A stretch of DNA of 64,000 nucleotides from Phyllobates terribilis (taxonomy: Eukaryota), in contig NW_027362769.1 of assembly GCF_046119375.1 (NCBI RefSeq), positions 89,776,001 to 89,840,000 on the forward strand, in the 5' to 3' direction. The translations under genes and the position numbers were made by a program. How positions within the stretch are numbered: the first letter of the stretch is position 1; each line of letters starts with the position of its first letter. Positions 1 to 64,000 of the stretch are shown here, one piece after another. The notes beneath the pieces were generated by a model, which ran no database searches, was not told where the DNA came from, and worked only from the letters and a program-made list of their open reading frames with translations.

Positions 1-12600: not shown

Positions 12601-15521
12601 TAATGGCGGGATGCCACAGCTGCAGAATTGCCATTTTTGGGTCACCCCACCTTCCCCCAAAAAATGCAATGAAGAGAAATTAAAACTGTGTATGTACCCC
12701 AATAAATATTATGGCTTGCTACACAAAAAAAAGCCCTCACACAGAAAAAGTTATTGGCATCAGAAAACAGCAATGAAAAATAAATATTTTATAATTTTAT
12801 TTTTTTAAATCCGCTAAAAAAAACAAAACTATACTAGATAGGTATGGATGTCATTGTACTGATCTGAAGAATCATGCTGCCAGGTCATTATTTCTGCACA
12901 TCTAATGCAGTAAAAAGAAGACCCAATAATCTGTGTATTTTTTTTTTCACCATTTCACCCCATTTGGAATTTTTTCCCCAGTTTCTTTTCAGCCACTATA
13001 TGGTTAAGTCAATGATGGAAAAAAAAAACTATTGGAAAAAGGGGAGAAAAACAAAACAAAAATTAAAATGCAAAAACAAACAAAAAAATAAAAGTACCTG
13101 TTTCTGAAGGGGTTAAAAAAATTAAATGATAGTGAAAAGTCAGCAAAACATAAATACATTGGATGCTTATCAATTAACCTTTGGCTAATGATCACAGTCG
13201 GTCTAGATAAACTTATATGTAAACCTTAAAGGTGTCCTGCACAATTATACACACAAAGGGAGCAGCCAGACGGCCGTATAAATCGGACCGAGATCAGACT
13301 GCAATGCTTGGACTGGCCGGCGGCTCTAATGACCCGAGCATGACAGCTGTATAGAAATATATGAGGTAGTCACACTTGAGTAGGGAGAGCAGCCGGCCAG
13401 TCCGTGCAATGCAGTCTGATCTCGGTCAGATTTATACGGCCGTCTGATTGCACCCATATACAGAGAACATAGACTCTGCCCCCAGTTTTATGTATGGGAC
13501 CGGGGTGATCACAAAATATAACGTCAGTCGTATACTCACAGGCCCCATCCGCCATCAGGCAGCTGCACAGATCGTAGGTAGCGCACCATCTCCTTCTTGG
13601 TAGCGTCAGGGAGGGGAGTCTGTGTCACGTGGCACACAATCAGCAGACCTAAAAAGGGTCACAGATTTAGTCCACATTCACACACACAAGTTTTTTCACG
13701 TACAAAAAGAAACGACCAAGTTTCATCAGTGATTTTTGGTCAGAATTTATCAGTTTTTCTCTATTCTTTTCCTATGTAACAGTCTGTGAAAACGGACCGC
13801 ACTTGGATGCCATCCGAGTGCAGCCAATTTCTTTCACGGACCCATAGACTTGCCTTGCTGTTCCTGATCAGACACTTGGATCACAATTGGACCACTCTGT
13901 CTGCGGAAAACATGGACATGTGAATGATCCCATTCACTATTATAGATACGAGTGCTATCCGCGTGAAAAACACAGGTAGCGCTCGTATGCGAAACCTGAA
14001 TGAGGCCTTACAGCGAGTATAGTGTATGGCAGACAGATCTAGTCATAGGGGTCTGATGTGGCTGAAAAGTCTCACCTGGCATCAAGAACAGCGGTCCGCC
14101 ATAATCCCCAGCCCAATGCCCATCCTCCGCTTGTAAGGCAGAATAAAAAGTTAGTCCATTTTCTGCCCCATCCTGGGCCGTAAGCGCCTTGGGTAAGTCT
14201 TTAAAAAACTCATTCTGAAGAGAGCAAAAGCCGTGTTATTGATGATCAGCAACATATACAGATCCTAGAACAGATCACAGGCAGCACAAATGTGCGGACA
14301 CAACGTGCACAAGGGGCCAGCAATCATTTATAGAGGATTCTTCATTCGATTCAGCTTCACTTTAGCTGAAGAAGTTGTATGAAATGATCAACTTCCAAGT
14401 CCCTTTAACTCATTTTTAAGCCAACCATAGACAGGTTATGTGCATTACATGAAGGCCGGCACAGTCTGTTTTACATCACACTAAGTACTAAACAATTTAG
14501 GGTAACTTCCCAAGTGGCACCTCTACTTCAGACTTCTCGCAGAAGAGATGCTGAAGTAATAATCCCAGTGGCATTTACTGATGGGGATATCACTGAGAAG
14601 GAGCAGGGCAGCCGCACATTTCATCCTTTACATTGCAAATGGTGACATTTCCACCTACATTCAGCAGATCTCAACCCCACAGATTTGCACTGTTTGCCTT
14701 CTACAGTCTCTGTGACCCAGTATGTATTACTGACTGCAGAATGAGCTAACTGAGAATCTGTCAGTCAGCTATGATGATCTAAAATGGATTTTGTAACTCT
14801 TTCATTTCTCTTATTTTTTTTTACCTCCTTTCAGATGATTTATGACCATAGATCACATCAAAGTTGAATGTTTCACTGCACAAAGAGCCTGTAAAAGCCA
14901 AACGGTGCAACATTTTATAATGTATTATAGATCTGCTATTAATGAAAAGTAGATTATTTAAAGGGATTTTAATACTGGATCATTTTTTTTCCTAAAATCC
15001 TTAACCTAATACTACAGGCTGCAATTTAGTAATTCTTAGGTACCGTGTCCAGCCCCAGAGAGTGCGCCTCCAGGGCAGTTTGTGGGCGATCTTCTCCCTC
15101 CACATAGCGCCAGGTTTGCCTGCCCTCTGTGCACGAGAGGCGCCAGCGAGTGAGGTCTGTTGCAGGGTCGGTCTTGTACGGACCCCCCCTTCTGCGGAGA
15201 CACCTGGAACAAAACATTGCAAAATGCCTTTTTAGGTTTATTTTATTATTACCATTACAATGACTACAGTACATAACATATAATATTGGACAACTGCATA
15301 AATAGCAATTCCCCTTTTATAAGCAGGAGTAGAATACAACAAAACTACTCAGCACCTAAAACTGATTGTACACAAGGCTATATAATACATGATTGTTAGA
15401 TCAGGCAGCACATTTGCAAAGTTTACTTTTCTGCAGCCTGTGCTCCTCCATATTTCTATGCAGCATTGATTCCAGTGACAATCACCATGCAGCAGCCTAA
15501 TACTCACGTTCCTTCGCTCAT
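3786..15521 (-). CDS. LSS: Lanosterol synthase (oxidosqualene cyclase), coding exons 1-16 (1558 nt, about 519 codons); remaining exons lie left of the window
   Basis: Sixteen exons joined with GT-AG sites in continuous frame. N-terminus [24 protein letters not shown] motifs ([16 protein letters not shown]), WCHCR and the catalytic DCTAE motif are present. Confidence 0.97.
3967..4116 (-). CDS. LSS: LSS exon 15 ([24 protein letters not shown]...DAVDV), carries catalytic DCTAE
   Basis: attcag/gtaaga junctions, 150 nt. Confidence 0.97.
4324..4374 (-). CDS. LSS: LSS exon 14 ([17 protein letters not shown])
   Basis: ttgcag/gttggt junctions, 51 nt. Confidence 0.95.
4948..5019 (-). CDS. LSS: LSS exon 13 ([24 protein letters not shown])
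   Basis: ctacag/gtgaag junctions, 72 nt. Confidence 0.93.
5065..5304. other. Assembly gap (240 N) in LSS intron 12
   Basis: Run of N. Confidence 0.99.
5409..5465 (-). CDS. LSS: LSS exon 12 ([19 protein letters not shown])
   Basis: tcttag/gtaaag junctions, 57 nt. Confidence 0.96.
6650..8274 (+). mobile_element. Tc1 DNA transposon, full length (about 1625 bp), in LSS intron 11
   Basis: TIRs CAGTACAGA(A/C)CAAAAGTTTGGACACACC at both ends; right flank TA; next to a (TA)n run. Confidence 0.93.
7064..8110 (+). pseudogene. Tc1 DD34E transposase pseudogene
   Basis: ATG 7064; premature TGA 7139-7141 and TAG 7853-7855; [25 protein letters not shown]; frameshift near the C-terminus. Confidence 0.9.
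8387..8414 (-). CDS. LSS: LSS exon 11 (LGLDGMKMQ)
   Basis: ttgcag/gtacat junctions, 28 nt, phase fits both neighbours. Confidence 0.93.
8676..9307. mobile_element. TTAA-flanked palindromic MITE (T2/Kolobok-like)
   Basis: ttaaagagaatcggtcagtaggatcaaccc ... gggttgatcctactgacagattcccttcaa; no coding capacity. Confidence 0.75.
9579..9676 (-). CDS. LSS: LSS exon 10 ([16 protein letters not shown]...IPDYLW)
   Basis: tcacag/gtaagt junctions, 98 nt. Confidence 0.96.
9763..9881 (-). CDS. LSS: LSS exon 9 (LLNIYESYH...[12 protein letters not shown])
   Basis: tcgcag/gtaagt junctions, 119 nt. Confidence 0.96.
10033..10141 (-). CDS. LSS: LSS exon 8 ([17 protein letters not shown]...LLDFAY)
   Basis: gtgcag/gtaaga junctions, 109 nt. 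Confidence 0.96.
10211..10346 (-). CDS. LSS: LSS exon 7 ([28 protein letters not shown]...SLRQ)
   Basis: ttctag/gtaagc junctions, 136 nt. Confidence 0.96.
10449..10920. mobile_element. TTAA-flanked palindromic MITE
   Basis: ttaaaggggttatccactact ... tagtggacaacccttttcaa with internal inverted arms. Confidence 0.75.
11171..11267 (-). CDS. LSS: LSS exon 6 ([33 protein letters not shown])
   Basis: ttgcag/gtgagt junctions, 97 nt. Confidence 0.96.
11390..11511 (-). CDS. LSS: LSS exon 5 ([22 protein letters not shown]...HSK)
   Basis: tcgcag/gtaggt junctions, 122 nt. Confidence 0.96.
11557..12177 (+). mobile_element. 5'-truncated L1-clade LINE (ORF2 C-terminus, 3'UTR, A-rich tail), antisense in LSS intron 4
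   Basis: [14 protein letters not shown]...[14 protein letters not shown] resembles non-mammalian L1 ORF2 ends; AATAAA and A-rich tail at 12150-12177; 15-bp TSD aacatagaattaata (11542-11556) vs aacatataatcaata (12178-12192). Confidence 0.75.
13540..13648 (-). CDS. LSS: LSS exon 4 (GLLIVCHV...[11 protein letters not shown])
   Basis: ttttag/gtgagt junctions, 109 nt. Confidence 0.96.
14076..14214 (-). CDS. LSS: LSS exon 3 (NEFFKDLPK...[20 protein letters not shown])
   Basis: cttcag/gtgaga junctions, 139 nt, QW motif. Confidence 0.96.
15044..15203 (-). CDS. LSS: LSS exon 2 ([22 protein letters not shown]...LGLDT)
   Basis: ttccag acceptor, gtacct donor, 160 nt. Confidence 0.95.
15508..15521 (-). 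CDS. LSS: LSS coding exon 1 (ATG AGC GAA GGA AC; MSEGT)
   Basis: 14-nt exon followed by a GTGAGT donor; phase fits exon 2 and matches the mammalian MTEGT start. Confidence 0.9.
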
Positions 15522-15689
15522 TTCTCTGTTCTTAACCTGGTTACTTTCTACCGATCCATCCTTTAAAACCAAGGAGGATAATGAATTAAGACGCAAAGAA
15601 TTCTAGGACTTGTAGTTCTTGAAGCGCCTCAAGCCAAAACCCGTAATAGTAAAAGACTCCATTTCCCAGGCGACATCGAGCCGCCAGAT

Positions 15690-15800
15690 CATACGTCACA
15701 CTATCCTGATATGAGCAGAGGCAGCATGAGCCAATCGCGGCGCAGAGAGCTGTATACACGTAGGCGGGGCCATTACCTGTCAGCCAATGGGTGGTGAGAA
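15690..15800 (-). promoter_or_regulatory. Putative LSS proximal promoter: two CCAAT boxes, GC box, SRE-like element
   Basis: AGCCAAT with CCAAT at 15731-15735 and 15784-15788; GGCGGGGC at 15763-15770; CTCACCACC on minus at 15790-15798; CpG-rich and 170-280 nt upstream of the ATG. The NF-Y+Sp1+SRE combination is typical of SREBP target genes. Confidence 0.55.
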
Positions 15801-16139
15801 ATACAGAATAGCGTGTTTCTTCCAGTGATGTCGCTGTATTTCTGCAGCTGGTCTCGGAGTGAGAGGTCAGAGCTGTCGGGAGACGGAGAAGCTGCAGTTC
15901 GTGTAGTAAAGGCAGCTGCGGCATTATAAATAAAAGTATGACCTTATATTAGTGTATGGTATACAGTATGAGTAAAGGCAACCTGTCAGCCCCTTTCTAT
16001 AACACCCTCCCCCTCAATAGGTGACATGGTAACCCTCAAAGTGTTCTTCTTAAAAAAAACCATTAACCTCCTTCCATAGGTCCCAGCAGTCGGACCCCCA
16101 AAATGGGTGTTATGGGCGCACCTGGAGAGGTGGATCCGC

Positions 16140-17120
16140 TTAGGCTGTGTGCCCACTATGCGTTTTTTAAGCATTTCCGCAGCAGCAATTCCGCTGCAGA
16201 AACACTTAAAAAACGCTTGGTAGAAGGTCTGCCATGTTCCCCAATGATAATCCGCATGTGCTCTGCACAAGCTGCGGAAATTTCCGCTGCGGATTATCAT
16301 TGCGGAAAAATCCGCAGCACTACCAATTATTTTGCGGAAGCGCAGCGGTTTCGCTGCCATTGACTTGCACTGGACCGCATGACATCCGCATCACTGTATA
16401 TGTACATGCGGAATCCATGCGTTTCAATGTGCGGATGGTACCCGGGTGTGGAGAAGAGGAGACTCTCCTCCGGACCCGGGTACCATAGTACCTGTAAAAA
16501 AAAAAAGAATTTAAAATAAAAAATATACATTATACTTACCTTCTGATGGCCCCCGATGCCCCGGTGTCTTTAGTGATGCGTCTTGGCTTGCCGGCAGCTC
16601 ACGATGGTCTAAAAAGGACCTGCCATGACGTCATTTAGTCGCGTGACCCGTCACATGACTAAATGACGTCATGGCAGGTCCTTTTAGTTCACCACAAGCT
16701 GCCGGCAAGCCAGGACGCATCGCTAAGGGCACCGGGGGCTATCAGAAGGTAAGTATAATGTATATTTTTTAGTTTAAATTCTTTTAACAGGTACTATGGT
16801 ACCCGGGTCTGGAGGAGAATCTCCTCTTCTCCAAACCCGGGTACCATTCTTTTCCGGTCACACTATATAAATCCATGCCGGTTGCATGGATTTATATAGT
16901 GTGACCAAGTTGACAAGCACTTTCCAAGTGATGCTAAAATCGCTTGGAAAGCGCTTGACAACCCGCATGCGGAAATGCATGTGAAGAACGCTTCACATCC
17001 GCTTATCCCTGGCAGGAAAAACGCATGTACAATCCGCATGAGTTTTTTTTTCTGCCAGGGAGATGCAGAAACGCTCAGGAAAAATCCGGAGCATTTCTGC
17101 ATCATGGGCTCATAGCCTAA
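16140..17120. mobile_element. Palindromic MITE of about 1 kb just upstream of the LSS promoter
   Basis: ttaggctgtgtgccca ... tgggctcatagcctaa; near-perfect inner palindrome about 16430-16850. Confidence 0.8.
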
Positions 17121-17254
17121 GACGTAGGTCAGGGTGAGCAGCACGCACATGAGGCAGTGGAACTGGCCTCGCCAGATGGCATCTTACCAGCAAGGACCAG
17201 CAGAGTTTGGATATGCAAGACAGCAAGTGAATCCGCACAGCTGGAAGTGCTAGA

Positions 17255-17420
17255 TCCAGCAGAGTCCAGTGTGCAGGCAGCACCGTGAATCAGCAGAGAC
17301 GAGTAGGCTGTTGTGAACCTTGGTGCAGCAGAGTCTAGTGTGCAGGCAGCACTGTGAATTAGCAGAGACGAGTAGGCTGTTGGGAACCTTGATGCAGCAG
17401 AGTTGAGTGTGCGGATACTG
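17255..17420 (+). repeat. Short tandem repeat, about 3 copies of about 68 bp (gcagcagagtc.agtgtgcaggcagcac.gtgaat.agcagagacgagtaggctgttg)
   Basis: Directly visible. Confidence 0.7.
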
Positions 17421-18469
17421 TAAATCATCAGAGGTGAGTAGGCAAGTAGGTACCTTGCTACTGAATATATGAGTGTACAGACAGCTCATTGGATTAGCAG
17501 AGACAAATTGGTAGTCAGTCACCTGGTTGCAGCACACAGGAACAGCAGAGCTGCATTGGGATTAAATCACCTTGCCGCAGATTGCTTACCATGCTCTGCT
17601 GTTCCTGAATGCTATTAGGCACCTGGTTGTTGCTAAACAAAATAGGAAATGTGGATAGACTCCTGGACAAGAAGTGGTAGCAACGTGCACCTGCTAGCTG
17701 AAAACTCAGGCGGTGCACAGCTGCCTGACTCTGCCTTAAAAGATCTTATCAGAGGTGAGTGCCAAGTTACTATAGGAACTTGACGTTCACTGGCACAGAT
17801 GGAGCCAGCTGTAGTGGAAGGAGGGAGTAAAGCACAGAGCTGGAGTCAGGACACATGAGTAACAAAATGACTCTAGCCCCCTCGAGTGAAGCAGAGGTGC
17901 GAATTATCGTCCTCCACTCCACTCGTTGCCCATGGGACTGAGAAGTAGCCGAGCGCTTTCTCCAGCAATCCCATAGACAAACTGAGCTGAGCGCCTTCAC
18001 TCCATTCAGGACCCCCCAGCGACTAAGTCATCCTCTATCCAATTTATCATTTTAGGAATAACCTTTTAAGGATGCAGCCTAATTTAGCTTTCAAGACGCA
18101 ATGATTATTTTTTTTTCATGCCCAACTTCCAAGAGCCACAACTTTCAATAATTTTTTTTGGGTGGAGAAAACAAGTGAAACAATCAGCACTAGGATGCAA
18201 CATGAGTCTGTTTTTTTCACAGATCCATTGACTTAGATTGGCGATTCCAATTCCAAAATCGGACATTTCTTCATTTTTATTTGCAAACCGCAAGAAAGTG
18301 CATGTGAAAATCTATGAAAAACATAAAACAGATACGACAAAAATAAATGTCTGAATAAGACATAAAGCACAAAAATCAGTTGATCTCTATATGTAACAAA
18401 TTATTTCTACAGCTGTAGCAGAACAAAGGTTTGTGCCGGAGAATCAGAAAGCTCTGACTTAGCTTTCAG

Positions 18470-19260
18470 CGGTCCTGGCCAAATGTTTTGAGACCGACAC
18501 AAAATTTGGTTCTCAGATTTTGCTACTTCAGTGTTTTTAGACCTTTAAGCGAGATGTTTTTATGGTTCCTGAAATAAAATTATAAGAATGTCATAAGTTT
18601 TTAATATTTTATTGACAAGTACATCAAGTTTACGCAAAGACTCAATATTTACAGTATTGTCTCTTATTTTTCAAGACTCCTGTAATTTGCCCAGGCGTCT
18701 TGGATATCAGCTTCTTGGCCAAATCCTGACAGATGACGACACATTCTTGTCTAATCAGTGCATGGAGTTTATCACAATATCTGTGTTTTTGTTTGTCCTG
18801 CTTTTTCAGGATTGACCACAAATTACCAATGGCATCGAATCTCCGCACTTTCCTGGCCATTGGCTCAATATGCCAATGTTTTGTTCACCGAGCCTCTTAG
18901 TTATCACATTTCCCTTGTGAAATGCTGGAAAAACCATTGTTCATCACCCAATTGCTCCTTGATCGTTGGGAGAAGTTGCTTTTGGAGGAGGTCTACCATT
19001 CATTATTCGTAGCAGTGTTCTTAGGTGAAATTGTGAGTGAGCTCACTCCCCATGGATGAAAAGCAGATCCACACATGAATGGTCTCAGGATGCTTTACTG
19101 CTGGCATGATACAGGACTCATGGTATCGCTCACCTCTTCTTCTTGATGTCCCAGTCTGAAGGGGGCTTCATCAGAGAAAATAACTTTACCCCTGTCTTCT
19201 TCAGTCCAATCCCTGTACTTTCTGTAAAGTTATTTTCTCTGATGAAGCCCCTTCAGAATG
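18470..19260 (-). mobile_element. Decayed 3' fragment of a Tc1 transposon
   Basis: TIR-like cggtcctggccaaatgttttgaga; minus-strand remnants KYRDWTEEDRGKVIFSDEAPF and NLWSILKK. Confidence 0.75.
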
Positions 19261-19570
19261 TTTAGGACATCTACAAGAATGATTGGGTGTGTTAAAAATA
19301 AAACTGGATCCCACACAGATCATCCATATTTGATCTCTGGATGAAAATTGAACGATTATTCATACGCTTGTGTGACCCCGACTTAAGTCTTATTGCTCCC
19401 TAGACACTATTTTGTCTTGTTTTTTACTATTCTTTCTCTCCCATTCCAATATTCATGAATTCTTGTCCACGTTCACTCAGAGCCTGTATCTCATTTTTGC
19501 CTATCATACCTCACAACACGATATCATTGTGCAAAGGAGAATTGTTTGTCATTGTAAGATAAAGCCACCA

Positions 19571-20200
19571 TAAAGGCCCCGTCACACTAAGCGATGCAGC
19601 AGCGATCCCGACAACGATACGACCTGTCAGGGATCGTTGCTGCATCGCTAATACATCGCTGGTGAGATGTCAAACAGGCAGGCTCACCAGCGATCAGGGG
19701 AGCAGCGATATTGTGGAAAGAATCGTTCCACGATGTCCTGCTCCAGTTACCAGCCTGCTGCAAGCAGGAGCAGGCTGGTAACTATGGTAAACATCGGGTT
19801 ACTAAGTGCGCGTGTGCCCCTAGTAACCCGCTGTTTACCATGGATACCACTCTGCTACGGTGCGCGGGAGCCTCCGAGCACCGTAGCAGAGTGGTATCCA
19901 TGGTAAACAGCGGGTTACTAAGTGCGCGCGTGCCCCTAGTAACCCGATGTTTACCATAGTTACCAGCCAGATCGTTGGTCCCGCTGGTCACACACAGCGA
20001 TGTGTGCTGGCCAGCGGGAGGCCAACGACCAAAAAATGGTCCAGGACACTTTGCAGCGATCAGCGACCTCACAGCAGGGGCCTGATCGTTGCAAAGTGTC
20101 ACACACAGCGACATCGCTGGTGAGGTCGCTAGTGAGTCACCAAAACCGTGACACAGCAGCGATATCGCTAGCGATATCGCTATGTGAGACGGGGGCTTAA
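19571..20200. mobile_element. Palindromic MITE with internal tandem repeats
   Basis: aaggccccgtcacact ... tgtgagacgggggcttaa. Confidence 0.8.
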
Positions 20201-20645
20201 GACTTGCAAAAAAGATAACTTACAGTCAGGACATTATCAAAATCCTCCTTGGTACTGTTATTAAAGGAACTCATCCCAAGACTAATGATTCCAATACTGC
20301 ATTCAACTAGTAATGGTGAATTAGGCAATTATCTGGGACGCAAATTCTGTAGGTATACAAGCACAGAATCATAGAGTTAGCTCATACCGTCATGTCCTAT
20401 AATTGATTTTTTTTTTTTAGCTTAGTTACACAGTGCCATTAATTCCACAGCACTTTACAGACATGATCATTGCTGTCCCCAATGGGGCTCACAATCTAGA
20501 TTTCCTATCAATATGTCTTTGGAGTGTGGGAGGAAACCGAAGAAAATCCATGCAAGCACGGGGAGAACATGCAAACAAGTAATTGTATATATTCAAGCGC
20601 AGCTTTCTTTGCCATCCCTGCACCTCATGACATGGAAGTGATATA

Positions 20646-22210
20646 CACTGCTCAAAAAAATAAAGGGAACACTTAAACAACAGAATATAACTCATAGTAA
20701 ATCAAACTGTCCACTTAGGAAGCAACACTGATTGACAATCAATTTCACATGCTGTTGTGCAAATGGAATAGACAATAGATGGAAATTATTGGCAATTATC
20801 AAGACACCCTCAATAAAGGAGTGGTTCTGCAGGTGGGGACCACAGACCACATCTCAGTACCAATGCTTTCTGGCTGATGTTTTGGTCACTTTTGAATGTT
20901 GGTTGTGCTTTCACACTCGTGGTAGCATGAGACAGACTCTACAACCCACAGAAGTTGCTCAGGTAGTGCAGCTCATCCAGGATGGCACATCAATGCGAGC
21001 TGTGGCAAGAAGGTTTGCTGTGTCTGTCAGTGTAGTGTCCAGAGGCTGGAGGCGCTACCAGGAGACAGGCCAGTACACCAGGAGACGTGGAGGGGGCCGT
21101 AGGATGGCAACCATCCAGCAGCAGGACCACTACCTCCGCCTTTGTGCAAGGAGGAACTGGAGGAGCACTGCCAGAGCCCTGCAAAATGACCTCCAGCAGG
21201 CCACAAATGTGCATGTGTCTGCACAAATGGTTAGAAACCGACTCCATGAGGGTGGTATGAGGGCCCGACGTCCACAGATGGGGGTTGTGCTCACAGCCCA
21301 ACACCGTGCAGGACGCTTGGCATTTGCCACAGAACACCAGGATTGGCAAAGTCGCCACTGGCGCCCTGTGCTCTTCACAGATGAAAGCAGGTTCACACTG
21401 AGCACATGTGACAGACGTGACAGAGTCTGGAGATGCTGTGGAGAGTGATCTGAGGTCTGCAACATCCTTCAGCATGACCGGTTTTGCAGTGGGTCAGTAA
21501 TGATGTGGGGTGGCATTTCTTTGGAGGGCCGCACAGCCCTCCATGTGCTCGCCAGAGGTAGCCTGACTGCCATTAGGTACAGAGATGAGATCCTCAGACC
21601 CCTTGTGAGACCATATGCTGGTGCGGTTGGCCCTGGGTTCCTCCTAATTTAGGGCAATGCCAGACCTCATGTGGCTGGAGTGTGTCAGCAGTTCCTGCAA
21701 GATGAAGGCATTGAAGCTATGGACTGGCCCACCCGTTCCCCAGACCTGAATCCGAATGAGCACATCTGGGACATCATGTCTCGCTCCATCCACCAACGTC
21801 ACGTTGCACCACAGACTGTCCAGGAGTTGGTGGATGCTTTAGTCCAGGTCTGGGAGGAGATCCCACAGGAGACCATCCGCAACCTCATTAGGAGCATGCC
21901 CAGGCGTTGTAGGGAGGTCATACAGGCACGTGGAGGCCACACACAATACTGAGCCTCATTTTGACTTGTTTTAAGGACTTTACATCAAAGTTGGATCAGC
22001 CTGTAGTGTGTTTTTCCACTTTAATTTTGGGGGTGACTCCAAATCCAGGCCTCCATTGGTTAATAAATTTGATTTCCATTGATGATTTTTGTGTGATTTT
22101 GTTGTCAGCACATTCAACTTTGTACAGAACAAAGTATTCAATGAGAATATTTCATTCATTCAGATCTAGGATGTGTTATTTGAGTGTTCCCTTTATTTTT
22201 TTGAGCAGTG
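20646..22210 (+). mobile_element. Tc1 DNA transposon, full length (1565 bp), 28-bp TIRs, inserted 2 nt after the YBEY stop codon
   Basis: TA|CACTGCTCAAAAAAATAAAGGGAACACT ... AGTGTTCCCTTTATTTTTTTGAGCAGTG|CA. Confidence 0.95.
20927..21952 (+). pseudogene. Tc1 DD34E transposase pseudogene
   Basis: [27 protein letters not shown]; TGA at 21446-21448; QDNA motif mutated to TAG-GGC-AAT. Confidence 0.9.
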
Positions 22211-22212
22211 CA

Positions 22213-22308
22213 TTATTCTTGGTCATAATGCTCTGAAGTCAGTGGCGTAAGTGCAGATCCAGAAGCTCGGTTTATCGCCATTAGAACTTCACTTTCCTTC
22301 TCAAACAT
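22213..22308 (-). CDS. YBEY: YBEY last coding exon (MFEKESEVLMAINRASGSALTPLTSEHYDQE*)
   Basis: ttaacag acceptor; resembles the mammalian MFQKEK...LQPLT C-terminus; TAA stop. Confidence 0.9.
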   Translation of the reverse strand: MFEKESEVLMAINRASGSALTPLTSEHYDQE

Positions 22309-25285
22309 CTGTTAAAGTGAACAAATGATATGAAAACAATTAGCATTTATTAATGTAGATTAATCCTAAATATCTAAAACCTTGGGTCAACTTTTATATT
22401 AGTGATCCTTTATAAAAAAAAAACCTAATATAGGGAGCACAGACACTACAGGTATCCCCAGAGGCCAGAAGACCTTTCTTCAACAGTTCCAAAATAAAAG
22501 CAGAATTATAAATGCCACATATTTGTGGAGCAGCGGCAGGTGTCTAAGGGGTAACAATGCTCCTTGTGGAGAGTGACAAGCAAAGCCTGGCATATCAGAG
22601 TGAGGAGACTTATAAGCCATGCATGCTCCTCTGGGAAATTAAACACACCCCTGGCATGGTCACACCACTGGTCTGAACTGTGCTCTCTTCCGTGTTGTTA
22701 GTAGAGGCAGGTCTGCCTCTGTAGCATGGAAGGGCAGGGGACACAGAAGCCGACCGGATGCAGCAATCCTACCAACTTCAGAGCGGTGCTTCCAAGTTGT
22801 ATAACAGAATCTTTAATCTTGTCTACGAAACCAGCCACTAAGGTGGCAATTTTGCAATTTTGACCATTAGCAAACGTGACAACCTGTTTAAAGGATCACT
22901 CTCTTTATTAATGGGTAAAATTGTAAAAACAAGCAACATTGCACTTCGCTTTCATAAGAGCGGAGAGGATTTTTCATTTTTTGTTTACTGCTTGTTGTCT
23001 GGTTTACTGACCACGGCTACATGTGTCACGGCTGTTCGATAGCTGGGACACATGCAGGGATTGCCTAACAAACAGGCAATCCCTGCATGTGTCACAACTG
23101 TCTAACAGCCGTGACACATGCAGCCACGGTAACTCAAACATAGATGCTGAGCACACCGAAAATACTCGGCGAGCACCCGAGCGTGCTCGATTAAAGGGTT
23201 AAACGAGCACGCTCGCTCAACACTACTTACAACCTCTAACAGCTCCTGATCCAACCAACTTCAGAGTAACTGCGCTCCTCAAATGCTGTGGAGGCAGAGC
23301 TGCTTCTGCTTGTAGCATCGGAGCACACAGTTTGGGCCAGAGGCAGGACTATGTCACTAGTCTGTACTGTCAATCAAGCAGTAGTGCACTGCCCCCATCA
23401 AGCTGGAAGCCAGGAAAGCAGTGAGCTCCAGAAGAATGAACATGACACAACCCCCTTTGTCTGGAAGCACTGGAGATCTGTAAAAGGGCTCAAACCAGTG
23501 GTTTTCCTTTAAAAGTAACCGTCACTATATTCATGCTGCTTGAACAAAGAGCAGCATGAATCAGATGCTGGCTGCACAATTGCAATCAGGTTATCTTTTA
23601 CTGTGAACTGCTGCGGTATTTTAGGGAAAACATTGTTTTAAAGCTGTCCGGTGACTATAGGGAGAAACCTAGCTCGTCAGGTGCAGTTCCTGGCCGGCTT
23701 CTCCCCGTGCAGCTCTTGTTGATTAACAGGTCTCTCCCAATGTACATACATAGAACAGACCTGTCAATCAACTGGAGCGCTGCAAAGGGAAGCCGGCCGG
23801 GGACTGCACCAGATGAGTCATTTCTCTTTCTACAATCACTAGAAGGCCTTTCAAACTATGTTCTCTCTGAAACATCCGAGTGTCTGAAAGTAAGGGTCGA
23901 ATTCATGCTTCTTGTGGCAGATTCCCTATAAAAAAAATAATACTGCAAATGTAAGCCATGACTATATACTCATGTAAAGCGAAAAGCTGTGTAATATCAG
24001 CACAATCTTAATTTAAAAAAAAAACAAAACTAACCTTTCTCCAGTCGTCTGGACTATGATGAGTATAACCAAGCAGGTGACATAAGCCGTGTACTGCCGT
24101 CACCTGGGGGAAAAGTAATTTATATTTTAGTCTTCCGGCAGTAGAAATACTTTATAAATATTCACTGGACGGAACAAGACCATAAAATGTAACCTCTATA
24201 TGTGACCAACCAGGTATAGGACAGATTCACTTATTACACGTACTTGTGGAGCAGATACTAGCGATTGTAGATCGCTACTCTGAGTGAGGACACAACTCAA
24301 CACATTCTTGAAGAATAATTAGAACAAGTAAGAAATCCTCATTTTTTTTTTACTTTTTAACAAATTTTCTACAAGCTCTTATCCAACTCAGCTCAGATCC
24401 TTTTTCTATGTCGTACTTCACAACAACCAACCTTTGAGCTCCAGAGAATTGTTGTTGATAGCACGTTAACACCATAAGATTTGCATTCTCTATAACTAAC
24501 TTACAGTCAAGACATTGTTAAAATCCTCCTTCTTTTCTTCACACTGGTGATACATAAACTCTACTCCAAGGTAAATGTCTCCTAAATTGTATTCATCCGG
24601 GAATGGTGGATCAGGCAATAATCCGGGACACAAATTCTGGAAGTATATAAGGAGTTCATGCTCTCAGATGCAGCGAACACATATTATATTGGAATTACTT
24701 AAAGAGGAGCCATCACCAGGTTAAAAGTGGCTTGTATTTAGTTTTTTTTTAATCCGCCATATGGTTCCAGATATATGGGCCTTTTTAGCTAATGGTCATT
24801 TTGATGGTGTGGCTCACAAGGTCAGGATCCTCGGGGGCATGTCTTTAGAATGCTCTGCATTATTACCCTGTGAGCCACACCCTCTTGTAAAGACTACAAA
24901 AATTAGTACTGAATAAAAAGGTCCACATCTCTGAAACTGTATGGCGGATTTTAAAAAAAAAAGCAAAAAACAGAGTACTTAGATGTGCAGCGGAAATAAA
25001 GTCAGAGCAAAAAGTGGTCCCTTTTTACCCGGTGACAGGCTCCTTTCAAGACAACCATCATTGCCATTTGTGTACCTCATGAAATGGAAATGACAACACG
25101 TCTGTAGCTTTGTCTTTTCGTCTGTAACGTTTGTTCAGTTGTCGAATCTTTGTATCATTTATACATATTACCCCAACATCAAACCTCTTCACACCCAGAC
25201 AGCTTCTGGCAATTTCTAGATTCTTGCGTAAATGGGCTCTGCGAAGAGGGATCACATGCTGCAGGTTCCGTATGAGAAGAGACAT
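22213..25285 (-). CDS. YBEY: Endoribonuclease YbeY, complete CDS in 4 coding exons (168 aa)
   Basis: MSLLIRNLQHVIPLRRA...TDVLSFPFHE, LGDIYLG and the metal-binding HGLCHLLGYTH motif; phases are continuous; ends in TAA at 22213-22215. Confidence 0.96.
23509..23931. mobile_element. TTAA-type MITE in the last YBEY intron
   Basis: Internal inverted arms gtgcagttcctggccggcttc / gaagccggccggggactgcac. Confidence 0.65.
24035..24103 (-). CDS. YBEY: YBEY coding exon 3 (VTAVHGLCHLLGYTHHSPDDWRK)
   Basis: ccccag/gttagt junctions, 69 nt, H-x3-H-x5-H motif. Confidence 0.96.
24505..24636 (-). CDS. YBEY: YBEY coding exon 2 (NLCPGLLPDPPFPDEYNLGDIYLGVEF...NVLT)
   Basis: ttccag/gtaagt junctions, 132 nt. Confidence 0.95.
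24699..25049. mobile_element. TTAA-type MITE filling most of a YBEY intron; related copy at about 6240-6600
   Basis: ttaaagaggagccatcacc ... ggtgacaggctcctttcaa; aatccgccata...ctgtatggcgga shared with 6308-6515. Confidence 0.7.
25076..25285 (-). CDS. YBEY: YBEY coding exon 1 (MSLLIRN...SFPFHE)
   Basis: Acceptor caacag then GGTG then ATG; donor gtacac; 210 coding nt. Confidence 0.95.
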
Positions 25286-27510
25286 CACCCTGTTGGGACA
25301 AATAATACAGAGACTTGGCGTGAAGGCCGGGGGTCGTCCGATTTGGACGATGTCTACATGTTAGAAGGGAACTTTGGCTTACAAATACTGACCAAATACT
25401 GGCATGCCCTAAGAGTAATTCCCAGAATCACTCCCAGAAGTTATCCCCTGTCAGATAAACCACTGATCACTGGCAGTCTGACCAGAAGGCCATAGAATGT
25501 TATGGTTGGAAGGGACCTCCAGGGTCATCGTGTTCAACCCCCTGCTCAATGCAGGATTCACTAAACCATATCAGACAGATGTCTGTCCAGCCTCTGTTTG
25601 AGGACTTCCATTGAAGGAGAACTCACCTCTCGTGGCCGCCTGTTCCACTCATTGATCACCCTCACTGTCAAAAACTTTTTTCTAATATCTAATCTGTATC
25701 TTCTCCCATTCAGTTTCATTCCATTGCTTCTCGTGTTTCCATGTGCAAATGACAATAAGGATGATCCTTCTACACTGTGACATCCCTTCAGATATTTATA
25801 GACCGCTATTAAGTCTCCTCTTAGCCTTCTTTTTTGCAAGCTAAACATTCCCAGATCCTTTAACCGTTCCTCATAGGACATAGTTTGCAGTCTGCTCACT
25901 ATCCTGGTAGCTCTTCTCTGAACTTGCTTTAGTTTTTCGATGTATTTTCGACACAGTATTCCAGATGAGGTCTGACCAAGGAGGAGTAGAGGGGAATAAT
26001 TACTTCATGTGATCTAGACTTTATGCTTCTCTTAATATATCCCAGAACTGTGTTTGCCTTTTTTGCTGCTGCATCACACTGTTGACTCATGTGCAGTCTG
26101 TGATCTATTAGTATACCCAAGTCTTTTTCACACGTGCTGTTGCTTAGTTCTATTCCTCCTGTTCTGTAGATGTAATTTTCATTTTTCTTGCCTAGATGTA
26201 GAGTCTTGCATTTCTCTCTGTTAAATACCATTCTATTAAGTCACTTCCCATTGTTCAAGCTTATCTAGATCCTTCTGAATCTTTTTTCTGTCTTCTCTAG
26301 TGTTAGTTATACCTCCTAGCTTAGCATTGTCTGTAAATTTGATTAGTTTATCTTCAGTTCCCTTAGCTAGATCATTTATAAAAATGTTGAACAACACTGG
26401 GGTCAGGACAGAGCCTTGTGGTACCCACTTGAAACGCTCTTCCAATTGTATGTGCAACCATTTATTACCACTCTGAGTTTGATCACTGAGCCAGTTATGA
26501 ATCCACCTAACCGTAGCCTTGTCAATCCCATACTTGGTCATTTTTCAATAAGGATAGTATGAGATACTTTACCAAATGCTTTGCTGAACTCAAGATATAC
26601 TATATCTACCGCATTTCCCTGATACACCCAGTCAGTGATTCCATCATAGAAGGAAATCTGATTAGTCTTGCATGACTTGTTTGCTACAAACCCATGCTGG
26701 CTCTGGTAATTACCATATTCTTATCCAAGTACTAACATACATGCTGTTTAATAATTTGTTCAAAGATCTTTCCTGGTATAGAAGTAAGGCGCACAGGCCT
26801 TTAATTTCCTGGCTCCATATTCTTTTCTTTTTTGAATATAAGGGACAACATTTGCCCTTCTCCAATCTTCTGGGACTTCTCCTGTTCACCAGGATTTTTC
26901 AAATATTCTGGTTAATGGTTCTGCAATTTCCTCTGTTATCTCTTTCAGTACCCTAGGATGTAATTAATCTGGACCAGGATATTTAAATTCATGTAAATTA
27001 GCTAAATGTTCCCTCACCATCTCTTTGTTTATAGATAGTGTGGATTATTTTGTTGTCACAAAGTATTCCTATAATAATAGGGTGCAAAGACTGAACCGCA
27101 AGGAGATTTATTGGATTTATAAATTGAACACACTTAAACCACATGGACTGACTGAAATTAAGGAAGTATTCTTATAATAATGTTGTCACAATTTATTAGT
27201 CGATCGTATTTGAGGTTGATCATTCCTACCATCTTTTCTCACTAAAGGATCGTTTACCTCACCTTGTTATTTTAAGACCAACAGCTGTTCAAAGTATTAT
27301 CGGTAATGATTTAATTTTCACTCTCCCTCCATCTATATTATCATTATATGAATATATTATTATTTATTTTCCCCTTAATGTATTGTTATAATTTATCTCT
27401 ACATTTTCCCACCTTATATTGTTATAATCGTTGATCCTCTGGGTAGATTCCTTGGTTTTGCTTCACCCAGCCTAACTTCTGGTCTCATAGCCTGCAGGGT
27501 GTAGCATAGT

Positions 27511-27755
27511 GTTTAAAAGCCGCATTGCTGCTACAAGCGATCTGAACATCCCAGCCCTGCCGCTACTTAGCTACATACAGGTTTGTATCCACTTTCCCCT
27601 TCTGTCTGCTTTGAGGAACACAGGAGATTATAGTGTAGTGGTTTCAAAGCCGCATTCCTGCTATAAGCTATCTGAGCATTCCAATCCTGTCACTACTTAG
27701 CTGTATACAAGTTCGCATCCCCTTCCCCCTCTGTCTCCCTTTGAGAAACACGGAT
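27511..27755 (+). repeat. Diverged tandem duplication of about 130 bp inside the Penelope fragment
   Basis: aagccgcatt.ctgcta.aagc.atctga.cat...ctacttagct...tttgag.aacac occurs twice. Confidence 0.7.
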
Positions 27756-28028
27756 GGGATACTTTTTGGAATATGACACTACAATTTTCATTACATCAAA
27801 AGAAAAAACTTGTATTTTAGGTTTAGTTTTATTTATTAATTTTATCACAGCGCTCTCCTATAATGTTCATGCATTATGTCTACAATGTTCACGCATTATG
27901 ATAACAACAGTTTGTAATATATCTTACTGCCTCTCAATGATTGTTTGACCCTGGGGATTTTTTCTATGTGAGAACCGTTATTCATTTGGCGCCAAGGGAG
28001 TCCTTGGCGGTCTTTTTTGAACACGTGC

Positions 28029-28064
<36 letters not shown>

Positions 28065-28088
28065 ACATCCTTTGTATAGTGAACAGTA

Positions 28089-28142
28089 GCTATGAACCTG
28101 ATGAAGCGGATGGGACGTCCGAGAAACGCGTAGTAATATAGC
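28089..28142 (+). ncRNA. Degenerate type-I minimal hammerhead ribozyme of the Penelope pseudo-LTR
   Basis: CUGAUGA (28098-28104), stem II CGGA/UCCG, GAAA (28123-28126), palindromic ACGCGU helix III, GUA cleavage triplet, helix I GCUAU/AUAGC. Confidence 0.55.
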
Positions 28143-28689
28143 CTTTTGATAAAGTTATTTGCACCCATCTTCATTTACTTATTCTGGCGGAAGCGCGTCT
28201 TCCACGTGTATCATCTTATTCATTTACTTATTTATTCCTTCGATAGCACTGTGAAGATCAGTTGATGTTACATTCGCTTTCTTAGAGAACATAGATGCAA
28301 AATAGTAATTTTAAAGTTCGGTCTTCTCAACATCATTTTTGACCACTTCACCCTTTTCATCCTGTAAAAATCCTATAGCATCTATGACTTTTCTTTTGCT
28401 TTTGAAATACCCCACAAATCCTTTTTTATTGATTTTGGTCTCCCTTGCAAGCCTCACCTCATTACTGGCTTCAGCTCTTTTAAGGCATGCCATGCATACA
28501 TTATATTCTTCTTTAGATATGCCCCCCGTAGACCAGGCACAGCGTGAAGGTTGGCAATATGTACCTCTGCAGCACTCAAGACTGCTGTGCAGCAGAGCCC
28601 AGTTATCATGATCATTTGGGGGTCTCAACAGCCGCACCCCGAGCGATCAGCAAGTTATCCCCATTGTTACTAATATGTGATGTGAAGTC

Positions 28690-29110
28690 AAACTTGGCAG
28701 GCTGCGCATGGCCCTCATTTACCCTCCTCAGCATGAGCCACTACTGCTGCATGGCGCAGCCTCAGCCAAAGCGGAGCGGGGGTGGCACAGCCTCGGCCAT
28801 AGTGGTGGGGGGTGGCACAGCCCAGTGCTGCCAGCAGTGGACTTCATGGAGCTAATATCACGTGATGAGAGCCGAGCGCTCTGCGTCCAATCACTTACCG
28901 CCTGGACTCTGCACCGCGAAAGCGGAACTTTCAATGTTGGACAAGGGGGGAACGTTATTTCTGATGAACCGAGGATGCACACACCGGAAGTAAGACAGTT
29001 TACACCGGAAGTTGATGGTTTTAGGTCGGTGTGTTTTTTTCTCCTGGAGGAGGCTCGCCCGCTCGTACTGCAGTGAATGTGAGTGGCGTCTTGTGCTGTC
29101 CGGGCTCCGC
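28690..29110. promoter_or_regulatory. Bidirectional YBEY/MCM3AP promoter (CpG-rich) with putative non-coding first exons
   Basis: Minus-strand donor GCG|GTAAGT (exon edge 28899) and plus-strand donor AAT|GTGAGT (exon edge 29078) flank two ACACCGGAAGT ETS motifs (28981-28991, 29002-29012); E-box ATCACGTGAT near 28858-28867. Confidence 0.7.
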
Positions 29111-29427
29111 CGGCCTGTAGGTCTCCTGTGTCGGGTCTTCGCTCACCTCTGGCTCATGGTCACACACTTGTAACACCACACGTCTTTATATGTGACGGGG
29201 AATGCTGAAGCTTGTAGTTCCTCTGGTCAAATGACTTGTCAGCGATTCTCTTCTGTGTTACTTTATAAATGTCTGTTATATGGAGCTCTGGGTGGTTGGA
29301 TGTCTCTTCCAGCGTTGGGACGTTGTTGTTATGGAGATCTATATGGCAGCCGCTTCAGGAGCAGCAGGGTCTTTATTCTCCGCTATTTACATATCTCACT
29401 TTTTGTACCAAAGTAGGAGGGAACTAG

Positions 29428-29850
29428 TTAAAGGGAATCTGTCAGCTGGTTTCTGCTCCCCCACCTGAGAGCTGCATGATGTAGGGGCAGAGACCTTGAG
29501 TCCAGGGATGTGTCACTTACTGGGCTGTTTGTAGTTTTGATAAAATCACTGTTTTATCTGTTGCTTATTTAGCAGTTCTCTGAATGCTGAGCTCTGTATA
29601 ACCCCGCCCACACCACTGATTTGCAGCTTTCTTATGCACAATGTACACATAGAGCTTGATTAATATGGAGGACTACCTGGCAGCAGGTTTACTAGTCCTC
29701 TAGTGGTAATCTCCTGCTGATAAACCCATGATTTTAACAAAGCTACTTTAGGCAGACCAGTAAGTGACACATCACTGGAATCAGTCTTTTTCGTTATTTT
29801 ATGCTGTTCTCAGGTTAAGTGGTAAAACTTTGGTGACTGATTCCCTTTAA
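29428..29850. mobile_element. TTAA-flanked MITE in the MCM3AP 5'UTR intron
   Basis: ttaaagggaatctgtca ... tgactgattccctttaa. Confidence 0.75.
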
Positions 29851-30197
29851 AGCGTTTGTCCAAGAATTAAAGATTGTATATGTTTGAGGCCAATTTATTT
29901 TAATTTTACTTAAATACATGAATTTTTAGCTACAAACCACTTGAAGTTCGTCACTCCCTAACTTCCAGTAAGCCTGGCAGACCTTATTTAAATGTGATTT
30001 ACCTGAAGGTTACCGCTATTTTTGCAGCTATAAATAGGGATTTAGTAGGTAATAAGGTCCCTTTAATGTAGTTGAATTGAGATCTGTCAGTGTACAGTAT
30101 TGTAGAGCTAAAATCTTATTTTTTTTGTGATTTTAATCTTACATTTCTATGTGTTTCATAGGTTGTGAAGGCACAGATTTTGTGACGCCACCAAAGG

Positions 30198-32631
30198 ATG
30201 AACAATAATAATTTTTTCGGTGGACAGCAAACCTCAAGCGCCAATTCACAAAGTCAGAATGCAGTTATGTTTGGCCAGACGACATTATTTGGCCAAAATG
30301 CAACTGTACAGCCTGCCCCTGCGTTTGGACAACAGTCTAGTGGCCAGTCGGCCCCTATGTTTGGACAGCAGGGTAACAGCCAATCTTCCACTGTTTTTGG
30401 GCAGAACACTTTAAGCCAGTCTTCTGTGTTTGGACAGACTAATTCTGCTCAAACCGCTCCAGCATTCGGCCAGACAAGTGGTGGACTGTTGGCTCCTACA
30501 TTTGGACAGGGCTCTTCTTCAGGGCCACTGTTTGGTCAGGCTCCTTCTGGCCAGTCTAATTCTATATTTGGGCAGGCCACCTCTGGGCAGTCAGCTCCTA
30601 CCTTTGGACAAGCAGCTAATACTTCAGTGTTTGGACTAGCCACATCTGGACAGACTGCTCCGCTGTTTGGACAGTCTAATTCAGGGCAGTCTGTTCTTTC
30701 ATTTGGGCAGTCCACTGGTCAGTCAGCACCTGCTTTTGGACAGGGCTCTTCTGCACAGTTTACCCCAGTATTTGGACAGAGCACTTCTAGTCAGTCTACA
30801 CCCGTGTTTGGACAGGCCACATCTGCTCCATCTGCTCCTGCATTTGGGCAGGTTTCTTCTGCTCCAGCCTTTGGACAGGCTACATCAGGACAGTCTGGCT
30901 TTTCCTTTGGGCAGGCTGCTAATAATCAGTCTGCTACTACTTTTGCACAACAACCTTTGGGACAAACTGGTTCTGCCTTTGGGCTGGCAACTACCGGACA
31001 ATCCTCTTCCCTCTTTGGACATACAACCAATGCCCAATCAGTACCTGCATTTGGACAGACTTCTACTGGGCAAACTGCTCCAACATTCGGACAAAGTAGT
31101 ACCAATCAATCCTCTATATTTGGACAAACTACTCCCAGTAAAAATGCATCTCCTTTTGCTCAAGTACCATCTAGCCAATCAACATCCCTCTTTTCCCAGG
31201 CGACTACTAACCAATCTGCATCTTTTTTTACACAGCCTACAACTAGCCAGTCAGCTTCCCCCTTTGGAAGCAATACTTCGATATTTGCCCAGGCAACATC
31301 TGAGTCATCTCCAGCATCCAGACAGTCTGAAGATGGCTCAAATCAGGGTCCACAATTTGGACAACAATCCCCAAGCAGTAGATTTTTGTTTGGCCAGACA
31401 CCCTCAAACCAGACAGCTATGTTTGCGCAGAATGTGACTGGGCAAAGTTTTAATCAGACAAGTTCCACCCAATCTGGGCCAAATGGTAATAGCCAGATTT
31501 CTGCATTTGGACAGGTAAACAGTGGGCAAAGTAATATTTTTGGTCAGTCACCTGGCTTCCAGCCTTCATTTAGTAAGCAGGAATCTGGTTCTGTCAGTGC
31601 ACAACCTGCGCAACCATCTTCTGCATTTGGAATCGCACAATCAACACAAGTTAGCAAGGCGGCAGCAACAGAGAAAATGTCAGTTTTTGGTCAGCCATCA
31701 AATATTTCCTCAGGTCAGACTGGAAGTGTGTTTGGTGCCACCACACCGACCAGTTCTACTGCCGTGGACTCCACTTTTACACAGGTGGCATCCAATTCTG
31801 AGCACAGTTTCAAACCTCCCGCTCATACAACTTTCAAGCCGATCCTAACGGGAGCAAATAAATCAGATGAAACTTCCGCACCTTCTTTTAGCATGTTAAG
31901 TAAAAACGAGTCAAAAGATCAACCCCTCTTTGGAGCTCCTACGTCATCCTCTACATCTGGGAACCTCAACTTCTTCTCTATGTCTTCCGATAAGAAAAGC
32001 AAAGGTGAAGCAGGAACACCCAGACCTTCATTTGCAAGTGCGAATAGTAGTTTCACTAGTTTTTCTGAAGAGCCAAGAAGAGAAGAGGGACAAAAAGGAC
32101 TAAAAAGAAAAGAGGAGCATGATCGTTCACCACGTAGAAATGATGCTGCCATCTCAGGTGAAGCTTCTTCAGATCCCCATAGCGAACATCTACCCATTAA
32201 GAGGTCTGGTCGGTTGAACCGGGATTTAAAAGGAGGAGCTAACATCTATGTTAGGAGTTTGTTTGATGTTGTAAAAAGTCAAATGAAAACGGAGCGTGGA
32301 AGAGAAATTAAAAAAGGTGATAACGTTTCTCCACAGCCCAAAGTGACAGGTGCCGATTCTCCATCAAAAAATCAACCAATTATCAGACCTCTTTTAGGTC
32401 CCAATCAAAATGAATCTGTTAAAACTATCTCGGCCAGTTTATCAAGTCAAGTAAATTCTAATAAGTCCCAAATGGCCGGTACAGGTCATGCAACATCTTC
32501 CAGAATGGTTTCATTTCTGGGGCCAAACCAACAAGGATCTCCCAGAGACCATTCTTCATCTGTACCTAGTGAATTGATATCGGGAAGAATTCGACCCTTG
32601 CTGGAAGAAGGAGAGCTGCCTGAACTTCAAG
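30198..32631 (+). CDS. MCM3AP: MCM3AP coding exon 1 (FGQ-repeat domain; exon starts at 30162 after a catag acceptor)
   Basis: 811 codons plus 1 nt; CAAG|GTGAGG donor; about 35 FG dipeptides. Confidence 0.93.
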
Positions 32632-35600
32632 GTGAGGGCATTTTTCTCCAAAATTTATTTTCTGTTCTATAATGTCCATAAAGCAATATTTTCTTAAAAA
32701 AAAAAAAGCTGATAANNNNNNNNNNNNNNNNNNNNNNNNNNNNNNNNNNNNNNNNNNNNNNNNNNNNNNNNNNNNNNNNNNNNNNNNNNNNNNNNNNNNN
32801 NNNNNNNNNNNNNNNNNNNNNNNNNNNNNNNNNNNNNNNNNNNNNNNNNNNNNNNNNNNNNNNNNNNNNNNNNNNNNNNNNNNNNNNNNNNNNNNNNNNN
32901 NNNTGTCCATAGGCCTTGCAGTGGTGATGTCATGACTACAGCGACTATGATGGCTATAGCCAATCACTGGTTTTGGCAGCTTTATACGTTTTCATCAGCA
33001 TCACCTCTGAGCCCTGTGATTGGCAGCAGCGGTCACATATGGTGTAGTCGTGATGTCACGGCTGTAGACTGGGCAGAGGAGAATGGCTGGACCTGCAGAG
33101 GGTTACTAACTTTGATCATATTATTTTTCCCAAGCGCAAGCCTATACACATAAAACATTTTTAGAACCGAAAACCCATCGAAATCTTTTTCTTGTTTTCT
33201 AATGTGTCGCTTTTCTTCTCCAGCTACTTCCTCAAGCTCTTCAGTAAGTAAAGGAGAACGTTGTGATGGGGCTGAACACTCGCTCCCGGTCTTCCCCAGT
33301 GAGCTGACTACTATTTTTCTAAAGAATGTGCCTAATAAATTGAACAAGAAAAACATCATGGAGGATTACTTTAAGAAGTATGGCAAAATTCTGCGTATTA
33401 ACTGCAGGATAAAGCAAAAAACGGTCCACATTCAATATAGTAACCATGTGAGTAAAAAAAAAAAAAAAAAAATTAAATAATGTGCTTATACTTTTGATTG
33501 CTGGGTCATTGGTAAAAAGGGTAATGTGGTTTTGTATTGGGATTTTAGTGAAGCTGGTGACGTCACATCTGCATATATCTACCAGCTTGCGTGTGTGATC
33601 GACGGGTATTGCACGCCTTTTTTATTCATTGGTATTGCGGGTGCGCAATACCTGATACTCGTGCAGAATTGTAATTTGATTGTCACCTATGAGTACATTT
33701 ACTAACCAAACTCTGATGGTTTAGTCATTTTAGGCAGGTACAATATATGTATTTGTACATCTGTATAAATAAGGGCATGTTCACACAGTGTTTTTTTTTT
33801 CCCAAGCGGGTTTTGAGCAGATCCTTTCCGGAAAATGCCTGAAAAAGTGCTCCAAAGAATCTTCCTATTCATTTCTATGTAAAATCGACAAGCTTTTCAC
33901 ACGTTCCGGGTTTTGAGCGTCTTTTAACCGCTTCAGATTTCTAAAAACACCAAGTGGTTAAATTAAGTGAGCTGACCATTTTTTCAGGTGTTTTCTACTA
34001 GATCCACACAGGAAGGCTTAAAAACGGTTATAAGATTCATGGGCATTTGTTTTTACTGTTTTTCACTTCAAAAATTCTGAGTGTCTTATTCATTGCTTAA
34101 CAGATTTTTATTTAAAAAAAAAAAAAAAAAAAAATGGCTAAACCCCCCCAAAAAACATATACAGAAAATGGCAACAATAAACAGTAACAAGTTGCTTCAA
34201 AAAAACAAAACCGTAACGAAAACTCTTCAGGATAAGAAAATGCATTTTTTTCTCTTGAAGTGGTTTCCGCTAGAAAATCCCATAATTTTCACACTCGTGA
34301 AACAAATGTATGAACATGCTCCTACGGTATTGATTTGGGGAAAAAAAGGAATCACTCTTAGGATACTATTTTTGCTTTTACAGAACTCTGCGGCAGCAGC
34401 AAGGAAAGCAGTGAAAAAACTACATAAAGACATTGTTGCTTTTTGGCAAAGGAAAAAAACAAGTGAGTGATTATGTCTCATTTATGTGCTACAAGTACAG
34501 AATCCCATTATTAAGACGTTCTCTTAGAGAAGCAATGCTTGCATTGGAGACTCTCTCAAATAAAATGGCATCCAATTGAGCAGACACGATTGTATGACAT
34601 TGGAGGCATACGTATGGGTGCCATTGTAGCTCCAGTGCTGTCAGAGCCATGATACACCTGTGTGTATGGACTCTTAATCCCAGTAATACTTATCATCTTT
34701 CAGGTCCTGCGAAGAAGAAAGAGGCTCAAATAGCGGAGAGAGAAGTCCGACAAAATGAGCAGAAAGGCATTTCAGCCATCGCGCCTGTATGCAAACCTCT
34801 TCTCCGAGGGCTAAAGGGGTAATTGTAAAACACTCATGGTAGTTTAGAATTGTTATTTTCTTTTTAATACTAAAATAGTTTTTTTGCTCTGTTTTAGATC
34901 TTCTCTTAAAAAGACCACATTTCCCAAGAATCTTCAGTTTAGTGTTCAAAATATTGATAGCTCAGCACCGTCTTTTGACACCTCAATGTCTTTGCCTCCT
35001 TCACTGTTGCATCTTGTGGGAACCGTAGCGGAGACCTCAGAGGAGAAGTATCGGCTCCTAGACCAGAGGGACAAGATATTGAGACAAGGTATTCAAAGAA
35101 TATGTTGAAGTTTTGCAATAATTTAGATATATAGAGAAGTAAATTTGTCATTTGTGGAAAACTAACCAAAAAAAGAAATGGATAAGTCTCTTAATACATT
35201 TTCCAATTAGTTTTCCTCCTATGTTTATAGCTCGAGTTAAACGAACTGGATTAGATCAAGCCAAAGTTTTTGTAGGAAACTGTCCTGACATGTGCCCTGA
35301 AAAGGAGCGATACATGAGGGATACTCGCAATCAACTTAGCCTCTATGAGTTCCTTCCAGGAACAGACAAGGTAATTGAATCCATCACCTTCCTACCTCCA
35401 AATATTTTGAGCATGGCATGTATATCCCCCAAAAATCTTTGTCTTTTGTAGCATTTTTTGTGTTCAGTTTACTTTGAATTGTCTACATTTTGGTTTGAAA
35501 ATAACGTTCACGATCCCTTCCTTTCAAAGTTGGACCATGCAGCTGCAATAAAAGAGTACAGCCGGTCTTCAGCAGATCAGGATGAGCCCCTGCCACACGA

Positions 35601-38600
35601 ATTGCGCCCATTACCAGTGCTGTGTATGACTATGGATTACATGGTGACCAACATCATGGATCAGGGGGAGGAAAATTACAGAGAATGGTATGACTTTGTT
35701 TGGAACCGAACACGTGGAATTCGGAAGGTGAGAACTGGCTGAGATGCTCTACTGAAAGATATGTCCATATTGAATAGTATTTTTCTTCGATTTAAAGAAT
35801 TGAAACTTTTCTTAGGTCTCCAGAAGAAATATTGTATTAAAATGTTTGGACTGAAATGATTTGTGGTTCAAATTACAGGGATTGTAAGAGATTGGTCCAA
35901 ATGTAGTTAATGCCATAAAATACACATTTTGCTGCTCTAGCACCACCTCTCCACTGGTCCGTGCCGCTGTCTGTCTGCACAGCTGCAGCGGTGATTTCCT
36001 GTCTAAACTACGTGATTGTTACAGGCACAGTTGTTGCCATGTACCTCAATATAGTCTAGGTCCGGACAACCCCTTTAAGAAAGTAAAAACATAGAAAAGT
36101 ATATAGAGATTGAGATATTGTACAAGGAATGACAGATTGAGGAAACAGTGAAAGATGTTTTTTTTTTTTTTTTCCCCTTTAGTCTAAAAAGGGGAGGATT
36201 GGGGGCGGAAATGTAGGGTAGCGAAGGTTACTAATGGCTTCTGTTTCATAATAGGTTTGTAGAGTTTTTTCTTATTCTTTTCTCTTTTTTTTTTAGGATA
36301 TTACGCAGCAGGACTTGTGTGACAGATTTACTGTGTCTTTGATGGAGAAGTGCGCGCGTTTTCACATTCACTGTGCATATCAGCTTTGTGAGGAACCAAT
36401 GTCGTCATTTGATCCAAAAATAAATAATGAGAATTTGACTAAGTGTTTGCAAAGCCTTAAGGAAATGTACCAGGACCTACAAAATCGTGGCGAGACCTGT
36501 CCTTGTGAGCCCGAGTTTAGGGGATACAGTGTTCTGCTCAACCTCAACAAGGGAGATATTCTCAGGTAAAATCTCATTGCCCTTTTAATGTTAGAAAAGA
36601 GTCTATTTTGGTATGTTTCTTTACTTTACAATGAAAATAAAAGATGCCATAGAATTATTGCCAGTACAAAACCAGGGCTCTTTTTTTTTTATAAATTAGC
36701 TTTTCTACCTTTCTGTGATATCACACTAAAATTGCTGTTGGCATCACGTCAAATCAAATAGACAGTAATGTAAGCAGAGGGCACAATTATGCCCATAATA
36801 GGCATCATGGGTTCCTCTGATAGAACTTTTACTTCTTTAAAGGGGTTGTCTGATACCTATAATGTCCTATATAAATATCTATCTTTGTGTCCTAACCACT
36901 AATGTGACCTAATTAGCTTTGTCATACAATTCCCTACCGTTCTCCCTATGCAGTTTTTTTGCTTTACTTCCTGTGACGTTTCTTTAAGGGGTGAACAGGA
37001 CGTCATCTGGAGGCAGTGCTGTGGTCACTTACTACAGCTACTGTCTCCGCCGCCTCCTGATGACGGCCTGTTCCAGGGAGGGTGATGGAGAAGTGATTGC
37101 AGTTTGTCACCTCCTGCATCTTCGGTCACAATTCTGTCCCAACCATCTTCCGTTGACACCCTCACAGTTTCTGCTTCTGACACCGCCATCTCTTTCCCTA
37201 AAATGACAATTCATCAGGGAGCGGTGATAGAAGCAGGGTGAGTGACACCAACACTGCCCCATAATGACGATTCATTTGAGGGAGGTGATAGAAGCCGTGG
37301 GGCAGTGCTGCCGTCACTCACCTTGCTCCTATCACTGCCCTCAGATGACGTCTCTTTTCAGGGAAAGAGGTGCCGGTGTCAGAACCAGGGACTGTGGCAG
37401 CGGTGACTAAAGATGCAGACGGCAGGGACAGAAGGGTGGCAGCTACTGAAACTGCAGTCACTTCTCCATCACACCCCCCCTGAAATAGGACATCATCAGG
37501 TAACGGCAGTGACAGAAGCTGTGGTAACTGATGGCAGTGCTGTCTCCTGATGATGGCCTGCTTCATTTTCCTTCAAATGAAACGTCGCAAGAAAAAAAAA
37601 AAAACATTAGAATTAGCTGGATAGGGAGAAGAGTAGGGGATTTTATACTAAAGCAAATGACAAAAGTGGTTAGGACTTAAATGTATGCTTATAAAGGATT
37701 ATAGGTATCGGACAAGACAATCCTTTAAAAAAAAAAAAAAAAAAAAAAAAAGTCACATGCATATTACTAAGCATGAGACTTCTGCATCATGGGCGGTCTG
37801 GGTTACCACCCAGCCTGTAAACTCGCCATCGGGCTGGAATTTGAAGTGAGAGCTATTTCGTCCAGGTCCTATTTATGCAAGAGGAAAAACTTTCCTCTGC
37901 TGCTTTATACAGTGAACTGCTGTTATGAGGATAGTGCGGAGGAGGGTGTTTTCATGGGGGCTACAGCTGTCTATGTTGTTTATAGAAGGGGTGGCAGGTT
38001 GTAAGGTTGTGCTGCAGTCACTTATGGGGAAGTTGGAATGGTCTGCCAATGGCACTGTCATTAAGGCATTTGGGGGATGTGCAAAACTGAACAATATCTG
38101 TTACCTATTACAATGTACTGGATGGAGGAGCCATAGCCGTGGCCTGTAGGAAAGTGCTGGCTGGAGCCACAGTGGTGGTTTTTAGAAGAATAGCACGTGG
38201 TGGAGTAAAAGCAAAATCTCATTAGAAATCATGTTCCATAAATGATTACCTAGTTTTACCTTTCTTTCTTCAGAGAAGTGCAACAGTTTGCGGAGTCTGT
38301 TCGTAACGCAGAAGAAGTGAAGTATGCCGTCCAAGTGTTCGCTGCACTAAATAGCACCAACTTTGTCCAATTCTTCAAGCTTGTCCGTTCTGCATCTTAC
38401 CTTAACAGTTGCATATTACATTGCTATTTCCCCCAGGTAATAGATGTATTCTGAATTTGATCAAGGCTTTTGAGTTTTCATTTTGTTTTTGGGTGCAGTT
38501 TAATGCCTTACCCGTGTGTCTCTCGCAGGTACGAAGAGATGCTTTGCGTGCCTTGAATGTAGCGTACACAATCAGTTATCAGAGACCCACCTTATTTCCT

Positions 38601-41600
38601 CTAGAAAACATGGTTCGCCTCCTCTTTTTCCATGATACGGAGGAAGCTGCAGATTTTCTTATATCCTATGGCTTAAGTGTTAGTGAAGGGTAAGTGTGCC
38701 TTAGAGCGGCAATCTCTGGAATATACTGTATTAATTATCCTTTATACTTACTGTGTTTTTTTTTTTTTTTTCCCCTACTGAAAGTTGTGTAGAGCTGAAT
38801 CGTACTGCATATGTTGAGCCGTTGATTCCTTTTCAGCCAAAGAGGAGCTCCTATATCAGTTCTAAGCAGCAAAAGTCTGTAGGGGAGGTTGTGAATGGAG
38901 CCCCACTCCCACAGTTTTCTTTGCATATGCCTGTTTGCAGCTTTGATGGCCAGAATAAATATACTGGAAGTTTTAGCATTTATGAACCAGGAATAACAAC
39001 AGGTAAGTAAAAAATGAACTTAAAAATAAACAAAACTTTGTGTCATGGTTCTCAGTCAGCGTTAACAAGTTGGTGTTTCTCATTAATAGCATTGGGGGAC
39101 GCAGCACATGCCACTAGGAGGCTGACAAAAGGCAGAAAAAAAAAAGTGCTGGCTCCGACAGGTCTGCTGTATCCTCCCATCGGACACTAGGCAGCTCTGT
39201 TTTAGCATAGTCTCTTTGGAGCATTTTACCCACTTCTTGTCCTAGTCTGCAGAGATCTTCATTGTTGATTCTGCCCCCACTTTGCTCCAAGGCTAGTCTT
39301 TTTTTCATTGGCTGGTGCTGACATCCAACACCAGTCTCTTGGGTTTAGGAACGTTGTTCTCACATCATAACTCTGAGTCTCTCGTTCTCCTGGAACTATG
39401 AGGACTTTTTTCTAGCCCTCTCCCTCTGGTACGCACCGTATACTAAACCACAGTAGTTTATGGTAGTTTATTATGGTTACATCATGGAGGTCACTGGGAA
39501 TTCCTTTTATGTGTTAGTAGCCACGGGTGTTTGTCCAAAAGAAGAAGTCTCTAAGTCTATTGTCTTCGCACTTCACAACTGGGCTGCATATTTTTCATCT
39601 GAGAATCTGTAGCTACAGGGGGACTGGCCCCATCTGGAGATTTTACACCATTTCTCTTTTTGGTGGAAGACTCCTGACTCGAGTCTCTTCTTGTCGTGGC
39701 TCCATCCCAGCCTGTCCGCCTGTTCTCTGGACACCATGATCTTCACTGTGAACGTACTGGTCGTCCCTTGCGGAGAGTTTTGTCTCCTCTATTTGTTCTC
39801 CAGCTGGCCAATGCATATCTAATTCCAGTTATCCTTAGTACTTAGTGATAGTCTCACCAAGCCTAGCATTCTGACCTGGTTCTTCTGGTCACTGTTGCTC
39901 CTTGGCCTCTTCCTTTTTGCCTGAACTGTCTTCTCAGGATCCCCTATTCCACCCCTTCTAAGTTTTTTGGCTTGGTTGTGAATCTAGAGATTTTAAGCCC
40001 ATAAACTTCAGTTTGTAAAGGTTTATCTCTGTACTTAGGATTCTTACTACCCTTGGTAGAAGAAACCAGGTTTTTACTTTCTTAAAATGTTTCACTCTCA
40101 ATATCTTGTAGCGAGCTGTGAAAGACAATGCTTCAGCCCCTTTACTTTTGTAGGACATGTTTTTGCCCTTTACACCCTCTTTTAGAGATCCAGACCACCT
40201 GCGAGCAGGTCTAGACTTGCTCAGGGGATGGTCGCTTTGTGCCACGCTACCAGAGTATTCTGGAACTCTTAAATCTCCTCCTATTCTGATTGTGTTAGAA
40301 ATTTTATTTCCAGCGCTTCTGCTGTGTTTTTTTCACAGACTGATTTCGAGGAGGATCACCTTTTGATCATCACCACTATTCCCAGGATCTCTGTTAGTTG
40401 TAGGCGCCTGTAGTAGATCTATCTTCCTTATTTTCCATTAGGACAGGATGGTTTACTGCTCTTTCTTCCATTCACTTCAATAAGTATATTATCCTTAGCT
40501 CCTTGGTCCCTTCCCCTTTTCATTTTCTGGAGTGTTCCTTGCAACGTTTGGTTTTCTCTATCGCTTTATTGGGGGACACAGGAAACCATGGGTGTATGCT
40601 GCTGCCACTGGTTTTATCATGGCTACTAGTATCATTCTATCCGTTACAGAAGCTCGCCATAGTTTTGACTCTCTTTTCGTAATCTCTTTCTCAAAGATTA
40701 GCTTTTTTCTAGTGGTTTTGGACTGTGATTTTGGACGTTTACAGCGCCAGGAGTAGAGCTGCTTCCTTTTGCATTTATCTCATCCGACAAGAGTGGTCAG
40801 TAGATATGATCGAACAAAATCTCCAGTGGCCAGTTGAGTATTCTGTGGTTGCTGGATGTGATTTCTGCAAATCACCACATATCTGACGACATCCACAGCT
40901 CCTCCTTTGATTGGGCGTTCTGACGTCACGTCATGTGTACATCATGCTGCAACAATGATGTCATGACAGGCCAGCTAATCAAGCGGAGTCAGAGATTCTG
41001 GCAGATAGGAGGCCGTTTTGCAGGGTTCCTGCCTGGCAACCATCAGGGTTCCGCAAATTGATTTGCTCATCTCTAGTGGTCAGGTTTCTGGCTTCCATTC
41101 CCTTGGTTGGCAAGGCTGCCACCTAGGCCGCAATTTGCATCTTTGCCCAGTTCTTTCTAGGTTCTCATCATGACCTTGGGTCAAGATGCGGCAAGTCCGT
41201 GCACTTGGTGATCCGCATGGTCAGTTTTTTGGTATTGCCCACCCTCTGGGACTGCGCTAGGATGTCCCATGGTGTTATGTCCTCCTGTGCTATTAATGAG
41301 AAAATTTGATTTTTGTATTTAATGTAAAATCTTTTTTTCCTGAAAGAGGTTTTCCCACGATCAAAAGTTAATTTTAATCAACACATCTTGGAATAATAAT
41401 AACTTCCACAATTGGATGTGATGAAATAAAATGTTCCTGTGCTGAGATAATCTTATAAATGTGCCCCTGCTGTGTACTGTGTAATGACCCTGCACAGTCA
41501 GACACAGCCATTACACAGTACACAGCAGGGGCACATTTATAAGATTATCTCAGCACAGGAACATTTTATTTCATCACATCCAATTGTGGAAGATATTATT

Positions 41601-44600
41601 ATTCCAAGATCTATTGATAAAAAATCAACTTTTATTCATGGGAAAACCCCTTTAAATACATTAGAGGACACAGATCCCACCCTATTTTTGTTTCTCTTTT
41701 CCATTGTCAATTCCCATGGTAATTGTTCTCTTTCCTGAGTTCAGGTCATGTTGGTTCCTGGTTGCTAGATTATTTTGATCCTTTCCTCTCCTAGTGCTTT
41801 TGGCTCAAAAATGAGGAGAGGGTATAGCCCACCTGGCAGAACCTAGAACCTAGAGCCAGCACTTATTTCTACCTAGTGATGGCCTCCTAGTAAAGGGCCT
41901 ATACCCTTTATTTATATATTATTAGATCTAGGTTGTCCTTGATTTGTACATTTTAATTTAGATTTTTACTTAACTTGTTTCTATATCAACAGAAAAACCT
42001 GCTCTTGAAGAAATTAAATGTACTACTGTACTGTCATTGCCTGATGCTAAGGAGTCCAGTTCTGTGCCTGCGCAGGCAGTCTTTCTGCCCATCCTGCCTC
42101 CTGAACCACCACCGTCTCCTCCCAAGCCAAAATTCAATGACGAGGTACTAAAAAAGATAAATGCCATACTATACTGGTGGTTTAAATAATTTCACATTTG
42201 GAAAATTGCAGATCAGACAGAAAATGTGGTCTTTCCTAGGCAGCCCTGTTTTCAGAAGAAATCTGCTGGGTTCAAACATATATTTAAGGCCAAGTTCACA
42301 CCAAAGCTGAGATTTCTTTTCACTCATAACCACTAATTGCAGACATCACTGCATCCGTGTGACCCTCCATGCACTTGCAATCAGTGAATTTTGGAAGCAA
42401 TGATGATTTTTTTTTATCATATTTGGCTAATGTGTATAGGCACTTTAAAACTGACTTTTTTATAGTATTGTCTTTTGATGTTTTATGCAGGATGTGGCTC
42501 ATGTCCTGGAAGATATTTTGGAGGATGCTGTGAAAGAACTGAGCGCTCCTGTCATCCAAAGTGTGACAGAATACATCTCAACTGCACTTGGGTATAACTT
42601 TATTTTCTCTTTAATGCTTAATAGGATATATATCAGTTGCAAGCAAAAGAAAATTAGCACAATTGTTTAGTTGATGACATTAAGTGATGGGACCTATTTA
42701 ATTCCAAATAATACTACAATGAATATATTCAAATCATTTTCATGGACAGGGTTTTTTCTAATTATATGAATAATTATCATTCTCATTAAAATCTTTTTTT
42801 TTTTTTTTCTTGTATTGCTTAAGTGAGTCGTCTATAGTTGCCGATCAGCTGCTGGCAGATCTTGTACTGAATTTTTCTAGAAATGTTGCAGAAGAAGAAA
42901 TAAAGGCTGAGATTGAAAGAGTGAAAGAGGAAAAACGAAGGAAGGCAGAGGAAACCAGGTAAGAAGTGTCTTTTTTCACATTGTCCTTATATCATGTTGA
43001 CAGTATTTGAGAATTTAAGAAATTACATAATCTGATCTTACAAATTTTACAACAGGAGGATTCAAGAAAGAGAGCGACTCCTTTCGTTGGAGACCCAGTC
43101 TCAATGTGCTGATCTCATAAATGACGTAGTCAGAGAGAATGTCCAGAAAATATGCAAAAAAGAGCTCCAGTAAGTGCTTTCAGGAATTGTTTTGTCAGCA
43201 TGCTAATGCCCTTAATACATGCCCCTGATACAAAATGTGCTCTCTAATATTTAATACTTAAAAAGCATAATTCTAGCCAAGCAAAAAACCAAAACGAGTT
43301 TAAATACATAATAAAAAGTATTTATCAATTTATTAATAATGTATCTTTCTTTATCGCCTCATTGGGGGACACAGGTAAACATGGGAATAAAAAGTATCAA
43401 TTTATTAATAATGCATCTTTTTGGGATATTTTATCTGCTTAAAGGTTCCTTTATTTTTATCTTTAGTTTATATTATTTAAAGGGGTTGTCTTATGCTCAT
43501 AAATTAGCATAATTGCTTTAAATAAAAACAAACAACTCTGCAATTTACCCCTCATTAAAAATCCACTCCATTCTAAAGAACAAAGGGCTTTTTAATTGTA
43601 TAGTATACAGCTCGTTGCATAGGTTACCAGCCACCTTGCAATTTTAGAGTGGCCGGTTACCTAGGCAAAGAACGCGTGGCATAAGCTAGCTCTATGCTTT
43701 ACAGCTTGCAAGAGCTGCTCTGAAGCTGCCGAGGTCTCTGGATCTAACCAGCCCCTGTCCCCCTGCGCTTCTATACTGCAGAGTTAAAGCTGCCTCTACT
43801 TCCACCCTAGAAGATGGCACAAATCAGACCAGCAGCGTGACCGTGCTCCAAACTTATCAGTCTTCAGGAGTGTGCTGCTCCTGGCAAAGCAGGAACGGTG
43901 CACTCTTGAAGATTCTTTAGACAACCCCTTTAAGGCCCTATACACAATATTATTAGCCAAGATAACCATTATCAGCAGGATCGGACAATCTAAATCTTCC
44001 CTCTTTGATTATGATTTCTTTGTTTCAGGAAAGCCGTGCAGCTTGACCACAACGAGCGCATTTTACGCTGCTCTAAGCTTGTCTGTGACCAGCATGTTAG
44101 GCGATTTGTGGATGAGGAGATCTTCCATACAGCCAGAGAAACCCTTCATGAGATGCAATGTTGCAGCAAATATATTCAGAGGTTGGGTGTTTTTCATTTG
44201 CAAAGCTAATTTGCAAACTTTTCCTGTAATATCTCAGTAGTAATATTGTCCTGTGTTTTCAGATGGCGGGAAGTTTTAGCTGCACGTAAGAAATTGAGAC
44301 GACAAATGCGCGCCTTTCCAGCAGCACCCGGTTCTGTGGGCTGTGATGGTAAACTGAAAGCTTTGATTCCCAGTGCGGATACCCACGATGTACAGAACTT
44401 GTCTAAAGGAATTGTTAACTTGGGGCATTCTGGAAGATTAAGTGTTTCCTTTACAAGGTGGGCTCATTGGTCTTTTAGTGCAAAAAAAACAACAAACAAA
44501 ATCAAACCCACCCTTAGACTTTGTTGCATAATGATCAGTGAAATTGTAGAAAACTCCTTCTTGTTATTCATTCATCTACAGTATATACAGATAGTTCATT

Positions 44601-47600
44601 TATTGTATATCTCTAAATCTTACACTTTATAAAACTATTGAATTTACTTCCACACTCCAGGTGTCAACAAGTCAGGGAACAGATATTTCACCAAATGAAG
44701 GTTCAGCACTATTTACAAGAGCTACAATGGTTTGTATATAACTTTAAATTACTAAGAGTAACTGTTGTTTCAATTAAAAGAATTGTGTACCGTGTGATGA
44801 GAAACTTTTTAATAATGTACCTTCTTGAAAAAAAAAATTACATTTCCTTATGTAACGGGTCTGGGAGGCGGAACCTCTGGGCTACTATACAAGGGAGCGG
44901 TCCTTGTAAGGGAGCGGGTGGCGACCAGGCAGGCAGTCACAGCAGGTGACCGGGACAGTCTCTGGGTGTACGGGCAGGAGGTCACGGCAAGTGACCGGGG
45001 CAGTCTCTGGAAGAACGGGCTGGAGGTCACGGCAAGTGACCGGGGCAGTCTCTAGGTAAAGGGTAGGTACGACCTGTGATGGCTGAACCTCCAGGTAGGC
45101 TAGCAAGGCAGATGGAGGATGTGTGCTCCCAGGTGAGCAAGCGAGAGTCTCTGGAATAGCAGGTGGTCACAGCACGTGACGGCGGAGCCTCCAGGTAGGC
45201 AAGCAGGCAGGTAGCGGAGAAGCGCTCCCAGGTGAGCGGGCAAGAGTCTCTGGAATAGCTGGTGGTCACAGCACGTGACAGCGGAGCCTCCGGGCAGGCA
45301 AGCAGTCAGGTAGCGGAGAAGCGCTCCCAGGTGAGCTGGCAAGCTGGTCCATAAACAGACTGACCGGAGTTGTAAGGCAGACCGTCGGACCTCAGGCAAG
45401 CAGGCAGGTAGCTGATGTGCGCTCCCAGGTGAGCGGGCAAGTTGGTCCTTAGACAGACTGACCGGAGTTGTAAGGCAGACCGTCGGACCTCAGGCAGGCA
45501 GGCAGGTAACAGGAAATCAGGCAGGATTAGGACAGCAAGCTGGCAGGAATCTGGCAGGTAACTGGCAACGGGACCTGAGGGCTGAAGCAGAGTAGAACGG
45601 TGCAACAACATTGCTCGGGCACCTCCATTTTGGAGGAGGTGCCTTATATATGGTAAAGTCCTCCGGCCATTGGCCGGGGACTCCTTAGGACGGCGCGCGC
45701 GGCCCCTTTAAGAGGGAGGGAGGGCGGGCGCGCGCGTGCGCGCTGCCGGCAGAGCGGGAGAGGGACGCCGGGCACGGAGCAGAGCGGTGAGGGGAACAGC
45801 GTCCCTGCCTAGCAGAGGGCAGGGACGCCGGCACTACAGTACCCCCCCCTTTAGGCCCCCCCTTTTTTAGGCCAGATAGAAATTTAGCTAGGATGAGAGG
45901 GGCATTTCTCCCGGGGCTCCCACGTTCTCTCCTCAGGACCAAACCCCTTCCAATCTACCAGAAAAAAGGTCTTTCCTCTTACCCTTTTGGTGGCAAGAAT
46001 GTTCTCTACCTCAAACTCGTCTTCAGCAGAAACCGGAGCAGGAGGCGTACCTGTAGACTTGGAAAAAGAGTTAAGTACCACGGGTTTGAGGAGAGATACA
46101 TGGAAGGAGTTAGGGATCCGTAAGTTGGCCGGGAGTTTCAATTTATAGGCCACCGGGTTGATCTGACTGAAGACCTCCAGAGGACCGATGAACCGAGGCC
46201 CTAACTTGTAAGAAGGTATCTTGAGTCGAACATATTTAGATGAGAGCCAGACTTTATCTCCTGGACGAAATTGTGGAGGATCCAGGCGTTTTTTGTCAGC
46301 GTGTCTTTTCATACGCTCGGATGACAGAAGGAGTGCGGACCGGGTACTCTCCCATATGGAGGAAAATTTGCTAACGAGAGATTCCGCAGCCGGGTTGTCC
46401 ACAGAGGTGGAGACAGGAAAAGGAATCCGAGGATGCTGACCAAAGACTACAAAAAACGGGGATTTGGAGGAGGATTCGCTCTCGTGATTATTATAAGAGA
46501 ACTCGGCCCATGGTAGGAGATCCACCCAGTCAGAATGGTGGGCATTAACGAAGTGCCGGAGGTAACTGGTCAGGTTCTGATTGATCCGCTCCACTTGACC
46601 ATTGGACTGTGGGTGGTAAGCGGAAGAGAAGTCCAGGGTGACGTCTAGTAGTTTACAAGTGGCTCTCCAGAAACGTGAGGTGAACTGTACCCCATGATCC
46701 GACACGATGTGGAGGGGCAGGCCATGAAGACGAAAGATGTGGCGGATAAAGTCTTTAGCCAGCTCGGGTGCAGACGGAAGGCCTGGCAGGGGAATAAAGT
46801 GAGCCATCTTGGAAAAGCGGTCAGCGACCACCCAAATGACCGTACAACCGGCAGAGACGGGGAGATCAGTTATAAAGTCCATTGCTATATGCTGCCAGGG
46901 GGCAGCAGGTACAGGAAGCGGAAGGAGGCGTCCGGCTGGCAGATGTCTCGGGACTTTGTTGCGGGCGCAGGACACACAGGCAGAAACAAAGTCTATTATG
47001 TCCTTGTGCAGGGTAGGCCACCAATAGTGCCGGGCAATAAGCTGGAGGGTCTTTTTCTGACCGGCGTGGCCAGCTAGTTTAGACGAATGGCCCCAGTGTA
47101 GGATCTTCTCCCGATCAGGTACTGAAACAAACGTCTTACCGGGAGGGAGACGATTTAGACTCACGGGAGCCACCTGCATTACTCTGGCGGGATCGATGAT
47201 ATGTTTAGGTTCTTCCTCGAGATCGGACACCAGAAAGGATCGGGACAAGGCGTCTGCTTTGACGTTTTTGTCAGCCGGGCGAAAATGAAGAACAAAATCA
47301 AAGCGAGCAAAAAACAAGGACCACCGGGCTTGGCGCGGGTTAAGTCTCTGGGCATGCTGGAGGTAAGCCAAGTTCTTGTGGTCAGTGTAAATTATTACCG
47401 GATGAAGAGCCCCCTCGAGTAGGTAACGCCACTCCTCCAACGCCAGCTTGATGGCCAATAACTCTCGGTCTCCTATGGAATAGTTGCGCTCAGAAGAGGA
47501 GAAGAGTTTGGAGAAGAAGCCACAAGTTACCATTCTCCCGGAAGATGATTTTTGAGTAAGTACCGCTCCGGCTCCAGAGGAGGAGGCGTCAACTTCCAGG

Positions 47601-50600
47601 AAGAACTGCTTGTTGCCGTCCGGGCGATGCAGCACCGGGGCGGAAGAGAAGGCCTGTTTTAGGGAAAGAAAGGCCTCCTCTGCTTCGGGCGGCCACTCTT
47701 TGGGATTAGTACCCTTACGGGTGAGCGCGGAAATTGGGGCAGTCCGGGAAGAGAAGTGTGGGATGAAGAGGCGGTAATAGTTGGCGAAGCCCAGGAACCG
47801 TTGAATAGCCTTCAACCCCTCTGGTCGGGGCCATTTCTCGATGGCAGACAGTTTCTCAGGATCCATTTGTAGGCCGGTCTGAGAGATAATGTAGCCCAGA
47901 AACGGAAGCGAGGTCTACTCAAAGAGGCACTTCTCATATTTAGCGTAGAGATGGTTCTGCCTGAGCAGGATCTGACGAACATCCCTCCGGTGAGTCTGGA
48001 GATCCGGAGAGAAGACCAAGATGTCGTCCAGGTACACCACTACGCAGGAGTAGAGAAGGTCCCGGAAGATGTCATTGACCAACTCTTGAAAGACGGCAGG
48101 AGCGTTACAGAGGCCAAAGGGCATTACCAGATATTCATAGTGGCCGTCCCGGGTGTTGAATGCCGTCTTCCATTCATCCCCCTGACTGATACGAACCAGG
48201 TTGTACGCCCCACGGAGGTCCAGTTTGGTGAAGATTCTAGCCCCCCTCAGACGATCAAATAACTCCGGAATGAGCGGAAGGGGGTACTTATTCTTCACCG
48301 TGATCTGGTTAAGGCCTCTATAGTCTATACAGGGACGGAGAGAGCCGTCCTTCTTTTTGACGAAAAAGAAGCCTGCTCCCGCCGGGGAGGTAGATTTCCG
48401 GATGAATCCCCTGGCCAGATTCTCCTCAATATATTCGGACATCGACCGGGTCTCAGCAGCGGATAATGGATAAATACGCCCACGGGGAGGAGAAGTACCA
48501 GGTAACAGGTCGATAGGGCAGTCGTATGGTCTATGAGGGGGTAGTGTCTCTGCCTCCTTTTTATTAAAGACATCAGCATAAGACCAATAAGGAATCGGAA
48601 GTCCAGGTAGATTAGCTGGGGTAGGAGAAGGACGGACGGGATGAACGGGAACCAGACAGGTCTTATGGCAGCCCTGTCCCCAGCGAAGGACTTCTCCGGT
48701 CTGCCAGTCAAGAACGGGTGCATGTTTCTGGAGCCAAGGTAGGCCTAGCAAGAGGGCGTGAGAGAGTCCAGGCAGAACATGGAAGGAGATACTTTCAGAA
48801 TGCAGCATTCCCACCTGCAGAGTAATGGATTCGGTGATGAGTTGGATGGGGTGTGGTAAGAGCCCCCCATCCACGGCAGCAACAGACAAGGGTACAGCCA
48901 GAGGTTTGGTGGGGATGCGGTATTTCTCTACCAGGGACTGTGAAATAAGATTCCCGGCTGCTCCAGAGTCCAGTTGGGCTAGTTCGAAATAACGGTTCTC
49001 CCCGTAGACGATTGAAACTGACAACAGCAGGGATGGAGAGGATTTATTCTTGTCTAGGTGGACCTCTCTGAGCGAACCTAGACACAGGCGTTTCCCGACC
49101 TCTCCGGGCAGGCACGGATCCGGTGCTCCTTACTGCCACAGTAGAAGCAGGTCCCCTCGGCACGGCGTAAGTCCTGACGGGTCTTGACCATCTTGGTCTG
49201 GTCGACCTGCATAGGCTCAGGAGGGTGTACCTGGTTAGAGACAGAAGGAGTGACGGGTTTCTGAAAAGTAGGAGCTAGACGTGGTAACCTCCTCTCACGG
49301 GTGACCTCTCTGGCACGCTCCTGGAACCGTAGGTCAATCCGGGTGGCAAGAGTTATTAAGTCATCGAGAGTGGTAGGAATGTCCCGATCGGCAAGTTCAT
49401 CTTTAATACGGCCGGACAGACCCTCCCAGAAGACGGAAACCAGAGCGTCGTTATCCCAGGCCAGCTCCGAGGCAAGGGTACGGAACCGTATGGCATATTG
49501 GCCCACGGTGAGACTTTCCTGACGGAGGCGTAGCAACGATGATGCGGATGAGGTCTTCCGTCCGGGTTCGTCGAAGACTTTCCGGAAAGCCGTGAGAAAA
49601 GCAGGCAAATTGGACACCAGGGGGTCTCCTCTCTCCCATAGAGGATTTAGCCAGGCCAGGGCCTCCCCGGTGAGATGGGACATGATGAATGCAATTTTGG
49701 CTCGGTCGGAGTTAAACTGGTGGGACAATAGTTCAAAGTGCAGGGTGCACTGATTTATGAAGCCCCGAGCCTGGGCTGAGTCGCCTCCGAAGCGAGGAGG
49801 TGCAGAAAGCCGAGGTCCGGGGTAGGATATCATGGTGTTAGTGGACAGCGGAGCTGCCGGATTGCGAGACATGGCACTGGCGGAGGTTGTTGGTGGAACA
49901 GTCAGAGTGTCCAGGCGAGTATTGACATTCCGCAGGTGACCCAGGATGGACTCCTGTTGGGACCTTTGACGGGACAGTTCATGACACAGGTCCGAGAGCG
50001 AGGGAGCTTGGGTGCCACCGGGTTCCATGGCCCGAGCAAACTGTAACGGGTCTGGGAGGCGGAACCTCTGGGCTACTATACAAGGGAGCGGTCCTTGTAA
50101 GGGAGCGGGTGGCGACCAGGCAGGCAGTCACAGCAGGTGACCGGGACAGTCTCTGGGTGTACGGGCAGGAGGTCACGGCAAGTGATCAGGGCAGTCTCTG
50201 GAAGAACGGGCTGGAGGTCACGGCAAGTGACCGGGGCAGTCTCTGGAAGAACGGGCTGGAGGTCACGGCAAGTGACCGGGGCAGTCTCTAGGTAAAGGGT
50301 AGGTACGACCTGTGATGGCTGAACCTCCAGGTAGGCTAGCAAGGCAGATGGAGGATGTGTGCTCCCAGGTGAGCAAGCGAGAGTCTCTGGAATAGCAGGT
50401 GGTCACAGCACGTGACGGCGGAGCCTCCAGGTAGGCAAGCAGGCAGGTAGCGGAGAAGCGCTCCCAGGTGAGCGGGCAAGAGTCTCTGGAATAGCTGGTG
50501 GTCACAGCACGTGACAGCGGAGCCTCCGGGCAGGCAAGCAGGCAGGTAGCGGAGAAGCGCTCCCAGGTGAGCGGGCAAGCTGGTCCATAGACAGACTGAC

Positions 50601-53600
50601 CGGAGTTGTAAGGCAGACCGTCGGACCTCAGGCAAGCAGGCAGGTAGCTGATGTGCGCTCCCAGGTGAGCGGGCAAGTTGGTCCTTAGACAGACTGACCG
50701 GAGTTGTAAGGCAGACCGTCGGACCTCAGGCAGGCAGGCAGGTAACAGGAAATCAGGCAGGATTAGGACAGCAAGCTGGCAGGAATCTGGCAGGTAACTG
50801 GCAACGGGACCTGAGGGCTGAAGCAGAGTAGAACGGTGCAACAACATTGCTCGGGCACCTCCATTTTGGAGGAGGTGCCTTATATATGGTAAAGTCCTCC
50901 GGCCATTGGCCGGGGACTCCTTAGGACGGCGCGCGCGGCCCCTTTAAGAGGGAGGGAGGGCGGGCGCGCGCGCGCGCCCTAAGCACAGTGGCCGGGAAGG
51001 AGCGCGCGCTGCCGGCAGAGCGGGAGAGGGACGCCGGGCACGGAGCAGAGCGGTGAGGGGAACAGCGTCCCTGCCTAGCAGAGGGCAGGGACGCCGGCAC
51101 TACACCTTAGAAAGCAAAAAAATGAGAAAAAGCAATTCAATCTATTACACACTGTTCAATGCGCACCATTCACCGCGATCTGTCTGATTAAACAGGCTAT
51201 TAAACGATTGGTACATTTTTACCAAATGGCGTTCGTTTAATGCCACCAGTTGGTCCATGTAAACAGACCACAGGGGAACTTATTGGCTCCCGTACAAACG
51301 CCTTGGCCGGGAGCTTAAATGGCGCTTTCAGTGATTGACAGCGGCATTTAAGAAGTTAACAGTTGCAGTCGGCGGTAGTGCTGATTGCTGCTGTCAAAGG
51401 CAGATGCCAGCCATGTAATATAGCCGGCATCTGCATTGTGTGGAGTGGACTCTGCTCCTGAGCCCATTCCAAACACCCTGATACGCTTCATGATATAATA
51501 GTGTGTCATAAAGCATTAAGGGGGTTAAGACCTTTTGGGGAGTGTGGTGTGTGAAATAACTGAAAAAGTTAATTAATAAAAACGGTAAGTGTAAAAAAAA
51601 AAAAAAAAATAGAATTGTTGTTTCTAGCTCGCTTCTGTCGAAACAAAAGATGTCCAATATCTAAAAATAATTTCTAAGGCAAAGGAAATATAGTTTTGAA
51701 TATTTTTTAGTGAACCTTTATGGTTGTAAAAAAAAGAACAATATGAAAACTAGACATGTATTTCCTATTTTTTTTTATATTTTTCCCCTGATATCCGCAA
51801 AAGAAAAATAAAGGGATATAAAAATTAAGTAAATCCCGTGCTGTAATGTCTGTATACTCTTTTGCTTTCCCCCTGCCCAGGAGATGTGGTATGATCAGAC
51901 CATGTTCCTGTACGGTCAGACGCAGCCATTACACAGGACACAGCAGGGGCACATTTATAAGATTATCTCAGCACAGGAACATTATATTTAAACATATTCA
52001 ATTGTGGAAGTTATTATTATTCCAAGATCTAGTAATTAAAATGAACTCTTGTTTATGGGAAAACCCCTTTAAGCATATGCTGAATGTCTCAGTGCTTGCA
52101 TCCTGGACAGGATAGTGTGCACTGCACCATTGATTAAATTTCTAATAATTGTTTTAGTCAATAATAAAAGCAAAGTTTTATTTCTAAATAGTTGACTACA
52201 AAAATGGTGTAGAATGGGCATAAAGGGTATATTTTGACCATTGGAAACAGTTACCTTGTAGGTAACTGCCCATTCCCTAGAGAGGCTTCAACGTGTTCCT
52301 CTCTATACAACAATTCTAAGCTTTGTTGGTGAAAAATTCAGAATCCAAGTGAGATAATGACCAGAAATTTTATTATTTCTCACACATGACAGCTTATTCT
52401 GTAGTCAATGGAAACGCCAGCTTCTATATGAAATTATTATATTGTATGCCTTTTTTAATTTATAAATGGATCTGTTCTTGCCATACAGCGATGCTGCGTG
52501 GACACCCCTGGAGCTTCCATCTCTGATTGTGGAGCACCTTCCCACATGGAAGCAATGCATCTTTTGGAAAGTTGTTATTGCCCTCCCTGAAGTTAATGGT
52601 CATGATGATCCTACAAAGTAAGTAAATAGTTGCGTTATACACCAAATAATAGCTGACAAAACACTCTTATTAATACAGTTCATTCTCTGTATTGCAGCGC
52701 TCTGTCAGAGTGGTTAAAGGCCAAGTTCAGTTTTGCAGGTGTCAGGCCTGAGGATGAACACAAGCAGCAAGTTCAGACACTTGCACTGTACAGCTCCTTA
52801 GAGTCTCAAGGAGGATGCCCAGTTCGAGTGAATGTTTGTGTAAAGGTGAGGCCGTCAGATGGGCATCAGATGTATATTGGAATTGCCCAGGAAATCTGAA
52901 AAAAAAAATAATATTAATTAGGGTCAGTGATTCAAAATTGGGTTTCTCCGTGAATAATAATAATAAAAAAAATGATAAATAAATTCCTAAGCACCAACTT
53001 AAATTAGCAAGCCCCACTTTCTTTATCGCTTCGTTGGGGGACACAGGACCATGGGTGTATGCTGCTGTCGCTAGGAGGTTGACACTAACCAAAAAAAGAA
53101 ATAACTCCTCCTCCGCAGTATGCACCCACCTACAGGCACCAAGCTCTCCAGTTTAAGCTTAGTGTCTGTAGGAGGTAGACCTGGATCTTTACAGATCCAA
53201 CCCTGTTGTGTTTATTAACCTTTCTTTTTTTCTTTTTCAGATACTGCTCTTCAGGCTAACAGAATACATTGCGTCCCCTGTTAACCCACTAGCGACTGAG
53301 AGAGCAATGTGGCTACCCTCACATTGCCCAATCTCGGACCCACTGGGCAGGACTTATCCCCTGTCACCTTAGGGTGTCTCAGGGTGATCTCGGTGGCCAG
53401 TCCTAGCCTGTTCCCCACCCCAGCCCCCTCCTCAGAGCGGCCTGGGAGGGAGACGGTGGTCCCTGCGGGTGACCTTCCCCCAGTTTTCTGGGGTTGACAC
53501 CGTCTCCTGCACTGTCCAGGACCGGACAGTGCGGGAAGGAGGAAAAGCCAGGATCCCCCCCCTAGCCAGGAAGGCATCATGAGACTATCCTCAGAAGGAG

Positions 53601-56600
53601 AAAGGAAGGGACGGTTCCCGGACCCGCTAAGACAGGTACTTCCCTGTCTTCTAGCTGCAGGTCCCACTCCCCCGGCGTTACCTGCCGCCCTCCCCCCTCC
53701 CCTCTCACCAAACATGGCGCTTAACAGCGCTTCCCTGGGCCACTTCCTCCTTCTCCTTCATAATGCGCGGCAAATCTGCCATTCTTTTCTCCGTCGGGAG
53801 GGGGGGTGTGTCCGGTGGGCGGTCCCGCTCCGATGCCTATACGCCCCCTCCTTTTTGACCAACCAGGGCCGAGGAGCATAGTGACTCTTCCGTCACGCCC
53901 TCGTGCCTTCTGCGGACCTATCACGGCAGGCCTCCCAAGCCCGCCCCCCCCCCCATCTACCTATCGGAGCCTCGTCACGCTCCGTCATCAACTCTGCGTC
54001 CTCTGCACCGACGCCATCTCTGCCGCACGCAGCTCCCCGCTCCGTCGGCACCTATTGACCCGCGCCAGCCTCACCTTCGGAGCCTTCAGGGGGACACGGG
54101 ACCGCTTCTCTACAGGATCGGGTAGGCTCTGTCCTGACACCGACTCCCCTGCTCACAGCGCTCCCCTCTGCAGTATCCCTGGTCAGGCACATATGCCCAA
54201 ACCCAGGGAGCCCTCAGTCCGTCCCTCTCACATCGTCACATACTACGCCTGTGCTCTTTGCGGTACTAAGTGGCCCGCGGGTCTCACTACGGCCTTCTGC
54301 TCGACCTGCAAACCTCCCGCCATGCTGGCACCCCAAGATCCCCCCGCCGCTCAGGACGTGGTAACCTCCTCCCCTCTGGAGTGGGCTGTTGCTATGTCAC
54401 AGTCTGTCTCTGACCTCACCAAGGTTTCTCAATCTCTGGTGCAGGTCTTAGAACGCTTGCCAGAACGTTTGCCTACGTTATCCACGGCCACCAGCGCTCC
54501 GAATGTCCCCACAGACGATTCGCAGGCACCCCTGCCCCTTCCTCACAGGGGCAGACTGACGGCACGTTCTCAGAAACGGACCTACGCAAGCTCATCCTCC
54601 AGCTCTCCAGACTCCAAGATGCTCCCTGCATCTCACACCTCTTCCCCGGAGGTCGCCCCGGATCTAACTGTGCTTCAGATTCAGACTCTGGTTCCGATGC
54701 AGACCAGTATTCCAAGGTCCAGGACATGATAGAGAGCCTTATAACGGCTGTCAATCAGACTCTGCATGTTACAGAAGACGAGAGCCCTTCCCGGGACTAC
54801 TCAGTTTCCTTCAAAAAGATTAAGCGTCCTGCACGCACTTTTTCTAACCAAGCAGAATTTGACAGCGTTTTTCAAAAGCAGTGGGAGCATCCAGAAAAGC
54901 GCTTTACAGGAAAGAAACAGTTAAACATCCTATACCCCTTTAACCATGACCTTGTCAACAAATGGACGGAGTCCCCATCTGTGGATCCTCCCGTCTCTCG
55001 CCTTTCCGCCAAGACGGTACTGTCTCTTCCGGATCGTTCCTCCCTTAAGGATACCACGGATAGACAGGTTGAGGCCCTCACCAAGTCAGCGTTTGAGGCT
55101 GCGGGCACCTCCTTCTGCCCTTCCTTCGCCTCAACTTGGGTATCAAAAGCAGTGTCCGCATGGGCCAAACAGCTCAGACAGGGCATCCTAGCAGGCGCCT
55201 CCCCGGACGATCTGGCCGACTTAGCTGATCAGATCGGCCATTCTGGAAAATATCTACTTACGGCGTCCCTCGACTCCGCTGCATGCTCAGCCCGGGTTTC
55301 CAGTAATCTCGTTGCCTTACGTAGAATTCTTTGGCTTAAAGCCTGGAACGCCGACCCGGCTTCCAAAAGATCTCTAACTAATCTTCCTTTTCAAGGTTCC
55401 AGGCTGTTTGGATCCAAGCTAGATCAGATCATCTCCGATGCTACTGGGGGTAAGAGCACCTCTCTCCCCCAGCCCAGACCCAAACGCCCTTTTCCTAGGA
55501 GACGCCCCCTTCAATTCCGGTCCTTTCGTCAGTTCGCTCAACCGAACCCCTCCTCCCAACTGGACCATACTCCAGCACAGCGGGACAGTCGTAGACCTTC
55601 CTTTAGGCCCACGCCTAACCGGCGCCCAAAGAGTCGCTCCTCCCAAGTCCTCTGGATCACGATCACGATCCAACAGGTTTTCCTCAACATGACGGGTCAC
55701 TCCCACCTGGGACTTCTCCCAGGGTGGGCGGCCGTCTCCTTCTGTTCAGATTCTTGGCTCCCGGCAATAGAAGATGCCTGGGTAAAAGAAATTGTGACTT
55801 CCGGCTACAAAATCGAGTTTGATTCCAGCCCACGATCACGCTTTCTCAGGTCCCGCCCCCCACCAACCATCTTCTTCCTGGTTTCCTCCAAGCCATCACC
55901 TCCCTTCTACGCTCAGGAGTCATAGTCCCGGTTCCCGTTCAGGAAAGGTTTTCCGGTTTTTACTCAAATCTCTTCGTCGTCCAAAAAAGGACGGCTCACT
56001 ACGTCCGATTCTGGACCTCAAACAGCTAAACCGACATGTACGCATCCGACAGTTCAGGATGGAGTCCCTCAGGTCGGTAATCGCCTCAATGGAGGCCGGG
56101 GAATATCTATGTTCAGTGGACATTCAGGATGCATACCTTCACATCCCAATCTGCGCGTCACATCAGAAGTTCCTACGCTTTTCCTTCAAGAACGCACATT
56201 ACCAGTTCACTGCCCTCCCCTTCGGCCTCGCCACAGCCCCGAGGGTTTTCACGAAGATGATGGCGACAGTTATGACCATTCTTCGAACAAGGGGAATTGT
56301 AATCATCCCCTACCTCGACGACCTGTTAATCAAAGGCCCCACATTCAAGGACTGTCTCCACAGCCTCCAGATCACCTTGAACACTCTCTCCTGGTTAGGC
56401 TGGCTAATCAACACGGACAAATCCTCCCTGGTCCCATGCCAACGCCTAACCTTCCTAGGGATGCAGTTCGACACGACCCGTGCCCGGGTCCTCCTTCCGA
56501 GGGAAAAGATAAACTCCCTACGACAAGCAATCCACATCCTCTCCGACCCAGGTCCACACTCCCTTCGCCTATGCATGAGTGTCCTGGGAAAGATGGTAGC

Positions 56601-59600
56601 GGCCATGGAGGCAGTTCCGTTTGCCCAGTTCCATACCCGGTCTCTTCAACTAGCCCTTCTCTCAGCTTGGGACAAGAATCCGTCATCTCTAGATCGACGC
56701 ATCAAGTTACCTCGTCAAGTAAGACGGTCGCTAACCTGGTGATCCCGCCCTTCTTCCTTCAGACCTGGGAGATCATTCCTTCCACTTCACTGGCAGGTGG
56801 TCACCACCGACGCCAGTCTCATCGGTTGGGGGGCAGTTTTCCTACAAGACACGGTCCAGAGCCTGTGGAGTCCCCATGATGCCTCCCTTCCCATCAACAT
56901 TCTGGAGATAAGGGCGATTTACCTGGCGTTACGCCACTGGCAGAAGATCCTGGCAGGGTCCCCAGTCCGGGTACAATCGGACAATGCCACGGCCGTGCCA
57001 TACATAAACCATCAGGGAGGAACGCGCAGCAAGCCCGTTTTAAAAGAGGTGGCAAGAGTGCTTCTTTGGGCCGAGAAAACGGTCCCGGCAATCTCAGCAG
57101 TCCACATTCCAGGGGTCGACAATTGGGCGGCCGACTTCCTCAGTCGGCAGGGCCTCGCCTCAGGAGAATGGTCTCTCCATCCTGAGGTGTTTCACCAAAT
57201 CTGCTTGCGGTGGGGCACACCGGACGTCGACCTCATGGCGTCCCGGTTAAACCACAAGGTCCTGTCCTTTGTAGCTCGGTCCCGCGATCCAGTAGCAGTC
57301 GCTCAGGACGCGCTAGTCATATCATGGTCACAGTTTCAACTGCCCTATCTTTTTCCACCTCTACCTTTGATCCCTCGAGTCATCAAAAAGGTCAAGACAG
57401 AGGGAGTACCAGTTCTCCTAGTAGCCCCAGATTGGCCCAGACGCCTCTGGTACACAGATCTGGTAAATCTGCTTGTCGACTCCCCCTGGAGACTACCAGA
57501 CCGTCCGGACCTCCTCTCAGGGTCCTTTTCTTCATCAGAGTTCTCGTTCTCTGAATTTAATGGCATGGCCGTTGAGGCCGCGGTGTTGAAGACGGCGGGC
57601 TTTACTGACAATGTCATTCAGACCCTAATTAACGCCAGAAAACCCGCTACCTCGCGCATATACCACAGAACTTGGAGAGCCTTTTTTCGTAACTGCGAAC
57701 AAAATCAACTGACTCTTATGTCCTTTTCTTTGCCAGTCATTTTGGCTTTTCTTCAGTCTGGCCTAGAGGCGGGACTATCTCTCAGCACTCTCAAAGGCCA
57801 AGTTTCGGCCTTGTCCATTCTATTCCAACGTAACTTAGCTAGCCGTCCTTAGGTCAGGACCTTTCTACAAGGGGTGGCCCACATGGCGCCCCCCTATCGC
57901 CCTCCAGTGGAACCATGGTTCCTTAATATGGTCCTAAGCGTCCTACAACAGCCTCCTTTTGAACCCATTCAGGACATTCCAGCCTCTCTCCTTTCCTGGA
58001 AGGTGGCTTTTCTGGTGGCTGTTACCTCTATTAGAAGGGTCGCAGAACTAGCAGCCCTCTCTTGTCGGTCGCCTTTTCTGGTATTCCATCAAGACAAGGT
58101 AGTGCTCAGGCCGGTGCCTTCCTTTTTGCCAAAAGTGGTTTCCGCTTTTCAAATTAATGAGGACATCGTTTTGCCTTCCTTTTGCCCTGCTCCAGTGCAT
58201 CCACGGGAGAAGTCTCTACACAAACTGGACCTGGTCAGAGCTGTACGTGTGTACCTTTCCAGAACGGCCTCCCTTTGGCGCTCGGATGCCCTTTTTGTCA
58301 TCCCTGAGGGGCCTCGCAAGGGTCTCCCTGCTTCCAAGTCAACCATCGCCCGTTGGATACGTTCGACCATCTTGGAGGCACATTCCATCTCGGGCAAACC
58401 TCCCCCTCCCGGAGTAAGGGCTCACTCCACCAGGGCGGTTGGGGGCCTCTTGGGCGGTTCGCCATCAGGCTTAGGCCTCTCAAATCTGCAAGGCCGCAAC
58501 GTGGTCTTCTCTTCACACCTTTTCAAGGTTTTACAAGGTCCACACGTATTCTTCGGCTGATGCCAGTCTTGGACGGAAGGTCCTGCAGGCAGCAGTTGCC
58601 GAAATCTGACCTAGTCTGTGACTATCTTCTGTTCTCCCACCCAAGGGACTGCTTTGGGACGTCCCATGGTCCTGTGTCCCCCAATGAAGCGATAAAGAAA
58701 GAAAGGGATTTTTGGGTACTCACCGTAAAATCTCTTTCTTTGAGCCTTCATTGGGGGACACAGCACCCTCCCTGTGTTTGGACCTATGTCCTGTTGGGCA
58801 TCTCATTTAGTTTTTCACGGTTTTGCCCCATTGGGCATTACATAGTTGGTTCTTATTGTGCTTCTCCTACTGCTCTAGCCACTAACTGGTGAGCTTGGTG
58901 CCTGTAGGCGGGTGCATACTGCGGAGGAGGAGCTATTTTCCTTTTTTTTTTGCATAGTGTCAACCTCCTAGCGACAGCAGCATACACCCATGGTCCTGTG
59001 TCCCCCAATGAAGGCTCCAAGAAAGAGATTTTACGGTGAGTACCCAAAAATCCCTCTCTTGTTGTCTAGGGACGTGAGGTAATAACTACAGTACATTAAA
59101 ATATTTGCCATTGTGTTATAATGATGGAAACCGGTTAATAGTACTGGTGCGTGTGAGCATGTGCAGTAGGAATCTCTCCCCCTTTTTCATATTTAGAAGG
59201 ATGTGCTCCCATTGAATATTCTGACCTAATACTGGTTATAGGAGGTAAAGATGGTGGACCGCAGTGTGAGAAGCCTCTTCTTACTTCAGCACTCCTGGTA
59301 TCTCCAGTATTAGATCAGATAGGTTGAACAGCAGTGTGAGCAGCCTCTTCATATTTCAGCACTCATGGAATCTCCAGTATTTGATCAGATAGACAGGGTG
59401 GACAGCAGTGTGAGCAGCCTCTTCTTACCTCATCATCCCCGGTATCTCCAGTATTAGATCAGATAGACACGGTGGACAGCAGTGTGAGCCGTCTCTTCTT
59501 ACTTCATTACCCCTGATATCTCCAGTATTAGATCAGATAGGATGGGCAGCAGTGTGAGTAGCCTCTTATACCTCCAGTATTAGATCAGATAGGCATGGTG

Positions 59601-62600
59601 GACAGCAGTGTGAGCATCCTTTTCTTACCTCATTAACCCTGTTTATCTCCAGTATTAGATCAGATAGACAGGGTGCACAGCAGTGTGAGCAGCCTCTTCT
59701 TACCTCATTAACCCTGGTATCTCCAGTATTAGATCAGATAGGGTGGGCAGCAGTGTGAGTAGCCTCTTATACCTTATACCTCAGCACCCCTGGTATCTCT
59801 AGTATTACAACCAAATGTCCTCTGTGAGCACATCTCCCTACACATGAAGTGAGGTGGTGTAGCACATACTCAGTCACCTCTTCTGTTTTTATTGTAGGAC
59901 AGGTTTCTGTCAGTGTAACTAGATAAGTCAATTTAATGTACTATAATGACAATCCAAGTGTAATTTGCTAATTATATGTACAGCATTTAGGAATTTATTT
60001 TTAATCCTTCCCAGAAAACCTTTTTTAAGAAATGTAAAATCTTCATAGTTTCCAAAGTAATTTTTCATGGCTTTACTTTTTAATACATGCATCTCTTAGT
60101 ATGTTTTTCTTCTGAAGGCGGTACATGGCCCTCTGACTGAGAATGAGTTGGAGCAGGTTGAAATCCAAAAGCAGTTTCTGGGAACAAGTGGTATAGTTCT
60201 CCTGTTACCAGTGCAGTCAGATGCAGATGTATATCGGATCGCAGCTCTACTGCAGCTGAAGCAGCTACTTCAAGCTAAACCCTTTAAGCCTTCCCCAACT
60301 CTTGCAGTTCTGGTACCTTCAACTTACACAGATCCAGAGACAATAATAGAAAAAGGTAAGTCTAGACCAGTATGAATCATATTGATGAGTTTGAATAGCC
60401 ACTTTCAGCAAACTTTGCATATATAAATAGTATAGACAAATTTAAGAAACTTTAATTAGAGTTGAGCAAATAAATTTGCAGGATCCTGCTACAGTGGCCA
60501 CGTGTAAGGTTTGTAGCCGCCGGACCAGAGCACTGCAAATCTACTACATGCGACACTCCTGGGGCCTTTTTTGATTAGCAGGCTTTTGCAACTTCATTAC
60601 TTTGCCACACATGACGTCACTGCAGTTTACTAATCAGAAGAGGCACCAGGGATCTCGCAGGTAGTAGAAAGTTCACGACTCTTTAGTCCAGCAGCAACGG
60701 ACTACTGACATGATCACTGGACCAGGGTTGTGCGAATGTTTTTGGGCAACTTTTTTTTTTTTTTACAATCTTAGGAAAAAAATTATGTTTCTTTCTCCAC
60801 TTATGAGCCACTTCTCCTTTTTCTCCTCCTCCTTCCCTCCCTTCTCCTTTCTCCCTCCTCCTCTCATCATACAGTCTGAAAAATGGCTAAAATCTGTCCT
60901 TTTCAAAATAATACTGACAAGGCTGCTCACTGAAGTATCAGATTATAGCTGTCTATGGAAGTCTATGGAGAGGAGGGCATAATCAGAGAACAGGCAGAGA
61001 GAGACACGGACAGACGATGTTGCTGCTTTCTGATAAGTGGTATACTGTACCTAAACCTAGAATTTCACACTGCTCGATACTGCGGTATAAGTTTCTCCAT
61101 ACTGCTGCTACTTTGTCTGACTGCCACAGAAAGGAAAGCAGGAACCCCTCATGTCTTTATGTGCTGTATATGAGATATCATAGCTGCTAGTCTCTCTTCA
61201 CTAGCTAAGAGGCAACTGAAAATGAGAGAGTGCCTGCACATAAAGCTAGAACTGTAATGTACCCACATGACAGCTTATTCTTATGACTAATGTGGAACTC
61301 ATTTGTAGACCTTTTTGTTTGCCTGCTTTCTACATTATTGTTCATAAATACACTGTGTTCCAAATTATTATGCAAATAATATTTTCTCCGATTTTCCCAA
61401 ATTACCTATATGAATTGCAGTCATTGTAATTTTCCAGTCAAATAACTATTAGAGTACAATTGAAAGGTTTTTGTACAAACTGCCTATGATAACAGTATAT
61501 TTAAAAAAAAAAAAAAACTCAAACTGCACTCAAAATGCATGTTCCAAATTATTATGCACAGCAGAGTTTTCAACCTTTTCATTTTAATAAAGAACAAAAA
61601 AATGGTCATTTTTGAAATTATAAGCATTAGCAGGTTATTATAAACTGAAATCAAACAGTTTTCAACTCAAAACTTTATTCTAGGTGATGTTACATTTGCA
61701 CATAGGACCACTTGTTCGAAAGGAGCTTCTGAACTCTCTCGTCCATTGAATTTGTCAGGTTTTGGATGGTTTCTGCTTCAATTGTTTTGCATGAGGACAG
61801 AATACCCTCCCAGAGCTGTTGCTTAGATGTGAACTGCCTCCCGCCATCATAGACACTCCTTTTGATGATGTTCCAGAGGTTCTCAATGGGGTTGAGGTCA
61901 GGGGAGCATGGGGGCCACACCATAAGTTTGTCCCCTTTTATGCCCACAGCAGCCAGAGATGCAGATGTGTTATGTGCAGCATGAGACGGGGCATTATCAT
62001 GCATGAAAATGATCTTGCTGCGGAATGCACGGTTCTTCTTCTTGAACCATGGCAGGAAATGCCGATGGAGAAACTCAACATACATTATAGAGTTCATGTT
62101 GAGTTTCTCCATCGGCATTTTCTGCCATGGTTCAAGAAGAAGAACCGTGCATTCCGCAGCAAGATCATTTTCATGCATGATAATGCCCCGTCTCATGCTG
62201 CACATAACACATCTGTATCTCTGGCTGCTGTGGGCATAAATGGGGACAAACTTATGGTGTGGCACCCATGCTCCCCTGACCTCAACCCCATTGAGAACCT
62301 CTGGAGCATCATCAAAAGGAGTGTCTATGATGGCGGGAGGCAGTTCACATCTAAGCAACAGCTCTGGGAGGGTATTCTGTCCTCATGCAAAACAATTGAA
62401 GCCGAAACCATCCAAAACCTGACAAATTCAATGGACGAGAGAGTTCAGAAGCTCCTTTCGAACAAGCGGTCCTATGTGCAAATGTAACATCACCTAGAAT
62501 AAAGTTTTGAGTTGAAAACTGGTTGATTTCAGTTTGTAATAACCTGCTAATGCTTATAATTTCAAAAATGAACATTTTTATGTTCTTTATTAAAATGAAA

Positions 62601-62977
62601 AGGTAGAAAACTCTGCTGTGCATAATAATTTGGAACATGCATTTTGAGTGCAGTTTGAGTTTTTTATTTTTTTAAAAATATACTGTTATCATAGGCAGTT
62701 TGTACAAAAACCTTTCAATTGTACTCTAATAGTTATTTGACTGGAAAATTACAATGACTGCAATTCATATAGGTAATTTGGGAAAATCTGAGAAAATATT
62801 ATTTGCATAATAATTTGGAACACAGTGTAGACATTTATAGGACCTTATTATCACAGTCATGTCTTTTGTTTTATTTCAGAACTTAATATTTCAGACTTGG
62901 TGTCATGTGGACTAATATCAGATTATAAGGTTTTCGCCTTACCTGATGGTGTGAATGACATGAGAGGAACAAACATG
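30198..62977 (+). CDS. MCM3AP: Germinal-center associated nuclear protein (GANP; TREX-2 scaffold), 22 coding exons in window (5724 nt, 1908 codons); continues right of the window
   Basis: FG-repeat N-terminus, RRM-like exon and SAC3/GANP domain ([39 protein letters not shown]); all exons join GT-AG in continuous phase. Confidence 0.96.
32716..32903. other. Assembly gap (188 N) in the intron after MCM3AP coding exon 1
   Basis: Run of N. Confidence 0.99.
33224..33447 (+). CDS. MCM3AP: MCM3AP coding exon 2 (RRM-like: [12 protein letters not shown]...VHIQYSNH)
   Basis: ctccag/gtgagt junctions, 224 nt. Confidence 0.93.
34384..34462 (+). CDS. MCM3AP: MCM3AP coding exon 3 ([26 protein letters not shown])
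   Basis: ttacag/gtgagt junctions, 79 nt. Confidence 0.92.
34704..34818 (+). CDS. MCM3AP: MCM3AP coding exon 4
   Basis: tttcag/gtaatt junctions, 115 nt, phase-compatible with neighbours. Confidence 0.85.
34898..35088 (+). CDS. MCM3AP: MCM3AP coding exon 5 (...[24 protein letters not shown])
   Basis: ttttag/gtattc junctions, 191 nt. Confidence 0.94.
35231..35370 (+). CDS. MCM3AP: MCM3AP coding exon 6 (SAC3/GANP start: [15 protein letters not shown])
   Basis: ttatag/gtaatt junctions, 140 nt. Confidence 0.96.
35530..35727 (+). CDS. MCM3AP: MCM3AP coding exon 7 ([17 protein letters not shown]...WNRTRGIRK)
   Basis: tcaaag/gtgaga junctions, 198 nt. Confidence 0.96.
36297..36565 (+). CDS. MCM3AP: MCM3AP coding exon 8 (DITQQDLC...[10 protein letters not shown])
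   Basis: ttttag/gtaaaa junctions, 269 nt. Confidence 0.96.
36837..37728. mobile_element. TTAA-flanked palindromic MITE (about 890 bp)
   Basis: ttaaaggggttgtctgatacctataat ... attataggtatcggacaagacaatcctttaa. Confidence 0.75.
38274..38436 (+). CDS. MCM3AP: MCM3AP coding exon 9 ([10 protein letters not shown]...LHCYFPQ)
   Basis: cttcag/gtaata junctions, 163 nt. Confidence 0.95.
38529..38689 (+). CDS. MCM3AP: MCM3AP coding exon 10 ([14 protein letters not shown]...GLSVSE)
   Basis: tcgcag/gtaagt junctions, 161 nt. Confidence 0.95.
38785..39002 (+). CDS. MCM3AP: MCM3AP coding exon 11 ([12 protein letters not shown]...[11 protein letters not shown]...)
   Basis: tgaaag/gtaagt junctions, 218 nt. 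Confidence 0.93.
39076..41340 (+). mobile_element. Heavily decayed DIRS-like retrotransposon in the intron after MCM3AP coding exon 11
   Basis: Left terminus tttctcattaatagcattggggga; its complement tgctattaatgagaaa recurs ICR-like near 41287-41302; YR remnant (KAAT*) near 41113; a second DIRS left terminus is nested at 40553. Confidence 0.65.
41341..41655. mobile_element. TTAA-type MITE; partial related copy at about 51840-52073
   Basis: gaggttttcccacga ... tcatgggaaaacccctttaa; acagcaggggcacatttataagattatctcagcacaggaaca is shared. Confidence 0.75.
41993..42144 (+). CDS. MCM3AP: MCM3AP coding exon 12 (KPALEEIK...PPKPKFNDE)
   Basis: caacag/gtacta junctions, 152 nt, open and phase-compatible. 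Confidence 0.88.
42491..42591 (+). CDS. MCM3AP: MCM3AP coding exon 13 ([17 protein letters not shown]...)
   Basis: atgcag/gtataa junctions, 101 nt. Confidence 0.9.
42824..42958 (+). CDS. MCM3AP: MCM3AP coding exon 14 ([10 protein letters not shown]...[10 protein letters not shown])
   Basis: cttaag/gtaaga junctions, 135 nt. Confidence 0.9.
43056..43169 (+). CDS. MCM3AP: MCM3AP coding exon 15 (RIQERERLL...ICKKEL)
   Basis: caacag/gtaagt junctions, 114 nt. Confidence 0.9.
43346..43385 (+). mobile_element. Isolated 40-bp DIRS left terminus
   Basis: tttctttatcgcctcattgggggacacagg...catggg closely matches 53018-53055. Confidence 0.7.
43477..43933. mobile_element. TTAA-flanked MITE
   Basis: ttaaaggggttgtct ... 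agacaacccctttaa. Confidence 0.7.
44029..44181 (+). CDS. MCM3AP: MCM3AP coding exon 16 ([15 protein letters not shown]...CSKYIQ)
   Basis: tttcag/gttggg junctions, 153 nt. Confidence 0.92.
44263..44457 (+). CDS. MCM3AP: MCM3AP coding exon 17 ([22 protein letters not shown]...)
   Basis: tttcag/gtgggc junctions, 195 nt. Confidence 0.94.
44661..44729 (+). CDS. MCM3AP: MCM3AP coding exon 18 ([22 protein letters not shown])
   Basis: ctccag/gtttgt junctions, 69 nt. Confidence 0.92.
44851..45838 (-). repeat. 3' LTR (988 bp)
   Basis: By eye it matches the 5' LTR except for 45-bp and 30-bp indels and about 3-4 substitutions. Confidence 0.95.
45884..49090 (-). pseudogene. Chromovirus Pol (protease, RT, RNase H, integrase, chromodomain), reached by -1 frameshift; in-frame TAG at 47915-47917 and a frameshift near the C-terminus
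   Basis: [57 protein letters not shown], and chromodomain FEVENIL...[17 protein letters not shown]. Confidence 0.93.
49078..50028 (-). CDS. Chromovirus Gag (316 aa) with CCHC zinc knuckle
   Basis: Intact ORF; [15 protein letters not shown] and [14 protein letters not shown]; ends at a G GGA AAC slippery site. Confidence 0.93.
50042..51104 (-). repeat. 5' LTR (1063 bp) with CCAAT (50905-50909), TATATAA (50880-50886) and 45-bp and about 99-bp internal tandem repeats
   Basis: Direct repeat of 44851-45838. Confidence 0.95.
52489..52617 (+). CDS. MCM3AP: MCM3AP coding exon 19 ([18 protein letters not shown]...FWKVVIALP)
   Basis: atacag/gtaagt junctions, 129 nt. Confidence 0.93.
52698..52845 (+). 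CDS. MCM3AP: MCM3AP coding exon 20 ([10 protein letters not shown]...VNVCVK)
   Basis: ttgcag/gtgagg junctions, 148 nt. Confidence 0.93.
53806..55700 (+). pseudogene. DIRS ORF1 (gag-like), frameshifted
   Basis: CxxC...CxxC motif; [41 protein letters not shown]. Confidence 0.75.
55700..57560 (+). pseudogene. DIRS ORF2: reverse transcriptase, RNase H and Dam-like methyltransferase domain, disrupted
   Basis: [39 protein letters not shown]; TGA at 56740-56742; [18 protein letters not shown]; DVDLMAS...YLFPP...VAPDWP. Confidence 0.88.
57551..58609 (+). pseudogene. DIRS tyrosine recombinase, disrupted
   Basis: TSIRRVAEL (R), AHSTR (HxxR), RFY (Y, after the frameshift); TAG at 57850-57852, +1 frameshift near 58441 and a further TAG. 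Confidence 0.88.
59256..59800 (+). repeat. Minisatellite, about 65-bp unit (ggacagcagtgtgagcagcctcttcttacctca...ggtatctccagtattagatcagata), about 8 copies
   Basis: Directly visible degenerate tandem copies. Confidence 0.9.
60118..60355 (+). CDS. MCM3AP: MCM3AP coding exon 21 ([13 protein letters not shown]...[12 protein letters not shown]...)
   Basis: ctgaag/gtaagt junctions, 238 nt. Confidence 0.93.
61351..62827. mobile_element. Palindromic (fold-back) Tc1 derivative, 1477 bp: two inverted copies of the 3' half of a Tc1
   Basis: TA|CACTGTGTTCCAAATTATTATGC ... GCATAATAATTTGGAACACAGTG|TA; arms 61351-62081 and 62096-62827 with a 14-nt spacer; both strands encode MHDNAPSH...[11 protein letters not shown]. 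Confidence 0.93.
62880..62977 (+). CDS. MCM3AP: MCM3AP coding exon 22 ([15 protein letters not shown]...NDMRGTNM)
   Basis: tttcag/gtaaga junctions, 98 nt. Confidence 0.9.
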
Positions 62978-64000
62978 GTAAGATTTGTAGTATTAAATAA
63001 GTATATCAATACATTTCATGTATAGCATATTAGACATGCTGTGACACAATCGTAAAGTGCCATTGGGTTATTGTGGTTTCCTGAGCCTACTGGAGGTCTC
63101 TACGTCTGCCACAAACCTCCAAATCATTGCCTTCAGTGGTCATGCCTTGGTAGATGACACAAGACTGCTGAGGTTAAGGATTGGTTGCAGTGGTCACGCA
63201 TTGTTGACGGAATGAAATTGCTGCAGCCATATCAATGAATAAACTCCATGGAGTAATGTGGAGGCGGCAAAATTTTCATTTTTTTTATTCTCAAATATTA
63301 GTTGCCTTTGTCCCAATTTTTTTTTTTTTAAGCAATTGCTAAAATGATAGTACCTGCAATTCAGTGATTGCAGGTTCAAATCCACCAGAAACCTTTTTTT
63401 ACATCCCATTAAAAAAAAAAAGCATTTGTACCCCTAAATGGGACCAATTAAAACACAAAAAAAACCCCACATAAAACAATCTTTATATTTTAACAACAAG
63501 AAAAGAAATTTTCCTGACAGGCCAATACATAACTGACCCCTCCAACTCAAAATACTTAACACCTACAAAGAGCTACTAAGAGTCATAGGAGGTCAAAGAC
63601 CCCAATTTAAATAAAACATGAATTTTATTGAATCTTAAACAACCATTTAAAAGACATATTATAGAGCCCTGCTCAGTAGCATAGGCACAAATAAGGGAAA
63701 ATTACAAGTAATACAGAAGTATCAGTAAGGCTCACAGAGAAAGGCTTATTGGAAGACTAATAGGTGATACATTGTTATAACATCATAGTAAGAGAGGAGA
63801 AAGGAGGAGATTTTTTATACCCAAAGCACCCTGAAAAACCTTGGTCTTGCTGCCCAGTGAACATCAATGTAGATATATAGTTAAGTTATGTAAAATGAAT
63901 TAGCCAGCACCAAGGTCCTCATAGTTGTATAGGGCCACATGAATAATCTCATCAAGAGACCACACTATCCATAAATATCCTCTCCTTTAATGTAATAAAC

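What the first reader, a model, noticed from the sequence alone, without database searches (positions are those of the whole stretch)
20646..22215. Tc1 inserted 2 nt after the YBEY stop codon; its TIR supplies an AATAAA 15 nt downstream
Seen: the minus strand reads GAA TAA TG|CACTGCTCAAAAAAATAAAGGG, so the YBEY 3'UTR is transposon from its third base, with AATAAA at 22197-22192. The ancestral UTR is displaced 1565 bp, and by eye I found no minus-strand AATAAA in about 19260-20645. Inference: either YBEY now polyadenylates in the TIR, giving a very short TE-derived 3'UTR, or the mRNA reads antisense through the whole transposase, which could form a TIR panhandle and seed small RNAs. The right TSD reads CA instead of TA, so the insertion is not brand new.
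Basis: partly seen in the sequence, partly recalled or inferred. Interest (0 to 1): 0.72.

Follow-up and report, generated by a model that had tools for sequence, protein, structure and literature searches.

The report
Dead Tc1 transposon abutting YBEY stop codon
In the golden poison frog a decayed Tc1 "jumping gene" landed on the TA right after the stop codon of the YBEY gene, so the gene's 3' untranslated region now starts inside the transposon, which offers a ready-made poly(A) signal; the structure is real and lineage-specific, but whether the signal is used is untested and this kind of event is ordinary in this transposon-rich genome.

Summary
The window is Phyllobates terribilis (GCA_046119375.1). 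YBEY lies on the minus strand in four phase-0 exons whose translations match XP_073502869.1 exactly, with stop TAA at 22215-22213. A 1565-bp Tc1-like element (20646-22210) follows 2 nt later. Its terminal 27 nt are identical at both ends. Its transposase lies antisense to YBEY and is dead: two in-frame stops and the second DDE aspartate changed to Gly.

Ranitomeya imitator, R. variabilis (five copies) and Anomaloglossus baeobatrachus all have an empty site. Anomaloglossus reads TAA-TA-TCACTTCC, exactly the predicted target, so the insertion is Phyllobates-lineage specific and the gene-side TA later became TG.

The minus-strand AATAAA at 22197-22192 is the only one for 3.6 kb downstream of the stop. 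It is a family-wide feature of both inverted repeats, not a local adaptation. Its context is weak: no UGUA upstream, and a GU-rich block only about 56 nt downstream.

No transcript data could be reached, so poly(A) use in the repeat versus read-through stays open. A read-through RNA could form a 37-bp, -60 kcal/mol stem between the two repeats. This is a new example of a known kind, of modest interest.

The parts
20646..22210 (+). Tc1-like DNA transposon, 1565 bp, transposase sense on + (antisense to YBEY)
   Evidence: Termini. 92.8% identical over its full length to intact 1572-bp copies flanked by TA (L011, L013-L015). Pfam Tc1 domains.
20646..20682 (+). Distal terminal inverted repeat, well-matched outer 37 nt. 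Carries AATAAA on the + strand, facing inward.
22174..22210 (-). Gene-proximal terminal inverted repeat, outer 37 nt. This is the first transposon sequence in a YBEY transcript.
   Evidence: Only 1 difference from the family reference in the last 67 nt; this is not significant.
20927..21955 (+). Transposase pseudogene. One frame throughout, in-frame stops at codons 174 (21446-21448) and 241 (21650-21652), second catalytic Asp changed to Gly, and a 9-nt insertion at 21150-21158.
20644..20645 (.). Intact TA target-site duplication copy (distal side)
   Evidence: Intact family copies are flanked by TA.
22211..22212 (.). Mutated target-site duplication copy: CA on +, TG in gene sense
   Evidence: The Anomaloglossus empty site TAA-TA-TCACTTCC shows the ancestral TA.
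22192..22197 (-). AATAAA hexamer inside the repeat, starting 16 nt after the last base of the stop codon. Candidate YBEY poly(A) signal.
22020..22025 (-). ATTAAA hexamer inside the element, 188 nt after the stop. Second candidate signal.
22213..22308 (-). YBEY last coding exon: 31 codons plus TAA stop at 22215-22213, acceptor ttaacag
   Evidence: The C-terminus is conserved in Ranitomeya and Anomaloglossus.
24035..24103 (-). YBEY exon 3 (23 codons) with the zinc motif HGLCHLLGYTH
24505..24636 (-). YBEY exon 2 (44 codons)
25076..25285 (-). YBEY first coding exon of isoform X2 (70 codons)
20198..20643 (-). Displaced ancestral 3' flank, orthologous to the sequence directly after the stop codon in R. 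imitator (80% identity). Includes a SINE-like repeat at about 20433-20585 and an AATATA at 20593-20588.
18600..18613 (-). Next canonical hexamers downstream of the element (AATAAA 18613-18608, ATTAAA 18605-18600), 3.6 kb after the stop

Best explanation
Shown: a Tc1-like cut-and-paste transposon integrated at the TA dinucleotide immediately 3' of the YBEY stop codon. It belongs to a family shared by salmonids, other teleosts and frogs. The integration happened in the Phyllobates lineage after its split from Ranitomeya. The copy has since decayed: it has two stop codons, has lost a catalytic Asp, carries indels, and one duplication copy changed from TA to TG. The YBEY coding sequence and the MCM3AP-YBEY-LSS gene order are intact.

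Inferred: the YBEY 3' end is now most likely formed inside the element. The likeliest site is the AAUAAA in the inverted repeat, 16 nt after the stop, which would give a 3'UTR of roughly 35-45 nt. The internal AUUAAA at +188 is the alternative. This hexamer is the first canonical signal the polymerase meets, and the next one lies 3.6 kb away.
For: Structure.

Species and gene identity: L002 is 100% identical to the window, and the exons match P0043.

Empty sites: the window's two flanks are contiguous in R. imitator at L001 18511/18513. Five R. variabilis copies and Anomaloglossus lack the element, and Anomaloglossus shows the exact predicted target TAA-TA-TCACTTCC.

Family: intact 1572-bp copies flanked by TA-TA have the same termini and are 92.8% identical to this copy. 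The transposase is about 90% identical to fish and frog Tc1-like transposases.

Poly(A) inference: the repeat hexamer is the only minus-strand AATAAA in the 3.6 kb after the stop. Tc1-free orthologues have no canonical hexamer for 1.7-2.3 kb in Ranitomeya, so the insertion introduced a canonical signal where none was near. A very short YBEY 3'UTR is not implausible: a transcript-type Logan contig of another vertebrate has AATAAA 29 nt after the YBEY stop, followed by a U-rich run.
Against: No transcript evidence was reachable.

The context of the repeat hexamer is weak. There is no UGUA in the 100 nt upstream, and positions +10 to +60 are A-rich (U 0.32, G+U 0.42). The only GU-rich decamer lies about 56 nt downstream.

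The hexamer is conserved in every family copy because it sits in the transposase-binding terminus, so its presence says nothing about host use.

The low divergence of the gene-proximal repeat is not significant: 1 difference in the last 67 nt, where about 3.7 would be expected in the last 65-nt bin, Poisson P about 0.12.
Confidence: 0.5

Rival explanations
1. Read-through. The signals inside the repeat and element are largely ignored. YBEY transcripts run antisense through the whole dead transposase and end in the displaced ancestral flank, at the non-canonical AAUAUA (20593-20588) or at AAUAAA/AUUAAA near 18613-18600. Such RNAs carry both repeats, can fold into a long stem, and could be edited or diced. 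This may coexist with partial use of the repeat site.
For: The repeat hexamer has weak auxiliary elements. The AATATA at 20593 has the best downstream U/GU content of all candidates (U 0.44, G+U 0.64). Ranitomeya orthologues seem to manage without a nearby canonical hexamer, which suggests that ancestral 3'-end formation used non-canonical or distant sites that still exist here. The predicted RNA duplex between the two repeats is -60.1 kcal/mol, against -19.6 +/- 3.6 for shuffles, with a 28-bp perfect run.
Against: A canonical AAUAAA placed first in the transcript is usually used at least in part. The AATATA is not conserved in Ranitomeya or Anomaloglossus. There are no transcript or small-RNA data.
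Confidence: 0.35
2. The insertion is an assembly artefact, or a polymorphic allele present in the sequenced individual only, and so has no species-level consequence.
For: Only one assembly of this species could be examined. Highly repeated Tc1 copies are prone to misassembly in dendrobatid genomes (PMC12208295).
Against: The copy is unique and decayed: it differs from the family reference at 113 alignment columns, including private indels. Both junctions are clean, with a duplication remnant at exactly the orthologous target TA. One duplication copy has mutated. All this points to an old, real insertion.
Confidence: 0.04
3. This YBEY copy is an unexpressed duplicate or pseudogene, so its 3' end is irrelevant.
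For: Ranitomeya variabilis and Anomaloglossus carry many YBEY-like duplicates.
Against: This copy sits in the conserved MCM3AP-YBEY-LSS arrangement. It has four intact phase-0 exons with good splice sites, the HxxxHxxxxxH motif and a conserved stop position. Only one P. terribilis YBEY gene appeared among the listed database proteins, 15 of the 31 cluster members.
Confidence: 0.03

Closest known systems
Tc1-like elements shared by salmonids, other teleosts and frogs (DTSsa / Tc1-N_SSa type; de Boer et al. 2007, PMC2198921; Rogers et al. 2018, PMC6278860)
   Same: About 1.57 kb long with a TA target duplication and terminal inverted repeats. Single transposase with paired-like HTH plus DDE_3 domains. 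About 90% amino-acid identity to Salmo, Oncorhynchus, Cirrhinus and Pygocentrus transposases, and hits in Xenopus and Leptobrachium.
   Different: This copy is dead (two stops, D to G, indels). I could not assign the exact Repbase or DTSsa family number because no named consensus was available in the tools.
Transposable-element-derived poly(A) sites and 3'UTRs in vertebrate genes
   Same: A TE inserted in or next to a 3'UTR brings a canonical AAUAAA that can become the gene's proximal poly(A) signal and shorten or replace the UTR.
   Different: Most described cases involve retroelements that bring their own sense-strand signal. Here the hexamer lies in the inverted repeat of a DNA transposon and faces inward, so it would act on read-in transcripts from either side. 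Its use is not demonstrated.
Inverted-repeat (panhandle) RNAs from DNA transposons embedded in host transcripts. Sense and antisense Tc1 transcripts in salmonids: PMC1192797. Convergent transcription and RNAi at Sleeping Beauty repeats: abstract of PMC3343047, seen in the listing and not read in full.
   Same: A read-through YBEY RNA would contain both repeats and antisense transposase sequence. The predicted stem is -60 kcal/mol.
   Different: This is purely predicted. No small-RNA or editing data were available.
YbeY/YBEY endoribonuclease (Pfam PF02130)
   Same: Pfam hits, the HGLCHLLGYTH zinc motif, and exact identity to annotated P. terribilis YBEY.
   Different: No difference in the protein. 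Only the 3' flank is altered.

Membership tests
Tc1/mariner DNA transposon (Tc1-like) | Terminal inverted repeats bounding an element of about 1.3-2.4 kb | tested here: met
   The 27-nt termini are identical, the outer 37 nt are 94.6% matched and the arms are 64 nt at 78%. The element is 1565 bp.
Tc1/mariner DNA transposon (Tc1-like) | TA target-site duplication | tested here: met
   The distal copy is TA. The proximal copy is CA on the + strand, one substitution away. Intact relatives are flanked by TA-TA, and the empty site in Anomaloglossus has a single TA.
Tc1/mariner DNA transposon (Tc1-like) | Transposase with N-terminal paired-like HTH and a DD(34)E catalytic domain | tested here: met
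   HTH_Tnp_Tc3_2 at 3.3e-19 and DDE_3 at 1.2e-7. In this copy the ORF is broken by 2 stops and the second Asp is Gly, so it qualifies as a family member but not as an active one.
Tc1/mariner DNA transposon (Tc1-like) | Empty orthologous site in relatives, showing mobility | tested here: met
   R. imitator, R. variabilis (5 copies) and A. baeobatrachus.
YbeY/YBEY endoribonuclease gene | PF02130 domain with the H-x3-H-x5-H zinc-binding motif | tested here: met
YbeY/YBEY endoribonuclease gene | Orthology: conserved neighbours and identity to the annotated protein | tested here: met
   MCM3AP lies upstream and LSS downstream in both P. terribilis and R. imitator. The exon translations equal P0043.
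TE-derived functional poly(A) site | Canonical hexamer in the sense orientation of the host transcript | tested here: met
   AATAAA at 22197-22192 on the minus strand.
TE-derived functional poly(A) site | U/GU-rich downstream element within about 40 nt of the cleavage site, and UGUA or U-rich upstream elements | tested here: inconclusive
   No UGUA upstream. The downstream region is A-rich, and the only GU-rich decamer starts about 56 nt after the hexamer.
TE-derived functional poly(A) site | mRNA 3' ends mapping 10-30 nt downstream of the hexamer | not testable with these tools
   No transcript fragments were found. Gene ranges in the collection stop at the stop codon.

The most novel reading that the evidence does not exclude
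The inward-facing AAUAAA carried at positions 14-19 of both inverted repeats of this Tc1 family works as an element-borne terminator of read-in transcription. At this locus it has become the main YBEY poly(A) signal. That would replace, in one step, an ancestral 3' end that lacked any nearby canonical signal with a TE-derived 3'UTR of about 40 nt. With Tc1 elements making up about 7% of a 12.6-Gb genome, the same motif would then be a genome-wide source of premature and alternative polyadenylation in poison frogs and salmonids.
Probability: 0.2. Interest if true: 0.5.

Novelty: new member of a known kind. Interest (0 to 1): 0.27.

Why it matters
YBEY is a conserved single-domain endoribonuclease, implicated in mitochondrial ribosome biogenesis in vertebrates (general knowledge, not tested here). 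The insertion leaves its protein untouched but replaces its whole 3'UTR from the third base on. If the poly(A) signal in the repeat is used, this is a clean, datable natural experiment in instant 3'UTR replacement by a DNA transposon, with Tc1-free orthologues as controls. It would also suggest that this very abundant Tc1 family scatters ready-made poly(A) signals through poison-frog genes. If the signal is not used, the locus is simply one of very many Tc1 insertions in a genome that is about 7% Tc1.

Tried and rejected
1. Transcript evidence.
- I searched the protein word index with the C-terminal 69 residues of the database protein P0043 to catch partial products from transcript or read assemblies. 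It found nothing.
- An exact look-up of a 31-aa ORF spanning the Tc1/YBEY junction found nothing.
- All 31 members of the dendrobatid YBEY cluster come from annotated NCBI genomes. None come from Logan.
- The gene ranges returned by the look-up of encoding contigs end at the stop codon. They are CDS ranges and give no UTR information.

2. Other copies of the element. There are none in the window or in about 290 kb of Ranitomeya and Anomaloglossus loci. I therefore could not build a frog-specific family reference. I used intact copies from ENA and Logan contigs of unknown host instead.

3. Selection on the gene-proximal repeat. It shows 1 difference where about 3.7 are expected, which is not significant. 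I rejected this as evidence of host use.

4. A conserved ancestral poly(A) hexamer. None is shared between P. terribilis, Ranitomeya and Anomaloglossus in the first few hundred nt after the stop.

5. Rfam over 15000-27000 gave no hit.

6. An inward AATAAA is not a general Tc1 property. The other Tc1 derivative in the window (61351-62827) has different termini without AATAAA.

7. Spliced model. Exons were searched singly by reference, and the database protein P0043 was used where a full-length sequence was needed.

8. N runs at 5065-5304 and 32716-32903 were left as they are.

9. The window is frog sequence, not human.

Full report
**What is in the sequence**

The + strand from 20646 to 22210 is a 1565-bp element. 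Its 27-nt termini (CACTGCTCAAAAAAATAAAGGGAACAC) are identical in inverted orientation and occur nowhere else in the window, with 0 expected in shuffles. The outer 37 nt match at 94.6%, and the repeat finder reports 64-nt arms at 78%.

Between the repeats, one + strand frame (20927-21955) encodes a Tc1-type transposase: HTH_Tnp_Tc3_2 at 3.3e-19 and DDE_3 at 1.2e-7. The frame is interrupted by in-frame stops at codons 174 and 241. The motif that should hold the second catalytic Asp reads *GNARPH. The copy is therefore non-autonomous and decayed.

**The gene next to it**

On the minus strand, four stop-free stretches with proper splice sites translate to consecutive pieces of one protein: 25285-25076, 24636-24505, 24103-24035 and 22308-22213, all phase 0.
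- Exons 1 and 3 hit Pfam YbeY (PF02130), and exon 3 carries HGLCHLLGYTH.
- A word search with the open stretch around exon 1 returned frog YBEY proteins.
- The cluster listing included Phyllobates terribilis YBEY isoform X2 (XP_073502869.1, P0043). Its 168 residues equal the four exon translations piece by piece.
- The genomic locus of that gene (L002, GCA_046119375.1, scaffold JBJBSG010000009.1) is 100% identical to the window over 26 kb. The window is therefore P. terribilis.
- MCM3AP lies upstream in divergent orientation. LSS lies downstream on the same strand, as in R. imitator.

The database protein served that purpose.

**The junction**

In gene sense the sequence reads ...GAC CAA GAA TAA TG|CACTGCTCAAAAAAATAAAGGG.
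- The stop is 22215-22213.
- Two bases follow (22212-22211), then the element starts at 22210.
- AATAAA occupies 22197-22192, with 15 nt between it and the stop.
- On the far side the element is followed by TA (20645-20644) and then TCACTTCC.

**Is it a real, lineage-specific insertion?**

Yes.
- In R. imitator the sequence aligned to window 22538-22212 ends at L001 18511, and the sequence aligned to window 20643-20198 starts at L001 18513. The two flanks are contiguous there.
- Five R. variabilis YBEY copies read TAA-TCTA-TCACTTCC, as does R. imitator.
- The aromobatid Anomaloglossus baeobatrachus, an outgroup to Dendrobatidae, reads TAA-TA-TCACTTCC.
- That is exactly the predicted pre-insertion site: a single TA directly after the stop, duplicated on integration. 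The gene-side copy later mutated from TA to TG. Ranitomeya has a separate 2-nt insertion.
- The stop position and C-terminal peptide are conserved across these frogs, so the coding sequence was not touched.

**The family**

The transposase is about 90% identical to Tc1-like transposases of salmonids, cyprinids and characiforms, and also matches Xenopus and Leptobrachium entries.

Contigs carrying an intact 338-aa ORF (L011-L018, from ENA and Logan samples whose host I do not know) align to the window copy over its full length at 92.8%. Several are exactly TA plus 1572 bp plus TA. Every terminus begins TA|CACTGCTCAAAAAAATAAAGGGAACAC. The inward-facing AATAAA is therefore a family feature present at both ends, presumably held by the transposition function of the terminus.

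Published work fits this picture:
- Salmonid Tc1-like families have near-identical relatives in frogs (PMC2198921).
- There is phylogenetic evidence for fish-frog horizontal transfer of Tc1/mariner in Oophaga pumilio (PMC6278860).
- TcMar-Tc1 makes up about 7.3% of P. terribilis reads in a 12.6-Gb genome (PMC12208295).

By my arithmetic that is on the order of one Tc1-equivalent per 20 kb. A handful of insertions within a few bases of a stop codon are therefore expected genome-wide (inference).

**Age**

The copy differs from the intact reference at 113 alignment columns, about 5.6% substitutions. It also has a 16-nt deletion after 20698 and a 9-nt insertion at 21150-21158. Neutral flank identity between P. 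terribilis and R. imitator is about 73-85%.

The insertion therefore post-dates the Phyllobates/Ranitomeya split but is not recent. This agrees with the mutated duplication copy. How much of the 5.6% arose before insertion is unknown, because no frog-specific reference copy was available.

**Poly(A) signals**

| Position on minus strand | Hexamer | Location | Distance from stop |
|---|---|---|---|
| 22197-22192 | AATAAA | gene-proximal repeat | +16 |
| 22025-22020 | ATTAAA | inside the element | +188 |
| 20593-20588 | AATATA | displaced ancestral flank | about +1620 |
| 18613-18608 | AATAAA | downstream of the element | about +3600 |

- Without the element, the first canonical hexamer would be 2033 nt after the stop.
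- In R. imitator it is at 2319 (inside a lineage-specific insertion), in R. variabilis at 1740, and in Anomaloglossus an ATTAAA at 264. No hexamer is positionally conserved.
- The ancestral 3' end is therefore unknown. It probably used a non-canonical or distant signal.
- The insertion put a canonical AAUAAA first in line.
- Its context is poor: there is no UGUA in the 100 nt upstream, which is coding sequence. The next 50 nt are A-rich, and a GU-rich decamer starts only about 56 nt downstream.
- A short YBEY 3'UTR is not implausible in itself. A transcript-type contig from another vertebrate has AATAAA 29 nt after the YBEY stop, followed by a U-rich run.

**Read-through alternative**

A transcript that crosses the element would be antisense to the transposase and would carry both repeats. 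These are predicted to pair at -60.1 kcal/mol, against -19.6 +/- 3.6 for shuffles, with a 28-bp perfect run. That is long enough in principle for editing or dicing (inference).

**What could not be done**

No YBEY transcript fragment of any dendrobatid was reachable. The gene ranges returned are CDS-only. The functional question is therefore open.

I put about 0.5 on 3'-end formation inside the element, mainly at the repeat hexamer. I put about 0.35 on predominant read-through, and small weights on an artefact or polymorphic allele and on a silent gene copy. The first two can coexist as alternative polyadenylation.

**Comparison and verdict**

- The element meets all the defining features of a Tc1-like transposon: inverted repeats, TA duplication, HTH plus DDE transposase, and an empty site in relatives.
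- The gene meets those of YBEY.
- As a 'TE-derived poly(A) site' it has the hexamer, but the auxiliary elements are inconclusive and transcript ends are untested.
- TE-supplied poly(A) signals and TE-derived 3'UTRs are a well-known kind.
- The less usual points are the inward-facing hexamer in a DNA-transposon repeat and the position flush against the stop codon.
- I rate this as a new member of a known kind, with interest about 0.27.

The earlier scan note on a different Tc1 derivative at 61351-62827 (s1-230110) led me to compare termini. That element has different repeats and no AATAAA.

Noticed in passing
L003-L007 (Ranitomeya variabilis CM120280.1, about 184.9-187.9 Mb) and the Anomaloglossus entries: YBEY, often together with LSS, is present in many near-identical copies in R. 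variabilis (at least 5-6 loci within about 3 Mb). Anomaloglossus baeobatrachus has a dozen or so 'YbeY-like' proteins. Only one P. terribilis gene and one R. imitator gene appeared among the 15 of 31 cluster members that were listed. This looks like a segmental amplification of the YBEY-LSS block in some poison frogs.
   Followed up: partly
L001:18511-18514 and L003-L007 just after the stop codon: Ranitomeya has 2 extra bases (TC/CT) between the YBEY stop and the TA that served as the Tc1 target in Phyllobates. Anomaloglossus lacks them.
   Followed up: yes
window 20433-20585 (+ strand), with an A12 run at 20408-20419: SINE-like repeat with the widespread '...tgtgggaggaaaccg...acggggagaacatgcaaac' core, shared at the orthologous position with R. 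imitator. It is therefore older than the Tc1 insertion and is part of the displaced YBEY 3' flank.
   Followed up: partly
L011-L018 (ENA and Logan contigs): Apparently intact copies of the same Tc1 family: 1572 bp, 338-aa uninterrupted ORF, TA on both sides. L011 and L013 differ from each other by only 3 nt. They occur in several unrelated sequencing runs, which suggests a recently active element in some host or hosts I could not identify.
   Followed up: partly
L019 (Logan SRR12657022 contig, 2769 nt): A transcript-like contig carries a complete YBEY ORF (194-694), AATAAA 29 nt after its stop, and then a 355-aa O-fucosyltransferase-family ORF 250 nt further on the same strand. It could be a read-through, an overlap of neighbouring transcripts, or an assembly chimera.
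   Followed up: no
window 61351-62827: The other Tc1 derivative in the window belongs to a different family. Its termini read TA|CACTGTGTTCCAAATTATTATGCAAATAATATTTTC and have no AATAAA.
   Followed up: partly
L001:20730-23680: R. imitator has an insertion of about 3 kb in the YBEY-LSS intergenic region relative to P. terribilis. It contains that species' first AATAAA downstream of YBEY.
   Followed up: no
window 5065-5304 and 32716-32903: N runs (assembly gaps or masked). They were left untouched. The second lies 7.4 kb upstream of the first exon of the 168-aa isoform (25285), within the stretch assigned to MCM3AP in L002.
   Followed up: no

Follow-up and report, generated by a model that had tools for sequence, protein, structure and literature searches.

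How does an LTR retrotransposon begin reverse transcription when its primer-binding site (PBS) bears no resemblance to the 3' end of a tRNA? The question is raised by a full-length Ty3/gypsy element within the window, the 64-kb stretch of Phyllobates terribilis DNA analysed here, and we consider it very probable that this recently inserted chromovirus, whose PBS is perfectly complementary to ten bases of its own LTR, uses its own RNA 5' end as the primer, in the manner of Tf1. The element had been called a chromovirus in a preliminary description of the window, and its anatomy (Table 1) agrees, with a pair of TG...CA LTRs, a 5-bp target-site duplication (TSD), a polypurine tract, the domain order gag-PR-RT-RH-IN that is characteristic of Ty3/gypsy chromoviruses, and a C-terminal chromodomain (PF00385, E 1.9e-9, profile positions 1-41 of 53) that follows SH3_Tf2-1 at the end of the integrase. 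The best PDB match of the reverse transcriptase (RT) is Ty3 RT (E 2.3e-42), and pol contains a single in-frame stop, at 47917-47915 inside RT. The gag protein has a zinc knuckle of the pattern CX2CX4HX4C, its sole match in the PDB is the PEG10 capsid domain, and its named relatives are frog proteins. Matches to PF03732 were also considered as relatives and were rejected, as they lie on small contigs with unrelated gag proteins that we judge to be plant-like. The pol frame differs from that of gag and is open across the gag end, where the two overlap, and the heptamer GGGAAAC found there is present in 36 of 51 lineage-W copies; together with its stem it resembles the PEG10 frameshift signal. 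A CCHC gag combined with a predicted -1 gag-pol frameshift is the arrangement of Tf1/sushi members outside fission yeast. The two LTRs differ by four mismatches and by indels of 30 and 45 nt, and the family is very abundant, with 817 candidates in the genome, of which 40 were scored and all 40 were identical over 271 nt; the insertion is recent, and the family is young and abundant.

Table 1. Features of the chromovirus and its predicted priming signals (coordinates within the window).
Feature	Position	Strand	Remarks
Full-length Ty3/gypsy chromovirus copy, TG...CA	44851..51104	minus	6,254 bp
5-bp TSD, TAAGG	51105..51109, partner 44846-44850	minus	flanks the chromovirus copy
5' LTR	50042..51104	minus	1063 nt
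3' LTR	44851..45838	minus	988 nt; 10-mer recurs at 45620-45611
CCAAT box	50905..50909	minus	
TATA box, TATATAA	50880..50886	minus	starts 30 nt before predicted +1
Inverted repeat of 9 bp across the predicted U3/R border	50854..50879	minus	-19.7 kcal/mol
Predicted RNA 5' end and 10-nt self-primer, GCCCGAGCAA	50847..50856	minus	start predicted from promoter geometry
Loop-filling tandem repeats (98, 99 and 45 bp)	50119..50744	minus	
U5 arm, GGTTCCG	50060..50066	minus	predicted pairing with TGGAACC (50027-50021)
2-nt spacer, GT	50040..50041	minus	between LTR-terminal CA (50043-50042) and PBS
Primer-binding site, TTGCTCGGGC, not tRNA-type	50030..50039	minus	
gag ORF, CCHC motif	49078..50028	minus	316 aa; ATG at 50028
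pol: protease, RT, RNase H, integrase, SH3, chromodomain	45884..49129	minus	
Candidate -1 frameshift signal, heptamer GGGAAAC	49096-49090 within 49036..49096	minus	
Candidate frameshift stem, 9 bp	49084-49076/49059-49051	minus	
Possible loop pairing in candidate frameshift signal	49068-49063/49041-49036	minus	
Polypurine tract	45839..45852	minus	followed by TAC, then the 3' LTR

The preliminary description placed the PBS two nucleotides inside the 5' LTR end (minus strand, 50039-50030), its exact 10-nt complement within the LTR (minus strand, 50856-50847), and the gag ATG one nucleotide past the PBS. These coordinates hold, with a single C preceding the ATG; the exact match ends at 10 nt, and the pair of 10-mers is restricted to three places in the window (PBS, 5' LTR and 3' LTR). 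Ten bases is a short match, and chance complementarity in a GC-rich LTR has to be weighed, the expectation for an exact 10-mer anywhere in the window element's LTR being, by arithmetic, about 1054/4^10 = 0.001. One set of related elements in the same genome comprises 39 defined solely by an LTR pair and a perfect TSD, and in 27 of these the site at +2 has an exact complement in its own 5' LTR, with at most one mismatch in all 39, as against no exact complement in any of the 39 at offsets 3-30. The full set of 73 LTR pairs behaves likewise, in that 43 have the exact complement at +2 and no more than one has it at any offset from 3 to 30. This contrast and the two-sided changes at six positions described below refute the chance explanation, to which we assign a negligible probability.

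A larger set gives a view of how the pairing has evolved. From 161 loci, 23 without a PBS-like site, four false calls arising from a TA spacer and ten without an anchor were removed, leaving 124 elements in which the LTR 10-mer was located by its upstream flank, excluding the 10-mer itself. The 134 loci with a PBS had been chosen by likeness to PBS types first recognised through complementarity, a bias that the 39 TSD-flanked elements avoid. Four mis-anchored elements (L101, L134, L211 and L217) are counted as failures among the 124 and were omitted from parts of the promoter, fold and splice analyses. Across six lineages the PBS/LTR pairing is perfect in 77 of the 124 elements and has at least nine Watson-Crick pairs in 113, and it is retained among relatives with different letters, R positions 3, 4, 6, 7, 8 and 10 being altered on both sides. 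There are at least eight such two-sided changes, or nine with L230, whose two LTRs and PBS have a rare letter at position 6 in common. Perfect pairing is seen in 25 of 48 elements of the lineage to which the window element belongs, compared with a mean of 9.4 and a maximum of 19 in 10,000 shuffles of partners; in lineage A the corresponding figures are 34 and 30.8 (99 of 10,000 shuffles), a weak test because there is little variation in that lineage. We note that counts of elements overstate the number of independent events because kin share letters, and the variants GCCTGTGCAA, GCCCGTGCAA and GCCCGAGCAA mostly track clades of the gag tree, with L242 and L246, which fall outside the main group of their sequence type, as exceptions. 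The comparison nonetheless argues strongly that the pairing is conserved with compensatory change. The symmetric dinucleotides at the element's ends (GT after CA, AC before TG) were also considered as evidence and set aside, being confined to lineage W; lineages A, B and C have GG or GA versus AA.

Searches for a tRNA primer point in the same direction. The TGG with which the PBS of tRNA-primed LTR elements starts occurs within 0-5 nt of the LTR end at two of the 134 loci and in one of the 39 TSD-flanked elements (L254, a one-letter variant), and a genome-wide pattern search, restricted to exact matches, placed the 10-mer near a tRNA T-loop motif in no instance, against 448 for the positive control. 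A search with RF00005 gave 63 matches in two clusters, and the two genes examined were both tRNA-Lys(ttt). The PBS is not of the tRNA type, and the exact-match searches revealed no tRNA-like source of the 10-mer. One could propose that the pairing is instead a long-range RNA helix serving folding, packaging or translation control, and that a host RNA such as a tRNA fragment or small RNA does the priming; the case for the self-primer is, after all, one of sequence, and the tRNA set was sampled in two genes, both tRNA-Lys. However, the helix sits exactly at the PBS and in every lineage stops sharply 2 nt short of the CA, and the genome search described above yielded no tRNA-like context for the 10-mer. 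The PBS letters moreover vary between lineages, which excludes a fixed host primer, and we consider priming by a host RNA very unlikely.

If the RNA is to prime itself, the 10-mer should lie at its 5' end, and the promoter is arranged accordingly. The TATATAA box reported at 50886-50880 and the CCAAT box upstream of it (50909-50905) are both present, and the 10-mer begins 30 nt after the start of the TATATAA. In most copies of each of the six lineages a TATA-like box starts 28-31 nt upstream of the 10-mer, and T is found at -1 in 120 and G at +1 in 118 of the 124 elements. From this geometry we infer that transcription starts at G50856. The loop separating the 10-mer from the PBS is 807 nt (817 nt when counted from the first base of the 10-mer to that of the PBS) and is filled with tandem repeats whose copy number differs among copies and between the window element's two LTRs. 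The loop had been described as unusually long, at about 815 nt, with 45- and 99-bp repeats; it is indeed long and repeat-filled, but its length is 807 nt, there are 98-bp repeats as well, and it ranks ninth of 124, the median being 656 nt. With such a median, and with near-identical copies having loops of 816 to 1001 nt, long loops of freely varying length are usual in this genome (overall range 161 to about 1000 nt), and the distance between primer and PBS is unconstrained. Splicing as a way of shortening the loop was rejected, a donor-like site being present in none of 46 lineage-W loops and, in lineage B alone, in 11 of 14, without an acceptor.

An unconstrained loop length would also suit priming in trans, in which the same 10-mer is supplied by a co-packaged second RNA, or by short capped transcripts of other copies or solo LTRs, rather than by folding of the loop. 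The great abundance of the family is compatible with this, as is a nested-only fold of the 867-nt leader, in which the cis duplex between primer and PBS is weakly populated (pair probabilities 0.11-0.17), although to force it takes only 1.3 kcal/mol. Tf1 and its relatives are, however, described as folding within the mRNA 5' UTR (PMC10085805), and covariation cannot separate cis from trans, so that nothing here specifically favours the latter; we regard it as unlikely.

Returning to priming in cis, we considered whether further helices accompany the PBS, as in the three-duplex 'pretzel', of which the central PBS/10-mer duplex can form here. For the U5 arm the predicted partner is TGGAACC, a stretch overlapping the gag start codon, and the resulting stem would enclose the PBS. 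In 32 of 51 lineage-W copies every pair of this stem between U5 and the leader, 3' of the PBS, can form, and the z scores of the 3'-adjacent helix (-4.8 in lineage A, -4.0 in A2 and -0.9 in the window element) are significant in some lineages only. The third helix, 5' of the PBS, is not significant in the window element (z -0.5 to +0.3). Because the first 3 nt of the self-primer belong to the 3' arm of the inverted repeat at the U3/R border, this hairpin would form solely in the RNA's 3' LTR copy. Neither AATAAA nor ATTAAA is found in the window element's 5' LTR, and the R/U5 border cannot be placed because AATAAA occurs in none of the 39 LTRs of the TSD-flanked elements.

The self-priming reading given in the preliminary description is therefore supported, both by compensatory conservation in six lineages and by the lack of a tRNA-type PBS or tRNA-like source in the searches made. 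We propose that transcription would begin at G50856 and that the first 10 nt of the RNA would fold over the repeat-filled loop onto the PBS, with docking aided by the stem formed between U5 and the gag start region. The RNase H of RT would then cleave after nucleotide 10, freeing a 3'-OH, and minus-strand DNA would begin 2 nt before the CA of the LTR. Copying of the primer during plus-strand synthesis would regenerate the PBS and help to keep both sites matched. A more ambitious and rather doubtful model is that frog chromoviruses have a distinct form of self-priming, with a strict 10-nt primer 2 nt off the LTR end that crosses up to 1 kb of expanding repeats (or acts in trans), an HIV-like U5:AUG stem, a hairpin masking the 3' copy, no canonical poly(A) signal, and a primer code private to each lineage and recopied from 5' end to PBS in each cycle. 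If this were true, private codes would block cross-priming between lineages.

Self-priming is known for Tf1 and has already been proposed in print for the vertebrate Tf1/sushi group, and the window element adds a probable case of it; specialists would expect the mechanism, and the surprise is thus modest. In the accessible papers, self-priming by vertebrate Tf1/sushi elements is so far a prediction based on complementarity, and in that literature we found no compensatory-change evidence for vertebrate self-priming elements. The value of the present set is that it forms a natural compensatory series, with six lineages, two-sided changes at six of ten positions, sharp 10-bp borders and a fixed distance to the promoter, which provides strong comparative support and predicts the start and cut sites to the base. 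Since the family is young and abundant, it should be possible to measure the ends of its native RNA and cDNA.

Among known systems, Tf1 and Tf2 of Schizosaccharomyces pombe and Tj1 of S. japonicus have a PBS complementary to the RNA 5' end rather than to a tRNA (PMC7175516, PMC4600332), and in Tf1 a U5-leader helix surrounds the PBS (PMC10085805 / bioRxiv 2022.12.06.519325). The window element resembles Tf1 and Tf2 in being a chromodomain-bearing Ty3/gypsy element whose PBS matches its own predicted RNA 5' end, and a U5-leader helix around the PBS is predicted in it, as in Tf1. Tf1 is cut after nucleotide 11, and its self-priming is established and described, in the sources available, as common to the Tf1/sushi group; priming is experimentally shown for Tf1 only, that of the window element being read from its sequence, and the duplex is 10 bp in the latter versus 11 nt in Tf1. 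The whole Tf1 LTR is about 0.35 kb, a short LTR in contrast to the tandem-repeat-filled loop of about 800 nt seen here. Tf1 has a single ORF without CCHC (PMC10085805), unlike the window element with its CCHC gag and its gag and pol in separate frames. Plant Tcn1/TAR lineages with predicted self-priming are recognised by a stretch of 10 bp or more that matches the LTR in complement and starts 0-5 bp past the 5' LTR (PMC6317226), and the window element has such a match, although the hosts differ and TAR is Ty1/copia. In LTR models of fish Sushi elements a clear AATAAA is seen close to the 3' end (PMC3601003), in contrast to the 39 TSD-flanked LTRs examined here. In Silurana tropicalis the Amn-san chromoviruses are described as the most abundant LTR elements (PMC4131045). 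Self-priming and the 'pretzel' were proposed for the vertebrate Tf1/sushi group, from which PEG10 arose, by Butler et al. 2001, as related in citing papers. The window element is like the Tf1/sushi V-clade in its chromodomain integrase, CCHC gag, predicted -1 frameshift, PEG10 gag match and frog gag relatives, a likeness drawn indirectly, from features and gag matches, and it shares with that clade a PBS that is complementary not to a tRNA but to the part of the LTR where the RNA is predicted to begin.

The window element is a minus-strand Ty3/gypsy chromovirus flanked on both outer sides by TAAGG, and between its LTRs there are four mismatches, one 30-nt indel and one 45-nt indel. Re-reading the sequence bears out the positions that the preliminary description gave for the PBS, its LTR complement and the TATATAA box, as well as the CCAAT box just upstream and the gag ATG one nucleotide past the PBS; the PBS/LTR match is exactly 10 nt long.

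Features of the window element and its neighbors (window coordinates)
Feature	Position	Strand	Remarks
5' LTR	51104-50042	minus	1063 nt
3' LTR	45838-44851	minus	988 nt
CCAAT	50909	minus	
TATATAA	start 50886	minus	
Exact complement of PBS	50856-50847	minus	30 nt past start of TATATAA
PBS TTGCTCGGGC	50039-50030	minus	order: terminal CA, GT, PBS, one C, gag ATG
Broken DIRS1-like retrotransposon	53018-58892	plus	LAP2alpha-like gag, RT, RNase H
Recombinase-like C-terminal ORF of DIRS1-like element	57853-58560		judged by eye
40-nt terminal motif of DIRS1-like element, found again	40553; 43346		
828-aa open frame	30186-32672	plus	rich in S, Q, G, FG repeats

The 316-aa gag product combines capsid domains with a CCHC motif; PEG10 is its sole PDB match, and every named one of its relatives (four of 11 matches) is from a frog. 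Pol contains protease, RT (with one in-frame stop), RNase H, integrase, SH3_Tf2-1 and a chromodomain, and the top PDB match of PR-RT is Ty3. Where gag and pol overlap, the sequence has both a heptamer, GGGAAAC, and a stem of 9 bp; of the 51 copies of the element's own lineage (W), 36 carry this heptamer. Lineage B (e.g. locus L091), with LTR pairs 99-100% identical, has single 1499-codon frames and thus no gag-pol frameshift, unlike lineage W, for which one is predicted. A 271-nt probe spanning the PBS returned 817 candidates in the 10.6 Gb genome, and since each of the 40 scored is 100% identical, the family is young and abundant.

A further 160 elements were fetched via two gag profiles (100 of the 150 listed matches of one, 60 of 150 of the other), and LTR ends were set purely by self-alignment. 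At 73 of 161 loci this yielded a pair of LTRs that end in CA, and 39 of these loci have a perfect 5-bp target-site duplication (TSD). In 27 of these 39, the 10-mer behind a 2-nt spacer (+2) has an exact complement within the element's own 5' LTR; if one mismatch is allowed, every one of the 39 does; exact complements occur once at offset 0, three times at offset 1, and never at offsets 3-30. For all 73 pairs, the exact complement lies at +2 in 43 and at any given offset from 3 to 30 in at most one; 14 fail even with one mismatch allowed, none of them TSD-confirmed.

The covariation that the preliminary description proposed to look for across genomic copies is present. A second analysis used the upstream flank, excluding the 10-mer itself, to find the LTR 10-mer in 124 elements of six lineages, whose gag cores outside lineage W are 34-48% identical to that of the window element. 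Duplexes are perfect in 77/124 and have at least nine pairs in 113/124. The fully paired types, read on the LTR side, are GCTAGAGTAT (32 copies), GCCCGAGCAA (12), GCCTGAGTAT (11), GCCTGTGCAA (8), GCCCGTGCAA (5), GCTTGTGTAT (4), GCTTGAGTAT (4, in two lineages) and GCGAGATTAT (1). Positions 3, 4, 6, 7, 8 and 10 are altered in both LTR and PBS, with positions 1, 2, 5 and 9 essentially invariant. Kin have letters in common, so the weight rests on events rather than copy counts, and there are at least eight two-sided changes (nine counting locus L230). Primer types largely track clades of the gag tree, with L242 and L246 as exceptions (bootstrap not fully settled). Shuffling partners within lineage W gives a mean of 9.4 perfect duplexes (maximum 19) against 25 observed; the same shuffle in lineage A alone is weakly informative (30.8 against 34). 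Where both LTRs are readable (n=56), all three sites agree in 38, one deviates in 15, and more deviate in three; the single-site deviations look like decay after insertion.

A TATA-like box begins 28-31 nt upstream of the 10-mer in most copies of each lineage, with differing intervening sequence, and this promoter geometry predicts an RNA start at the first base of the 10-mer. That base is G in 118/124 and is preceded by T in 120/124, which fits a pyrimidine-purine start. Position 11 meets the spacer inconsistently (T-G 59, G-T 24, A-T 13, T-A 10, T-T 9, C-A 5, other 4) and position 12 hardly ever pairs, from which we infer a 10-nt primer, possibly lengthened by one weak pair.

The alternative is a conventional tRNA primer. 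TGG lies 0-5 nt from the LTR end in two of 134 elements. Genome-wide, exact patterns that set the 10-mer 5-55 nt upstream of a tRNA T-loop motif, or 0-12 nt downstream of one, returned zero matches, against 448 for a like pattern from a real tRNA-Lys. We also note a large tandem tRNA-Lys(ttt) array at C1:816.9-817.9 Mb, with a spacing of ~1.05 kb. The PBS/LTR complementarity is real. Either selection maintains it or the priming reaction itself serves to template it, and both possibilities imply an RNA 5' end seated on the PBS. Self-priming accounts best for these data, and we regard it as highly probable.

Each lineage has a U5 segment, ~25-35 nt short of the LTR end, that is able to pair with leader sequence 3' of the PBS, although energy z-scores are strong for lineage A only (-4.8, -4.0). 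In lineage W, U5 GGTTCCR can pair with TGGAACC in 32/51 copies, overlapping the gag start codon, which is reminiscent of the U5:AUG stem of HIV. Lineage A elements such as L044 and L070 have a U5 GTATCC complementary to GGATAC, which spans the spacer plus the first four bases of the PBS; such pairing might act as a switch in competition with the self-primer. Lineage W has a predicted 9-bp hairpin across the predicted start (-19.7 kcal/mol), which might hide the primer's 3' copy; corresponding hairpins in other lineages are weak (-3.9 to -7.8 kcal/mol). When the 867-nt leader is folded without constraints, the primer duplex forms with a probability of 0.11-0.17; imposing it adds 1.3 kcal/mol to the fold energy. 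AATAAA is absent from the LTRs of all 39 TSD elements (L064-L254 and the window element), and in lineage W LTRs of this set, variant hexamers past the predicted start are nearly absent as well.

The loop between 10-mer and PBS in the window element, first put at ~815 nt, measures 807 nt and contains 98-bp tandem repeats in addition to the 45- and 99-bp repeats already described. It is long relative to yeast elements but ordinary for this genome, ranking 9 of 124; loops range from 161 to 963 nt around a median of 656, apart from a single value of 91 that stems from mis-anchoring. Ten near-identical copies have loops of 816-1001 nt, and 46 lineage W loops lack a splice-donor-like site. Loop length is unconstrained.

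Elsewhere in the window, the 828-aa frame is probably a large host exon, with a weak Nucleoporin_FG match below cut-off. The best 150 Retrotrans_gag matches all lie on small unplaced contigs (C2755-C8306; L141-L172), and their plant-like gag proteins, unlike those of frog elements, suggest foreign DNA within the assembly.

Amn-san type vertebrate chromoviruses are described as the most abundant LTR elements of Silurana in an excerpt of PMC4131045. The available portions of PMC4340606, PMC11042837, PMC10680173 and PMC2864245 hold nothing further on vertebrate priming, and a literature search with the primary papers outside its reach found no covariation evidence for vertebrate elements. With reference to Butler et al. 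2001, several papers describe self-priming and a three-duplex pretzel as shared across the Tf1/sushi group in both fungi and vertebrates (bioRxiv 2022.12.06.519325, PMC10085805, PMC4600332, PMC6317226). In Tf1, according to PMC7175516, the PBS pairs with the first 11 bases and RNase H cleaves directly after base 11, whereas the window element pairs exactly 10; the Tf1 pretzel also needs a helix 5' of the PBS, and this helix is not significant in the window element. Self-priming of this kind is already known, and the window element and its relatives lend it unusually clean comparative support.

What the first reader, a model, noticed from the sequence alone, without database searches (positions are those of the whole stretch)
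61351..62827. A 1.48-kb palindromic Tc1 derivative that appears to have transposed as a unit
Seen: the element is two inverted copies (731 and 732 bp) of the 3' half of a Tc1, each with the C-terminal transposase (second D, E and C-terminus) and the right TIR, joined by a 14-nt spacer (62082-62095). Only the left arm keeps the original [10 protein letters not shown] sequence, which points to a fold-back. Symmetry stops exactly at the TIR ends plus TA, and the flanks are unrelated. Inference: the fold-back arose elsewhere and was mobilised in trans, capturing the birth of a long-TIR MITE-like family from an autonomous element. In MCM3AP pre-mRNA it would form a stem of about 730 bp ending 52 nt upstream of the exon-22 acceptor.
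Basis: partly seen in the sequence, partly recalled or inferred. Interest (0 to 1): 0.72.

Follow-up and report, generated by a model that had tools for sequence, protein, structure and literature searches.

The report
Palindromic dead Tc1 transposon in intron
A 1.48-kb near-perfect palindrome in an intron of the frog MCM3AP/GANP gene is a dead Tc1 transposon made of two mirror copies of the element's right half; the structure is real and its breakpoints can be read to the base, but it is a known kind of by-product and nothing here shows that it ever jumped as a unit.

Summary
Window 61351-62827 is an inverted duplication with arms of 731 and 732 bp. The arms are 98% identical, are separated by a 14-nt spacer, and are bounded by TA on both sides, with unrelated flanks.

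Each arm carries a complete right-hand IR/DR terminal repeat, the 3' UTR and residues about 202-337 of a 337-aa Tc1 transposase. A full-length relative (L001, 94% nt identity) places the breakpoints at canonical positions 838/840 and 854. The spacer is canonical sequence 840-853, and the only junction microhomology is AT. This is the signature of a single snap-back or template-switch event.

Using L001 and L002 as outgroups, the 16 arm differences split about 9 to 7. The arms were therefore identical at birth and have since diverged about 2%. The element is old, not a birth caught in the act.

The left and right termini share 26 nt, so abortive gap repair at this very site gives the same product.

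Copy number, the empty site and read support could not be tested.

The scan has four other unchecked first-reader notes of "two inverted 3' halves" Tc1 derivatives on other DNA of this genome. I rate this a new member of a known kind, of modest interest.

The parts
61349..61350 (.). TA dinucleotide flanking the left terminus (target-site duplication of Tc1/mariner type)
   Evidence: Read directly from the sequence. The inverted repeat extends through TA and stops there.
61351..62081 (-). Left arm: reverse complement of canonical element positions 854-1584. With the spacer it is colinear with the canonical element back to about position 838/840.
   Evidence: blastn against L001: palindrome positions 1-750 match L001 1584-835 at 94%. 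Junction read.
61351..61580 (-). Right-type IR/DR terminal repeat at the left end, with the outer DR core at 61356-61374 and the inner DR core at 61540-61558
   Evidence: I3/I4. The 184-nt outer-to-inner spacing is the same as in L001.
61690..62097 (-). Truncated transposase ORF (residues about 202-337 of 337: second D, E and C-terminus, plus stop codon)
   Evidence: Translation. Pfam DDE_3, E=1.8e-13. 90% identical to P0002 residues 199-337.
62082..62095 (-). 14-nt spacer, which is canonical positions 840-853 and is the loop of the fold-back. The AT on each side of it (62080-81 and 62096-97) is the junction microhomology.
62096..62827 (+). Right arm: canonical element positions 854-1584
   Evidence: blastn: palindrome positions 746-1477 match L001 854-1584 at 93.6%.
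62098..62487 (+). Second truncated transposase copy (VEFL... to the stop codon)
   Evidence: Pfam DDE_3, E=2e-10. ORF list.
62598..62827 (+). Right-type IR/DR terminal repeat at the right end, with the inner DR core at 62619-62637 and the outer DR core at 62804-62822
62828..62829 (.). TA dinucleotide flanking the right terminus
60118..60355 (+). Upstream host exon of MCM3AP/GANP. The start is approximate; the donor GT is at 60356.
   Evidence: Pfam MCM3AP_GANP (PF16769), E=2.6e-23, profile positions 168-248. Donor read.
62880..62977 (+). Downstream host exon of MCM3AP/GANP. The acceptor AG is at 62878-79 and the donor GT at 62978.
   Evidence: Pfam MCM3AP_GANP, E=2.8e-06, 26.3 bits against a cut-off of 25, profile positions 257-290. 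Sequence.

Best explanation
The element is a dead, non-autonomous derivative of an IR/DR-type Tc1 transposon, created by one fold-back event during repair synthesis. A strand being copied inward from the element's right end stopped at about canonical position 838. It paired back on itself 14 nt upstream through a 2-nt AT match, or switched to the complementary strand, and was then copied back out to the right terminus. The outermost 26 nt of the right terminus are the exact inverted copy of the left terminus. The returning strand could therefore anneal to the other side of the excision gap, which leaves TA, two right ends and untouched flanks. The simplest history is that a normal Tc1 once sat at this TA in the MCM3AP intron and was converted in place by abortive gap repair after an excision attempt. 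The two arms then decayed independently by about 1% each. Shown here: the structure, the breakpoints, the microhomology, the polarity of the arm differences and the host context. Inferred: the repair mechanism and the place of birth. The fold-back origin itself I hold at about 0.85; the in-place birth at about 0.5, which is the confidence given for this entry.
For: The arms and spacer are confirmed. Comparison with the full-length relative L001 puts the left arm at canonical 838/840-1584 and the right arm at 854-1584, and shows that the spacer is canonical sequence. Two independent truncations would fall within 16 nt of each other in a 1580-bp element only about 2% of the time (my estimate). 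The left and right termini of L001 are identical for 26 nt and then diverge, and both ends of the palindrome are right-type beyond nt 26. The 16 arm differences split about 9 derived in the right arm and about 7 in the left. A further 20 of 704 sites are shared by both arms against both outgroups, so the arms come from one source copy. Published model: template switching through the TIR during abortive gap repair explains the inversely duplicated subterminal sequence of the Goblin MITE, and many Tc1/mariner MITEs are whole fold-backs (PMC3814204). Fold-back inversions in yeast form through single-stranded DNA hairpins (abstract of PMC7467729, as listed). Tc1 makes up about 7% of this species' reads, so a prior ordinary insertion at this site is unremarkable (PMC12208295).
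Against: No trace of a left-end sequence remains at the locus, so a former full-length copy here is assumed rather than seen. A 2-nt microhomology is weak and fits plain end joining equally well. Converting a self-paired hairpin strand into a linear duplex needs unwinding and a 26-nt annealing step that I cannot show. Four other unchecked notes of similar palindromes in this genome could mean that such elements are mobile families.
Confidence: 0.5

Rival explanations
1. The palindrome arose at another locus and was then cut out at its two right-type IR/DR ends by transposase supplied in trans. It was pasted as a unit into this TA, making it one member, or the founder, of a long-TIR non-autonomous family.
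For: The termini are intact, TA lies on both sides and the flanks are unrelated. All four transposase-binding repeats are perfect and keep the canonical 184-nt spacing. About 1.06 kb separates the inner repeats, well above the more than 400 bp seen between the IR/DRs of truncated Tdr1 copies (PMC5224488). In L001 the right-end inner repeat is a better match to the core than the left-end one, 0 against 2 mismatches. Other notes in the same genome describe similar palindromes, two of them with the same length of 1569 (unchecked).
Against: No second copy has been seen. No protein in the 5.8-billion-cluster collection spans the junction, and the junction is absent from metagenome contigs; neither collection seems to hold this frog, so both blanks are weak. 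This history needs one more event than in-place birth. IR/DR transposases mobilise shortened substrates poorly in Sleeping Beauty assays. Long palindromes are poor and unstable substrates in general (my own knowledge).
Confidence: 0.38
2. Two separate Tc1 copies inserted head to head, or one into the other, and a later deletion removed both 5' parts.
For: The genome is packed with Tc1: three other Tc1-like elements lie in this window alone. The 2% arm divergence could in principle be divergence between two source copies.
Against: The two truncation points lie only 14-16 nt apart. The arms share 20 derived sites against both outgroups, and their private differences are balanced. No intervening host sequence or inner TA remains at the centre.
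Confidence: 0.05
3. The palindrome is an assembly artefact, for example a chimeric fold-back long read.
For: Fold-back chimeras are a known error of long-read libraries (my own knowledge). No reads could be laid here.
Against: The symmetry ends exactly at transposon termini plus TA, not at arbitrary points. The arms differ at 16 positions. Unique intron and exon sequence continues on both sides, and no N run lies within 28 kb. Runs from two studies and several samples of the same species hold 0.77-0.86 of the sampled words of the stretch; this is indirect, because the junction itself was not checked.
Confidence: 0.05

Closest known systems
Goblin MITE derived from the Tc1/mariner element Ozma in Aedes aegypti (Yang et al. 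2013, PMC3814204)
   Same: It is a non-autonomous Tc1/mariner derivative whose long TIRs are an inverse duplication of the 3' subterminal region of the parent. Its breakpoints show short microhomology, and it is explained by template switching during abortive gap repair.
   Different: Goblin is miniature (54-bp TIRs), multi-copy and has a 6-bp microhomology. The frog element is 1.48 kb with 731-bp arms that still hold 136 codons of transposase, has a 2-nt microhomology, and its copy number is unknown.
Whole-fold-back Tc1/mariner-type MITEs of C. elegans and others (PALTA1_CE, CeleTc2, CeleTc5, Cele7, Hairpin; listed in PMC3814204) and Tc7 (345-bp TIRs with Tc1 ends; from my own knowledge of Rezsohazy et al. 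1997)
   Same: In these elements too, the element is essentially one long inverted repeat with Tc1-type ends and TA targets.
   Different: Those are short, anonymous inside and proven multi-copy, and their parent sequence can mostly no longer be traced. Here the parent sequence and both breakpoints are readable.
MADE1, the 80-bp palindromic MITE from human Hsmar1 (PMC5224488)
   Same: It is a palindromic derivative of a Tc1/mariner element whose transcripts form hairpins that are processed into small RNAs.
   Different: MADE1 comes from a simple-IR mariner by internal deletion, carries left and right ends, and has thousands of copies. The frog element comes from an IR/DR family, for which MITE-like derivatives are reported to be absent in the Tdr1/Sleeping Beauty work, and it has two right ends.
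Fold-back inversions / inverted duplications formed via single-stranded DNA hairpins (yeast: PMC7467729)
   Same: The junction architecture is the same: two inverted copies meet at a short asymmetric spacer bounded by a very short inverted match.
   Different: Those are chromosome-scale rearrangements. Here the event is confined within a transposon and ends at its termini.
IR/DR-type Tc1 elements (Sleeping Beauty, Tdr1)
   Same: The terminal repeats are about 230 bp long with two transposase-binding direct repeats each, the target is TA, and the transposase has a DDE_3 domain.
   Different: The frog element lacks the left end and the whole N-terminal DNA-binding half with the first catalytic D, so it cannot move itself.

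Membership tests
Tc1/mariner superfamily, IR/DR-type Tc1-like element | TA target-site duplication at both termini | tested here: met
   TA lies at 61349-50 and at 62828-29.
Tc1/mariner superfamily, IR/DR-type Tc1-like element | Terminal repeats of about 230 bp, each with an outer and an inner direct repeat (transposase-binding sites) | tested here: met
   The 19-nt core occurs at 61356, 61540, 62619 and 62804. The spacing matches the full-length relative L001.
Tc1/mariner superfamily, IR/DR-type Tc1-like element | Encodes a DDE/D transposase with an N-terminal paired-like DNA-binding domain | tested here: not met
   Only residues about 202-337 are present, twice. The first D and the HTH domains are missing, so this is a non-autonomous derivative and not a complete member.
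Tc1/mariner superfamily, IR/DR-type Tc1-like element | One left and one right end | tested here: not met
   Both ends are right-type beyond the shared 26 nt.
Fold-back / palindromic MITE-like non-autonomous DNA transposons | The element is essentially one inverted duplication of a single end of the parent | tested here: met
Fold-back / palindromic MITE-like non-autonomous DNA transposons | Miniature size (tens to a few hundred bp) and no coding remnant | tested here: not met
   The element is 1477 bp long and carries two 130-136-codon transposase remnants.
Fold-back / palindromic MITE-like non-autonomous DNA transposons | Multiple copies with the same internal junction in different flanks (evidence of mobilisation) | not testable with these tools
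No tool holds this genome. The blanks are uninformative.

The most novel reading that the evidence does not exclude
This poison-frog genome may hold a recurrent, mobile class of kilobase 'giant hairpin' Tc1 derivatives built from two right halves. That would mean IR/DR-type Tc1 elements, reported not to give rise to MITEs, instead spawn non-autonomous families by fold-back. It would also mean that pairs of right ends are the transposition-competent form, and that intronic copies like this one feed long double-stranded RNA into host pre-mRNAs.
Probability: 0.22. Interest if true: 0.5.

Novelty: new member of a known kind. Interest (0 to 1): 0.33.

Why it matters
The origin of long-TIR and fold-back non-autonomous transposons is usually inferred from short, decayed MITEs whose parent is lost. 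In this case both arms still carry recognisable parent sequence and a near-identical full-length relative exists. The fold-back breakpoints, the loop and the microhomology can therefore be read to the base.

A genome-wide count may show many such right-right palindromes with shared junctions. That would bear on a published claim that IR/DR elements do not generate mobilisable short derivatives. It would also identify a source of kilobase dsRNA inside host genes. As a single, old, dead copy of unknown copy number, it is a tidy example rather than a surprise.

Tried and rejected
- **Read evidence:** The look-up of sequencing runs found holders. No read, depth, empty-site or RNA evidence was obtained.
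- **Protein route to other copies:** I searched the protein collection with the 222-aa ORF that spans the junction. All hits cover only the transposase part and none spans the junction. The frog's own contigs appear not to be in that collection, because the best identities are 90-94% and come from fishes.
- **DNA route:** an exact search for the 34-nt junction in metagenome contigs gave 0 matches. A search for related loci in the same collection found only distant relatives, 74% at best.
- **Source of L001:** the run accession SRR10079740 appears in no paper.
- **Rfam:** no family matched at 61000-63200.
- **Autointegration:** considered and rejected, because it would place the transposon ends inside the product rather than outside, and there is no TA at the junction.
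- **RNA-mediated (snap-back cDNA) origin:** considered and rejected, because the outer ends are exact TIR termini with TA, with no poly(A) tail or long duplication.
- **Short palindromic MITE-like elements elsewhere in the window:** they have different termini and are not derived from this Tc1.

Full report
**1. Observation**

The region reads as described. The repeat finder reports two adjoining inverted-repeat pairs: 61500-62081/62096-62677 (582 nt, 98%, 14 nt apart) and 61349-61517/62661-62829 (169 nt, 98%). They are one palindrome, interrupted only by a 1-nt indel in a T run.

Aligning the reverse complement of the left arm with the right arm gives 15 substitutions and 1 indel over 731/732 nt. 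Similarity ends immediately outside TA on both sides. The element is therefore 61351-62827 (1477 bp), with TA at 61349-50 and 62828-29, and the flanks are unrelated.

No N run lies nearer than 32903.

**2. Anatomy**

- Each arm contains the 19-nt core TGTTCCAAATTATTATGCA twice, 184 nt apart. That makes four exact copies in the 64-kb window against 0.02 expected. This is the outer and inner direct-repeat layout of IR/DR-type Tc1 elements.
- Each arm also holds the 3' UTR and the C-terminal part of a DDE_3 transposase (Pfam PF13358, E=1.8e-13 and 2e-10, profile positions 63-145 of 146).
- On the minus strand the left arm reads [14 protein letters not shown]... to the stop codon. The right arm matches only from VEFL.
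- By symmetry, each strand carries a 222-codon open frame across the centre: an open antisense frame fused to the C-terminal transposase.

**3. Parent element and breakpoints**

A search with the junction-spanning ORF found no protein that spans the junction. It did find close transposases:

- fish proteins from Metynnis hypsauchen (83-94% aa) and Prochilodus (92%);
- a 337-aa protein, P0002, on a 1586-bp Logan contig, L001.

L001 is a complete element (positions 5-1584) with an intact ORF and TA flanks. Its direct-repeat cores lie at 10, 194 (2 mismatches), 1377 and 1561.

blastn places the palindrome's left arm plus spacer on L001 1584-835, and the right arm on L001 854-1584, at 94% nt identity. 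Reading the junction against L001 and against the Metynnis copy L002 gives the following:

- Colinearity of the left arm runs back to canonical position 840, or 838 if the shared AT is counted.
- The right arm starts at 854.
- The 14-nt spacer is canonical 840-853.
- The only unambiguous microhomology is the self-complementary dinucleotide AT. The 5-nt match that blastn extended contains a mismatch in both outgroups.

The break falls at transposase residue about 201/202 of 337. The DNA-binding half and the first catalytic D are therefore missing from both arms.

**4. One event or two copies**

Two independent truncations would fall within 16 nt of each other in a 1580-bp element about 2% of the time (my estimate).

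Using L001 and L002 as outgroups, the arm differences split about 9 derived in the right arm and about 7 in the left. One site is changed in both arms. At 20 of 704 sites the two arms agree with each other against both outgroups.

The arms therefore descend from one source copy, were identical when made, and have since drifted apart by 2.05%. With frog neutral rates of roughly 1-3 x 10^-9 per site per year (my own knowledge, not tested), that is about 3-10 million years. Gene conversion between the arms would make this a minimum. It is not a freshly caught birth.

**5. Mechanism**

The short asymmetric loop bounded by a tiny inverted match is the junction type of fold-back inversions. These form when a 3' single strand pairs back on itself and primes synthesis (abstract of PMC7467729, as listed).

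For Tc1/mariner elements, Yang et al. list many MITEs that are whole fold-backs. They explain the inversely duplicated subterminal sequence of Goblin by template switching through the TIR during abortive gap repair (PMC3814204).

In this family the two termini are identical for 26 nt and differ after that. Both ends of the palindrome are right-type beyond nt 26. A strand that copied the right half inward, folded back at 838/854 and ran back out ends in a sequence complementary to a copy of the left terminus. It can therefore be captured by the other side of an excision gap.

That route yields TA, two right ends and untouched flanks at the original insertion site.

In-place birth needs one event fewer, so I give it 0.5. 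Mobilisation as a unit gets 0.38. Two insertions plus a deletion gets 0.05, and an assembly artefact 0.05.

The following points favour possible mobility:

- All four binding repeats are perfect and keep the canonical spacing.
- About 1.06 kb lies between the inner repeats, above the more than 400 bp always seen between the IR/DRs of truncated Tdr1 copies (PMC5224488).

Against mobility, the same paper reports no Tdr1-derived MITEs and poor mobilisation of shortened Sleeping Beauty substrates.

**6. Host context**

The open segments on either side match Pfam MCM3AP_GANP. The upstream one covers profile positions 168-248 (E=2.6e-23). The downstream one covers 257-290 (E=2.8e-06, 26.3 bits against a cut-off of 25). 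They are therefore successive exons of MCM3AP/GANP on the + strand.

The intron runs from 60356 to 62879, and the palindrome makes up 58% of it. The element ends 52 nt before the acceptor AG. The exon number was not verified.

Folded as RNA, 61345-62835 forms a single hairpin of -1317 kcal/mol. The predicted stem is real as a prediction. Whether it is edited, diced or affects splicing is untested.

Two AATAAA motifs lie on the gene's sense strand, at 61586 and 62498.

**7. What could not be done**

The look-up of sequencing runs showed that runs of the same species, from two studies and several samples, hold 0.49-0.86 of the sampled words. Two other organisms and some probable RNA runs hold about 0.3. 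That figure is about what near-identical Tc1 words alone would give.

There is therefore no read-level confirmation, no junction copy number, no empty site and no RNA evidence. The junction is absent from metagenome contigs, and related loci there are distant. Neither collection is expected to hold this frog. Rfam finds nothing.

**8. Earlier notes of this scan**

These notes are unchecked and serve only as leads. A follow-up on this window names the genome as the golden poison frog.

Four first-reader notes on other DNA of the same genome describe Tc1 derivatives made of two inverted 3' halves. Their lengths are 1256, 1569 and 1569 letters, and one has arms of about 650 bp.

If these notes are real, such palindromes are a recurrent class in this genome. 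Tc1 accounts for about 7% of its reads (PMC12208295). The apparent restriction to 3' halves would also need explaining. I could not examine those loci.

**9. Verdict**

The structure is real and neatly resolved. It belongs to a known kind: fold-back non-autonomous derivatives of Tc1/mariner elements made by template switching in repair. It differs in being kilobase-sized, in still carrying coding remnants, and in coming from an IR/DR family. The claims of transposition as a unit and of a nascent family are open, not shown.

Noticed in passing
window 61351-62827 compared with L001 (Logan contig, SRR10079740) and L002 (Metynnis hypsauchen, GCA_050495845.1, CM115309.1): The frog arms are 93-94% identical at the nucleotide level, including UTR and terminal repeats, to Tc1 copies in a South American characiform fish and to a contig with an intact 337-aa transposase ORF. 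Fish-metagenome RNA runs also hold 8-12% of the words. This points to horizontal transfer between fish and poison frogs, a phenomenon already reported for Oophaga pumilio (PMC6278860).
   Followed up: partly
window 61690-62358 (-) and 61819-62487 (+): Each strand carries a 222-codon ORF across the palindrome centre. About 85 codons of open antisense frame are fused in frame to the C-terminal transposase. No protein in the large collection spans this fusion.
   Followed up: yes
window 41343-41652, 10451-10917, 19768-19973, 13258-13455, 23000-23140: There are five short near-perfect palindromic, MITE-like elements (arms of 67-230 nt, spacers of 6-24 nt). Their termini are unlike this Tc1; two of them start AAAG(A/G)GGTT.
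   Followed up: partly
window 1103-2741, 6680-8247, 20643-22213: Three other Tc1-like elements of about 1.6 kb are present, with ordinary left and right ends, from different families. None shares the direct-repeat core of the palindrome.
   Followed up: partly
window 61586-61591 and 62498-62503: AATAAA motifs lie on the MCM3AP sense strand inside the intronic palindrome. They are possible premature poly(A) signals; this is untested.
   Followed up: no
same genome, other pieces (notes s1-245148, s1-209245, s1-245166, s1-238392): Four first-reader notes describe Tc1 derivatives made of two inverted 3' halves; none describes 5' halves. If this is not a detection bias, the asymmetry is unexplained.
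   Followed up: no
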